A stretch of DNA of 64,000 nucleotides from Chlorokybus atmophyticus (Eukaryota > Plantae > Mesostigma and Chlorokybus algae). Every line of letters starts with the position of its first letter. The stretch's first letter is position 1. Location of the stretch: NCBI GenBank assembly GCA_009103225.1, contig RHPI01003389.1, forward strand, positions 310,001 to 374,000. The letters run 5' to 3'. A program made the position numbers and the translations under genes. The notes beneath the pieces are model-generated. The model did no database searches, was not told the origin of the DNA, and saw nothing but the letters and a program-made list of their open reading frames with translations. This document shows positions 1-64,000 of this stretch, in pieces.

Positions 1-55
1 CTAATTTGTTCTGTTGAAGTTAGCTGCGGCAGTGGCGGCGGCCTGGGCGGCGAGG

Positions 56-3000
56 ATGGCGGAGGAGGCCATGTCGGCGCTGAGCGTCGCCGAGGACGGT
101 GCGCCTGTCGCTCCCACAGCAGCTGAGCCCGCGGAGTTCGTCCCGAACGCCAAGTATAGCAAGCGAGTGGCCATCAAGGAGGTGGGAAAGCAGCGTGCGC
201 GCTCTTGCCGTTATGATGGCCAGCATGCATGGCATTTTTATGTGATGTGGTGTGGTAGTACTGATCACAAACCATACAGATGGGTGTTCATAAGCAGCCT
301 ATTTCTGACATTTGGAGGTTGGCGTGTTGCATGACTGGCATGTGTTGGTAAGGGAGCATTCACATGGCATGTGCGTCACAGTCTCATCTAGAGCACGATG
401 CCAGCCTGGGTACTAGTAGACTAATAGTATTGCAGCCTGCAGATATTGCATGTTGTTCGACTCTATCACGTGTCAATCTGGTGCTCGGGCTACTGTGCAC
501 ATGCGCTTGGCTTTCCTGGACGTCCTTCAATACTTCAAACTTTTTCAAGTCTGTCATGCCTGATTCTACACGCGCTTTACCTAATAAACACTCACCTGCC
601 GCTACTGCCCAGGTACTGGCCGCCGGGTTGTTGTGGGCTGGGAAGGGCATGACCGTAGGCGGATGGGTAAAAACGGGCCGCGAGCAGGGCAAAGGGACCT
701 TTGCATTTCTGGAGCTCAACGATGGTTCATGCGCTGCCAACCTGCAGGTGCATTGCAGACAACAGCGCCATGCTGTTGTGTTGCAAGCACTTGAGCATAG
801 CGTTATGGGTTTCTTGATAGTGCATACCCCAATCGAAACTCAATGCCACTGTGTGGCATGCGAGATGACATGTGAAACGACGGTACTAAGTGAGTTCGTT
901 GGTATCAGGTGATTGTTGACCAGAGCGTGGCGACGCTGTCTGAGTTGACCCCCACCGGGACGTGCGTGACAGTTGAGGGCGTGCTGTCCAAGACTCCTGA
1001 GGGCACCAAGCAGCCGGTGGAGCTGCGGGCGAAGCGCATCGTTGCTCTCGGACGCACCGACCCTGGCACATACCCCATTGCAAAGACCAAGCTCAGCTTG
1101 GAATTCCTGCGCACTGTTATGCATCTGCGCTCGCGAACCAACACGGTACGTATGGGCCTCATATGCTGGGGCCATGCGGCAACATGTGAGTGGACTGCAT
1201 GTATGCATATTTCCTGGTTGCAAAGTCGAATGTGCGGCTTTCATGCTTTCACATACCTACATGCATGCGCACAAGCCAGTCAGCTTGCATGCACATTTGT
1301 GTTATTAGCAAGTCGTTTGGTTTTGTCTTGGTTGTGGGATATTTGTGTTTGCACTTGGCTTGGACTAGCCCAGTTAAAGTGCCACTTGGTTTACGTGCCT
1401 ACCCACACACTTATTGCATGCATGTACATGTACACATGCGGCACTAAGGTATTGCACTGAGCGCTTACCTGTTTTTGTGAATGCTTGCTGCCAGATCGCC
1501 GCCATATACCGGATACGCAACGCGCTTGCGTACGCTACGCACACATTTTTCCAGCAGAATGGCTTCCTTTATGTGCACACGCCCATCGTAACAGCCTCTG
1601 ATTGCGAGGGTGCTGGTGAGATGTTCCAGGTCAGCACAATGCGGTGTTGCGCACACTTGCAGTAGGCTACTGCAAGCTGGGAATTGACTGTGGAAGATCC
1701 TCTCATGTGGCGTTTGCTGCTCAGGTAACAACACTCTTGGGAAGAATGGACGACCCTGCCAACAGCACAACACCCTCAGAACAAGAGTTGGCAGATTGCC
1801 GCACGAAAGCTGAACAGCAGAGCGAGCTTATCCGGACCATGAAGGTAAGCACGTGTGCATTTGCTGGAAACGCGAGACATGTGTTGCACAGGAGATGGAT
1901 GTAATGGTTCCATTCAAGTTCAGCTGCAGCATGCACTTTGCATGTGACTTGACTAGTATGTACGAGTGGTTCTGTCTTGTCGTGGCCTTTCCGCTCAGCG
2001 TGTTGTGCTTCTGGCCTTACTGCAGGAGGAGAAGAAAGACAAACGGAAGATCAAAGAAGCTGTGGAACAGTTGCAAAAGTTCAAAGAGGATTTGGCTGTG
2101 TTGGAAAAGAGATCGCGTTCGGTGCGCGCAATTGCTTTCGGAATCCTAGCATTACTCCTGCATGCCACAGCTGCGTGAAAGCTAGGCCTATTGATTCTGC
2201 TGACAGATACGTGGGGTGCCCTTCACTGCTGAAAGCAAGGTGGATTACTCTGAAGACTTCTTTGCTAAGGCGGCATACTTGACGGTCAGTGCTATATGTC
2301 TGCAGCAGCTTCGCAATGCTTCTTGTATGATACATGCAGTTTCAGTTTTGCCTATGCAGTGCAGAGTTGTGTTGGTATGACTTTGCATCCACCCAAACTT
2401 GCCACTAAACGCTGCATCGCAGGTTTCGGGCCAGCTAGAGGCGGAGATTGGCGCTTGCGGTCTGACAAGTGTGTACACATTTGGTCCAACGTTTAGAGCA
2501 GAGAACTCCCACACGTCGCGGCACCTTGCAGAGTTCTGGATGGTGGAGCCTGAGCTCGCGTTCGCTGATCTACAGGTGTGGTCACGGCGGATTGCGTGTG
2601 GTCGTTGCTATCTGCTGGTATTTCCCTTTACTGGGAGCTGAGTTGTTTTTCTCCCTTCATGCAGGATGACATGAACTGCGCAGAGGACTATGTGCGGTTC
2701 TGCTGCCAGTGGCTTCTAGATCATTGTCTGGAAGACATGGAATTCTTTAACAAGGTGTATGACCCCACCGCTCTGGAACGGCTACGCATGGTTGCTTCCA
2801 CTCCCTTTGAACGCGTGTCCTACACTCAAGCCATAGAGCTGCTGCTGAAGGTAACCTGTGTTGCTGGAGCTTTTCCAAGTCACTTACTTACACTGCACGT
2901 TGGCGTCAGCTTGTAGTTGCATTGATTTGCGGTTGGCAGCTCTGTGCCTGCAAAAGCACATATACAGGCAGCAAGCATAAGCACTGATCTAATGTATAAC

Positions 3001-3652
3001 ATTTCATGCAGGTTCCTGAAGAGGTCAAGCAGTTTGAAAAGAAAGTCGAGTGGGGCATTGACTTGCAATCGGAGCACGAGCGGTATCTCACCGAAGAAAT
3101 GTTCAAAAAGCCGGTCATAGTGTACAACTACCCGAAGGACATTAAGGCGTTCTACATGCGAGTAAATGAGGACGATAAAACTGTCGCAGCCATGGATGTG
3201 TTGGTGCCCAAGGTAAGAGTTTAGTACGTTGCATTCAACGCGGTTGCATGGTCCTTGCATGGTGTGTATACATATGCTAAATATTATGGCAGGTTGGCGA
3301 GCTTGTTGGTGGAAGTCAAAGAGAGGAGCGTTTTGATGTTCTAACAGAAAGGTGAGTGACACATCTGTTGTTTGCGATGATGGTTGTGTACTTTGCATAT
3401 GTTTTCGCGGCAGCAAGCGTGTACACATCAGCTCTTCAATTGGTGCTGACTTCATCATTGTCCTGTAGAATAAAAGCCATGGGGCTTCCCATTGAGAACT
3501 ACGGATGGTACCTGGATTTGAGAAAATATGGAACTGTGATGCACGCGGGCTTTGGGCTGGGCTTTGAAAGGTTGATATTGTTCGCAACGGGCATGGACAA
3601 CATCAGGGATGTCATTCCGTTCCCAAGATACCCTGGGCATGCGGAGTTTTAG
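56..3652 (+). CDS. asnS: Asparaginyl-tRNA synthetase, cytosolic plant SYNC-type with a WHEP-like helical insertion; multi-exon
   Basis: Exons joined at GT-AG sites give the OB-fold '[23 protein letters not shown]' and '[19 protein letters not shown]'. An inserted helical segment '[21 protein letters not shown]' is followed by '[11 protein letters not shown]', motif 2 '[25 protein letters not shown]', '[13 protein letters not shown]' and motif 3 '[11 protein letters not shown]', ending '[11 protein letters not shown]' at 3652. ATG at 56. Confidence 0.96.
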
Positions 3653-5242
3653 TTCAGTTGCAGCCCTGTTGTGTTGACATTGTAAACATTGTGTGCATAA
3701 TTTGCTTGCCAACATGCGGGGACAATCGAAACTGATGTCGCGCTTCTTTCGCAACAATGCCTCCTGCATACAATCATGGGTTGCAAACGCTTGGCCACTG
3801 GATGAACGTACTCGGCAAATGCTGTGCAATGCCAACGACCTACGCCAGCATATGTAGTGTTTACGTGCATGTCGTGTTGTATATGTTGTGTAGCATGTTG
3901 GTAGTTAATGGTTGTTCCTCAACTGCAGAAATCTGGGAACTGGGAATTGTCTGTGGATTCATCATTCATACATCATACATCAAGGTTTGCCCACCGAATT
4001 GTCCTGCTCAGTTGAGCAATATCAGGGAGACATGAGCTCAGCATGTTGAATCCGTGCACAGTGATCTGTGTGCGGGTGCTCACATGTCTGGAGTGCTTGT
4101 TGTACGACTCTGATTGCTGTGATTGACTCTGATTGCTGAGGTGATTCCAGTCCGCAATGTTTGTGCATGTATAGGATGTCCAAATGAAACTGATGCAATA
4201 GCAATGCAATAGCACACGCCACACACGCAGTGCCGCAAGCCAAACAGAGCACACTTCCAAAAACACCAGCTTACAGCAAGGGGCACAACCAACCAAAGCT
4301 ACACTAAGTGCTGTAGCTAAGTGCGTGAGTGTGGTGGTGTTGAGGTGGTGTGGGGGGCGAGCAGCAACGCAGCACGGCAGCAGCGGCAACCAACCAACCA
4401 ACCAACCTGTTGGTTACAGCCGCTTGGTCACGATAGTAGAAATAGAACCGGGCACGTAGCACCAGCAGCAAGATTAGACAGGGCGGGGTGGGGTAAGGTG
4501 GGCGTTGCTGTTGTTGTGCTGTGCTGTGCTGCATGTATGCACAGCAAGCAGAGTGTAGCATGCACAAGTGTACAGCACAGTGCGGGCAGCACAAGCAAAA
4601 GCAATGGTTACAACGACAACACAAGCAAGCAACAGCAATGGGCTGGCCCGGGCCCCTAAACTGTAACCAACCAACAACAAGCAAACACACAAAGGCAAGA
4701 GGCGAGCAGGCTAGTAGCAGGCAGTAGGCACGATCAGCAACCACCCCGCGCATGCTGACCTGAGTAAGCATGTGTGTATCAACAATCGTATGCACAGAGG
4801 TAGTGAGGTAGGTAGAACCTAGTCCGGTGGTCGTAAGGTGAGTTTGGTGTGAGTGCATGCTGTCGGAGATGCATGTGTCGCGCATGGCATATCCCTCATT
4901 GCATACTTGTTACACAATACTGCATCCCAATATTTCTATACACATGCCCACACACCGCCCACGCGCGCGCCCAAGACGCACGCACCAATGTGCATACTCC
5001 ACATCCAGCTAACATGTGTCTCATCAGATGTATGAGGAACGCATTACATGCAACTTCACAAAACTATCGCAATATGAATATGAACGCTCGTAGGCGCAGC
5101 TTTGTGCAACTGTTCTGAGCATAAACATACTCCAACAGTGCACCATGGCAGTTACGCGAACATGAAAGCAGATTTCAGCACTAGATAAACATTGTTATAC
5201 TTTAAGCAGCTGGAGGAGACTACCTCATACATGATCAAAACC

Positions 5243-6116
5243 CTAATCCTCATACACACGGCACTCGTCGGCCTCCGGTGCATCCTGGCAGAAAGCTTCG
5301 AGTGGGTCATCATCGCTGCGCTCCTTGGCGAGGGTCTTCTTGTGGGAGATCTCCGCGGACATCTCCTCCACCTCGTCCCACGCTGCAGCACACTCCTCAG
5401 CCGTGCCGTCCTCGCACGTCTCTGTGGCCTCCTGGATGCCCTTCGCCACCATGTCCTTCAACTGGTCAATCTGCACCACACAGAACAAGCAGTAACAAGA
5501 GTGTGAGAAAATGTACGAATGTATATGTGTGTGATGCAGTACTGCACTCTGAGGTACAATTATACAAATTCTTGGCATGCTACGTGACATCATCAGCCCA
5601 GTAGGGTAGCTTGACAAAGGGATAGGTGCATACCACGCATGTCAGACGGTGTGGCGTGCGTGGCTACGTGGAGCAACTTTACTGTGAACCGGACGCTATT
5701 CATTGATATCCATGATTGTTCGCTTGCTGCGCATGCATACCACGCACAGCAGCAAAACCATCTGTTCATGACTCCAAGCAACTTCTTGGCGCAGCTGTTT
5801 AACAACTGAGTTCTGACTAACAACAAGACTGCACGCTTATGTACCACAGCACGCGAGTGATGACACAAGTGTGCAAACAACAAGTAATCACGCAGACACG
5901 CACGCACGCATACGCACACGCACTGAGAGCGCTCACCTTGGGCGAGGCGTTTGCAACGACAAGTGTAGAACGCCTAGCAGCAGGCCGGAAGCTAACAGCG
6001 CGGGCAGTCAGGCGGGCTCCCCTGAAAGAGGAGGACGCCGCCGACGACGCCGCTGGCCGCTGCTGGACTGTGGCCACTTGGGCGGCCACGACCGCAGCCA
6101 ACACAGCAGACGCCAT
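5243..6116 (-). CDS. CP12: CP12 Calvin-cycle regulatory protein with plastid transit peptide (exons 6116-5937 and 5470-5243)
   Basis: Ala/Ser/Arg-rich transit peptide 'MASAVLAAVV...ANASPK'. Mature part has the N-terminal Cys pair and AWD-VEE motif ('ETCEDGTAEECAAAWDEVEEMS') and the C-terminal Cys pair 'DPLEAFCQDAPEADECRVYED*'. Confidence 0.96.
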
Positions 6117-6459
6117 CCCAGATGATACACCAACCACTTCCCCCAAGACCCACACGCAAAGCCCTGACCCTGACCTTGACGCCGACGCCCCCGGCGACAA
6201 CCACACCGCCGCCGCCGCACAGAAACGCTTGCCGCAAAGAATCAGATTACAGCTGTCGCTGGCTGTATGCTCACCGCAAGCGCGGATCCCAGAGATCCGA
6301 CGGCTTGCCCTGCATGCTTTCAGCGCGGGTGTCCGATCGGACGCTTGACGCGCGTTTGAGAAACGTGATGTGTGACGCGCAAGTTGCGCGTGATACGTCG
6401 CGGGTGAGAGTGATGTTACAGCGCGTATCATGTCATCTTCAGTGCGTGTTTTTTATTTT

Positions 6460-7100
6460 ATGACTTATGTAAAGTAGCTTTATGCTTGATCACTGCCAGA
6501 GACTTGGTGAACCATTAGCCACATACACATACATGTGGTATTACTTGTACACTAACAATGTCATCTAGAAAATGTCAGGCATCACTAAACATATAATATG
6601 GTGCGACATGTCGTATGACATAGCTCGTATTGTGCTAAACATTAGGGCCAATTTCATGATCATCAACAATCACATCACGAGTAACATTTGCTAACACGTA
6701 ACGTTATAGATAGTATGGTATCGATATGCCTATACAAATGTTTGTTATAAAATACATAGATTCAAAAACTATATGTTTACGTATTCACTACCATAATAAT
6801 AATATCATTAATATTATGAGATCAATATGATATTATGTTCACTATAACTATCGCTTAATAAATGTTCACGATTGATGAGTAATCATGAACATACAAGCAA
6901 TTGGGTTATTATGTAATTACCAATTTACCAATTGCTTATAACACGTGTTATAGCAACAGCTGGTATTAGTACTACGCTACAACAACACGTCACATCATAT
7001 GTTGTAAGTTACAACATATCTAAGGTGATTGGGATTGACATTGCGCTGCGCAATTGTTGCAGTACATGCAAATTGTAAGTGTAGGATGTGCCTGCATGGG
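6460..7100. repeat. AT-rich island with several short perfect or near-perfect palindromes
   Basis: TATAACACGTGTTATA (6937-6952); ATATGTTGTAA-g-TTACAACATAT (6997-7019); AAGCAATTGG...CCAATTGCTT (~6895-6937); TGTTCACGATT...AATCATGAACA (~6863-6891). Confidence 0.55.
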
Positions 7101-7549
7101 CTATTACCCAGATCAGGGTCGGCTTGTTGTGATGTGCTATGCATGGGAAATTGCACCCCGCATTTTGTGTACAGCACAACATATATACCAAGCCCCCGCG
7201 TACACTACTGCTTGTGGTCCCTGTGCTATAACACCCTATACAATAACACAACAACCACTTGTGTGGTTGCTGCTTGGGCGCAAGTTTTCTGACGGGTCTC
7301 ATAGCTTCGCGTAGACCGCTGGCCGTGAGGTGACTGTGGTATGCGGGTTGCACTGCTGCAGCGCAACTTGCTGCTGCATGTGTATAGTTGTGCAGCCGGT
7401 GACGGCTGTGATGTGCTGTATTGCGAGTCGCGCATGTGTGCATCATGCGCATGGCATGTGCATTGTAAGATAGCTATCTACTACCAATGAAGTTGACTAC
7501 TACTCATGTCGAGTGGCTGTTTGTCCACGCACGTGACTTGCCCTTGCGC

Positions 7550-7730
7550 AGGCTGTCGGGCTACTTGGCTTGTACCGGCAGCGCGTGGCTTGCGCGCTGC
7601 AGCGTGCTCAGGGCATCACCATCCTGGAACGGGGGGCGGCGGTCGTGGCGACCGTGCCAGGCTGAGTCCGGTCCAGACGGCAGCGCCAACGACGGAAGCG
7701 GACGCTGTGCTGGCGGCTGCAGCTGTGTAG
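7550..7730 (+). mobile_element. Possible 3'-terminal remnant of an RLE-type non-LTR retrotransposon
   Basis: Translates as 'AVGLLGLYRQRVACALQRAQGITILERGAA...' then, with a frameshift, 'RLSPVQTAAPTTEADAVLAAAAV*'. This resembles the 'QRLSVALQR' C-terminal helix after the RLE domain of CRE/Dualen-like LINEs; recognised by eye only. Confidence 0.35.
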
Positions 7731-8399
7731 GCAGCGTGCTTGCACGCTGCTAGCGTGCGTGTGAGTACGCTTGTACACGGTGATAGGCATGGATGACAGT
7801 ATGTAGCTATGTGTGACGATGTTGCTGTGCTAGTAATGAGAGAGTTTGTCCAAGCAAAGCCTTTCTGCCCTTGTCTTGTTTGCCGGTGGAATGGAATGCC
7901 CGGTGCGGAGAAAGCATGCGGTAGAGCATGCACAGACATTGCTAGTTGCCATGTGTTGAGCATGCAACACATCAGGCGACTTGCTATTGTAATTTGAAGC
8001 TCGACACAATATAATAGTTGCATGCAGCACTTATACCATTCAACTGACCGATCATTGGGCATGTAGTTCTCGCAGCATGCAGCTAAGGAGGAGTACCCAC
8101 TTTCCGCCACCAGCTCGATTGTAGTCAAAAAGGGAACCTTGGTGACAGGAATAGCTCCCCTGATACGGGCCATCCTGTGCTAATTCATTGCCCTATATAT
8201 GCCCTATACACCATCCTCATCACCTTGCCACCACCTTTCCCTCAAGTGCAATGGCAGGCTGGTTCTGCTTGCTAACAGTCAATGGCACTTCCAGTCCCTT
8301 CACACATTGCCGCCTACAGTTTGTCATGAACGCCGCCAGCAACACTGTTCACAAGTGTAGACAATGACCGGATGGGAGAAAGGCGAACTTGCCTCGGCA

Positions 8400-8665
8400 A
8401 TATATATATATATATNNNNNNNNNNNNNNNNNNNNNNNNNNNNNNNNNNNNNNNNNNNNNNNNNNNNNNNNNNNNNNNNNNNNNNNNNNNNNNNNNNNNN
8501 NNNNNNNNNNNNNNNNNNNNNNNNNNNNNNNNNNNNNNNNNNNNNNNNNNNNNNNNNNNNNNNNNNNNNNNNNNNNNNNNNNNNNNNNNNNNNNNNNNNN
8601 NNNNNNNNNNNNNNNNNNNNNNNNNNNNNNNNNNNNNNNTATATATATATATATATATATATATA
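8400..8665. repeat. (TA)n microsatellite spanning an assembly gap
   Basis: TA repeats at 8400-8415 and 8640-8665 flank the N-run 8416-8639. Confidence 0.9.
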
Positions 8666-8688
8666 ATGCCCACACAACCAAAAGGGCA

Positions 8689-11600
8689 TCATTGCGGCAA
8701 GGAGTGTGTCGTGCGCGGCTGCAACACCTGCTTCAGTCTTGAGGAGGCCAGCAGCAGGAGGGCACCGTTGCAGCCCGCGAGCATGCTTAGCAACGCAAAG
8801 AAGGACGCGTGGCTCATGTGTGGATACAACGAACCTGTGCACAGACAATCAGCGAACGTGGCTCAAAGGCGTCGCGTGAAAGTGTGCATGTGCTGAATCT
8901 TACACACGGCAAACACACATGCAAACTTACCAGCTAGGCCAGCAAGGTAGTTGCCAAAGAAGTTATTCAAGCACCACGTGCCCATGAGTAATGAGGCCAT
9001 GCCGGCAGGTGCGACCCGAGCAATCAGTGCCAACCCTATCGGACTCAAGTACAGCTCTCCAACCTGCGCAACACGCCAGGGATGAGACTGCTACAACTGC
9101 GGTAAAGCAGCTGCAAGCATAGCGCCAAACAGCTGAGCTTACCGTCAACAGCGCAGTGTACAATACGAGCCACATGAGGCTGTCAAGTCCATTGAGCGCA
9201 GAGCCAAATAGTACAATGTAAGCAACGCATAACAGAATGCTCCTGCCAAACAGACAACCAGGTTTCAACTCAACCTCCAACATCCACATGTAAAGCACAA
9301 ACCCAAAAACGATATACAACAACATCACCAATGAGATGTTCATCGACAATATGAAACGGGAACACATGACGATGTCAAACCAACTCTCAAATGAATGTAG
9401 GGCTAAGTGCACTGCCTATCTGTAAACTTACCCTGCGCCCATTTTAGCCACGTCAGAGGGCTCCAAGCCTCGTCGCGCTTGCCACTTCCAGAAAGTTGTC
9501 AGCACAGGAGTGAACGCGATGATCTGCAGCAGACCAGCAGCACGTGAGCACAATGTGTCATTAGTAATGCTCAATCCCCATCTACTTTATTGCCAATCAC
9601 CCAAGTGAACAAATGTCGAAAAAATGTATCATAGCTTTGTATGCCTCACCATCAAAGGATTGAGAGACTGCGTCCATTCCGTTGGCATTTCCCAGCCAAA
9701 AATGTGTCGATCAATATCCTGCAGACAGGGTTTGTGTATCAGTTGCGTCATGCAGGGTGCGACACAACGATCACATCCATGTCCACCAGAAGGAAATGCG
9801 GAGAGGGGGAGGGAAGGGAATATCGTAGATGCTTCCTTACCTGGTCTGTGTACAAAGTAATGCTGTTGCCCTGCTGCTCATAACTGCAACACAGTTGTTG
9901 AAACTGTCAGACTCTAACTGTTCTTAACTGCGAATCGCGAGGCGCATAACAAGATCACAGCAAGACTGCTATGCAAACTCACACAGCCCAAAACACCACA
10001 TTGAGTGCGTTGACAGCTGCAACAGCAGCGAGAAGTCTCCTGTGTTGTTTGACCTCCCGCCACAACCGCCTGTCGTTATACTCGTTGACGTGTGGAGAGT
10101 CCAATGCCTTGCCTGAGAGCAGCAGGCCCTGTTTCTCACTCGCATCTGCTGCCTCTGCAGCGGGACTCTCCTTCGCGCAAACTCGCGTGACACCCTGGCT
10201 GCATATGTGAAGCAGTGAGTCAATACCAAGGAGAAGAATGGACGCTGGGCAACGCTACTTGAATGTAGCACACAAGTTGTTGCAAGCAGCGCACCTTGAT
10301 GGTGGGAGGAAGCGTCGACCAAATGTGTACACGGCAACAGAAACAATCATGCCGACTCCAGCAGCTGTGAATCCGGCATGAAAACCATAGGCCTGGTTAC
10401 AGAACACAAGCAACTTAACACAACCTAATGCAATGTGGAACATGTGCGTGTGTGCATGTGACTATACAATCTGTACCTTTCGCAAAGCACCGCAAACGAG
10501 TGGCGACAAGAAGGCGCCGACATTAATGCCGACATAGAATATGGAGTATGCAGCATCTACACGACTATCACCCTGCGACACAACGGCGCAAGTCAGGCAC
10601 ACCACAAACACAACCACCGCATCAAAGGTTTGAAAGCAGTAATATACGACAGTTGTACATACATGAACACATGCTCACCGGGGGATACAGCAGACCGAGC
10701 TCAGTAGAGACGTTGGGCTTGAAGGCCCCTTCACCCATAATTAAGCATAATAGAGCAAGAAGCAGACAGGATGGTATAGCCATCAGAAAATGCCCCAGAG
10801 CTGCAAAGCCAACAAAGTCAATTAAGTGACAGCAGATGCATAGTGCAGCAGGGGAGAAAAAGCAAAGATGCCCTGTCTCATGCTTTGCTCTTGAACAACA
10901 AAAAACAACGAGCAGCCTCGTACCCATGACAGCTCCACCAAACACGATCATGCGCCTTAGGCCAAAGTAGCGATCAGCGAGCACACCACCAGCAAGCGGA
11001 GTCAAGTACACAAGCGCCGTGTACCTGAACAGGTCAACAAGTTCCGCATACGTGGGAGTGACAGGGCAACCCGCAAACACAAAGTGAATGACAACAACTG
11101 GCCTGCGCTGTGGGTTACAAGCATATGCAGCTCAAGTACAAGAACTTGCATGTGCACCTGCAAGTAACCTACAGGCCGTATATGCGTGACGCAAGTGCTT
11201 CCGTGTTGGCTTTGCCGTTTTCGCCTCCTCCTCCTTCCGGATACCCACAAAACCAAGCCAGGGCGGAGAAGCCCCAAACGCCAGTTTGCCCCGAGTGGAA
11301 GCGGTCTGAGGTAAGAAACAGCACGAGAAGAGCCCTCATGCCATAGTATGAAAACCCTGCCAAGCATGTGTGAGCCCCTTGCTGTGAGCAACAAACTCAT
11401 CCGAATTTACAAGTATATGACGTGGAACTTGCAGCAACTGTTCTGCAATTCCAACATTGAAACACTTGTGAGCAGGTATCTTCACTGTCGCATGTGTCCC
11501 CCGCGGGTGGGTGGGTGGGGGAGTGGGTGGGAGCGCAAGCTCGCGTGCATGTAACAGGTCTTTAGGTGTGTAGTGCATTATGTGAGCCGTTGTATGCTTG

Positions 11601-11869
11601 CATTACATGAGGGCCGGAGGACGGGAGAAAAGGACGGGTGTGGGTAGTAGGAACAATGACGACAACTACTATCGAACGTTTTGTTACACAGCAAGGAGCG
11701 AGCGAGAGAGCGAGAGAGCGAGAGAGCGAGAGAGCGAGAGAGAGCGAGAGAGAGAGAGCGAGAGCGAGAGCGAGAGCGAGAGCGAGAGCGAGAGCGAGAG
11801 AGAGAGCGAGAGCGAGAGCGAGAGAGCGAGAGAGCGAGAGAGAGAGCGAGAGAGCGAGAGAGAGAGAGG

Positions 11870-11944
<75 letters not shown>

Positions 11945-13285
11945 NNNNNNNNNNNNNNNNNNNNNNNNNNNNNNNNNNNNNNNNNNNNNNNNNNNNNNNN
12001 NNNNNNNNNNNNNNNNNNNNNNNNNNNNNNNNNNNNNNNNNNNNNNNNNNNNNNNNNNNNNNNNNNNNNNNNNNNNNNNNNNNNNNNNNNNNNNNNNNNN
12101 NNNNNNNNNNNNNNNNNNNNNNNNNNNNNNNNNNNNNNNNNNNNNNNNNNNNNNNNNNNNNNNNNNNNNNNNNNNNNNNNNNNNNNNNNNNNNNNNNNNN
12201 NNNNNNNNNNNNNNNNNNNNNNNNNNNNNNNNNNNNNNNNNNNNNNNNNNNNNNNNNNNNNNNNNNNNNNNNNNNNNNNNNNNNNNNNNNNNNNNNNNNN
12301 NNNNNNNNNNNNNNNNNNNNNNNNNNNNNNNNNNNNNNNNNNNNNNNNNNNNNNNNNNNNNNNNNNNNNNNNNNNNNNNNNNNNNNNNNNNNNNNNNNNN
12401 NNNNNNNNNNNNNNNNNNNNNNNNNNNNNNNNNNNNNNNNNNNNNNNNNNNNNNNNNNNNNNNNNNNNNNNNNNNNNNNNNNNNNNNNNNNNNNNNNNNN
12501 NNNNNNNNNNNNNNNNNNNNNNNNNNNNNNNNNNNNNNNNNNNNNNNNNNNNNNNNNNNNNNNNNNNNNNNNNNNNNNNNNNNNNNNNNNNNNNNNNNNN
12601 NNNNNNNNNNNNNNNNNNNNNNNNNNNNNNNNNNNNNNNNNNNNNNNNNNNNNNNNNNNNNNNNNNNNNNNNNNNNNNNNNNNNNNNNNNNNNNNNNNNN
12701 NNNNNNNNNNNNNNNNNNGGACCGCGAGCATGCATGCTCACACGCCTGTGCGCTACAACTGTAGCATACCCTACTACACGGTATTTCGTGTACTTCGCGG
12801 AATGTTGAGTACAGCAGCTTGCTGAGCAGAATCCAATCAAAGAGGCCCATAATGTGACGACGGTCATTGCTGCTTTACAAATACTTACTCTCCCACATCT
12901 CCGTTGCAAACAGAACGTACAGCCCAACTGGGTGTCCCCACAGTTGCCGTGTGTCGTACACGCCGCTGCCGCTTGTTGAGCATGCCTCTCCCGGCTCCCC
13001 ATCCACCTAAAAGCAGCGATTCAGGTCGAGCTCGTTGCACAACCAAGCAGCATTCCACAGCAGCAGCATCAAGCCAGCTGGCACAAGCAACGATCAATCA
13101 CTGATTGGCAATTAAGCAACCAGCTTCACCTCCAGAGCGACCATCCGGGGTGACGGCAGCTGTTTCTTTCTGGAGTTCCTAGGAGTGCTGCCGGATCTCT
13201 CCTTCTCGGAAACAACCGCGTCGCTGTCCATGTCGCTGTTGAGGTCGTCGTCCTGCACCGCGGCCTCCACTAGCAAGTAGCTCAT
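8689..13285 (-). CDS. Proton-dependent oligopeptide transporter (POT/PTR family, bacterial DtpT-like signature); multi-exon, spans a gap
   Basis: Exons give '[33 protein letters not shown]' (ExxERFxYYG), 'LVYLTPLAGGVLADRYFG', 'GEGAFKPNVSTELG', 'RVDAAYSIFYVGINVGAFLSP', 'LYLSPIGLALIARVAP' and 'NFFGNYLAG'. Last exon ends '...HSLPQ*' (TGA at 8689-8691). ATG at 13285 is inferred. Confidence 0.9.
11696..11943. repeat. Compound (GAGAGC)n/(GA)n microsatellite in a POT intron, next to an assembly gap
   Basis: Directly visible purine-rich tandem repeat running into the N-run 11945-12718. Confidence 0.95.
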
Positions 13286-13536
13286 GCTGACCTGCCCGAC
13301 TTGGCCTAACAAGGGTTAACGTAACCAACCTGCTCCGCAGTAGTACAAGAAACTAACCCTTGCTTTAACCACGCCAGCGGCGGCGGCGGCGGCGGCAAAG
13401 AAGCCGGACGCTGCTGCGGCGAAGGCGGTGCTGCACAAATCAGGCTCAACAGGGTAGCTTCAAGACGCACAAACGGAGTTGCTGTCAGCTCGAGCGCGGT
13501 TGTGCGGTGGCACTGGCGCCTGCCTCTGCTTCAGCA
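13286..13536. promoter_or_regulatory. Short head-to-head intergenic region (candidate bidirectional promoter) between POT and LeuRS
   Basis: Inferred start codons at 13285 (-) and 13537 (+) are ~250 bp apart; the region includes a (GCG)n run. Confidence 0.45.
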
Positions 13537-16500
13537 ATGGCCAGCGAGGTGAGACTGTTGTTGGCAGTCACTCTGTAGCTGCACTCAATGCGTTGGATGT
13601 GATAGCAGCCTCAGGGCTGTCCGCATGAGAGTTGGTGGCTGGTTGGATGTCCTCGCCATGCATGTAGGGTAGAACACTGGACCTCCGTATGGAGACAGCA
13701 TCCTTGCATTAGCAGCTGTCGTTGTCACAAATGCAGTGATTCAAGAGTGTTTGAGAAGCCTGTGTAAACTTACTGCGTTATGTACTCGTAAAGCCCTGCG
13801 CGTGATTCGCCATTAACATGCTAGAGTCTTGTTGCGGCTCGTTCAGCGGCTGCAGGACGCACAGCTGTAAGGTTGTTGCTAGGTTTTGTTTGCTTCGGAT
13901 TTTCGGTGTGCTTTGCGTTTCACGCTACATGCATCGCATTGGGCCGGTACTAATGACCTAACTGCACAATACAACCACCCGCAGCATGGATGCGAACGCA
14001 CATTGCGAAAGGACTACTCTTTGTTGGCAGTGATGGCACATCACTTGTGCCAAGGTCTAATATTCTCTTTACACTGCAGGATCATAAGAACACAGCACGC
14101 CGCGACTTGCTGCTGCAGCTGCAGGAGCGTGCGCAGCAGCGATGGGCTGAGGACAAGGTGTTTGAGTGCGATGCTCCAGAAGACGCAGCGGGCTCAGGAC
14201 AGCCTGGAGAAAAGTTCTTCGCCAACTTTCCCTATCCTTACATGAACGGGATGCTTCACCTGGGCCATGCATTCTCCTTGTCCAAAGTTAGCTGGCCATT
14301 CATGCATTGTGGCTGCAAAGCAAGCATCATGCTGTGCGTCACGTGCCACGATGGCATGTAAACATGTTATTATTTGGCAGATGGAGTTTGCATGTGCATA
14401 CCGACGACTGAAGGGCGAGCGCGTGCTCATGCCCTTTGCCTATCATTGTACTGGCATGCCTATCAAGGTGAGCTTTATCAGTTGCAACGTGGATGGACAT
14501 GAGACTGACTGGGGCTCTACTAGGCCTGTGCATTGAACACAATCCGTGTTGTTTTGCAGCACTTTGTTGCTGGCTGTACTTTATTGACATTGTTGTGTCA
14601 TCGTAGGCCTGTGCAGACAAGCTGAAGCGTGAGATTGCCACCTTTGGCAACCCACCCCAGTTTCCGTCAGCTGCTGATGCGGCCGAGGCTGCACTCGCTA
14701 CTGCGGGAGAGCCGGCCTCAGCAAATGGTGCAACCGCAAATAACCAAGGAAATGAGGACAAAGATCCAACAAAATTTAGGGCAAAGAAGGTATGAGAAAA
14801 AGTTGAAGAGATCACGTCTTCTTCAAGCAAACGGTCTTGTCGCCAGTATTGATACTGTGACATTGTTTGCAGTCCAAAGCGGTTGCAAAAGCTGGGACAG
14901 CTGCTTATCAGGTTGGTAGCCTAATTCCCTGTTGGTGTGTACTATTAGTGCATACTTACCTCATAGCCTCTTGCTATGTGGACTTATTGTGCATTGGTGC
15001 TTCAGTGGCAAATCATGCAAATGAGTGGTATCCCAGAGGACACCATCGCTCAGTTTCAAGATCCTCAACATTGGTTGAATTACTTTCCACCGCTTGCTGA
15101 GGTAGGCGCCAACTAGTGCATTGCGTGTCACTGATGTCGTTAGCCTGCCTCTTTTCTTGAGTGTGCGCTGTGTGCAGCAAGACCTGAGAGCAATGGGCCT
15201 GGGTGCAGACTGGCGGCGGTCATTCATCACAACGGACATGAACCCATACTACGATGCGTTCATCCGATGGCAGTTCAACACTTTGCGCAAACTTGGCAAG
15301 GTTGGCGTGCTGCCCAATGACTGCGCAAGTCAATCTTATTGCATGGTTTGATAACACACTTGCGCATGGTGGCAGGTTGTCAAAGATAAGCGATATGCAG
15401 TGTACTCGCCCTTGGATGGCCAGGTACGCTGACTCTTGTTGTCAGACAAAGCTGACTTATATTCACAATTGTATAACTAGCCCAAGTGCATGCTAAACTT
15501 GTCCCTTGTCACCTTATACAGCCTTGTGCCGACCATGACCGTGCTTCCGGTGAAGGCGCTGGCCCGCAGGAGTATGTGCTGGTAAAGATGGAGGTGATCT
15601 CACCGTTCACAGGTCACAACCTGGGCTGGTGTACATCACCTGGACAGCATGTGCACCAGATGGTGTGAGCACTCACCACATGTTGCTTGGTGTGCAGGCA
15701 AGCTTGAAGGCTTGCAGGGCAAAAAGGTGTTTCTGGGCGCTGCAACATTGCGTCCAGAGACAATGTATGGCCAAACCAATGCTTGGGCCTTGCCCGAAGG
15801 TGACTATGGCGCCTTTCAGACGGTGGATGGGGATGTACTGGTCACTTCACATCGCGCAGCTCTGAATCTGAGCTACCAAGGTTATTTCAAGGTATGGACC
15901 AATGGCGAAGTTGTTGTCTCAATCGTGTGATGCACTGGTCGCATGGTGTTGGCGGATTACAGCAGGTTGGTTGCAGGTCGAGGGACGGCCTGACTGCCTC
16001 TGTGAGTTGAAGGGCACGGACCTGCTGGGGTTAAGCTTGAAATCCCCATTGACCTCCAACGATGTGATCTATGTGCTTCCAATGCTCAGCATCCTGATGG
16101 ACAAAGGTTGCTTGAACACATGCCTACATTGTTTGCGGTCTGAAACTGGCACTTATATTAAGTGACCCACAGGTACTGGAGTGGTCACAAGCGTGCCCAG
16201 TGACTCTCCTGACGATTACATGGCTCTTATGGACCTGAAAAACAAGGCTGGTGAGTTCTTCTACGCTTGTTTGCAAGGTTTTGTGTGCTGTGTACTCAAG
16301 CTTACGGAGGGGTCGACAGCTTTCCGAGCAAAGTTTGGCTTGCATGATGAGTGGGTGATGCCGTTTGAGGTCCTACCTGTGCTGAACATCCCGGAGTTTG
16401 GAGACACTTCCGCCGTCAAGGTTTGCAGTAGTGATGTTACCATGTGGCGCAGCATTCTGTGTGGTTACCTGATACTTAGTTGGTTCTCAGGTGTGCAATG

Positions 16501-18854
16501 ATTTGAAGATCAAGAGCCAGAATGACAAGGACAAGCTGGCTGAGGCAAAGAAGCTGACGTACCTGAAGGTTGGTGACCGCTGAAGTGTGTATACGCTGCG
16601 AGCTGTAGTATTCACTGCATCACCGTTGTTGGAGGTTTTGATCTTACGTTTGGGTTGCAGGGTTTTGTGGAGGGTGTGATGGTTGTCGGACCGTACAAGG
16701 GCCAGAAGGTGGCTGACGCAAAACCCCTTATTCGCAAAGACTTGCTTGATGCAAAGGAGGCCATCATCTACTGCGAACCCGAGAAGAAGGTGATGTCCAG
16801 GTCTGGGGATGAGTGCGTTGTCGCACTCACAGACCAGTGGTACGTGACATATGGTGAAGAGGAGTGGCGCGATCTGGCAATGAAGGCCCTATCAAAGGTG
16901 GATGCATGCATTGTATGTGTCCATACTGAGTACCTCTCAGCAAGCATAGTTGACGAAAATGCTGCCGTTGTAATTACAGATGGAGCTGTATCATGAAGAG
17001 GCCCGCAATCAGTTCGAGCATACTCTCGGTTGGCTTAATCAATGGGCATGCTCGCGCTCATTTGGCCTTGGCACACGCCTGCCCTGGGACCCGCAGTACC
17101 TGATTGAGTCGCTGTCAGACTCCACTATCTACATGGCATATTACACCATTGCGCACACTCTGCAAGTATGAGGTGCACTGCGTTGGACTTCTGTTATCAG
17201 CTCAAACTCCTGATACCTAATCTGTTCATCCAGAGGGGGGACATTTATGGCCAGCCAGATGGCAAGTCGATACGCCCTGAGCAGCTCACAGATGAAGTAT
17301 TTGAGCATATCTTCCGTGACGGACCAGCTCCAAACACAGACATACCAGAAGACGTTATCGCAAAGATGAGGCGGGAGTTCAACTATTGGTATCCGTTTGA
17401 TTTGAGGGTTTCAGGAAAGGATCTCATACAGAACCACCTGACATTTTCCATCTACAACCACACTGCTCTTTTCCCTGAGGTAAGCGCAAAGACTGTGAGT
17501 ATCTGACATATGTGTACTTGACGCAGGTTGTTGTATGTACTGACAACATGCCTCCTGAGTACAGGAGAAGTGGCCGCGCGCGTTTCGCTGCAACGGTCAC
17601 CTGTTGTTGAACTCTGAGAAGATGTCCAAGTCAACTGGTAACTTCAAGACCCTCAGGGAGGCCATTGCAGAGTACTCTGCAGATGCGATGCGCTTTGCCC
17701 TGGCCGATGCTGGTGACAACATGGATGATGCCAACTTTGTGGAGCTGACAGCCAATGCTGCCATCCTGAAGTTGACAAAGTAAGCCCGTAGTAGCAGTGT
17801 AGGCCATGGCGCACACATGTCAGGCTTGGCCTTATGCATGCTTGGCTCTTTGGCAGGGAACTTGCTTGGATGGAGGAGAATGTTGCTGCCAATGCAGGTT
17901 TACGGGAAGGCGGCAACGACACATTTGCAGATCGAGTGTTTGCAAACGAGCTCAACATTGCCGTGTCCACAACAGTTGACGCCTATGAGCACATGATGTT
18001 TCGAGAGGCTTTGAAAGCAGGCTTCTACGACTTGCAGGTGAGTCAAGCATGCCTTGCTGAGCGGTCTCGTTTGCCACACATGCCGACAGTTAGTTTGGTG
18101 AATGCAGAATGCTCGAGATGAGTACAGGATATCATGTGGTAGTGCCGGCATGCGCCAAGATCTTGTGCTGCGCTTCATTGAGGTCCAAACCCTGCTGCTG
18201 GTACCGCTCACCCCGCACTTCTGCGAGCACGTCTGGGGTTCTGTTCTCAACAAGTCAGGCACAGTGTTGAGAGCAGGCTTGCCGAGTGCCGCTTCCCCAG
18301 ATTACACGCTTCAGCACGCAAACAAGTACTTGCAGGACACCATCACGGCGTTCAGGAAGGCTCTGATAAAGCAGCAGGCTCCCAAGAAAGGTGCCAAGAA
18401 GCCAGCTGCTGCGCCAGAGCCCATCACTACGTGTCGCGTTTTTGTGGCTGAGCGATTCATAGGCTGGCAAGAGCAGTGCTTGAACATCTTGTCTTCGCAC
18501 TATGATATAAAGGCGAAGCAGTTTGCACCTGATGCTGAAATCATGGAGGCGATCAAAAGCAGTCCGCTGTCTCAGCAAGCAGACTTCAAGAACATTCTGA
18601 AGATGTGCATGCCATTTGTTAAGTTCAAGAAGGATGAAGCCCTGGCTGTCGGCGCTCACGCATTGGACACTAAATTGCCGTTTGAGGAGCAGGCGATTTT
18701 GCTGGAAAACGCAGACTATGTGCGACGCGCACTGGGGCTGGAAAACTTGCACATTGCGTCCGCGAGCAATTCTGATGCATTGTCGGCTGCTGGTGTTGAC
18801 GCTGCAAAGGTTGCGGCTGGTACACCTGGCTCACCTGTTGCTATTTTTTCATAG
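13537..18854 (+). CDS. leuS: Leucyl-tRNA synthetase, cytosolic/eukaryotic type; multi-exon
   Basis: Micro-exon 'MASE' (13537-13548), then '[12 protein letters not shown]'. HIGH motif '[14 protein letters not shown]', editing domain '[14 protein letters not shown]', '[18 protein letters not shown]', '[19 protein letters not shown]', KMSKS motif '[12 protein letters not shown]'. Ends 'GSPVAIFS*' at 18854. Confidence 0.97.
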
Positions 18855-21005
18855 ACAGCTTTCCTAGGGGGTGTAGGCGTTAAGCGGGCTCTTGATGAGT
18901 TGAATGCTGCACTCCAGTATGCAAAAACTTTTGCATTGCTTCATGATCTCCACTACAACGGCACCATCAGTGTCATTCCTTTGTGTTTATGATATGCGCA
19001 GTATGAATGTGTTCAGCATCATTGCCTGCTGGTCAATGCATTGAATGATGCAATCTATTTGCAGTTTTCATAGCCCAACTGATGGCGCAAAGCATGTGAT
19101 GGTGAACAAGATGTTCATGTGAATTACGTCGTTTATTATTGAACGAATTTGCACAAGTGTAGTTGATTGTTGCATCGAATGCTTCCATTTGCAAGTACGA
19201 GTAATGCCTATCATGCAGCTCCTCGGCAACCAAAGTTAAAGGTACTGCTATACGTGTTCATATATGAAATTATGCCCGTTGTTGAGAGTGCATGCAGCTT
19301 CGTGTTACCCACCATGTCCTTGTTATGCTTAAAGCAAAGGAAGCGAAGGTGGTGGCGTCAAGGGCTCCGATGAAAGTGGTAATTTTCAATACAATGTTAC
19401 ATATCAGAGCTTGGTTATTAAAGAAACGGTTTCATGCAAGTCAATCTATCTATGTACATTATACTGCAAACAACGCATCCATGACATCGCCCGTCTTATG
19501 ATTCATATTTTATGGTTTGATTTGCGTGTAAAAAGGCGTAGACCTGCTAATCACCGTAAGCTTCACCTTATTTTACTTGTTGATAGCCCAATTTATTTGA
19601 TGTACTTTGTTAATCAAGCATTTCAACTTTCATTACAAACGTGCACAAAAATATGATGCAAGCTCGATACGATGAGTAAAACAGAAGCTAGCTCTTACTT
19701 AACCATAAGCTTGCGGTTGTCAATTCATCTCCACCTCCCCCCTCTTCATTCATTCCCCCTTATTGTTGCGCGCATTGCTGTTGGTAACCAAATCAAACCA
19801 CTTTTGTTTGTTTGTTTCGTTTCTGCTCAGCATCAAATAGATTGATATCGTATATAATGCGGATTTTGATTTAATGAATATTCAAAGTTTTGTGGTGTTC
19901 AACATTACTTGTGTGGTGTTTGCACTGCTGCAGGGTTGGTGCATGCACATGTATCTACAACGTTCATGCATTCAATCCAAGTTGGTGCAACAGAGCACAT
20001 AGCACGGCCGCTCTGCAGCAGACGTTAGCGTAGGCGATTGGTCGGGAGAGGGCTGGTCGCGACTCGTGGTGCCGCGCACTGCGGAGTGTATGGCAAAATC
20101 CGCAGCCGGGCATTGCTCGGAATCAACAATCTCCCAGATTCTCGCTCTGTCCCTTCGCGCATTGGCGACGGCGGCGGCGGCGGCGGTGGGGGTGGAGGTG
20201 GTTGTGGCCGAGGTCGTGGTCGTGGTGGAGGCGTGGGTGGCTGAGGCTTAGGAGGCGGAGAGGAGGGGTGGCCAGAAGGGGTGGGGCGGAGCTGAAGCGT
20301 GCTGGGCTTGGACAGCTGTTGAGGCCAGCGCAAGTGGGCGGTGGGTGTGGCCAGGGCGTGAGCCTGCTTCGTGGCTGGCCGCTGTCGCCGCCGCAGCAGC
20401 CTCATTGGCTCCGCCGTGGTTGTTGTGAAAAGGCCTCCTATCGGCCGGCTGCCTTTGCTGGTGCGGTTTCATCTTACGCCGAATGCATGCGCTGTCCGTC
20501 TCGGCTTGTGTGCCCCGCATTCGCCGGTTGCTCCTGGCATGGCTGACCACGCTGTCAAGTGGCTTATGCCATTGCTTGCAATATTGGACGGCTACTCATA
20601 TTGCATGCAGCAGTTGCTTCTGCAATCTGTATGCAAGTTAGGCAAGGCCAGCACCGCATTGGTGTAGCTAGCAGCCTTACAGTGGCTCAGAGTCACTGTA
20701 AGGCGCCAACAAACCCTTCGAGCTGTCACAGTCAGTGTTATGACGGCGTCATGCCGGTAGATTAAGTTTCAAACGTGCACAACCGTATAGCCTTTTCTCA
20801 TTTAGCGCATCGCAATGCAGGAGTCTGTGGCGTTAGTTCTCTGCTTCTCGTGCATGCCCTTAACTGGCAAACGCTTTATGTCATGCGCAAATGCACAGCA
20901 GTTGCTAGCACTTGGCTTGATGGGTGCAGCTGTCATGTCAATCAAGCATGGGCATCTGTCAACATTGACGCATTGCTTTGCAGGATTTGGAGGTGAATTA
21001 CGACC

Positions 21006-24000
21006 ATGACGGACCTCGCGCAGCATCCGGACTTCCACTTCACCAAAGAGTACCCCATGCAGGCTTTGCTCGATGACTGTCGCATGCTTCAGCAGCTGCT
21101 GGACGACTGTCTGCGCATGGAAGTTGGGGAGGATATGATGGGAAAGCTCGAGCAGATTCGAGCGCTTGCATTGGTATGTTTCAATGTGATATGCAGTGGC
21201 TTACAACGAGATTTTGTGCAGTACATGTCACAGACATGCATTTCCTGTGACTGCAGTCAAGCCACGATCTCCTTGCTACTGGTGCAAATGAAGCCGTGAA
21301 CATCCTTAATGATGTACTGGAGAAGAAGCTGATCAATTTGCCGCTCAACGAAATTGTGCCGCTTGCAAGGGCCTTCTCGCACTATCTGAACCTCACGAGC
21401 ATCGCAGAGACACACCACCAGTACGTTGCTCAGTCTCTACTGTCACCTGTTGCATCACTTCTGGAGTGCGCAGCATTGTGCAATCATCATATTTTGCTGC
21501 ACCATACCGGGTGCAGCCAAGCTTCTTGTTTGCACCAAAGCCATTGTAATGTTTTACACCCTGGTGCGTTGTGGTAACCTGATGGGGCTGAGATAGGTGA
21601 TAGCACTGAACGTTACAAACAAGTACGTGCTTCATATAGGGTACGCCGGACCCGGGCTCCGGACTCAGCATTTAAGTCATGCGACGAAGTATTTGAAAAG
21701 CTTCTGCAAGATGGGTACTCCGCACAGGACTTGCACGATGCTGTGTCAAAGACGGTAGGTGTTGGTCATGTGACCGTTGACCTGCATTGATGATATCAAG
21801 TTGCGTCGTCGAGCTCAGACAGGGCGTTCTTTTTCCCCGCGCAGTGTGTGGAGATAGTTCTCACAGCTCACCCAACACAAGTCAATCGGCGTACATTACA
21901 GTACAAGCACACACGCATTGCGGTGAGTGCAAGGGGTGGGTTATTGTAATGCATTGTGCTTTTGCATATAATTCCAGTTTGCGTGATGGCAATCTCTTTA
22001 TCTGGGTGGATGTGTGGTGCGCATTGGTTTGCAGGCGTGTCTTGAGCATCATGACCGTCCTGACCTCACCCAAGCAGAGCGTGATCTGGTTATTGATGAG
22101 CTGGTGAGTCCCCCTCCCCCCCTTCCCCCCCAACACACACACCAAAAAATAAAAACTTGGACACTTGGACCCTCAATGTAAGGCTCCTTCAGCAGAGCTT
22201 GTCGCATGGGTTGGGTAGGCGTTGATACTGCTGCCACAGGTGCGCGAGATTACAGCATTGTGGCAGACAGATGAACTCAGGCGCAGAAAACCCACACCTT
22301 TAGATGAGGCTCGCGGTGGCCTGCACCTTGTGGAGCAGTCACTCTGGACAGCAGTTCCAACCTACCTACGCAACCTGAGCATCTCACTGTTGAAGTTCAC
22401 TGGCAAGCCCCTCCCTGTCAATGTGTCCCCGCTGCGGTTTGGGTCGTGGATTGGTGGTGATCGTGATGGCAACCCGAATGTGACAGCCAAGGCATGTAGT
22501 TACTGTCCCTCCTGCAAGCGTGTACCCACACACACACATGAACACAACAGCATGTGCTGAAGCTGATGCCTGCGATGTAGGTCACAAGCGATGTGTCACA
22601 TCTGGCGCGCTGGCTGGCGGCTGATTTATACCTGCGCGAGATTGATACATTGCGGTTTGAACTGTCAATGAGCTTTTGCAATGAGGAGCTGGGACGTCTG
22701 AGCGACGAGCTTTTAGCCAAGGACTTGGAACACCAGGAAGATAATGCGCAGCTGCATCGAGCCACAAGCTCTGCCCATGATCATGATGATCATGGCGTAG
22801 CCGGAATGATTATTGGCACTCGTCCTGTAGGTGGGTGCACACACGTCAGTAATGCGTTGGCTTCTCTAATCAGCTAGGTGAACGGGTTGAAAGATGATGT
22901 TGTCTGCAACCGCTCGCAACTGCTGCCATCCATATATAAACGTGACGCAAGGCTGTGTTCTGCAGAAATGAGCCTGGATCATTTTGTGAATATTCCTGAG
23001 ATGCCCATTCCTGGGAGCGTGGACACGCGCGCCGACGGTTCAAGCCCAAGTTTCTCGGCGGTATGCATTACAAGCTGGGTGTGGAGTCATGCCACGTGAA
23101 TGGGTTGGTTGCTGCCAGGAGCGTGCAAAGCTTGTGCGGTCAGGACACAACACCATGCCATAACTGATGTGTTGTAACAACAAGGCCAAAGTTGTATGCA
23201 TAGTTGAATGCGAGTCGTTTGTGCCCGGGGTTAGTCTTTAACTGCTTCCTGTGCAGTTGCCATCGCCTCATGAGTCTGTGCCCCCATCACCCCTGGGTAG
23301 ACCTGCACATCAGTTTCCTCCATACGAGATTCGGCCTGTGGAGACCAAAGCGCCCACAACAGCTGTCAGTGCCAGCAGCACACCAACTGCAGGCGGGGTC
23401 AACACGGCTTCTGGCATGGCACGCAGGAAGTCGTTCACTTCAACTGTCAGCCGCAACATCGACGCTCTTCTCAATCCCAAGCGAAGCTTCGTAACCCCGT
23501 ATCGTGTGGTGCTCACCGATGTCCGCCAAAAGGTGCGAAGCTTGGTTCTGTTGTTGTGCACGGTGGCCTCAAGGCAATAAAGATGTGCCTGCTTACCATC
23601 CTAAGCACTACTCCCATGCTTGGTTAGCGAGTAGAGGGTGTCAGGCTGTCAGCATATGGTGTTCAAGCAATGTCCACTGGCATTTGACGCTGGAGTCTTG
23701 ATAGTGGGGCATGTAAACTAGTTCTATGCTGATTGATGTCGCTCCAAACTGCAGTTGCTCAACACTCGACGGCGCATGGAGGACCTTTTGGCTGGCAATC
23801 CTGTGGCTGATGAGGAGTGCTATGAGACAACCGAGGAACTAGCACAGCCTTTGCTCATGTGTTATCGCTCGCTGCATGAGTGCGGGTCAGGCGCGATTGC
23901 TGATGGGCGACTGCTTGATATCCTGCGCCGGCTCTACACGTTCGGCCTCACCTTGTGCAAGCTAGACATACGCCAAGAGAAGGACCGCCATACGGAGGCA

Positions 24001-26425
24001 CTGACGACACTGACAGAGTACCTCGGCCTCGGGTCGTATGGTGAATGGGATGAGGACGCCAAAATCAAGTTCTTGGTCACTGAGCTGCAGGTATGGCATG
24101 TGCAGCGCTGGTGACTTGTCTTTGGGTTGGGTTAACTTGTGACTCGATGCTGGTCGTATGAGGTGCATGCAGTCTGTTTAAGCCGTTAGCTGTACATATG
24201 TCGCTGTCTGCCAACTGTTTGCCAATGGCAGGGACGTCGCCCGCTCATCCCATCTGATATGCCTGTGTCGGAGAATGTGAAAGAGGTGTTTGACACATTC
24301 AAGGTAGCAGCAGCCCTGGGCTCAAACAACCTCGGTGCATACGTGATCTCAATGGCAGAAGCTGCCAGCGATGTCCTGGCGGTTGAGCTGTTGCAGCGCG
24401 AAGCTCGCATCATTGTCGCTGGTGAGCAAGGTCGTCCCCCACCGGGTACAACTCTGAGAGTTGTTCCTCTCTTTGAAACACTCAAGGATCTGCGCGCTGC
24501 TGGCGGCATCATCAGGCAGCTGCTTGCTGTACCATGGTACAAGGAGCACTTGATCCGGAACCATGGCGCTCATCAAGAGGTATGGAAAACATGGAACGGA
24601 TGGTGGTGGGTGTAGTCCTTGGTAGATCAATAGTATATTTTGCGATCATAATGCATCTGTTATTTACATGGAGTGGCTACAGGTTATGATTGGGTATTCC
24701 GACTCTGGAAAGGATGCTGGACGCTTTGCCGCAGCGTGGGAGTTGTACAAGGTGCAAGAGGACGTCACATGTGTGTGTGCGGAGTCTGGTATTCAGGTCA
24801 CCCTGTTCCATGGACGGGGTGGGTCAGTGGGAAGAGGCGGTGGGCCCATGTACTTGGCTATCCAAGTAAGCTGCACTGGATAGTTGCCTTTTGTGCCACA
24901 CTGTTGCAGTGTAGTTGATATGGTGTTGCGTTTCTCGTTGTGTGAGCGCACGCGCCTGTGTCATGTATACCAGTGTTGGTTGGATGAGGCACTTGACATG
25001 TGCATGCTTGCTCGGCAAGACGTTTGCGTTGATGGTCTACACAACACAGCTCTCACCCAGCATGTGCTCTAACCACACCTTCCCCTTTGTGCAGTCACAA
25101 CCGCCCGGCTCAGTCCAAGGAAGCCTTCGCATCACCGAGCAGGGTGAGATGGTTCAGGCCAAGTTCGGCATACCTGCTGTGGGTTTGAGGCAACTGGAGA
25201 TCTACACCACTGCCGTTGTGCGCGCAACGCTGCATCCCCCATCTACGGCAAAGAATTTGGCATGGCGTGAGATGATGGACAGGCTGTCGGACATCAGTTG
25301 CAAGTCTTATCGAGGGTACGAGTTGTCTGACAATCTCCATGGTGTAACTTGACAATGGGACTGAGTTTCAGCATGGACACTGTGCGAATAACCCTTACTG
25401 ATATGCAGCATGGTGTATGAGACTCCCAACTTCGGGCCATACTTCCATGAAGCGACACCCGAAGCAGAGCTCGGCAATCTAAACATTGGCAGCCGCCCCG
25501 CGCGCAGAAAGGCTGCGAAGCCTGGAGATGTCCGCTCCCTGCGCGCCATTCCCTGGATTTTCGCCTGGACCCAAACCAGGCTGATCTTGCCAGCCTGGCT
25601 GGGCATAGGTAAGGAGATGCGTTCTTGAGTGTCGTGATGACAGCCACATGGGCTCTTCCAAGCGGTGCTGACCTCTATGCATGCTTAGGTGATGCCCTCA
25701 GTGAGGCCATTCAGGACGGGCACAAGAGCACTCTGCAGGAGATGTACCAGCAGTGGCCTTTCTTCCAGTCCACCATTGACCTGATTGAGATGATTCTGGC
25801 CAAGGTGCGGTTGTGTTGGTAGCGTGCACTTCCTAATGAACGCTGCTGTTCTGTGCCTCAAATGAGCCGCTCAAGCACATGCTGAGAGTAAGTGAATTGC
25901 AGGTTGACCTTCGCATAGCCGGTTTGTACGATGCCGTGCTTGTGTCACCTGAGAACAAGGAACTTGGTGAACTGCTGCGAAACAAGTTCAAGCAGGTAGG
26001 CATCGTCCCTCGCGTCCAACCACCTTGTCTTGCTTCACTGGTCCCTCCATGTGCTTGTCCTAAACACAATGGCGTTGCAGACAGTGCGCACAGTGCTGGA
26101 AGTAAGTGGTCACAAGACGTTGCTTGAGAATAACAAGGTGTTGAAGCAGTTGATTGCACTGCGCAATCCCTTCCTTGAGCCCATCAACATACTTCAGGTC
26201 AGCCAGCAGATATGTCCTATGGTTTAGTACGCAGGTTGCACGATTCGGTGTTCATTGCGCTCTTCAGTAGGCATGGGCACCCATGCTGTCATGGTTCTGA
26301 TGTGTGCATGCTGCCAGGTTGAAATCTTGCGGCGCCTGCGACAAGAACCCAACAACCAGCGGCTGCGCGATGCGCTGCTCATCACCATCAACGGCATTGC
26401 TGCTGGCATGCGCAACACCGGGTGA
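21006..26425 (+). CDS. ppc: Phosphoenolpyruvate carboxylase, bacterial-type (BTPC, AtPPC4/CrPpc2-like); multi-exon
   Basis: N-terminus 'MTD...[33 protein letters not shown]' lacks the plant-type phospho-Ser motif. Also '[12 protein letters not shown]', '[16 protein letters not shown]', '[14 protein letters not shown]', '[14 protein letters not shown]' and '[12 protein letters not shown]'. C-terminal RNTG* tetrapeptide (stop 26423-26425) is BTPC-type; a disordered insert lies at ~22950-23520. Confidence 0.96.
22492..22580 (+). other. Non-canonical GC-AG intron in PEPC
   Basis: 'NPNVTAK|gcatgtag...gcgatgtag|[11 protein letters not shown]' restores the conserved frame only with a GC donor at 22492. 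Confidence 0.8.
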
Positions 26426-26670
26426 AGGCGGAGACAGCATCAAGTGTTGGTGTGCTGCCTGATTGTGTGCTTTCGTATCTGTCAGTGTGCCAGCCTGATG
26501 TCGCATGATGCAGTAAGGTAGTCGTGTTGTTAATCTAGTGCAGGCCTCAACGCCTCAATGTATGTGCAGTGGTAGGTACTGATTGCTATGTATCTGTCTA
26601 TTGAACGTGTGTGCTTGGCTGTGCCCATCTTGTGCCATTCAACCACATAAGCACCTAATCACATAAGATT

Positions 26671-27032
26671 TGCGCTCAGCACGCTCTCAGAAGGTGTGCA
26701 ACAATGCAAGATGCAAGCACACCGCCAGGCAATAATAGCAGTACAACACAAAGACAATAATTAGAATGGGGGCCAAGACAGAGCTTTACACTTACAACTA
26801 AGGCAAAGCACCTTAGGACCAGCCAGCACACTAGACCTTCATGCAGGCAAGGCAGTAGCAGTCAATGATGCAGAGGGGTACCATCTGCAGAGTACAGGGA
26901 CGGAGTAGAGGGAGAGGAGTGAGCCCCAAGGTCCGCGAAGGGTGCAGCCAGCATAGACAACTGCCACGCTGACGACGACAACTGCTTGGCCCCCGCTCAG
27001 AAGGTTGCGCCGCCAAGGGTGAAGTATGGTCC
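26671..27032 (-). repeat. 362-bp dispersed direct repeat, copy 1 (candidate 3' end / pseudo-LTR of the Penelope-like element)
   Basis: Colinear with 50406-50767 (roughly 80% identity by eye). Lies ~270 bp 3' of the PLE ORF stop and carries tandem TGTAA on the minus strand (26786-26796). Confidence 0.85.
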
Positions 27033-27303
27033 TCTGGTCTTACCAATACCTGCCAACAGCAGCCTTGGCACCTTGTTAAGTTAAGACCCGCAGCCTTTTG
27101 TTAGGTTACCGTTACCGATTACGACTGTTAGGCACATGACAGAAACCAAGCAAGCCGCATGGCTTATGAGTCAGCAGTGAGTCAGCAAGCAAATTGTCAC
27201 CAACATTGTCATGACACAATGACCCAATGACATGTGGGCAGTACAAACTGTTCCCCACACTTGCTCACCTGTACTTATCTGACTTACATGTTGTCGAAGT
27301 CGG

Positions 27304-30074
27304 CTATGCCCTTGCAATCGTAGCACGCCATCTAGAACACACGAGGTTGAAGAGGTGTGGGTATGTTGTATGCAACACCCGTCCTGTCCTGTTGTACATC
27401 CACCTAAGCAGCTTTGCTGACAGGGCACTTTTAGCATAACCCTCTCGTTGCATGGCAGTCAGAAGTGCTGCCATATCAGATAGGAAATGTGCTGCGTATG
27501 TGCTCAATCATTAGAAGCGGAGACATTGTGACACCAACACTCCCAACTTGGCCTGTGTAGCAACATTAGTGGCTGGGTGTGGCGCTTTGCGTCTAGGTAT
27601 TCCCGCAAACTGTAGCTTATTCAACTTACATTAGGCTCTCGAGCACAAACCCACATCATGTCTTTGGAGCAATGTAACATCTAAGAAAGCAATGGAAGTG
27701 CTAGCAGCGGACTGAGTGAGAGTTAGTTTTTGCTGCGGATAGATGCCCCCTCCCAAAGCAGCAACTCCCGCATACATCGTCCTCAAACTCCTGCAAGTCT
27801 ACCGTTAAGACATCATCCACATACCTCGGCACGGACACTCACCGTTTGCGCAGTAGGTCCAAGTGGCCTGAGCTTGCGGACACATGTTAACTCAATCTTA
27901 CTCAAAGTAAAAATTTGCCAAGTAGACACCCGCATTGTTGCCTCCGGATTTTAATGGCTTGTTTGTGCAAGCGGTCCCCTGCAGTGCTCACATACAGATT
28001 ACACAACAAGTACTCTAGCAAGTAAGTCAAAGCAGCTGCAGTGTAAAACTTGATAGTAGCAGTATTCGTCTGTGTTGCTCTGTATCTCACCCATTGTTGC
28101 TGCAGTGCCCTTTTCAGCCAAGTGAGTTGTAAATACAGTAGCACCTTTGTTTTGCAAGGCAGTAAAAGCAAATAGATCGTGTACTAGTTGTGACAAACAT
28201 GCGAGACGATCTGCATGGCTGATGTTTGTCTACAACTGTGCAAAATTATATGATGCCAACAAGACTGGCACGAGCTTATCTGCTGCTGTACGATTGGTGT
28301 TCCAGTGTTGTAATAAAGGTTACACCCCCAAAAAGTCTTGTGATATCCAACTTGTCATTATGCCAAGCACTGCAACATCACTTGCCCACATGTTGTTAAA
28401 CACTGGCATCAAAACTTTATACGCATGCGCCAACCATACGCTCACAACCGACAAGGAGGTACCATGCGTCGCAGCGATGAAGCGTGGTTTCGGTGAATCT
28501 TTATGTAACTTAAGCGTCATGTATAGGTGGGGAAGACGCGTTGCAGCCTGGAATTGTTTTGTAGCCCATGCTGCGACAAAACTGAGCATGCTGTTGTAGC
28601 ACCTATTATCGCGGCTCATGCACAAGATCATACGTAGCAGTGTCTAATTCTGTTTGCATGAGGAATATATAGTAGTGCTTGCACAAATTAGCAATACCCC
28701 GCTACATTTATCCACCTTATTAAACACCAAAGAATCATGCAATTTTATGAACCAAGTGGCGATTGGATGCGGTGTATGTTGGCGCTGTGATGTCAGCCGC
28801 TAATACTGCTACGTTGATGGCAATAGTATCTGCTTTGACTCTGGCTTTAAATCATCTGTCTACGCATTGACAGCTCATCACAATTCTGAGTTTCTGCATA
28901 CGAATCATAATCATAAACGCCGCGGCTGATGGCAACCACACAAGTCAACACACGCAGTAGCTGGTGGGCAATACTTTGTGCCTACAGTCAACAAAGGGCG
29001 TAAAGTCGCTGATTGCAGCATGGAATAACCACAAGTCACAACATGGCCAAGACCCGCATGCACATAAGATGCCATGTGCACATCATGACAAACGCAGGCA
29101 GCAGACACAAAAGCGGACGGCTCCTGTGCCATCATTCTCGGCGCTACAGATGAGCCGTTGCACAACAATTGACCAACAATCTCTGTAGCGCCAGCGCACA
29201 GCTGGAGGTTGCCAAGCTTGTTGCAGAACTGGGGGCAGCAGTGGATTATTGAGGATGTGTGACAGGCTGATGAGATCAGCTACCATGTTTTAACATTCGC
29301 AATGCACCACTAAGGCTCGATTGTCCCCCGCTCGTGGTCTCCGCGCATACGTGGTTTGAATCTTGAGTTTCAACATCCCACGCTGTGCTTTCACATGGGC
29401 TAGGCTGATCGGTAACTCAGCTGGGGTCCTATTGTTCAGCAAATTTAACATGCGGTACAGGTTTCTCTGTGTGTAGGCACGCAATTGCTGAGCATACACA
29501 CTGCCAACTTGCATGCATCGTGTCAAATAGCGCAATCGTCGGCCGTGATCTGTATATGTGAAAGCGCGCTAGCCCACATGCACATAATCTCAATGCACAC
29601 GCATGACACGCGTGCAGATATCCATGCGTGCACGCCTGCATTAGGCGTGACCTTTTGAAGCGGTTACGTTCTTTGTTGTAGCCTAGGGGTTGGTGTGAGC
29701 GCATGATCTGAATCCATCTTTGCTCCAGCCCCCGTGCTCGCCGCTTTCAAAGTCTAAATGTCGCGCATTCAAGCATTTATTCCATGGGCACAATAGACCA
29801 TTTGTCAAATTCTATCATAACCATAGCCTTTTCTACCACTGTTGCCCGTCGCCTAATGCGGCTTTTGCATGTGTACTCCACTTATTAAATGCCGTTTTGC
29901 TAGTCACCCTGGTAGCATTTGCTACCAATGGTTGTAAGCATAACATATATTACAACTACAATATCAGCCAAGCACACAACATCCGTAAGGGATGCAAACA
30001 TCAGGGCCTTGGCCCGTATCTTTCGCAAGATAGGCAAGTCCCAGTGGGTGTTCACTTGCCGAATCCGCTGCTGG
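27304..30074 (-). mobile_element. Decayed Penelope-like retroelement with GIY-YIG endonuclease N-terminal to RT (Naiad/Chlamys architecture)
   Basis: Minus-strand fragments in order: GIY-YIG 'VIYVMLTTIGSKCYQG...LEQRWIQIMRSHQPLGYN' (~29960-29675); linker 'CVC...GHVVT...LRPLLTVGTKY' (~29100-28970); 'LPHLYMTLKLHKDSPKPRFIAA' (~28530-28470); 'GNNAGVYLANFY'; catalytic 'RYVDD' (27823-27812); 'GIYPQ...FLDVT'; 'PHPATN...GVLVSQCLRF'; 'EGY'. Many stops and frameshifts. Confidence 0.88.
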
Positions 30075-30416
30075 TGTAACGGTGTGCTACCTCCATAGAG
30101 GTTCCCCGCCCTTATTTAAGATTAGATAAGGGTCCCAACGGGATTATGTAGCCTGTTAAGCCTTGTTAAGGCCGTTAACCTAGTGTTAACGGCCTAATGC
30201 AGTGTGACTTAACTGTGACACTGATATCGGCGTGAGACATGAGTCTCACGCCGATATCAGCCGCATGGCGGCACTGCTAACGCAGTGGCCGCCATAGCCA
30301 GAGCATCTTTTGCTCTGGCAGCTGCCCCGGCAGCGGCGGCGGCGGTGGCGGTGGCTGGCTGGTAGTGGTGTTGGGGTAGGGGATTAAAGGGGGCGGTAGC
30401 ACCCCTCCTCCTTACA
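30075..30416 (+). repeat. 5' LTR of element A
   Basis: TG...CA termini; direct repeat of 39174-39515; followed by a PBS. Confidence 0.96.
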
Positions 30417-30418
30417 GT

Positions 30419-30430
30419 TGGTATCGGAGC
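30419..30430 (+). promoter_or_regulatory. Primer-binding site of element A (initiator tRNA-Met type)
   Basis: TGGTATCGGAGC 2 nt after the LTR end; one mismatch from the canonical TGGTATCAGAGC. Confidence 0.85.
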
Positions 30431-31212
30431 ACGGGCGGCAAGGGGCCTGTGGGAGGGGCGGCGGCAGGCGGCAGGCGGCGGCAGGCGGCAGCGACGTTAA
30501 ACTAGTGGTAGTTAAAGTGTTTTATGTTTTAACTATAGTTAAATGCTGCTGCTGGTGCCTAGCCTAGCCTAGCCTAGCCTAGCTTGCCATGCCATACATG
30601 CCATGCCTAGCCTAGCATGCCTGTCCTAGTCTAGTTTGTTATTGTGTGAAGGGAGCCGGCCATTCAGGCCTATCCCTGAAGCATTGCATTGCAGCACAAC
30701 ACATAGTAAACATACATTGATTGTATTATATTGTGTGTGTACCACCACGTGGATTCGTGGTGTAAGGGTTTTTCTATTAATTTGGAAATTCCCTTGGGGG
30801 GGGCCGTTGGGTGGCAACATCGACTGTCTCATTGCCGCCATTTTGTGCGGTGAGGCCGCCAGAATTTCTTGAGCGGCCGATATCAAACTCACCATTCACA
30901 ACTTGTCGATATCGGCCTGTAAAGTCGATTTGACGAGATTTTGGCACCCTGTGTGTCAATCACAGTTGTGAATTGTGCTGGGTTGTAAAGTGAAAACTTT
31001 GAGAAATCATAACTCGTGAACCGTCGTGTGGATTCGCGCACGGGTTGTTGCAGAGTGAGTGTCTAGTTGAGAGGTGTGTGGAGAGCTCTTTTGGGGCTGT
31101 ATACTCCATCGTAACGCCTCAAAACTTGACGAGACAAAATCATTAGATTTTGCCTGTTTTGCAGTGCACAATCTGAGTACTTGTGCACTTGCTAACGGCT
31201 GTCTTTGGGCAG

Positions 31213-32676
31213 ATGTCTGACCAAGGAGAGGGAGGTGAGAAGTACTTTACCGTCCCTGACTCGTCGTCATCATACGAACCATCAAGTGATGACAAAATGA
31301 GAGACTCGGACACGAGTGAGAGCTACAAGCTCACTGAGAGTGACAAGGAGGAAGCCGCGCAGGATAGCGAAGCTTCTCCCGATCAATCTACTCAGAGTGG
31401 GCCAGCTACAATGGACACACAGTCTGTCATTGGTGGGGCTATTGAGAAGTATGCGCGAGATCGCAAAGCCTTGATCGATGCTCACCCACAGCTTCGTCAG
31501 GAAGTGTGGGATGCATGGGCACAAAAGGTTCGTGATGGCTATGCAACAGATTTTGCCACTCTCCCTCGCGCAAGCAAGGAGATGGTGATCCGCATGATTG
31601 AGCACGAGTTGACGAACAACGTTCCGCCACTCGTGCGCGGTGATCCGAAGGTGGCTGCTCTTATGGCTGTTTACGATAGGCCGCTCCCATACGAAGGGAA
31701 GCGGATGGCGTTTGAGGCCTTGGCCAATTTGATGGTTAAAACGCAGCAGCGTTGCAAGGACGTGTTCTGGTATTTGGGACCTAACTTGGAAGACAAGTTG
31801 ACTGGCCGAGTGCAGTTGACGGCACGCCTTGATGCTATGCAGTCTGAGTTGGTGGCGCTGCGCCAACAGGTGGCGGGTGCTACTTCAGCAGCTGGTGCAT
31901 CAGCGAGGCTGCCGGTTACAGCACTGAACAAGCCTGAGAAGTTCAAGCCCAACGGCAGTGTCAGCATCCATGATTGGGTGGTCACTGTTGAGCACTATTT
32001 GACAGCACTAAAGCGCCCAATGAGTGAGCACGTTGCGGTTGCTGAGTTGCTGATGCCATCTGATGCTCTCGCCGAGTGGGCGAGACATACAGAGAACGGT
32101 GCTGCCAAGACAGTCGAAACACTGTTCCAGTTTCTGACGGAACGTTATGGTGGCATGGATCCGGCTACTCAAGCTCGCAACAAGCTCATGAAGTTGCGAC
32201 AGAATGGTCGGGCAGCTTCAGCCTATCTGCAGGAGTTTCAGGCGTTGGTGGGTCATGCTAACAGCGGCCTCATGCCCATGGACAAGGCCGAGCAGTTTGA
32301 GTTGTACAAGCGCGGCTTTTATGCGCGTGTGCGCGATATGCTGCAATACGACACTGTGATGGGGCTTCCTTGGGTTCCTGACAACTTGGCACAACTACAG
32401 AAGTTGAGCGTGTATCTGTTTGGTGATGACGCAACAGTGCAGGACAAGTCACAGGTGACAGAAACTGCCAAGTCGCAGCGGGTGGGAGGAAAGCGTTACT
32501 CTCAGCCAAGTGCGCATGTGGCGAAGAAAGCAAAGATGTTCGCGCCTCGTACTGGTGCTACGTCTACTGGTGGTGCAGCTACTGCGGCTCGCACCTGTTT
32601 CATCTGTCATCAACCTGGCCATATCGCAAAGAACTGCCCGACCAAGGGGAAGGGCAAGGCCAAGAAGGTTGAATAG
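31213..32676 (+). CDS. gag: Gag of element A (intact ORF, CCHC zinc knuckle)
   Basis: Open frame of ~487 aa with capsid-like 'KPEKFKP...ARNKLMKLRQNGRAASAYLQEF' and knuckle 'CFICHQPGHIAKNC'. Confidence 0.9.
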   Translation: MSDQGEGGEKYFTVPDSSSSYEPSSDDKMRDSDTSESYKLTESDKEEAAQDSEASPDQSTQSGPATMDTQSVIGGAIEKYARDRKALIDAHPQLRQEVWDAWAQKVRDGYATDFATLPRASKEMVIRMIEHELTNNVPPLVRGDPKVAALMAVYDRPLPYEGKRMAFEALANLMVKTQQRCKDVFWYLGPNLEDKLTGRVQLTARLDAMQSELVALRQQVAGATSAAGASARLPVTALNKPEKFKPNGSVSIHDWVVTVEHYLTALKRPMSEHVAVAELLMPSDALAEWARHTENGAAKTVETLFQFLTERYGGMDPATQARNKLMKLRQNGRAASAYLQEFQALVGHANSGLMPMDKAEQFELYKRGFYARVRDMLQYDTVMGLPWVPDNLAQLQKLSVYLFGDDATVQDKSQVTETAKSQRVGGKRYSQPSAHVAKKAKMFAPRTGATSTGGAATAARTCFICHQPGHIAKNCPTKGKGKAKKVE

Positions 32677-32875
32677 GATTACGCCGTGACTGATGTAGAT
32701 GTGGTTGATAGCCAGTTGCTTGTATTAGTAGCAAACTGGTTTGCTGAGTTGTCTCAGGTGCATGTAATGACACATGCATGGCAAGCACATAGCGAATTGC
32801 CGCTTTTTAAATATTGAAAAAGTGGAAGAGAATGCTTGTGTGTTGGTACATGTTGAGTTTAACATGCTTACTTAA

Positions 32876-34780
32876 GTGTTGCACACTTTAACTAAGTTGC
32901 AAAGTAAGCACAGAACCTTGAGTGTTGTGGTAATGGTGCCTAAGTATCATGGCCCATGGTTAAAACACACTCGAGGGGGGATTGTGTTGAAGCAATTTAG
33001 CAAGCGTGAAACAGGGACAGTGCGATTGTCAGCAATATTGACCAACTCTTGCGTTAGTCACGGACTCTTGGCTACGTTTCAAGGACGGGTAGTACCTCTA
33101 TTGTGGACATTTAAGGGTACAATGCATGGGATTACTAGTTCGTTCTTGGTTGACACTGGTGCGACACACAACTTTGTTGAGAAACAATGGGTTGTTCGCA
33201 ATAAAGTATCATGTAAACCCTCAGCATTTTCAGCTGCCGGTGCAGGGGGTGCGTTGCCAGTAAGAGGACAAATAAAAATGAAGGTAAAAATTGGTGATTA
33301 TCATGCCAACCTCACCTTCAGAATGGTGTCCATTAACATAACTGGTGTTGATGTGGTGCTAGCACAGGAATGGCAGGATAATGTCAAAATGACATTGGAT
33401 ACTGGTGCACGATTGTGCACAGTGAAAAAGGGTCGTAAGCGTGTAGCGCTGTCTGTGAGAGGGTCACATAGCTTGGAACAAGTGCAAGTTGATCCTGCGC
33501 TCCTGACTGCACTCCCAGTGAAGCGTGCTTTGCGTAAAAACACACCAGCTTTCTTGGTGCACTTAACGTCATCCGATGACTTTGTGCAAGGCAGCACGGA
33601 AGGTGTTGCAGACATTATTGAGAAGTATCAGGAGATATTCTCAGATGAGTTACCAGGCTTACCTCCTGATCGAGGTGTCGGGCACACAATACCTTGTATT
33701 CCTGATAGTGAGCCTTCATTTCGGCCTATATATAGGTTGAGCCCTCGTGAAAAGGGGGAAATGGAAACACAGATAAAGGAGTTACTGAAAAAGGGATTGA
33801 TTAAACCAAGTTCTTCACCCTTTGGCGCACCCATCTTGTTTGTTATGAAAGAGAATGGCAAGTTACGCATGTGTGTAGATTATCGTGCTCTAAACAAAAT
33901 CACGGTAAAGAATCGATACCCGTTGCCAAGGATTGATGATATGTTTGACAAGTTGTCGGGGAATGCGTACTTTAGTACATTGGACTTAACAAGTGGATAT
34001 CATCAAATCCGGATTCATCCTTTAGAAGTCTATAAGACTGCGTTTAGAACACGAACAGGTCATTATCAATACAAAGTGTTACCTTATGGATTGACTAATG
34101 CACCCGCCGTGTTTCAGAAGGAAATGAACAAAATATTTGACGATATGCTTGGCAAGCATGTCATGATTTACTTGGATGACATTATTGTCTTCAGTAAAAC
34201 AAAGGATGAGCATAGGCAACACTTGGAAGCGGTGTTTGCAAGGTTGCGCAAACACCGTCTGTTTGCAAATCTCACAAAGTGTTTTGCAAAATAGCGTTGC
34301 ATTTCCTTGGCCACATTGTGAGTGGTGCAGGCATCAAGCCTGACCCCCGCAAAGTGCAAATTGTGAAAGAATGGCCACAACCTAAAAATGTCCATCAACT
34401 AAGGTCGTTTAAAGGGTTGGCAAACTACTTTCGCAAGTCCATGATGGGGTACTCTACGGTTGTCATGCCTATGACCAAACTGTTGCGTAAACATTCCCCG
34501 TTCACGTGGACGACAGCACAAGAAGCTGCTATGCAACAAGTGAAGTTGGCTTTGACATCAGCACCGGTGTTAGCATTGCCAAATTGGGAAAAACACTTCA
34601 CAGTGGTCGGTGACGCATCAACACTTGGGTGTGGTGCGGTACTATTGCAAGATGGCAGACCTTGTGCTTATGAGAGTAAGAAGTTCATTCCTGCAGAGGT
34701 GAATTATACTACGTCTGAGCAAGATATATTGGGTATAGTTCATGCTCTTGAGACATGGAGATGTTACTTAGAGGGTGTTC
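32876..34780 (+). pseudogene. pol: Pol of element A, 5' part (protease, RT, RNase H up to the B insertion)
   Basis: Protease 'FLVDTGATHNF'; RT 'LRMCVDYRALN', 'YHQIRI', 'PYGLTNAPAVFQ', 'YLDDI'. Frameshift at ~34290. RNase H 'VVGDASTLGCGAVLLQ...HALETWRCYLEGV'. Confidence 0.93.
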
Positions 34781-34887
34781 TGTAACGGGAGCAATAATAC
34801 CCCTATTATTATTGCTCTTGTTACATTATTGCTCCCGTTACACCACACCAAGCCTTTTGTGGTGATCAGTGATGCTTCCACCATTGG

Positions 34888-36678
34888 GTGTGGGCAGTCC
34901 TTCTACAGGATGACAGACCATGTGCATATGAAAGCAGAAAGTTCATTCCTGCTGAACGTAATTACACAACCACTAAGCAGGAATTGCTCGGGGTGGTGCA
35001 CGCGCTGCGCACATGGCGTTGCTACTTGGAAGGGGTGGAGTTTTCAGTGATTACTGATCACAACCCGCTCACATTCTTTCATACGCAACAAAATCTGTCA
35101 AGGCGGCAAGCTAGGTGGAATGAATTCATTTCTCGTTTCACTTTTTCTTGGCAATACCGTCCAGGTCGCACCAATGTGGCGGATCCACTAAGTCGCAGCC
35201 CTGCTCTTTTGGCACTTACGCGCTCTCGAAGTACGCGTATTGTACAACAGCCTGAAGATCCTTTCTTAAAGGAAGTGTCCACAGGTTATAACTCAGGTGA
35301 TTGGTTTAGCAGTCAAACCAACTTGCAACAGCTTACTGCTGTTAGCAATCTGTGGTATAAAGGGGAGCAGTTGGCAATTCCCAACTCGGGCGACTTACGT
35401 AAGCAATGCTTACATTCAGTGCATGACCCGCCGTATGCTGGGCATTTGGGGAAACACAAAACACTCAAATCTGCGCAACAGTTATACTGGTGGCCGTCAA
35501 TGTCAGCTGACGTGGATCAATATGTTCGCACATGTGACGTGTGTCAACGCAATAAGCCACTACGACAAAAACAAGCGGGATTGCTTAAACCATTGGCAAT
35601 TCCAGAACAAAAGTGGGATAGTGTCAGTATGGATTTAATTACTGACCTACCTGAAACAGCAGCTAAATACACTGCTATTGTGGTTTTTGTCGACCGTTTG
35701 ACTAAAATGGTGCATTTTGCCCCGTGTTGCACAACTGCAAGTGCACGGGACTTGGCACACTTATTTGTGTCCACGGTTTTTCGCGTTCACGGTGTACCGC
35801 GTGAACTTGTCACAGATCGTGATCTTCGGTTTGTCTCCAAGTTTTGGCGAGAAGTGTGTGAATTGTTGGGGGCAAAACAAAGCATGTCAACTGCTTTCCA
35901 CCCGCAAACGGACGGTCAAACTGAGCGAGCAAATCAAATACCGGAAGAAATGCTTCGCCACTATGTGGCTCCTAATCATGCTGATTGGGACAGGTACTTG
36001 CCAATGGCAGAGTTCGCTGTGAACAACGCGTGGCAGGAAAGTGTGAAGGAAACCCCATTTTTCTTGAATTATGGGATTCGCCCGAACACACCAGCGTCAT
36101 TGCGTGTACCTCGCAATGCCCTGTCTGTACCAGCGGCAAAGGAATTTGCCACTAATATGCAAGAAAATTTGGCTCGAGCCAAGCTGTGTCTGTCAGAAGC
36201 ACAGGACAGGCAAAAAGCTTATGCTGATACACATCGAAAAATGGCCACTTTCGATGTTGACGATAAAGTTTTGCTTAATGCAAAAAACATAACCATCAAA
36301 GGTACGGGTGCTCGCAAGTTGCTGCCCCGATGGTTAGGTCCTTTCTCTATCACTGATAGAGTTGGTACGCACGCTTATCGACTGCAATTGCCCCCAAGTG
36401 TGCGTATACACAACGTGTTTCATGTAAACTTGTTGAAACCTTACCGCTCAGACGGTAGAACACAGCCTCCACCACCGCCAGTTGAGGTGGACAGCGAGCT
36501 CGAATATGAGGTGGAAGCTATATTGAACCATAAGCTAGATAGTCGAGGACGCGCAACTCGCTATTTGATGAAATGGAAAGGGTATGGCCCGGAACATAAC
36601 AGTTGGGAGCCCGACAGGCATCTTACGCACTGCCGCGAGTTGCTTCGAGCTTATTGGGATTCATGTCCTGTCCCATAA
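34888..36678 (+). CDS. pol: RNase H-integrase-chromodomain ORF of element B (partial pol)
   Basis: 596-aa open frame: RNase H; integrase HHCC 'HDPPYAGH...CDVC'; core 'MDLIT...VTDRD...TERANQ'; GPY/F 'WLGPF'; chromodomain 'YEVEAILNH...YLMKWKGYGPEHNSWEP'. Confidence 0.92.
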   Translation: MWAVLLQDDRPCAYESRKFIPAERNYTTTKQELLGVVHALRTWRCYLEGVEFSVITDHNPLTFFHTQQNLSRRQARWNEFISRFTFSWQYRPGRTNVADPLSRSPALLALTRSRSTRIVQQPEDPFLKEVSTGYNSGDWFSSQTNLQQLTAVSNLWYKGEQLAIPNSGDLRKQCLHSVHDPPYAGHLGKHKTLKSAQQLYWWPSMSADVDQYVRTCDVCQRNKPLRQKQAGLLKPLAIPEQKWDSVSMDLITDLPETAAKYTAIVVFVDRLTKMVHFAPCCTTASARDLAHLFVSTVFRVHGVPRELVTDRDLRFVSKFWREVCELLGAKQSMSTAFHPQTDGQTERANQIPEEMLRHYVAPNHADWDRYLPMAEFAVNNAWQESVKETPFFLNYGIRPNTPASLRVPRNALSVPAAKEFATNMQENLARAKLCLSEAQDRQKAYADTHRKMATFDVDDKVLLNAKNITIKGTGARKLLPRWLGPFSITDRVGTHAYRLQLPPSVRIHNVFHVNLLKPYRSDGRTQPPPPPVEVDSELEYEVEAILNHKLDSRGRATRYLMKWKGYGPEHNSWEPDRHLTHCRELLRAYWDSCPVP

Positions 36679-36825
36679 ACTGTGGGCTTGGTTTTATGAC
36701 AGACTGGCAGTGCAGTTTCATTACCACCCTGTCATTTCCTGCTATCTCACTGGTTACAATTACTCGAAATCAAGCCTGATCAACTTGAGTTCAACGAGGA
36801 CGTTGAAAACCTAAGTGGGGGGGAA

Positions 36826-37352
36826 TGTAACGGGAGCAATAATAATAGGGGTATTATTGCTACCTAAATAACACATTTTGTATGAATAAGTGTTTAAATA
36901 TGCTTAATTATACCTCTTTCCTACGGTTCCGCGCTTATTTAAGGCTATGATGCTTTATCATAGCTTAAATAAGTCCCAATGGGTGTAGAACCGCTTATTC
37001 AAGCCTATTTAGTGTCACATTTGATATAATGTGATCACCATCTCGTTAGGTACCTTACGTATAGGTATCTTTGGATAGGTACCTTATCGATAAGTACCTT
37101 ATCTGAGCTGTGATTGGCTCACGCTAGATTTCCTAACTACCCTATCTGTAGGGTCGATGTCTAGTTGTGAGTTAATTATCGAGAGGTATATAGTTGATAT
37201 ACTCTTGATATAAAAGGTCACATCAGTCTGATGTGGGGACTTTCAGTTCTCTGCTCAGTGGTGGCCACGCCGTTGAAAGGCTTGTCATAGGCGGTGTGGG
37301 TGTTGGGGTAGAGGATTGAAGGGGCATCACCGGCGACGGTGGTGCTGTTATA
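36826..37352 (+). repeat. 3' LTR of element B (preceded by PPT at 36813-36825)
   Basis: Follows AAGTGGGGGGGAA; homologous along its whole length to 43900-44427; TATAAAAG box at ~37210. Confidence 0.95.
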
Positions 37353-39010
37353 TGTTCAGTTCACTGTTGTGACTGATCACAACCCGTTGGTGTATTTCTC
37401 AACACAGCAAAACTTGTCGAGACGACAAGCGCGCTGGAATGAGTTTTTGTCCAGGTTTACCTTTGATTGGGTATATCGGCCGGGCAGAACCAATGTGGCG
37501 GACCCTTTAAGTCGTTGCCCGTCATTATTGGCGGTGATGCCTGCGCAATTACTCGCAACACGCAGCACATTGTCTCCTGATGATAAGTTTGTGCAAGCTG
37601 TTGTACAGGGGTACACTTCGGACCCATGGTTTTCGGTTGCAGAAAACTTACAAAAGCTTGACAAACGGGACAATCTGTATTACATGAACAGCAGTTTGGC
37701 AATACCAAACCATGCTGATTTACGCATGAAATGCATAACGGATGTTCACGATCCACCGTATGCTGGGCACTTTGGGGGTCGCAAGACTACCAAGGCAGCG
37801 CAACAGTTGTACTGGTGGCCATCGTTGCCTGTTGACGTGAAGCGCTATGTTGACACGTGTGATAAATGTCAGCGTGACAAACCTTTACGTCAGAAACCCG
37901 TTGAGTTGCTGCAACCTTTGCCTGTTCCTGATGGCAAGTGGGAAAGTGTGAGTATGGATTTAATCACTGAGCTCCCTGAGACAATGTTAGGACACACTGC
38001 GGTTGCAGTTTTTGTGGACCGTTTGACAAAAATGGTTCACATTGTCCCTTGTTGCACGGAAATAGGCTCCCGTAAATGAGCGATGGTTTTTGTCGCCTCT
38101 GTATTTAAGTTGCATGGCTTGCCTCGCGACTTTGTGTCTGTTCGCAATCCGCGATTTGTGGCTCAATTCTGGAAGTCGCTATGCAGCTTCTTACATATTC
38201 AGCAGAATATGAGCACAGCTTATCATCCACAAACGGATGGTCAAACAGAGCGCGTCGTATCAAGTGATTGAAGAAACTTTTCGGCATTATGTGAGTCCGA
38301 ACCAGTCTGATTGGGATATCTATCTTTCAATGGCTGAGTTTGCGATTAACAATGCATGGCAAGAGAGTGTGCAGGAAGCTCCATTTTTCTTGAATTATGG
38401 TATGCATCCACTAAGTCCTGCGAGTATTATAAGTTGCCCGCTACCGACATAACTCGCGTACCTGCAGCACGCGAGATGGCTTCGGCCATGCAGGATAGGT
38501 TAGCGTTGGCAAAGGCCTGTCTGCGCGCAGCGCAAGACAAACAAAAAGCCCATGCTGATGCACATCGCAGAGAGGCCAACTACGATGTGCGCTGTTCAGT
38601 GCTTTTGCGCACTAAAACATATCCATCAAGGGAGTGGGTACCCGTAAGTTTTTCCCTCGCTGGATAGGCCTTTCAAAGTGACTGATCGGATCGGCACTCA
38701 CGCGTATCGGTTGGACTTGCCAAAATCCATACGCATTCATAATGTGTTTCATGTGAGTGTACTAAAACCGTATCGTTCCGACGGTCGGGTTCAACCTCCT
38801 CCACCCCCGGTCGCAGTGGATGGCGACGATACTTTCGTATATGAGGTGGAAGCAATCCTAAGTCACCGTAAGCCTCGACGCGGACGCGCGCCGTTTTACT
38901 TGGTGAAATGGAAAGGGTATGGTGTTACAAGAACACAATACATGGGAGCCCGAAAGGAATCTTACCAACTGCCAAGAGATTCTTCGGGGGTACTGGAGTA
39001 CTGTGTAAGA
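37353..39010 (+). pseudogene. pol: Pol of element A, 3' part (end of RNase H, integrase, chromodomain) with frameshifts and stops
   Basis: 'QFTVVTDHNPL', 'HDPPYAGH...CDKC', 'MDLITELP', 'AYHPQTDGQTER', 'YRLDLP...HNVFHVS', 'YEVEAILSH...YLVKWKGYG' are spread over several frames. Confidence 0.92.
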
Positions 39011-39173
39011 TGTCTGCCAGCACCCTTTTACCGTCCGCACGCGGACGGTAAAAGGGTGCTGGCAGACATCTTTATCGCTTCGGCCCTTATTCTCTCGCTG
39101 CTTTTGTTTCGCAACTCGTGGTGGGGCTTTGCTAACCCTTCAACGAGGACATTGAAACCTAAGTGGGGGGGAA

Positions 39174-39515
39174 TGTAACGGTGTGCTACCTCCATAGAGG
39201 TTCCCCGCCCTTATTTAGGATTAAATAAGGGTCCCAACGGGCTTATGTAGCTTATTAAGCCTTATTAAGGCCGTTAACCTAGTGTTAACGGCCTAATGCA
39301 GTGTGACTTAACTGTGACACTGATATCGGCGTGAGACATGAGTCTCACGCCGATATCAGCCGCATGGCGGCACTGCTAACGCAGTGGCCGCCATAGCCAG
39401 AGCATCTTTTGCTCTGGCAGCTGCCCCGGCAACGGCGGCGGCGGTGGCGTTGGCTGGCTGGTGGTGGTGTTGGGGTAGGGGATTAAAGGGGGCGGTAGCA
39501 CCCCTCCTCCTTACA
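39174..39515 (+). repeat. 3' LTR of element A (PPT at 39161-39173)
   Basis: Follows AAGTGGGGGGGAA; direct repeat of 30075-30416; followed by TSD GCTGG. Confidence 0.96.
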
Positions 39516-39969
39516 GCTGGGGCTGCAACCAATTGTCTCAGCTCTGCATCTCAGACTGGCCGCCTTTATAAACTCACACGCTACTACCAACATATGTAAT
39601 AACTATACTAATTCTACTTGACCCACGCAAACAATGCCAACATACGTGCACGCACCCATGCACAACCAGGCTATCGTCCCTGCCATGGTCGAGGGTCACG
39701 CCGTCTCGGGCACACTGCAGAGCGCTCATGCCGTGGGCATGCTGGTGCTGCGCGCAGCATTAGAGCAACACAAAGACAACCGCCCAGACATAGGCATAGG
39801 CTCGGGGATGAACCTATGTGAGGATCTGATTAGTAGTAGAGGTGGTGACGCTCTCCTTCTTACTGTCCCTACTTTGCTGTAGTACACACAGTTAATAAGC
39901 CCCCCCTAAGGTTCTGCGGTAGCCTCCTACTCTAGGACTCAGCTTTTACTGACTGTGTGGGGAACCGTT

Positions 39970-40110
39970 GATGCGGCAGTCATCGCACCAATACTCCCAC
40001 AACGGCACCTTATCCAATGGAGGGTCAAGGCAGTAACAGTGCATGCCTTGGTTGCAGCCTTCGCATAGCAGTATTACGGGATCGTTGTCGGCGCTGCCAC
40101 AATTCTTGTA
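39970..40110 (-). pseudogene. PHD finger at the integrase C-terminus of element C
   Basis: '(Y)KNCGSADNDPVILLCEGCNQGMHCYCLDPPLDKVPLWEYWCDDC' has C4HC3 spacing; the first Cys reads TAC (Tyr). Confidence 0.9.
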
Positions 40111-41300
40111 GCGGGTGCTTCGCAGCGATCGCGGGTGCTGGATCTTACCAAAGCCAGCAATGTGGGGTAGATGACAGGGCGCGCAGTTCACCATGTTGTC
40201 CTTCATGCGCTCGCCTTGTTGTCTCAGAAGGTCCAATACCCCTGTGGGATACACCTTCAATACCTTATAGACAGCGCGCCCGACGGAGGTGTCGAGGGTG
40301 TCGTGTGTGGCCGCCATACGGTAGACAAAGTCTCTTGGCTGGAAGCGGCGTTGTCGCTTTCTGTAAAAACCGCTGCGCACACGCTCGTAGCGAAGCGTGT
40401 TGCAATGCTGAGCAATGCACAGGTTGTTAAAGGCCATGGGGACAGTGTGCTCGAACAGCGCGTGAGCATCGGGACAGTGTGCTCGAACAGCGCATTGCGC
40501 ACTGTCAGATCATACAGCATTTCGTCGAGGTTGTCGAGATTGTCCGCCACTCTGTTGAGGTCCTCCTGCTGTGCGTGGAAAGGGAGCAATGGCTGCCTTT
40601 CAAACAGCAAACAGTATAGGCTGTACTCCCGCAGTGCTGCCTACTTGGACAGCCGGTATCCCAAACCGGCTACCCATGGGAGGTGGTCATCCCATGTGCT
40701 CTTCGAAGTCGAAGTAGTACTTGCGCAAAGCCTTCTTGATGGTCCGCACGATACCCTCAGCGTCACCATCGGCTTGTGGATGGTCGCGTCAAGTTTGGCG
40801 ATGGTCGATGAAGCATCGGTCGATGAGCTTGTCGAAGGCTCCTCTGAACTCCGTACCTTAGTCGGTGATGACTTCAGCACAGATGCCGAAGCGTCCGAGT
40901 ACATGGGAGAGGAAAGCCTGGGCTACTCCCTCGCTGCTCTTGTCGGGCAGGGGGGCACTAGCTCCACCCACTTGGAGAAGTGCTCAATCATGACGAGGAT
41001 GTAGCGGTTGCCTCGTGATGAGGGCAATAACCCCCAAAGATGTCCAGTGCCCAGCGATAGAACAGTCCCGAGATGGGGAGGGGATGCAAGGTGGCGTTGC
41101 GTGTGTTGAGGCTCACGCGGACCATGTCACACTGCTGATAGTCGCTGACCAACTTGCGCACCTGTTTGTGCACCCCATACAACCAGTATTGAGTCCTAAC
41201 CAAACTGGCCGTGCGCTTAACAACGAAGTGTCCGAGCTCGGTGTGAAGGGCAGCGATGATGCCTTTTTGCGCAGCTGGTGTTAGGACCTCCTTGTCCTCA
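40110..41300 (-). pseudogene. Integrase of element C
   Basis: 'HTELGHFVVKRT...QCDMV'; 'LHPLPISGLFYRWALD'; 'LVMIEHFSKWVEL'; 'ITD*GTEF'; 'RDHPQADGDAEGIVRTIK'; 'WDDHLPWV'. A 23-bp tandem duplication lies at ~40439-40494. Confidence 0.88.
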
Positions 41301-41699
41301 TTCTGTATCCGTCAATATGGTTTGTCGTCGGCCTAGCGATAGAGCTGAGTGCATAAACTGACGCGGTCTTTCTCGCACGTGCTCATACCTGCTGAAAATT
41401 GTCCAGTCCGGAGTGCGAGGGATGGCTTGTCAGGCCAAATGTCCTGTCGTGTGTCGGTGGGTGCCAACTCCTCATCGTCCACCTCAGGGTCGACGGCGAG
41501 CGCTTCTCTGATAAGAGGTCGGTGACGGTGACGATGGGCCCGAAAGAAGGCACGTCCTTGTCTGCTGATGCCTCCGTGGCCTGGGTGTTGCGTCCTGCAC
41601 GTAGCGCAGCGACAGCGAACATGGCCGCTAGGTGTAGCGACATAGAGGTGCGGCTGCAGGACCCAACTCGTGTCGGGCTCCTGTCGCATCGCTGGTGCT

Positions 41700-43000
41700 G
41701 AGGTGGGGGTTGCGTTGCGACTAAGGCCGTCTGCGTTTTGATTGGACAGGCCTGCCCAATGCTCCACCTCACAGTTGTACTCCTGCAGCAGTGGTGCCCA
41801 CCGTGCCAGCTTGCCTGTCAGGTGCTGGTTGGTCATCAATAACTTCAGTGGTTGGTGGTCAGTGATCAGTTGAAACTGCCGTTTAAATAGAAAGAGGCAA
41901 ATGAAGAAGATGGCCCATACCGCTGCGAGACACTCCCCCTCGTAGCTGCTGTAATTGGCCTCAGCGCTTTTGTTGCTGCGGCTAGCATACAATACTACGC
42001 GCTCCTTCTTGTTGTCATCGTGCTGCACGAGCACTGCTCCCATGCCGAGCTTGCTGTAATCCGTGTGCAGGATAAATGACCTGCCGTAGTCAGGTCGCTA
42101 AAAAATGGAAACTGTGGTAAGTCGGAGCTTCGACTCCTTGAAGGCCTCTTATTGTGCCTCTTTCCACGAGAACTTCGTGTCCTTCCTCGGCAATTTGTTG
42201 AGTGGCCGCGCAATCTTCGTGAAGTCCTTGACGAACCATTTGCGCCCACCGTACGTACACATCGTGGGGCACAATCATGTGCCCTAAGTAAGGTACTTTG
42301 TGGGTAAAGAAGGTGCACTTGTCGGGGTGCACCGTCATCCCTACTTCATACAATCTCTGCAGCACCTCCTCGATGAGCCTGAGATGCTCCTCACTGCAAC
42401 TGAAAATGAGGATGTCATCGATGTAGCAGCGTGCAAAGTCAAATTCCTTGAGGGCTTTGTCCATGACGCGCTGGAACTTGGCAGGAGCATTCTTAAGTCC
42501 GAACAGCATGACTTTCCACTGGTACAGCTGCCGGTCGCCCCAGAAGGAGGTCTTGTGCTTGTCCTCCTCCTTGATGGCGTTGTACCCTTGGCGCAGGATG
42601 TCCATGTCCAGGATATTGAAGACTGTACAGTCTCCTACATCATCAAAGATACCTTGCGCAGTTGGCATTGGATACCTGTCGTGCTTGTTGTTGAGGGGGT
42701 GGTAGTCACCGCACATACGCCGGTCCGTCCAATTGCCTGTTGAATACTTCTTCAGGGGTATGACAATTGCGGCCGCAAAGTCCAATGTGGACTCCTCGAT
42801 CAGGCCTGCATCTAGCAGAGCCTTGCACCTCTGCTCCACCAAGTTTTCTTCCAACTTGGGGTGTCTGTACTATCGTCGGCACACCGGTTCGGTGTCCACC
42901 AACTTGATGTCCATCTGGTAAATTGAACAGCTGCCCAACGCCTTCACGCTGAAGCTGAGCTGACTCGTCCACTTGTTGAAGAGAGCCTCAAGTTGTTCTA
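41700..43000 (-). pseudogene. Reverse transcriptase and RNase H of element C
   Basis: 'GNWTDRRMCGDYHPLN', 'DRYPMP', 'FGLKNAPAKFQRVMD', 'YIDD' (42425-42414). RNase H 'LHTDYSKLGMGAVL...NYSSYEGECLAAVWA...TDHQPL'. Confidence 0.92.
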
Positions 43001-43223
43001 ATGGCTGGCTACTAGCGAGCGGTCCGATGGCATGCGAACAGGAGGTAGCGTTGGCGACCACCGGAATGTCCTCCACAATGACTGCTGCCTGCTCTTCCAT
43101 GTGGGCGATCTCAAGGGCGGTGTGTGACGCTTTAGTCTCTCGAACGCGATCAGCCCACCCCCACGCCAGGTGTTTGAGCATTTGGAAGGACACATGGCGG
43201 TGCTGGAGAGCAAAGCACATCTC

Positions 43224-44715
43224 TCACAACCACACCATGCTATTCTGATGCATTGCGCGCCCCAACAACTGACATTGCTGACTGTCGGTCAGCATAAAAC
43301 CTGCGATACTGCTTGAAGAGAATCCCACGGCGCGTGCGCGCTTGCGAGTGCTGGGTTCCTCCAGCCAGCCTGTGTTGGAATTTAACACAGTGCCGTCACC
43401 TCCGTTGCGGAAGGCGTATGAACCTGGGCAAGACACCAGAGAGGGGAGCGCACGGCGCGGTTGACCAGGTTGGATGCAGTGGTAGATGTGCTGGCAATCG
43501 TGTCGCGTAACCGTTTGTGCTGTGCGCCTAGGGTCCAGGATGATGTCGACGGTGAGATTGCGTGGACAACCGCTGTGCACATATTCAGCAGCGAGCGATC
43601 CTCCACTGTGGCCAGGTTGGTCCATTTAACGTGGCCGCGATGAGCATCGGGATCCATGACGCGCTGCGTTAATATTGAGAGGATGCCCCAGCAAGGAGCA
43701 CACCTGTAAAAGGCTGTTGGCCACGTGATGACGCTTATCGTCCTCGGAGTGCACGTTCTCGATGCTGTACCCCAGGGGCCTGAAGATCTAGTTGGTCTGC
43801 AGGAATTTGATGACACACATCAGCTCCCGGAACAGTTGTGAGCGAGGATCAGAAAGTCCTTGGCCTCTGCCTGCTCTGGAGTATCCTTGACACTCCCATT
43901 GTAACGGGAGCAATAATAATAGGGGTATTATTGCTACCTAAATAACACATTTTGTATGAATAAGTTTTTAAATATGCTTATTTATACCTCTTTTCTACGG
44001 TTCCTCGCTTATTAAAGGCTATGATGCTTTATCATAGCTTAAATAAATCCCATTGGGTGTAGATCCGCTTATTCAAGCCTATTTAGTGTCACTTTTGATA
44101 TAATGTGATCACTATCTCGTTAGGTACCTTACGATAGGTATCTTTGAATAGATACCTTATCGATAGGTACCTTATCTAAGCTGTGATTGGCTCACGCTTG
44201 AATTCCTAACTACCCTATCTGTAGGGTCGATGTCTAGTTGTGAGTTAATTATCAAGAGGTATATAGTTGATATACTCTTGATATAAAAGGTCACATCAAT
44301 CTGGTGTGGGGACTTTTCAGTTCTCTGCTCAGTGGCGGCCACGCCGTTGAAAGGCTTGTCATAGGCGGTGTGGGTGTTGGGGTAGAGGATTGAAGGGTTG
44401 TTGGCGGCGACGCCGGCATCTGTTACACCCATCCTGTCATTAACAAGTCAATGTTGCCCACAGCCAGGAGGTGATTGGCAGTGCTTAAGCGGATGTCCTG
44501 TGGTAGTGCCTTCAGACTGCCTTCAGTGCTGATGGTGGCAGCTGCTGCGGGTAGCACTCATATAGGCGGCGCAAATGGTGGCTAAGGGCAATCCGTGCGT
44601 GTGGATCAGGGTCGCAGTAAAGGTACTTGGTGACCATTGCGCCGGTGTTGAGGACAGCGGCGAGGCCACTACCTATACCTCCAAACAGTTCCAACATAGT
44701 GATGCTTTGTTGTCG
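43224..44715 (-). pseudogene. C5 cytosine DNA methyltransferase domain inside element C's polyprotein, split by a solo LTR
   Basis: Motif I 'ITMLELFGGIGSG' (~44700-44665); motif II 'YLYCDPD'; 'PQDI'; motif IV 'DLLMTGW|ECQGYSRAG' (Cys codon 43892-43890); motif VI 'IENV' (43760-43752); motif VIII region 'AHRGHVKWTNL'; motif IX 'EEPSTRKRARAVGF'; motif X 'LLGRAMH'. Confidence 0.88.
43900..44427 (+). mobile_element. Solo LTR of family B
   Basis: TGTAAC...TGTTACA, homologous to 36826-37352; TSD CCCAT at 43895-43899 and 44428-44432; no PBS or PPT adjacent. Confidence 0.96.
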
Positions 44716-45079
44716 GCGAAACACGTCGAACTCCACTACTCTAGTGGCTACTTGATATTGCTCCTGGACTGCAGCTTGGTCCTTATGGAGAGGACACCGT
44801 GCAGTGAGCCGTAGCCTGGTTAGTAATAGATGTGCGACCACTTGTGCGCACCAACGGCGTTCAAATGGTTTCTGTTGGGCCACTTCTTCAGTGGCATCCT
44901 CCTGGGACTCATCGTATGGGATAGGAGAGTCTTGGTTAGGGTTGTGGGTGACTACCGATACTGACCTGTCAGTGGTTGTCGAAGCCGACCAGTAGGTTGC
45001 TATTGCAGCTGACCTTTGGTGAGAGCGAGTGCGAGCCACCAACTCGAGAGGCCAATATTCTTGAACCTTTCCATCCTTG

Positions 45080-45430
45080 TCAACCCAATGGGGACGAAAC
45101 CATGCCTTCTCCGTGTAGCAGTGCAGCCCCATGTCAACAGAAAAGTTGAAGTTGCATCCCAACAGCAGGTCCAAGGATCCTGCGTCGGTGACCACACACT
45201 TTTGTATGACCTTGGTGCTGCGGGAAGAGTCCAACCCTGTCAAGCGAATGCGAGAGGGCCTGCTTGGTGATGCCAATCACCTTATCACGGCTGCAGGTTG
45301 ATGTGTCAAGCACGTTTGGGCAGGTCATCAGCTCAGCGCTGGTGATTCCGAGGTCGCGTGCGAGGTAACGTCCGATGATGACAGGCTGGGCTCCAGAGTC
45401 CAGCACCACGCGCTTGGGTGCTCGACTGTT
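45080..45430 (-). pseudogene. Aspartic protease of element C
   Basis: 'RVVLDSGAQPVIIG' active-site motif and, after a frameshift, the 'LDLLLG' flap/C-terminal motif. Confidence 0.85.
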
Positions 45431-47932
45431 GATGGTAACATGCTTGCCTTGCCTTTGTTAGTGATTATGGCTGCACTGGCGTTGATGCGCAGACGCTTGA
45501 ATCGTCAATAGCGTGTGCGTGGGGTGACTGCTGCTACAGTCTCATACGGTGGTGTCGAGCGCAGTGCGTAAAGAGCCCCTCGATCGGCTGGGTCTTGAGA
45601 ACCTTTTTGTCCGCGGCCTGGCCCGAACTATCTGTCTTGGCTGTTGGTACACTCGCTGCGGTCTGGGTGCTGGCGGTGCTGCCTGTGGCTGCCCTGACTG
45701 TGGAGTAGGGGGATTGCGCCTCGGTGTGGTCGGGGTTATACCTGGCGGTGAGGCCATTGGCTGTGGGGGGAACCCTGGAGGACTGGGTGGTTGTAAACCC
45801 GCCTCGCGTGCAGCCTGTTCTTCTACATAGGTCCAGTGTACAGCATGAGCCGCCTCCCTGATCAATGTACCTTCCCATGTGGCTGTTGATTGTTGACCAC
45901 GTCACTGCAGCGATGGTTCTAAGGCATGGGCTGAAGATACACTGCGCGCAAGAGCCGCGCTCGTATGTCGCGGGCTAAGGTGGAATCCCTTAGGATCCCT
46001 GCCATGTAGGCATCCCATCTGCCATTAACCACCCCCAATTCTAGCACCGTTGTTACTCGTGCATGCACAGTGCGGTAAATCTTTGGCTGTTAAACGTGCT
46101 GCTCATAATCAGCTGCGATGCGTCCGCGTGGTCGCGCTGCTTTCACTCTTGGCAACCTCAGTATGGCCTCTTGAGCTCCTTCCAAGGTGTCAGTGGCTGC
46201 CGAGGCCACCTCATCATATATATAGGCTATATAGGCTATATAAGCTTGCCGTAGCGAGCGAAGCAAGGCGTCCAACCATAAGAATCTGGTGCCAATCGCG
46301 AACAAAGGGACTGCGGGGTGACTAGTGACTAGATAAGTCACTAGTCTCACTCGCGCTGCATTGCAACCTTGTCGCATCCCCATCATCTGTCTCAGACCGA
46401 TGCCTTCTTGTCGATGTAGTATGGTTGCTTGTCGCAACAGGGCAATGCGAACTTGCTGTTTTCCAACTAGGCCTGCTCCATCCCGCCGTGTACACCCTTG
46501 TGGTGTAAGGTAGCCTCTCCCTGGGTCTCGTTGACCGTCAGGCAAATTTTCCATTAAAGCGGGTAGCAGCGGGGCGATCACCCCCCTGGTTTGTTGGGCC
46601 AGCGCCCTCGCTTGGTCACTGTCGGTCTCAATGGCGAGAGGTGTAGTGCTAGACGAAAGGATTGTTGGTTGAGGAACGGAAGCGCGAGCAGCGGCAAGGG
46701 CTTGCGCTCGTGCATTGATGGCTGCAGTTTGGTCCTGTCGCCAGGTGAACGCTTGTTCCAGAGCGGTGTAGCGCTCGTGAAGCCGAATAATACTGAGGGG
46801 CCTCAGTGCTTTGTCGTTACCCAAAGGCATGTCAGCTGCATCACTGGTGTGCTGCACATTGGGTTGCCGGTCTCGATACGTGTCCAGCGGACTTGGCTCG
46901 AAAAGCTCGTAACAAACTCGTACGGGCTGGCGTGGCGCGGTCTACATGTTGTCATGCAGAGAACAGTTGCCGGGCCAACTCCAGCACAACAGGTTCCAAC
47001 CACAAAGATGTGGTCTCGTATGGGAGGCGCCGTGTCGGCGAGATTTTTATCCTCCAGTTGCCGCTGGGTTTGCTCTGGCAGGGTGTGATGTTCAGGCAAC
47101 GCGATCACTGCGTTCAACGCGCGTGGTGCGCTGTCCTCCTTTCTCATAAGCATTGGTGGTGAGATCTGCTCCACGCACGATGGTGTCCCATGAGCGCTCA
47201 GCTTGCTGACCTTGCGGGACAGCCTGAGTGGCGTCGAGGGCGGAATGTAGCTGCCCGCGTCGCTGCAGTGGCAGCGGACTCGACGATGACACTGGCAGTG
47301 GTTGCAATAGTGCCGGTCAGTGGCGCGAGAATGGTCTCAACGCTCGTTGACACAGGTGGTCCTGCAACTGGAGCGGGACCGGTGCGATTTTCTGCTGCAA
47401 AATAGGTGACAACAGCGGCTGTCGCCATTGCGCTCACCAGTATTAGCGTCACGGTGCCCACTGATGTATTAACTCCTTGTGCAACTGGAGTAGTTGCACA
47501 AGGACGTTGACAGAGTCGACGTCGTAGCCGGTGTGGCTATTGCTGCTGATGCAGCACCACTGGTGGCTTTTGAGGAAGTAACTGCTGACGATGTTGCGGC
47601 TTCCCCTTGTGCTCGTTGGGATGGTTAAACACGTGACGGAGTGCTCGAGTCTCGCGTGCGCTTTGGAGCCATCAATGCCCATCGGGCAAAGTAGCGGGCG
47701 CGGTAGTCCTGCTCCGAACAGGACAGGAGTGATCTTCCTCCAAGCGTGCCATACGCGCCACGAGGGCAGCAATATGGTCATCAGCTGGTGGGTTGGCTGG
47801 AGCCTTGGCGGCAACAGCAGCAGCGCGCGGACGTCCTTCCAGTCCCTTGCGCTAAGGAGGACAATCCTTCCCCCTGTAGCCTTGCGAGCGTTGGCGTAGT
47901 TGTTGTTGTTGATATGGCCTCCGGTGTGGTTG

Positions 47933-49494
47933 CTATTGTAGCCACCAGTTGTTGCCGTTGTGGCCTCCAATGTTGTTGCTGTTGTAGCCACCAGAGTTGT
48001 TGCCGTTGTAGCTGTTGATAGGTCTCAACTCAAGGAACTTGAGCCTGCAAACTGACTTCAAGTGACCCGTCTTGTGACAATAATTGCAGACCAGGGTTGA
48101 GTACTCTTCGGTGCACTCGTTGTGGTAGTGACCATGCCGTCCACAGCAATGACACAGCATAGGGGCAGGCAAAGTAGTATGAGCTGACCGTTTCCCTGTG
48201 TCGCGTGCTGATAGAGCGTCTCGGCCACGTTCGCAGCGAGGAGGCTCAGTAGTTGTGCTGGCTACATGCCGTGAGGCGCTACGGTTGGTGTCCACAATGG
48301 CCTTCTCGTACACCAAGCGCTTGTGGATAGCTTGTGCAGTCGCGAAAGCTTCCTTGAGTGTGTAGCTAAGGGGCTTGCTGTAGTTCAGGGTCGGGCGCGT
48401 CGACTCGCTTTGGGTGGCATCTAACTCATTAACATACACCACTGCAGCAGCCTCGTCACTAACGATCGTGTAGTCAATGTCCTTCAGCAGCCCTTCCTGT
48501 CTGGAGTACAGGCGCAGAGGGTCCTCGTTAAACTTGCGTCGAAACCGTCTCAGCTCCTCTACTTTGCTGGTGGTCTGAAGTGGGAAGGTACGAAGTGCAG
48601 CGTATAGATTCTTGAGTGGAGAGTTAAAGTTGGCAGCACCTACAGTGATGGCTGGTGCGCGCAGTGCAACTGTCCTAAGGGTAAAAGCACTGCCTCCCGC
48701 ACGAGAGCTATGTGTTGTCAAGGTAGAGGCGTGCCCACCTCAACGGCTGCAGCTCATTGTTCTGCAAAGATAGCAGTAGAACGGTCCAGGATCCGAGCCC
48801 GTTGTGCGACCACTTTGATCTCAACTTCTGCAGGGGTCAGGTTGACGATCACCAACTCAGGCTCCTCCTCTGCCCTCCCGATGGCTGCAGCTATGCACAC
48901 GCTAATGACTGCAGCTGGAGTGGCAGGTGGAGCGACGGCTGCTTCATTGTGCAATAATGCAGATGCTATGGTGCTGACGAGCTCGCCATAGCCAACAACT
49001 TGATGCAAATCAGCATCAGACTTCCAGACATCGTGTGCTTCACGGTTCAGATTTTGAGCAGCAATGTGGGAAGAAATTTCATCGAACCACTTTTTGTTCT
49101 TCAGAGCTTGCTGTCGCATCTTGGAATGGAACTTGATGATGATTTCGTCCAGCGAGGTGGTGCCAGCACGTCCGAAGAAGCGCAGGGTTGTGGTTGAGCT
49201 GGAAGACTCCATCTCGTAGTCATCGCTGTCGGACGATAGTGGGGAAGCTTGATGGCGAAGAGTGGACCGGACCAGAGTGAAGCCAGAGACAGAACGCGAG
49301 CCTCTGCTGATGCGATCGCTGCTCCCGTCGCTGGTCCGCGCGTAGGTGAGATTGGAGGTTGGGCTCCAGCTGCTGAGGTCGTTCTCGTCTATTGGAGAGA
49401 ACGGGGTGGGCTTGCTCATACAGCTAGTCCACAGGTGAAAGTGTATGTAGGGTAGAGTGTTGTGCTCTACCGTCTGTCTTGATGCTGCTACCAC
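47933..49494 (-). pseudogene. gag: Gag of element C with two CCHC zinc knuckles
   Basis: 'CHCCGRHGHYHNEC' and 'CNYCHKTGHLKSVC'; upstream capsid-like 'VEELRRFRRKFNEDPLRLYSR'; split over two ORFs. Confidence 0.8.
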
Positions 49495-50405
49495 TCACCA
49501 CACTAGTGCTTGTGTGCGCACTATGTGATGATAGTGACAATGCATGCACAGGGATGTAAGCTACAAATTGCGCTATCTGATGCAAAATGCGACGCACTCA
49601 CTTAAGCAAAGAGGGTGACACTGTGAGTAAACAAGCCACTACGATCGATAGTGCTGTATACACAGTTCTTTGCATGAGTGGATGATGTATTACACTGTTA
49701 AACGAGGTGAATGAACAAGCAACTCAGAGATGCTATGTTCTGACTGACGCAGCAAACACACCATCGCCAAGCTCAGCAATGACAATGCATAGCGCACAAG
49801 AGCATATACTGTGTCTCACGTGGTAAGGCAGTCCTTGGCAACCGGGACGGTGTGTTTCCAGTTCAAGTCGCTTCACAAGCTCTTAAAGTCAGAGTTTCTA
49901 CTCTTAGTACTCACTCACATTGTCACCAGCGAGTCTAGTGACATGACATCCTACTTATACATGTCAAATCATGACTGTGCAGTGCCACGCGAGCACTAGG
50001 CCAACGGTCACATCAAGGCCGTATGCTATTACGGAAATCCCCTAAAACTCGATTTAGCACCTGAGCTGATAATAGATTCCCAACTGATCAGCTACGCGCA
50101 GTTTCTACAGAGAGGTCTATAGAGTAGCCCTAGCTACATGCTACATGTAGTACGAAGTAGCTAGCAGTAGGCTGGGGCGCGCGCGGTCTTCATGCTGGTA
50201 GCCCGGGCGTGGGGCTGGATGTAAGCATGCTCGGGGAGAACTGGCATGCGAGGATATTTGGCATGACAAGGCAAACTTAAACATGCGGTGGCGCTAGGTG
50301 ACTTGCCCCAGGCTAGCCCTGGCAAGGGGATCATTGAACCAGCGCAAGGCCGGCAGCAACGGCTCAACCAGAATCCAGGGCTTATCACATAAAGCACAGA
50401 AGAGC

Positions 50406-50767
50406 TGCGCTCAGCACGCTCTCAGAAGGTGTGCAACAATGCAAGATGCAAGCACACCGCCAGGCACTAGTAGCAGTACAACACAAGCAGAATACTAGAA
50501 TGAGGACCAAGACAGAGCTTTACACTTACAATTGAAGCAAATTACCTTAGGACTAGCTAACACACTAGACCCTCTTGCAGGCAAGGCAGCGGCAGTCAAC
50601 GACGCAGAGGTATCACCTGCAGAGTGCAGTATAATGACGGAGCAGAGGGAGAGGTTAGCCCTAAGGTCTGCAAAGGGTGCAGCAAGCATAGACGACTGCA
50701 ACGCTGACGACGACAACTGCTTGGCCCCCGCTCAGGAGGTTGCGCCGCCAAGGGTGAACTATGGTCC
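50406..50767 (-). repeat. 362-bp dispersed direct repeat, copy 2 (candidate upstream pseudo-LTR of the PLE)
   Basis: Colinear with 26671-27032 from TGCGCTCAGCACGCTCTCAG to TATGGTCC. Confidence 0.85.
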
Positions 50768-51314
50768 CATGTTAACCACTTCATGCACTCGTGCAGGCTT
50801 TTAAATGCTTCATTGCGTGTCTTCGAGCCATCTCTGTTATGGTACTCTGGTCTTGACTGTCCTAGAGCCAGGTCAGAGCATGTTCATCAGAGGGTTTCAT
50901 GGGGCCATATGACATGAATACTGGTCTCACGCACCATTGCTTGGCGCAACCTTGGCATCAGCATGTGCGCGCCTAGCTGAAAGCAGACCTTTTCCTTATC
51001 ACTCAAACTGGCTCAAGGGCTGGGCTAAGAGCAGACACAACCATGCGGTTGCTAGCATCTTGCTGCACTAGTACATTCGTGTTGACGTTTGCTGCATAAC
51101 CAAGACCTTGACTGGAGTCACACGCACTGAGCACAACATGGGGTGGCGCCATCCTTGGCGATAAGCCCAACGGATGCAAGCTCACACATCCAGATCTAAA
51201 TTTGTGAGCTTGCTTGCTCTACATGAGACTCTCAGCTGGGTAAAGCATGCAGATTTGCTTCGTTGGTGATGTTATCAACCCACTCCACCACGTCACATGA
51301 AAGATGACACTTGC

Positions 51315-54036
51315 TCAAGACAACCCATATTGTCTCCTTAGTGCATCCTCCAGCTTCTCGTCAGCAGACAGGCTAGTCCTTTGCAACAAACCACTCGCCA
51401 GCTGGCGCACAACCACCGTGCTGTCCTCGTAGACTAGCGTTACGGAATGGTTGTCGCCTTGATTATACTTACTTCTATTGTCTGAAGGCGAAACTCTGCA
51501 TGCGGCAAGCCGAACTGGCTTGCCAACATCAGACACACGGCCCAAGTTCTCCGACAGCACCATTGGTGACAATCCATTGATATCGAGCAAACTGACGCAG
51601 TGTAGAGCGCCGTTGGCATCCGCTGCAAACCCGATATCAGCTCTGCTGGGCAGAAAGCAGGCACCGACGATAGCTTCGGACGATAGCGGCATGGTGAGCA
51701 GTGGTGTCGAGCTCTGCTGGGAAAATATCGACACCCTCCCGCTCTCATCGCCAACCAGGAAAATATCACTCAAAGCAGGACAGGTATCTATCGCGCGCAC
51801 TACTGCCAGGTATGGAGACTCACTGTGGACGTATTTTTTGTGTGTGTTTTTGGAGTCGTACTGCGCGACGCGGTAGCAAACACCAATATCCGTCCCAACC
51901 AAAGCGTGCCCCGCAGACGAGTCCGATATACGCATGGCACTGGCAGTTGGGCCGAGATCAGAACTGGAGCCGCCCACACCCCTTTTGAAAGCAGACACCG
52001 ATGACGTGTACATCAGACGCACGCGCGCACCATACCTCAAGCCCATATCCGCCTGTGCATTTGAACCCGAGACTGACTCCACCGACCACACGAGCAGCTT
52101 TCCTTCCACATCAAGCGAGGTGAGCCTATACCCGTGATCGCTTAGGGCGAGCCTATCACCGCGTCGCTGGGAGTCCACTCTCGTCGCACACACGCACACA
52201 ACTTTTGCTCTGTGGTTGCGGTCTGTATCGAAGTCGCTGGAGTATGTTGGCCTCCCATGGCCAACATCGGCGGGCTCTCTGATATCCCACACGCTCACAC
52301 TGCCCTCCTCCATGCCAGCAAAGGCGTAGTTGTCACATGCGCAGCAGCAAGAGGGCTCTCCCTCTGATATCAACACCGTCGGGGTTGACATCTGCGCCAG
52401 GTTGTAGACCAACAGACAGCCGTGCGATATCGCCTCTGTAAGTGTGCGCGAGTAGGCCACCAACAGCGTTTTTGAGTTTACATATGCCACATCGCGCACA
52501 ACACGCCCAAGAACGTGGAGAGTGTTGTTTGGAAGCTCCATGAAGCCTCCACTGCATATTGCCCCGGCAGAACTTGTACTTGACGTATAAGGTATACCCT
52601 GCATGAAGGCATGCTCAGCATAGAACCTGATGAGTTGAACAACCAACTGCTTGTTTGTTGTTGCAGTGTACATGCGCACGCGCACGCACGCATATGCTCG
52701 CACACATACGCATGCCCAGGCATATGCGCACGTTCACACACTCCCGTCACACAGGTGTGGGCGTACAGGCCATGCATGCACAATCCATGCATATCACACC
52801 TGTGGTTGTCTGCTAGCAAAAGTCGTTTCTAGGTTGGCAGCAGCTCGTTGGAGGAAAGCTGCCAGGCCGGATGGATATCGGCCGACCTCCTCCTTCCTCT
52901 TGATAATTGATGTTGCTGCAGCAGCAACTCCATTCGATATCGGCGGTCGCTTCATACCCGCTGTTGATATCGGCATTGCAACTGCACCAGTGTCGGCATC
53001 CGGACACTGCGCGTGCGTGCTGCGCGTATTGATATCGTCCGTTTGCACCTCAATCGTCCTGGCATCATCCTGTCCTGGGCAGACAAACAAGAAAGCATGC
53101 TGAGAGTCACATCACACATGTGTGCTGTTCAGTTCATGCCATCAGTGTATACGTGTGTTTGCGTTGAAGCCACGGCTGTGTTGGCGTACGGCCCGCGCCC
53201 ACTCTCGTAAAGCTCGCGCACGGTTGCGGGCGGCACGTCAATGAGGTCGCACCCAACCTCGCTCATGCTCACCATCTGCACATGCATGTTGGAGACCCTT
53301 CAGCCACACACGCTTACACTCACACAACGCACATGCACGCAAGCGCATGCATAAGCGCGACCGTGCGTTGTCACAGCCCTTGACTATTACCTCGCAGACC
53401 GCGCGCCAGCGCTCAAGACGTCTGGCGGCCACCGCGAGTTGCTCGGTTGTCATGATCGGGACCCTGTGCTTCGTCATTATCATCCGCCGCTCGCCAACCT
53501 GGTCAAGTTGCACACAATCGGTGCCACACCACCAGCATGGCAAGAAACTCCAGGCCAGATCACTTGCGCTGTTCATATCAACCCTCTTATTCATCCCTCC
53601 ATCCAATCAGGCATTCTTTCACCTTCGATCTCAATAGTCGCTCAATGTCCCATTCAAACTCTATATAAGCAACCACTCATATACAAAACTCCTTGTTGTT
53701 ACCGGTTGTAGAAATATTTGTCGCGGCTGCGAGTAGTTTTCTTTACGTTCCTCTGCTGATGTTGATGGCGCATTGCTCTGTTGCGCCTGCCATGCCAAAC
53801 ACGTCGTCAACACGTGCGCACCAACCAACAGACATGCACAAGTATTTTGATTACGTCTGACTCCAGCACCACACCTGCAGTGTGCCATTGACAACATCTT
53901 CCGCATCGTCCCCCTCCCCCTCCTTTCCCTCTTGCTCTTGCTCGAAGTCGTCGTCGTCGTAAAAGTCCTCATCGGCGTAGTCATCCTCCTCTTGCTGCTG
54001 CTCCTGCTCCTGCTCCTGGCGCTGCTTAGGGCCCAT
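51315..54036 (-). CDS. WDR60: WD40-repeat dynein-2 intermediate chain (WDR60/DYNC2I1/FAP163-like); about 6 exons
   Basis: Acidic N-terminus 'EEDDYADEDFYDDDDFE'; 'ARRLERWRAVCE'; 'LIDVPPATVRELYE...STQT'; 'QDDARTIEVQTD'. WD region 'AGMEEGSVSVWDIRE...RPTYSSD...H...LTSLDVEGKLLVWSV'. These match my recollection of WDR60 family features. Confidence 0.72.
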
Positions 54037-56880
54037 CTTCTGCAAGTCGCCGTCCACTGTGGGTCTCTAACGGCGACGATGCTGTGGAGACGGAGTGCAG
54101 CGACTACAGCCGCCTGGATGTAGTGGCCAATTGCACCGCCGCCGCCCACGGCGCCGCTTGGCAGGCGTTCGTTGAGGCGAGCGTGCTCATGTGAGCTGCT
54201 GCGCTTGATTGCTTTACCTCGACCACAGGCAGGTTAATCGACGTTGTTGTTGGCATGTTTGGCTTTTCGTTCGGTTTGTGTGCACTGTTTTCATCTAAAG
54301 CAGCTCAAAGCAGGCTGCTTTCTTGCTTTTCACGCTCTCTTTGGATGTATCTGTGCGCTTGAGCAGCAACAGCAACAGCAACAGCACAATTGCAACAACG
54401 AACACTACAACCACGCTTCTCCTACCCACCCTACCCTTACACCACTACCCAAGGGCCACGGCAATTGGGTACAAAAGGAAAAGCAACAACCATACAACTA
54501 TGTGCAGCAGCAGTGGGAGGGGTGGCAGTAGTTAATGATGATACTTGCAAGGGAGGGAGCACGTGGGTGTGTTGATTCTTATACGAAGGCAGAGAGGAAG
54601 AGAGGAGGCGNGATATCATGTGTGTGTCGTATTTTATGATGAAAGCATTACTCTTTACAATCCTTTTATTTTTGCAATTTGTCATTTATGAGAAACGGTT
54701 TTTTGTGCAATATAAAAGATTTGTCCCTTTGTATGTGATTGCCTATATTATCACTTTTTAGATCACTTGTGAAATCTCACATAACATTCCTCTGCAATGT
54801 GATCATTATTGCAATGTACTTTAACGTGATATGCAACTAACAAGCTTGCTCGAGCAATCACCTACAGACATCACTTGATACAAATAACTATAACTCTTGT
54901 GGGAATTGCTTTTTGAAAACCTCATTCATTGGAAAAAACTTTTTCATAATATTTAGCATCGTTTATGTTCAAAATTGTATTGCTCTGCATAACACCAAAC
55001 TTACTCATGCTTAATTGTATGTGATGCATATGGAGTCTACACCATGCCACTCTTTGAGAAGTGAGTTTACTGTATGTGTTTTACGACTATTAGCAATGCC
55101 GAAGTACGAACAAATACTCCACATTGGTAGAAATGCATACTCTACAATTTCAAAATAAGGGTAATTTTTACGTGGCCATAAGCGACGGGCCTGCATTTGC
55201 TGAGCCCTCAAGTGCATGCGTGTGTACATATCCAGGTACGCACGCGCGCACATAGGCTCACAAAGTATTTCTTTATGTTCCGTCTGCCAGTTATATGCAA
55301 GCAAAAGCCAAAAGTATCATTTCTCCTTTACGCGTTGCAAACATGGGGCAACAAGGAGCGCAGAAGCCATGTACCCTTACGATGGAGCCCGTTGTATGGA
55401 TGCAGCAGACACGTCTTGCAATGTTGAGTCTTAGCGTACTACACATAATACACATACGTGCGTCTCACGCCATTCCGGTCACACTTCCATCCAGGAAAGT
55501 GCATAGGATATGTAAAGTGCTGTTTTTGAACATGCAGAGGCATGCATAGGCATGCAACATGCACATCTAATCCTGGCAACACCACAGCATGGCTATACAA
55601 GGTTGTGCGCTCACATGATGTGGGACACACCATCAACACGTAGGTTTGCGTGCGACTATCGTACACAACCTTCTGCTTGGTCTTGACACTTATGTACACA
55701 TGGCTGCGTGCATGCATACTGATAATCCAGCAACAGAGTGCGCATAACCACTTTGATTAGGTATGTCCGAGCACCCCGTACACAAGCTGCAGGCTGCATC
55801 ATTGATTGGCATATGTTTGGGAGGCATGGTTGGCGACTTCCACATCATGTTGTGACATCTTTTGCCGGCTCGGTTGCATACACGTCAGCTCCTCGAGCGC
55901 AAGGGCTCTTACGGCACCGTTTGCCTTCTATGTTCGCTTCCTTGCGCAACCGGCCGCGTGCATGCAAGCGACGCTGCTGTGGGGGCATACACACACTCGC
56001 CTTTGTATTATGCAGCCACATCAGACTATAAACCTTACCGCCCAAGGGAGCAGCATTGGTGCTAGCAGACAACTTCGAAGCTGAGAGTATGTACATGCGT
56101 GGCCCTGACAATGGCATGACACACCGTCTCCTAACACACCATTGGCTGCCTTCTCATTAGAGTGGCTCATCATTGAAACGATTGCGTCGGCTACAACAAA
56201 TCAGCAACCTGTGTGCATATGCACTTGTCTGCCTGTCCCAGGTGACAGGTGCTGGTGCACAGCACATCGGATATGAAATATTGGTTATATAATACAAGAC
56301 TCTACCATCAACATTGTATATCACTCGGTGAACGGGCGGCCAGATTGACCGTTGCTAACCAAATGTTGTGATAATGTGCTTCGTTACGAGCGGCGCTGCA
56401 AGGATACAGAGCACTCAGCATCCTACCATGTGCCAATGATAGGTGTCACGTTATGCATAGACTCATTTGACTGTTCAGCAACAACACGCACCATCTGCAG
56501 TACATTACAGGTAGTATAGTACCATGCTATAACTGGTAAAAGCGCATCGCCTTTAGTAACAGCACCACAGCACATGTGTCAGGTTAAGATGCAAAGGTCA
56601 GACTCACCCACATAGGAGGCTGTACTGTTTGAGTGCAGCTAAGCCGCTGAACTTCAGCGGCTTATATACTGAACACACTTCACTTGAAGTAAAGTGTGTT
56701 CAATATGCGAAGTGTCCCATATCCTTCACATCTCTCACAGTGATAACAATGGCTTTGTTGGGGCGCATACAATGCAAGCCACATAGTACTCATCATAGTC
56801 ATCTTCATAGTCTGGAGTTCGATTTGTAGAGGTATGTACGGTCGCAATGGATTAGATTCCATGTAGGTCAGCAACACTTT

Positions 56881-57487
56881 TCAAGCTTGGGTGGCATTAA
56901 AGTACTTTTTGTGAGAGGCAGACCAGTCGGCCTTTTTACAGTGCTGGTTGAAATAGAAGACAGTCTGGCATGCTGCGCATGTAGAGAACTTTTGTTTTTG
57001 GCGTCTCGGCCTTGCCGTATGACGTGCATGCCTTGATAGTCTGCTTTCTGAGTGATTTAAGCTTGATATTAATCTTTTCATTGTCCGCCAACGACGCTAG
57101 GATGACAGACGTGCTCCCAGTGTCGTCTTCACGTATACCCTCTATCATGTCCAAAAAGTGCTTTCCGATGGCTTTAAAGGTGACAACCGTGTTGCCAATA
57201 TTGAACTGTTTGGTAATATCTGCCATTTTGCCTTGCTCGGGTCCAACATTGTCCAGCTACCATGCTACAACAATGTTGTTGCCGTCTTTGCGATCTTTCA
57301 CTATGGTGCGATAGAAGTCAAATGATGTTGTGCTGGTTTCGACGATCTCGCCAAAGAAAGCCCATTTGTCTCCAAAGTCCATATGGAAACCCTTTCATTC
57401 ATGTGCGAGCATATCAAAGGGGAAAGTGATGTCTATGTGGCGGGACTTGACTTGGGATGCAGGGGGCTGGTTGGTGCTGGCAGACAT
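56881..57487 (-). pseudogene. Intronless MYND-type zinc-finger gene remnant
   Basis: A continuous frame with two in-frame stops and a frameshift: 'KWAFFGEIV...IVKD...F.IGNTV...KHFLDMIEGIR' then 'ACTSYGK...STCAACQTVFYFNQHCKKADWSASHKK' (MYND with several Cys ligands lost). Confidence 0.75.
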
Positions 57488-59430
57488 GGCGCAAGAATGT
57501 TGATCAAGTCCGTCAATCAATGAGTGGTAAGAAAATGGTGTGCTGAAGCAGTCTCACATATTGCTGGGGTTGCAAAACCCAGGAGTAGGTTCCTGGGTTA
57601 TGTACAGGAATCAACATGACCTTGATGTGGACCTTGCAAGTGTGACCATAGCATATTGTATAACAACCCAAGCAATTGTGTTACCAGCATGGACACGAAG
57701 ATGGCTTGCCCTTTTGAGCTTGAGACGAGCCTCAACTTCTATGTGCAGACCTTCAGCGTGTCACTGTCCAGCTGCAACCAAACGACCGTTCACTACACTT
57801 CAAGCAAATCGCAGTCTCAACCCAAACAGCATGTTCGCGCTCCAGCACAAGGGTAACCACAACTGTACTGCAGAGCGATGCACGCAACAGCCACGTTGCG
57901 CTGTGAATGCAAGATGGGCACTACATCATTTGCGCTTATGAACAGCCTTGATGATGGTGCAACACTTGGCAGCTAGCAAGAATGCGTCATTGCAAGCGAG
58001 CATCCACAGCATCATACAGCAAGCGTCTTGCTGTACGTGCTGTAGACTTACACTGGGCAACACAAGTTGTACTTGACAACAACCAACACAAGCAATGCTT
58101 GACGAACCAGAGCTTCAGCAGCACAGCTTACATCAACACCGCATGTTGCCAGGCGTATGGGGCCAATTTCATCTTCGCAGCACCACTTGCTAGCAACCAT
58201 CTAGAGCCTGAGTCAATCACCAGCACACCAAGCTCAGCTCCACACACACACGACTCACTTGGCGTGCCGTGCTGTTCGGCTGCGCATGTTGCATGTCCGG
58301 AAGATATGCATGCGTGCAATTAGCCTACGCCGTCAACGGACTTGCATGCAATCCTACATTGATGCTAGCTAGGAGCACATTGACCAGTTAGTTCAGAAGC
58401 TTGCTTACAGAAGCAGCTGCCGCACCTGTAGCAAGCAAGCAGTAACCAAAGCACCGCAGCGCAGCTCACCAAAGCACCTGCAGCCCTGTGAGCCGCCTGG
58501 GCTGCACCCTTGCCAACGACCACCTTGCCTGGACTCTCTCTCGCCGTCGAGGGAGCCGCTCCCGTAACCAACCCTCTCTCGCTGTCCCTTCCCTAAAAGC
58601 CAGCAGCTCACACGCCAAGGCTTGAGGCAACACCCTTTGACAACTTCACCAAGGGTGAGGAGGAAAGCCTTGCCGCCACGTTCTCCTCTCTTCACTTCCC
58701 CCTCCACCTCTGCCGCCGCTGGCCCCGCAAGCGTCTGTGTTGCGCACTGCGCTATGAAAACATACTTCTGCTCTGTGCCCGGCAAGCTTGGTGGCATTGG
58801 GCAGCCAAAAAATGACCTCGTCAAAGAAAAACAGGGGGAGGGGGAAAAGGAGAACCAACATAGGGGAGGGGGAACAGGGAAGAACCATGAGTATAATCGT
58901 GTTCAACACCAACACTTGTCAGCGTTGGTTGATTTCTTGCAGCTGCTGTTAAAAGTTACTTCACTTACTAGCCTAGCTTACTCCTTCATGGCTGTGGTTT
59001 GAGCATGGTGCTCATTCGCTGCAACTTTTGCATGCACCCCAGAATCGCCTGCGAGCCACTTGCAATGGATCCACAAAACGGCTGAAGCAATGCGCATTGC
59101 AAAGTTGAGCATCCGACCTCCACAAGCAGCCAATTTGCTCTGCATCAATGTCGATATGCTTGCATGGCAGCTGTGCATGTTGTTCGCACACACCCTGCAT
59201 CACAGTGCAGTACACGCTGACCTCTGCAAGCACACAAATAATCTTCCGACCGACCACAAGCAACAATCTGTCACATGTCAAATCCTGAAGTGAAGGGTCT
59301 GCAAAGTGTACTGTACAGCTGGAAGGCAAGTAGGCGAGAGCGCGAACAGGTGACCCAACAACCAGCGCCTGCCTTAAGATATTGAGAGCAGCGAAAAGCT
59401 GTCGTCAATCACAGATGCCCATTGCAACTG

Positions 59431-62400
59431 CTACTTCTTGAAGCGCGCCTGAAATTCCGATAGTCTTGCAGATACGCCAGGCTGGCGCACCGCAACAAAC
59501 ACACCGACACCGACCACAGCCACGACTGCTGTTGCTCCCAACCAGAAGTAAGACGACTTCACTTGAACCTTCTGTGTCTGAGGCTCCTCCATTGGCTGCT
59601 CGGGCTCAACAGTCAATGGAGGAGCCTGACCAGCAGGAGGCTTGGCTTCGGCTACGTCCATTTCAGCAGTTCTGCAGGGTGCATAGAACAACCAGGCATG
59701 TACATGCGTGTTAACATATGTGCAACAGCACAGCAATTGGACACAGGAGCAAGGGTGGGAGCGCTCTACGGGAGCTCACCACCACATACCGTGTGGGCTT
59801 CTTGAAAACTTGAAGGCGCAAGATCTTAGAACTAAGCGATCTTGCCAGTGCCACAGCGGCAGTCAAATCAGCATCACATGATATTGACACCTCATCACCT
59901 TCATCATCAACATACTGCACACAATCAACTGCCTCAGCACCGCAGATAGCAATGAGCCCTCCATCCAAGGACCTGCGGACCATATAACGACATTCTGATG
60001 CAAACCTTAAGGTGTCTGCGAACTTCATCTTCTGACACCTCCAGTCGTTGCGTAACAGCGCCCACCACTTCCTCATAATCATTTGCAGCTGCATCAAAGA
60101 AGTGTCAGCAAGTTCAAGAGCTAGACCGTACCCAGGAGTATGCTCGCTCAACAGCTAACCTGCTTGAAAGCGGTGCACTCGACCAACACTGTCTTCAATC
60201 TTGTATGTGAACCTTTCTGAGGCCATCACATCAGCAGCTGCAGGAACAAGAATAGAGTGCCAAGTAAGTTTGCAAACGTGCCCACTCAAGATTTGGCTGT
60301 GGTGAGTTCCATTGCTGTTGTTCGCACTGCACCTTCTGACGGCGGGGCTGAATGAAGAACCTGCTGGGGCAAGTCTTGAATATGCGGGAGATCGCTATGC
60401 AGAGATGACATGGACACCCTGCACAGACGCAACCGAAAGCATTGGCTGCCGTTTGAGAGGCCTTGCTAGCAGTTTTATATGGTCGCATTGAAGCATGCAG
60501 AGCAGGTGCGTTACTTGTCGTCATCATCAGCCTGCTCGGCTAGTGTTGAGTCCCAGAACTTCTGCAGCAGGATGCCACCATCAGGGGCATCCCTCCCAGA
60601 GCCAGCACGCCCTTCCAACTGCACACTCAGGTGTAAGCATATCTGGAAATCGCAGGCCGCCGAGCCCTTCCCTCAATGACTTGTTTACACCAGCACTGTC
60701 GCAAGAGCGGATACCTGAGACAGAGCGGCTTGCACCAGCATCAACACATCGACTACAGCAGAAACTTTGCCACCTGCAGCACAAAGCCATGATTGACTGG
60801 GCTGCACATGCTTGCACGTTCTTGGACAGGGGCAGTGCAGGTGCCATGATATGCGACAAAGGCATCACTGAAAACTGTGAACCAAGTGCTTACCTTTGCC
60901 AACTACCGGAAGATGCAGAAAACGCCCATCATGCATGATGTGTAGAGCATCCACAATGGTCGTTTCAGCAGAAGCACACTCAGGGTTCGGTGTCATGACC
61001 TGCACAAAGGACACGGACACATGAGGTGAGCTACTGGCGTGCCAATCACACATAACGGTGTAGCATCACATCACAAGCTTAGGGGCAACAGAACAACGAA
61101 GCCCAAGTGTTGCGACTGCAAACAGACATCCATTGCAGCAACGGCAGACCGCACACCTGTGTGACGCAAGTTACATCTGGTGACATCCCTTGAGCGACAA
61201 CTCTCAGCAAGATATCTTTTGAACTGCACGATGTACAACAAGATCAATTTCATGCAATTGCCAGTTGAGGCTGCCTTGATACAGTAACGATGCCTGGACA
61301 ATTTCCAGTGGCTGCTAACACCATCTTGGCGAATAGTACCATGGCAATCACAGCACACATACGTGAGAATGCCGCGAATGCCGTGTTCATGCGATGCATC
61401 ACCCTTCACCACCACAGCTGAGGACTTCTTCTCTTTCATGATTTTTGCTGCATCTGAAACACTGGCACTGGATGGCACCTCCAAACTGCAGTCAACGGTC
61501 AAACCAATCAGCAATGGCGGAGTAAGTTCTACAGCTTGATATACAAGATCCCCCATGCAACGTCACCTTGCCATGTCTTGAATCGCAACCTTCAGTGTCG
61601 GGCGGAATACCAACTCACGCATGGTCTCAAGGAAGCTGATGGGTGCTGGTCATGCGCACAAAACAACAAGCCATCAAGGTCAAAAGATGGCCAATGAGAA
61701 TAACAGTCTTCACTGTTGCACACATCTGTAAACTCCAGCAATCAGCACCTGGCATATCGTGAGTGTCAGCCCACTCGCGCTCCACTTCACTCACGGCGGC
61801 TGCAAGCGCGTCAGACTTGTCTGCAGCTCGTTCCAGTCGCGCAATGGCGTCATACATGACCTTCGTAATGTCCAGCAGAGCCACGACCTCCCCTTTGTCT
61901 ACAACTGGTAGATGCCGGAACTTGCCTGCATGGCCATGGTCATTTGCTTGAACGTATCAAACACTGGTACTGGACAACACCGGGTGGCTGAAGCCAAACT
62001 TGCAGTTTAGACACACATGCGCTACTATGCGCTGTTTTGCAGTGACGCAAGCTCATTGAGGTCACTTAATAGAGGAGCAGAGCTCAGTCAGCATGACTGA
62101 ACGCCCCTTCGTTGTACCTTCCACCATCTTGCGAAGAGCTTCAACTGCACTAGAGTCCTTCATGCAGAAGCTGGGGTTACGCGTCATGACTTGTGCAACA
62201 GGGACAGCAGAGGCTGACAGACCTTCCGCAACAACCCGAAATGTGACATCCTGTTGCAGACATTGTTGTCAACACACCGGCTGTGAAAGTAAAAATGCAA
62301 TAGAGTACACTATGTCACTGCACTCGTTTTGCAACACGTCACAATGACAGGTTCTTGCAATTCACTGTTAGAACAACGCACTTTGTCCGTGATGATGCCT

Positions 62401-63185
62401 GTCAGCATGCCCTTGGAGTCTGTGAGCAGAGCTGCGTCTGCTCTAGCTGAAGCCAAACGCTTTGCAGCCTCAGCAACAGGGGTCTCCTCGGGTAGCGTGA
62501 CGCACTTGCTCAATCGCAAACGCCCAACTGATCGATCAGTTTGCCTGCAACAACGCACATATGGTTGTGTTCTGATGAGCACGTCGCAAACATGAAGCCA
62601 TTGACCCACGCATGCACCATAGGGGCTAATGTCATGACGTAGAGTGTGAAGTGTTGTTAGCACCGACATCATGCACTGACGCTGTTGACAGCAACATTGA
62701 TAGTTTCACCAGCACGGTCAATTTGCAACGCAAATTGCGTTGCAAATTGACATGTCCCTATCAAGATCCATGCAATCGCTTGTCCTGCAACGCGCAACTC
62801 CACAACTTCCCCTTCATGCACCGTTGTTGCCGGACTCTCCACCTGGACGGAGTTATATCAACTGCCGATTATCACTGTGCATATATACACGGACACCCGC
62901 CTGGCAACTGCATGCCAGAAGGAAACACTGTAGGCCGTGGCGAGCAAACGACGATGAGCAGATAACGTGCGACCACCACACAGCCCTTAGTCAGTTTGCA
63001 AAGCAGGATGCGTACCTAGCCTGCTTGCTGTTAGAACCGCTGCTGTCAGGCCGTCTCATGGACGACCTGCGCTGCGGAGGATTGGCTGCGCCGTTATTGT
63101 TGCTGGCCCGCTGCATGGCGCCCGCCGACGTGGGGCTGCGCTTTGGCAACTGCGGCAGACCCTCAGGCGCGTAGTCCTCGCTCAT
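59431..63185 (-). CDS. CBSCBSPB: CBS-CBS-PB1 domain protein with C-terminal transmembrane anchor (CBSCBSPB family); multi-exon
   Basis: 'RSVGRLRLSK...AALLTDSKGMLTGIITDKD', 'VMTRNP', 'KFRHLPVV...ALLDITK', 'GILTSKD', 'VMTPNPECA...DALHIMHDGRFLHLPV'. PB1 'QYVDDEGDEVSISCDADLTAAV'; TM 'YFWLGATAVVAVVGVGVFVAV'. Stop at 59431. Confidence 0.92.
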
Positions 63186-63485
63186 GACAGACCAGCTCAC
63201 CCCTAGCAATCCACACCTCCCCTCCTCCAACCTGCCTCCACCGCCTCCGCCGCCCACCTCAACCACGTTCCCAGCGACAAGCTCTCGCAGCTGCTGGCAA
63301 GATTGTGATGCTGCCGTGCCCCAAAGCAAGCTTCTGCACGTTTGCGCCCACTGCATCAGGTAACGTGAAGGTTACTGGTAATGAGAGTGCCATATAGGGT
63401 TCAACGCCTTGAGCTAACGTTACGTTGAGGATTTTGAACTGGGTTGCATTTTCCCGCCAAGTTGGGGGCTAGGGTTTGTTGGGGC

Positions 63486-63854
63486 ATGGCGTCGGCGTCG
63501 GCGGTGGTGGTGGACGTGGTGGTGGCAGGGTCGGGAGTGGGGTTTGGGGGCAATGCTGCTGTCATATCTGGGTCACGGCCTGGCCAGGCCGCTGCCGTCC
63601 CTGCCAAAAGGCCAGCTCCAAGGAGGAGCAGGGTTCGCTCGGTGGTTTGCCTGGCAGAGGAATGTGACAGCGCTGGCCACAGCGCGAGCCAGCTTGGCAA
63701 TGCGGGCGCGACACCAACTAGGAGAGGTGCGATCCTGGCTTCCGCTGCTGGTGGGATAGCCCTCGCCGCCGCAGCAGCCGGCGCAGCCCAAGCAGGACCT
63801 GCAGCCGTGCAAGCTGAGCCTTCTTCCTCTGTCCCTGCAGCGTACAGCTTTAAG
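63486..63854 (+). CDS. First exon of a thylakoid-lumen protein with bipartite transit/Tat signal (possibly PsbP-domain); continues beyond the window
   Basis: Transit peptide ending 'VRSVVCLA', twin-arginine '[27 protein letters not shown]' with an AxA cleavage site, then 'AYSFK|gt'. Confidence 0.65.
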
Positions 63855-64000
63855 GTGTCCGTCTGCAGCTAAATCATGAGTCCTTAGCCCTCAGCATGTC
63901 ACGTGACCATGTCCGACTAAACTGTGTTAGGTGCCACTGCGCATTGTGGCTTTGCGTGGTTCCCTGCCTCCAACATGGCAATCGGATTTCAAGGCCACTC

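Follow-up and report, generated by a model that had tools for sequence, protein, structure and literature searches.

A Ty3/gypsy retrotransposon copy with a DNMT3-like cytosine methyltransferase between protease and reverse transcriptase, and the family to which it most likely belongs

Retrotransposons that carry an enzyme which normally silences them have posed a riddle since 2018, and the sole Gypsy example gave no activity. In a stretch of 64,000 nucleotides (the window, to which coordinates refer unless another locus is named), a sequence-only reading had placed a complete C5 cytosine DNA methyltransferase (DNMT) between the protease (PR) and the reverse transcriptase (RT) of a Ty3/gypsy element, referred to here as element C. 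The locus raises the questions of whether the methyltransferase is an integral part of this element, of which type it is, from where it was acquired and what it may do for intact members of the same family. The element and its parts, from its 5′ to its 3′ end, are the following:

39672..50268, minus strand: whole element C, layout A-coding-B; first letters TGTCATGCC, last letters GGGACGATA
49630..50268, minus strand: repeat A (5′ terminal repeat), about 640 bp, inner boundary approximate and placed from contig joints
47933..48739, minus strand: Gag-like frame with two Cys/His knuckles (Pfam zf-C2H2_10, E 0.004)
45260..45457, minus strand: aspartic protease with LDSGAQ (Pfam Asp_protease_2, E 1.4e-4), frameshifted on its 3′ side
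44432..44712, minus strand: N-terminal part of the DNMT, with motif I (ELFGGIG), motif II (CDPD) and the strand toward motif IV; frameshift near 44515
43900..44427, plus strand: solo LTR of the neighbouring chromovirus family, 528 bp, TGTAAC...GTTACA, within motif IV of the DNMT
43227..43899, minus strand: C-terminal part of the DNMT, with motif IV (WECQG), motif VI (ENV), a damaged motif VIII, the target-recognition region and motifs IX and X (LLGRAM)
42252..42896, minus strand: reverse transcriptase with YIDD (RVT_1, E 1.6e-22)
41705..42235, minus strand: RT connection and RNase H (Pfam RT_RNaseH, E 1.1e-31)
40159..41311, minus strand: DDE integrase, H2C2 finger and core (Integrase_H2C2, E 7e-9; tblastn with relatives), frameshifted
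39946..40101, minus strand: PHD finger, the integrase C-terminus up to the stop codon (Pfam PHD, E 2.8e-7)
39900..39907, minus strand: polypurine tract AGGGGGGG, directly before repeat B, a position common to the relatives
39672..39899, minus strand: repeat B (3′ terminal repeat), about 225 bp

The limits of element C are given by an exact 4-bp target duplication, GCCT (50269-50272 and 39668-39671), and by the summed depth of the X1 contigs, which falls from 175 to about 2 past 50323; contigs of X5 and X6 provide almost no coverage of the region. The order PR-RT-RNase H-integrase, the Ty3-type RT, the DDE integrase, the polypurine tract, the TG...CA ends and the target duplication assign it to Ty3/gypsy; element C itself starts with TGTCATG and ends in TA where its relatives have CA. 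Two full LTRs are absent, split repeats being found in their place, and element C has neither the tyrosine recombinase nor the DIRS-type RT that are hallmarks of DIRS/PAT elements. No TGG-type primer-binding site was found right after repeat A in element C or at loci L011, L029 and L041. The joint between repeats B and A (50268 to 39670) is present in two X1 contigs and ends 2 nt beyond the end of B, which is the spacer length in the relatives, and the joint between A and B (39893 to 49630) has the support of a single X1 contig.

The coding parts are tied to those of relatives along the element: the Gag-like frame matches the Gag of locus L081 (BLASTP E 2e-6) and was also found by tblastn with protein P0226, the protease matches that of relatives with a PR-DNMT arrangement, and the C-terminal PHD finger is present on most full-length relatives too. 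The RT is in frame with DNMT motifs IV-VI and IX-X, premature stops alone lying between them. A region of approximately 2.4 kb (45500-47900), flanked by the Gag knuckles and the protease, contains broken frames (46090-46941 and 45542-45901) with family-contig coverage and without a Pfam or Atlas match (best Atlas value 0.84, for ORF 46093-46941). Two 87%-identical copies of an unclassified 376-bp repeat (26657-27032 and 50392-50767) were considered as the two LTRs of element C; this was dismissed, as they lie outside the GCCT duplication and the high-depth region.

Within this framework, the C5-methyltransferase motifs named by the sequence-only reading were indeed found in the order given, on the minus strand and between LDSGAQ and YIDD, which the Pfam matches listed above identify as protease and RT. 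Motifs I, IV, VI, VIII, IX and X, numbered according to the general C5-methyltransferase scheme, follow each other across a full-length domain, and the DNMT region contains no introns. It had also been proposed that a solo LTR interrupts the domain, and this proved correct: the LTR at 43900-44427 splits motif IV, is bordered on both sides by the 5-bp target duplication CCCAT (43895-43899 and 44428-44432), and is 95.6% identical across 499 bp to the LTR at 36826-37323 of a nested chromovirus, while two X1 contigs span the DNMT in an LTR-free version of the site. The neighbourhood contains a chromovirus A at 30075-39515 (LTRs 97% identical, GCTGG duplication) and, nested in it, a chromovirus B (about 34775-37340), whose LTR family is the source of the solo LTR.

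The excision of 43900-44432 that had been suggested removes the LTR plus one target copy. None of the three stop-to-stop DNMT fragments matches Pfam DNA_methylase singly; the post-LTR frame, with X at two stops, does match it (E 2.1e-4), but at 21.3 bits, slightly below the gathering score of 22, and intact relatives score likewise low with this model (21-46 bits). When the breaks are bridged with X, the domain matches a 327-position profile made from 45 relatives at 310 bits (E 7e-97), the match extending from position 3 to 324. The description of the methyltransferase as complete is accurate as to its length and fails as to its function. The frame is broken by three frameshifts (near 44515, 43646 and 43585, the last two in the C-terminal part), by an internal TAG, also in the C-terminal part, and by a TGA immediately after motif X, and the second motif VIII Arg of the relatives is replaced by His. 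The catalytic Cys and ENV are retained; of 48 highly conserved columns element C preserves 38, the median relative preserving 45, and identity to the nearest relative is approximately 40%. On the evidence of the LTR, the frameshifts, the stops and the loss of the motif VIII Arg, the DNMT of this copy is dead and cannot be active.

A region that is broken repeatedly, and of which no fragment alone reaches the Pfam threshold, could have been inserted separately, or could be a host pseudogene trapped in this one copy, an explanation to which we assign a negligible probability and which is refuted by the intact relatives. The closest RT match among 94, P0002 (60% identity), carries PF00145 ahead of the RT in a single ORF, and the same arrangement in one ORF was found in P0015, P0023 and the Closterium protein P0022. 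Among metagenome loci, 56 of 80 extend more than 1600 nt upstream of the RT, and a DNMT is present there in 45 of these 56, starting in most cases about 1440 nt ahead of the RT; these loci are not independent, since few hosts account for many of them and some represent an identical insertion. The remaining 11 comprise nine distant Ty3 elements without a PHD finger, L057, where the DNMT follows RNase H, and L005, a family member without a DNMT. The equal placement at 45 of 56 loci, the single-ORF DNMT-RT proteins, the continuous cover of the whole length of element C by many diverged contigs and the lack of introns argue against a separate insertion. The relatives thus bear out the earlier proposal that this Ty3/gypsy element carries a C5 DNMT as an integral part, located between PR and RT.

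A search with the N-terminal ORF of element C (44512-45276) retrieved 235 protein clusters at E<=1e-3, and most of the matches, among the matches listed, fall within the N-terminal part of the DNMT. A DNMT is present in 162 of the 305 proteins examined, counts which are inflated by cluster members. It is located after PR and/or before RT or RNase H, as in element C (layout 1), in 33 of the 162, and after RNase H and/or before the integrase (layout 2) in 37, with a further 91 being DNMT fragments without a neighbour domain and one occurring together with Dam. The latter, P0255 (1417 aa), combines this DNMT (AFPCQ) and a Dam adenine methyltransferase domain in one protein. At loci with an RT match, a DNMT was found at none of seven on viral contigs and at one of seven on genome contigs (L081). 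No relative was retrieved by a word-based search of longer proteins with the N-terminal ORF or the post-LTR frame, a search in which the RT query succeeded, nor by locus scans with the post-LTR frame on viral contigs or with P0002 on metagenomes.

Concerning the hosts of these relatives, L081 and L082 represent an intact family element; the contigs are assigned to the genome of an uncultured Synechococcales cyanobacterium, but are probably eukaryotic DNA binned there by mistake. Many metagenome relatives are embedded in flanks of mostly 24-40% GC; those of L010, L011, L022, L033, L047 and L065 are low-GC and CpG-poor and contain P450, B-box, PGG, ankyrin and Ycf1 fragments, and this flank content suggests that many of the relatives reside in a moss-like land-plant genome. 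A single in-frame stop separates Gag-PR-DNMT from RT in the branch of L081 (3489-3497 of that locus), L001, L007, L008 and L033. In this branch the stop is followed by CAA, the sequence in L081 being TAG CAA TCA, which presumably resembles a readthrough context; readthrough, if true, would render the DNMT more abundant than RT and integrase.

The type of the enzyme was determined on intact relatives, the domain of element C being tied in through the family profile. A profile of 16 relatives searched against the PDB matched DNMT3A best (E 7.5e-23), followed by DNMT3B, DRM (7.7e-11) and M.HhaI (1.7e-9). The model of P0203, an intact layout-2 protein (pLDDT 84.5), has DNMT3A as its best fold match (E 1.8e-16), and all 34 of its listed fold matches are DNMT3 entries. 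By these sequence and model comparisons, the family of element C is DNMT3-like in both sequence and fold. The earlier observation that motif IV of element C reads E-C with the catalytic Cys kept was verified (WECQG). Among 45 relatives, motif IV is E-C in 24, P-C in 18 and another form in three, and the Cys is present in all 45; since E-C occurs in 24 of these 45 relatives, it is a family trait and not decay. In alignment A1 (16 relatives) all rows share the motif VI Glu, and almost all share the motif VIII Arg. Between subfamilies, the DNMT shows dN of 0.49-0.67 with dS of at least 2.4 or saturated, and is under purifying selection; the close pair L008/L001, both decayed copies, has a dN of 0.046 versus a dS of 0.065, indicating no strong selection.

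In order to place element C among these relatives, RT-RNase H and DNMT trees were inferred by quick searches with SH-aLRT support only. In the RT-RNase H tree (55 rows), all DNMT-bearing elements fall within a single clade of 42 rows (SH-aLRT 100). Its two branches correspond to the layouts, with 20 rows for layout 2 (100) and 22 for layout 1 (95); element C is in the second, alongside Closterium proteins and the Coleochaete protein P0003, which has a sister transcript (P0155) coding for PR and the N-terminus of the DNMT. The DNMT tree is concordant and places element C in a Closterium-containing clade of 15 rows (95). All named layout-1 relatives are streptophytes. Because the two trees agree, a single capture of the DNMT followed by a move within Pol, in either direction, appears more likely than a separate capture in the case of element C. 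The layout-2 sister clade (P0026, P0153, P0154, P0189, P0208, P0221 and others) carries its DNMT3-like domain between RNase H and integrase and retains the catalytic Cys and a C-terminal PHD finger as in layout 1; L057, a layout-2 locus (11534-12163) with the DNMT after RNase H, has a palindrome at the junction of repeats B and A in common with layout 1.

The host was characterized from the genes of the window, namely AsnRS, CP12 with a transit peptide, a POT transporter, LeuRS, PEPC, a WDR60-like gene and CBS-PB1, which indicate a ciliated green alga with the standard code; that this alga is a chlorophyte is given about even odds. The PEPC gene (21008-26426), which we take to be of bacterial type, ends in RNTG and has an apparent GC-AG intron starting near 22492. 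The possibility had been raised that the DNMT represents an independent acquisition, in which a Gypsy lineage of chlorophytes, without kinship to the Klebsormidium elements, captured a C5-methyltransferase. Weak hints in this direction are the first Cys pair of the CP12 in the window, which is 8 apart and so one residue closer than in plant CP12 chains, a spacing as that of C23-C31 in Chlamydomonas CP12 (PMC8151241), and the nearest Atlas clusters of the WDR60-like gene, which are mostly Chlorophyta in a collection where streptophyte algae are likely scarce; the identity of approximately 40% between the DNMT of element C and its nearest relative is compatible with the same view. Nevertheless, the RT and the DNMT both fall in Closterium-containing clades, the RT also with Coleochaete, the terminal sequences of element C are common to low-GC relatives, and both the DNMT3 type and the split repeats are as described for Klebsormidium. 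Independent capture is consequently regarded as very improbable.

Considering that the DNMT3 type, the RT clade with Coleochaete and Closterium and the split repeats are held in common, element C most likely adds a further member to the Gypsy-DNMT3 elements described from Klebsormidium, and the earlier assignment to the DNMT-carrying Ty3/gypsy elements of de Mendoza et al. 2018 is upheld. No Klebsormidium sequence occurs among the 30 proteins looked up, and the membership therefore rests on common features and not on phylogenetic placement alongside the type element. According to PMC5890265, KnitGypsy-Dnmt3 of Klebsormidium nitens resembles the family of element C in its intronless, non-permuted DNMT3-like domain in a Ty3/gypsy Pol, in DIRS-like split repeats combined with Gypsy domains and in purifying selection on the DNMT; element C differs in its host, in being dead and in its shorter A-coding-B form. 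The text of PMC5890265 does not appear to state where the DNMT lies or to mention a PHD finger, a palindrome at the junction, a target duplication or more than one layout, all of which a figure or supplement may show. SymbioDIRS-Dnmt3 of Symbiodinium (PMC5890265) likewise has a DNMT3-type domain in Pol, the layout A-coding-B-A-B and two domain orders, but combines them with a DIRS RT and a tyrosine recombinase, whereas the family of element C has a Ty3 RT, a DDE integrase and 4-bp duplications. The EpiLTRs of Cymbomonas and Euglena (bioRxiv 10.64898/2026.05.21.726589) also unite LTRs, a cytosine DNMT and a chromatin reader; their DNMT is sister to DNMT4, is accompanied by Dam and a chromodomain and, in Cymbomonas, occupies the 3′ end of pol, whereas element C has a DNMT3-type domain before the RT and a PHD finger, and lacks Dam (its ORFs gave no Pfam match to Dam or a chromodomain). 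As one EpiLTR host, Cymbomonas, is a chlorophyte and its DNMT belongs to another clade, only a DNMT3-type Gypsy element in a chlorophyte would be new.

The ends of the family members are informative as to how they may integrate. The relatives have the layout A-coding-polypurine tract-B-A-B; A-coding-B-A-B is the layout of DIRS-type elements, which KnitGypsy-Dnmt3 is said to share (PMC5890265), and split repeats are tied to DIRS only, as far as the text of PMC8557442 goes. Repeat A begins with TGTCATG and repeat B ends with CACGACA, so that at the B|A junction these ends meet head to head as CACGACA-NN-TGTCATG, an arrangement found at 17 of 40 loci examined; the spacer is 2 nt in all 17, with 1-4 nt permitted in the search, and a junction with a 2-nt spacer is present in L081 and L057 too. 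At L081 the two ends overlap by 127 nt, as may happen in assembly through repeats alone. Among eight insertions with both ends, five have the form A-coding-B-A-B and three A-coding-B, and the 4-bp target duplication matches at four of four positions in three, at three in four and at two in one.

The palindromic B|A junction and the 4-bp duplications point to a predicted integration from a circle. The functional repeat unit would be B+A, beginning at the polypurine tract, and joining of the cDNA ends would create the A|B junction; the circularised cDNA would be cut at the B|A palindrome, and the integrase would insert it. A circle with two B+A units, cut once at B|A, would yield A-coding-B-A-B. 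The A-coding-B form, to which element C belongs, may derive from a one-unit circle, from linear cDNA cut at both junctions or from later B-B recombination, and is probably a dead end, being devoid of the junction and of terminal redundancy. Transposases of the IS3/IS30 DDE type integrate through a circle junction, and foamy virus cleaves an LTR-LTR junction. These systems likewise have inverted ends head to head, a short spacer and a DDE cut, whereas the junction of the present family is inside the integrated element and is copied through RNA, its mechanism being deduced from sequence only. A published split-repeat, junction and circle model for this family was not found, though a figure or supplement of PMC5890265 may show part of it; nor was a report of the layout-2 sister clade, the C-terminal PHD finger or the B|A palindrome with 4-bp duplications found, in a search that barely covered subscription journals and Repbase reports.

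These elements are combined in the explanation which we regard as probable: a Gag-PR-DNMT3-RT-RNase H-integrase-PHD family whose intact members likely methylate their own cDNA at CG and are predicted to circularise it, cut it at B|A and insert it. The protease would free the DNMT inside the particle, and the DNMT would methylate either the cDNA or the newly inserted element, giving the copy host-like marks. The PHD finger, occupying the place at the integrase where chromoviruses carry a chromodomain, may read the state of the histone H3 tail and thereby influence the choice of insertion site. By analogy, the DNMT most likely serves to methylate CG sites of the element's own cDNA de novo: two related Symbiodinium retro-DNMT3s performed de novo CG methylation in yeast (PMC5890265).

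An alternative, which we consider unlikely though less so than independent capture, is that the DNMT is integral and selected, and is not catalytic on cDNA, acting as a DNA-binding or protective module or, dependent on a host cofactor, on the integrated copy or on defence loci. The Klebsormidium domain of KnitGypsy-Dnmt3 was inactive in yeast, which its authors view as inconclusive, and human DNMT3B was likewise negative in that assay (PMC5890265), a result that weakens the argument from inactivity. The CpG observed/expected ratio is 0.78 in element C, 0.73 in chromovirus A and 0.66 in the PEPC gene region; CpG depletion in element C being no greater than in its neighbours, it bears no footprint of self-methylation, and this lack of excess CpG loss, the E-C motif of 24 of the 45 relatives and the ability of the domain to work from two polyprotein positions would all suit a non-catalytic role. 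Catalysis, on the other hand, is favoured by the motif IV Cys of all 45 relatives, by the invariant motif VI Glu and nearly invariant motif VIII Arg of alignment A1 (n=16) and by the fold match to DNMT3A; methylation of the element's own cDNA is thus retained as the preferred role.

The copy in the window is a pseudogene, and its main addition is a new host; the further value of the analysis lies in the breadth of the family, its two layouts and the circle-integration model. Tentatively, and at somewhat less than even probability, Gypsy-DNMT3 may be an old and large clade of the green lineage, ranging from algae (possibly chlorophytes, should the present host be one) to moss-like genomes and differing in its life cycle from other LTR retrotransposons, with an internal palindromic attachment site, a DNMT3-methylated circle, PHD-based targeting, an early split into two layouts and, in one branch, stop-codon readthrough. 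Many more natural versions of the enzyme are now at hand, including the stop-free L081, P0002 and P0015, E-C and P-C forms, both layouts and a Coleochaete transcript pair, and these offer better substrates for activity assays. From the palindrome, the 4-bp duplications and the split repeats comes a specific model, open to testing, in which a Ty3 integrase inserts the element from a circle.
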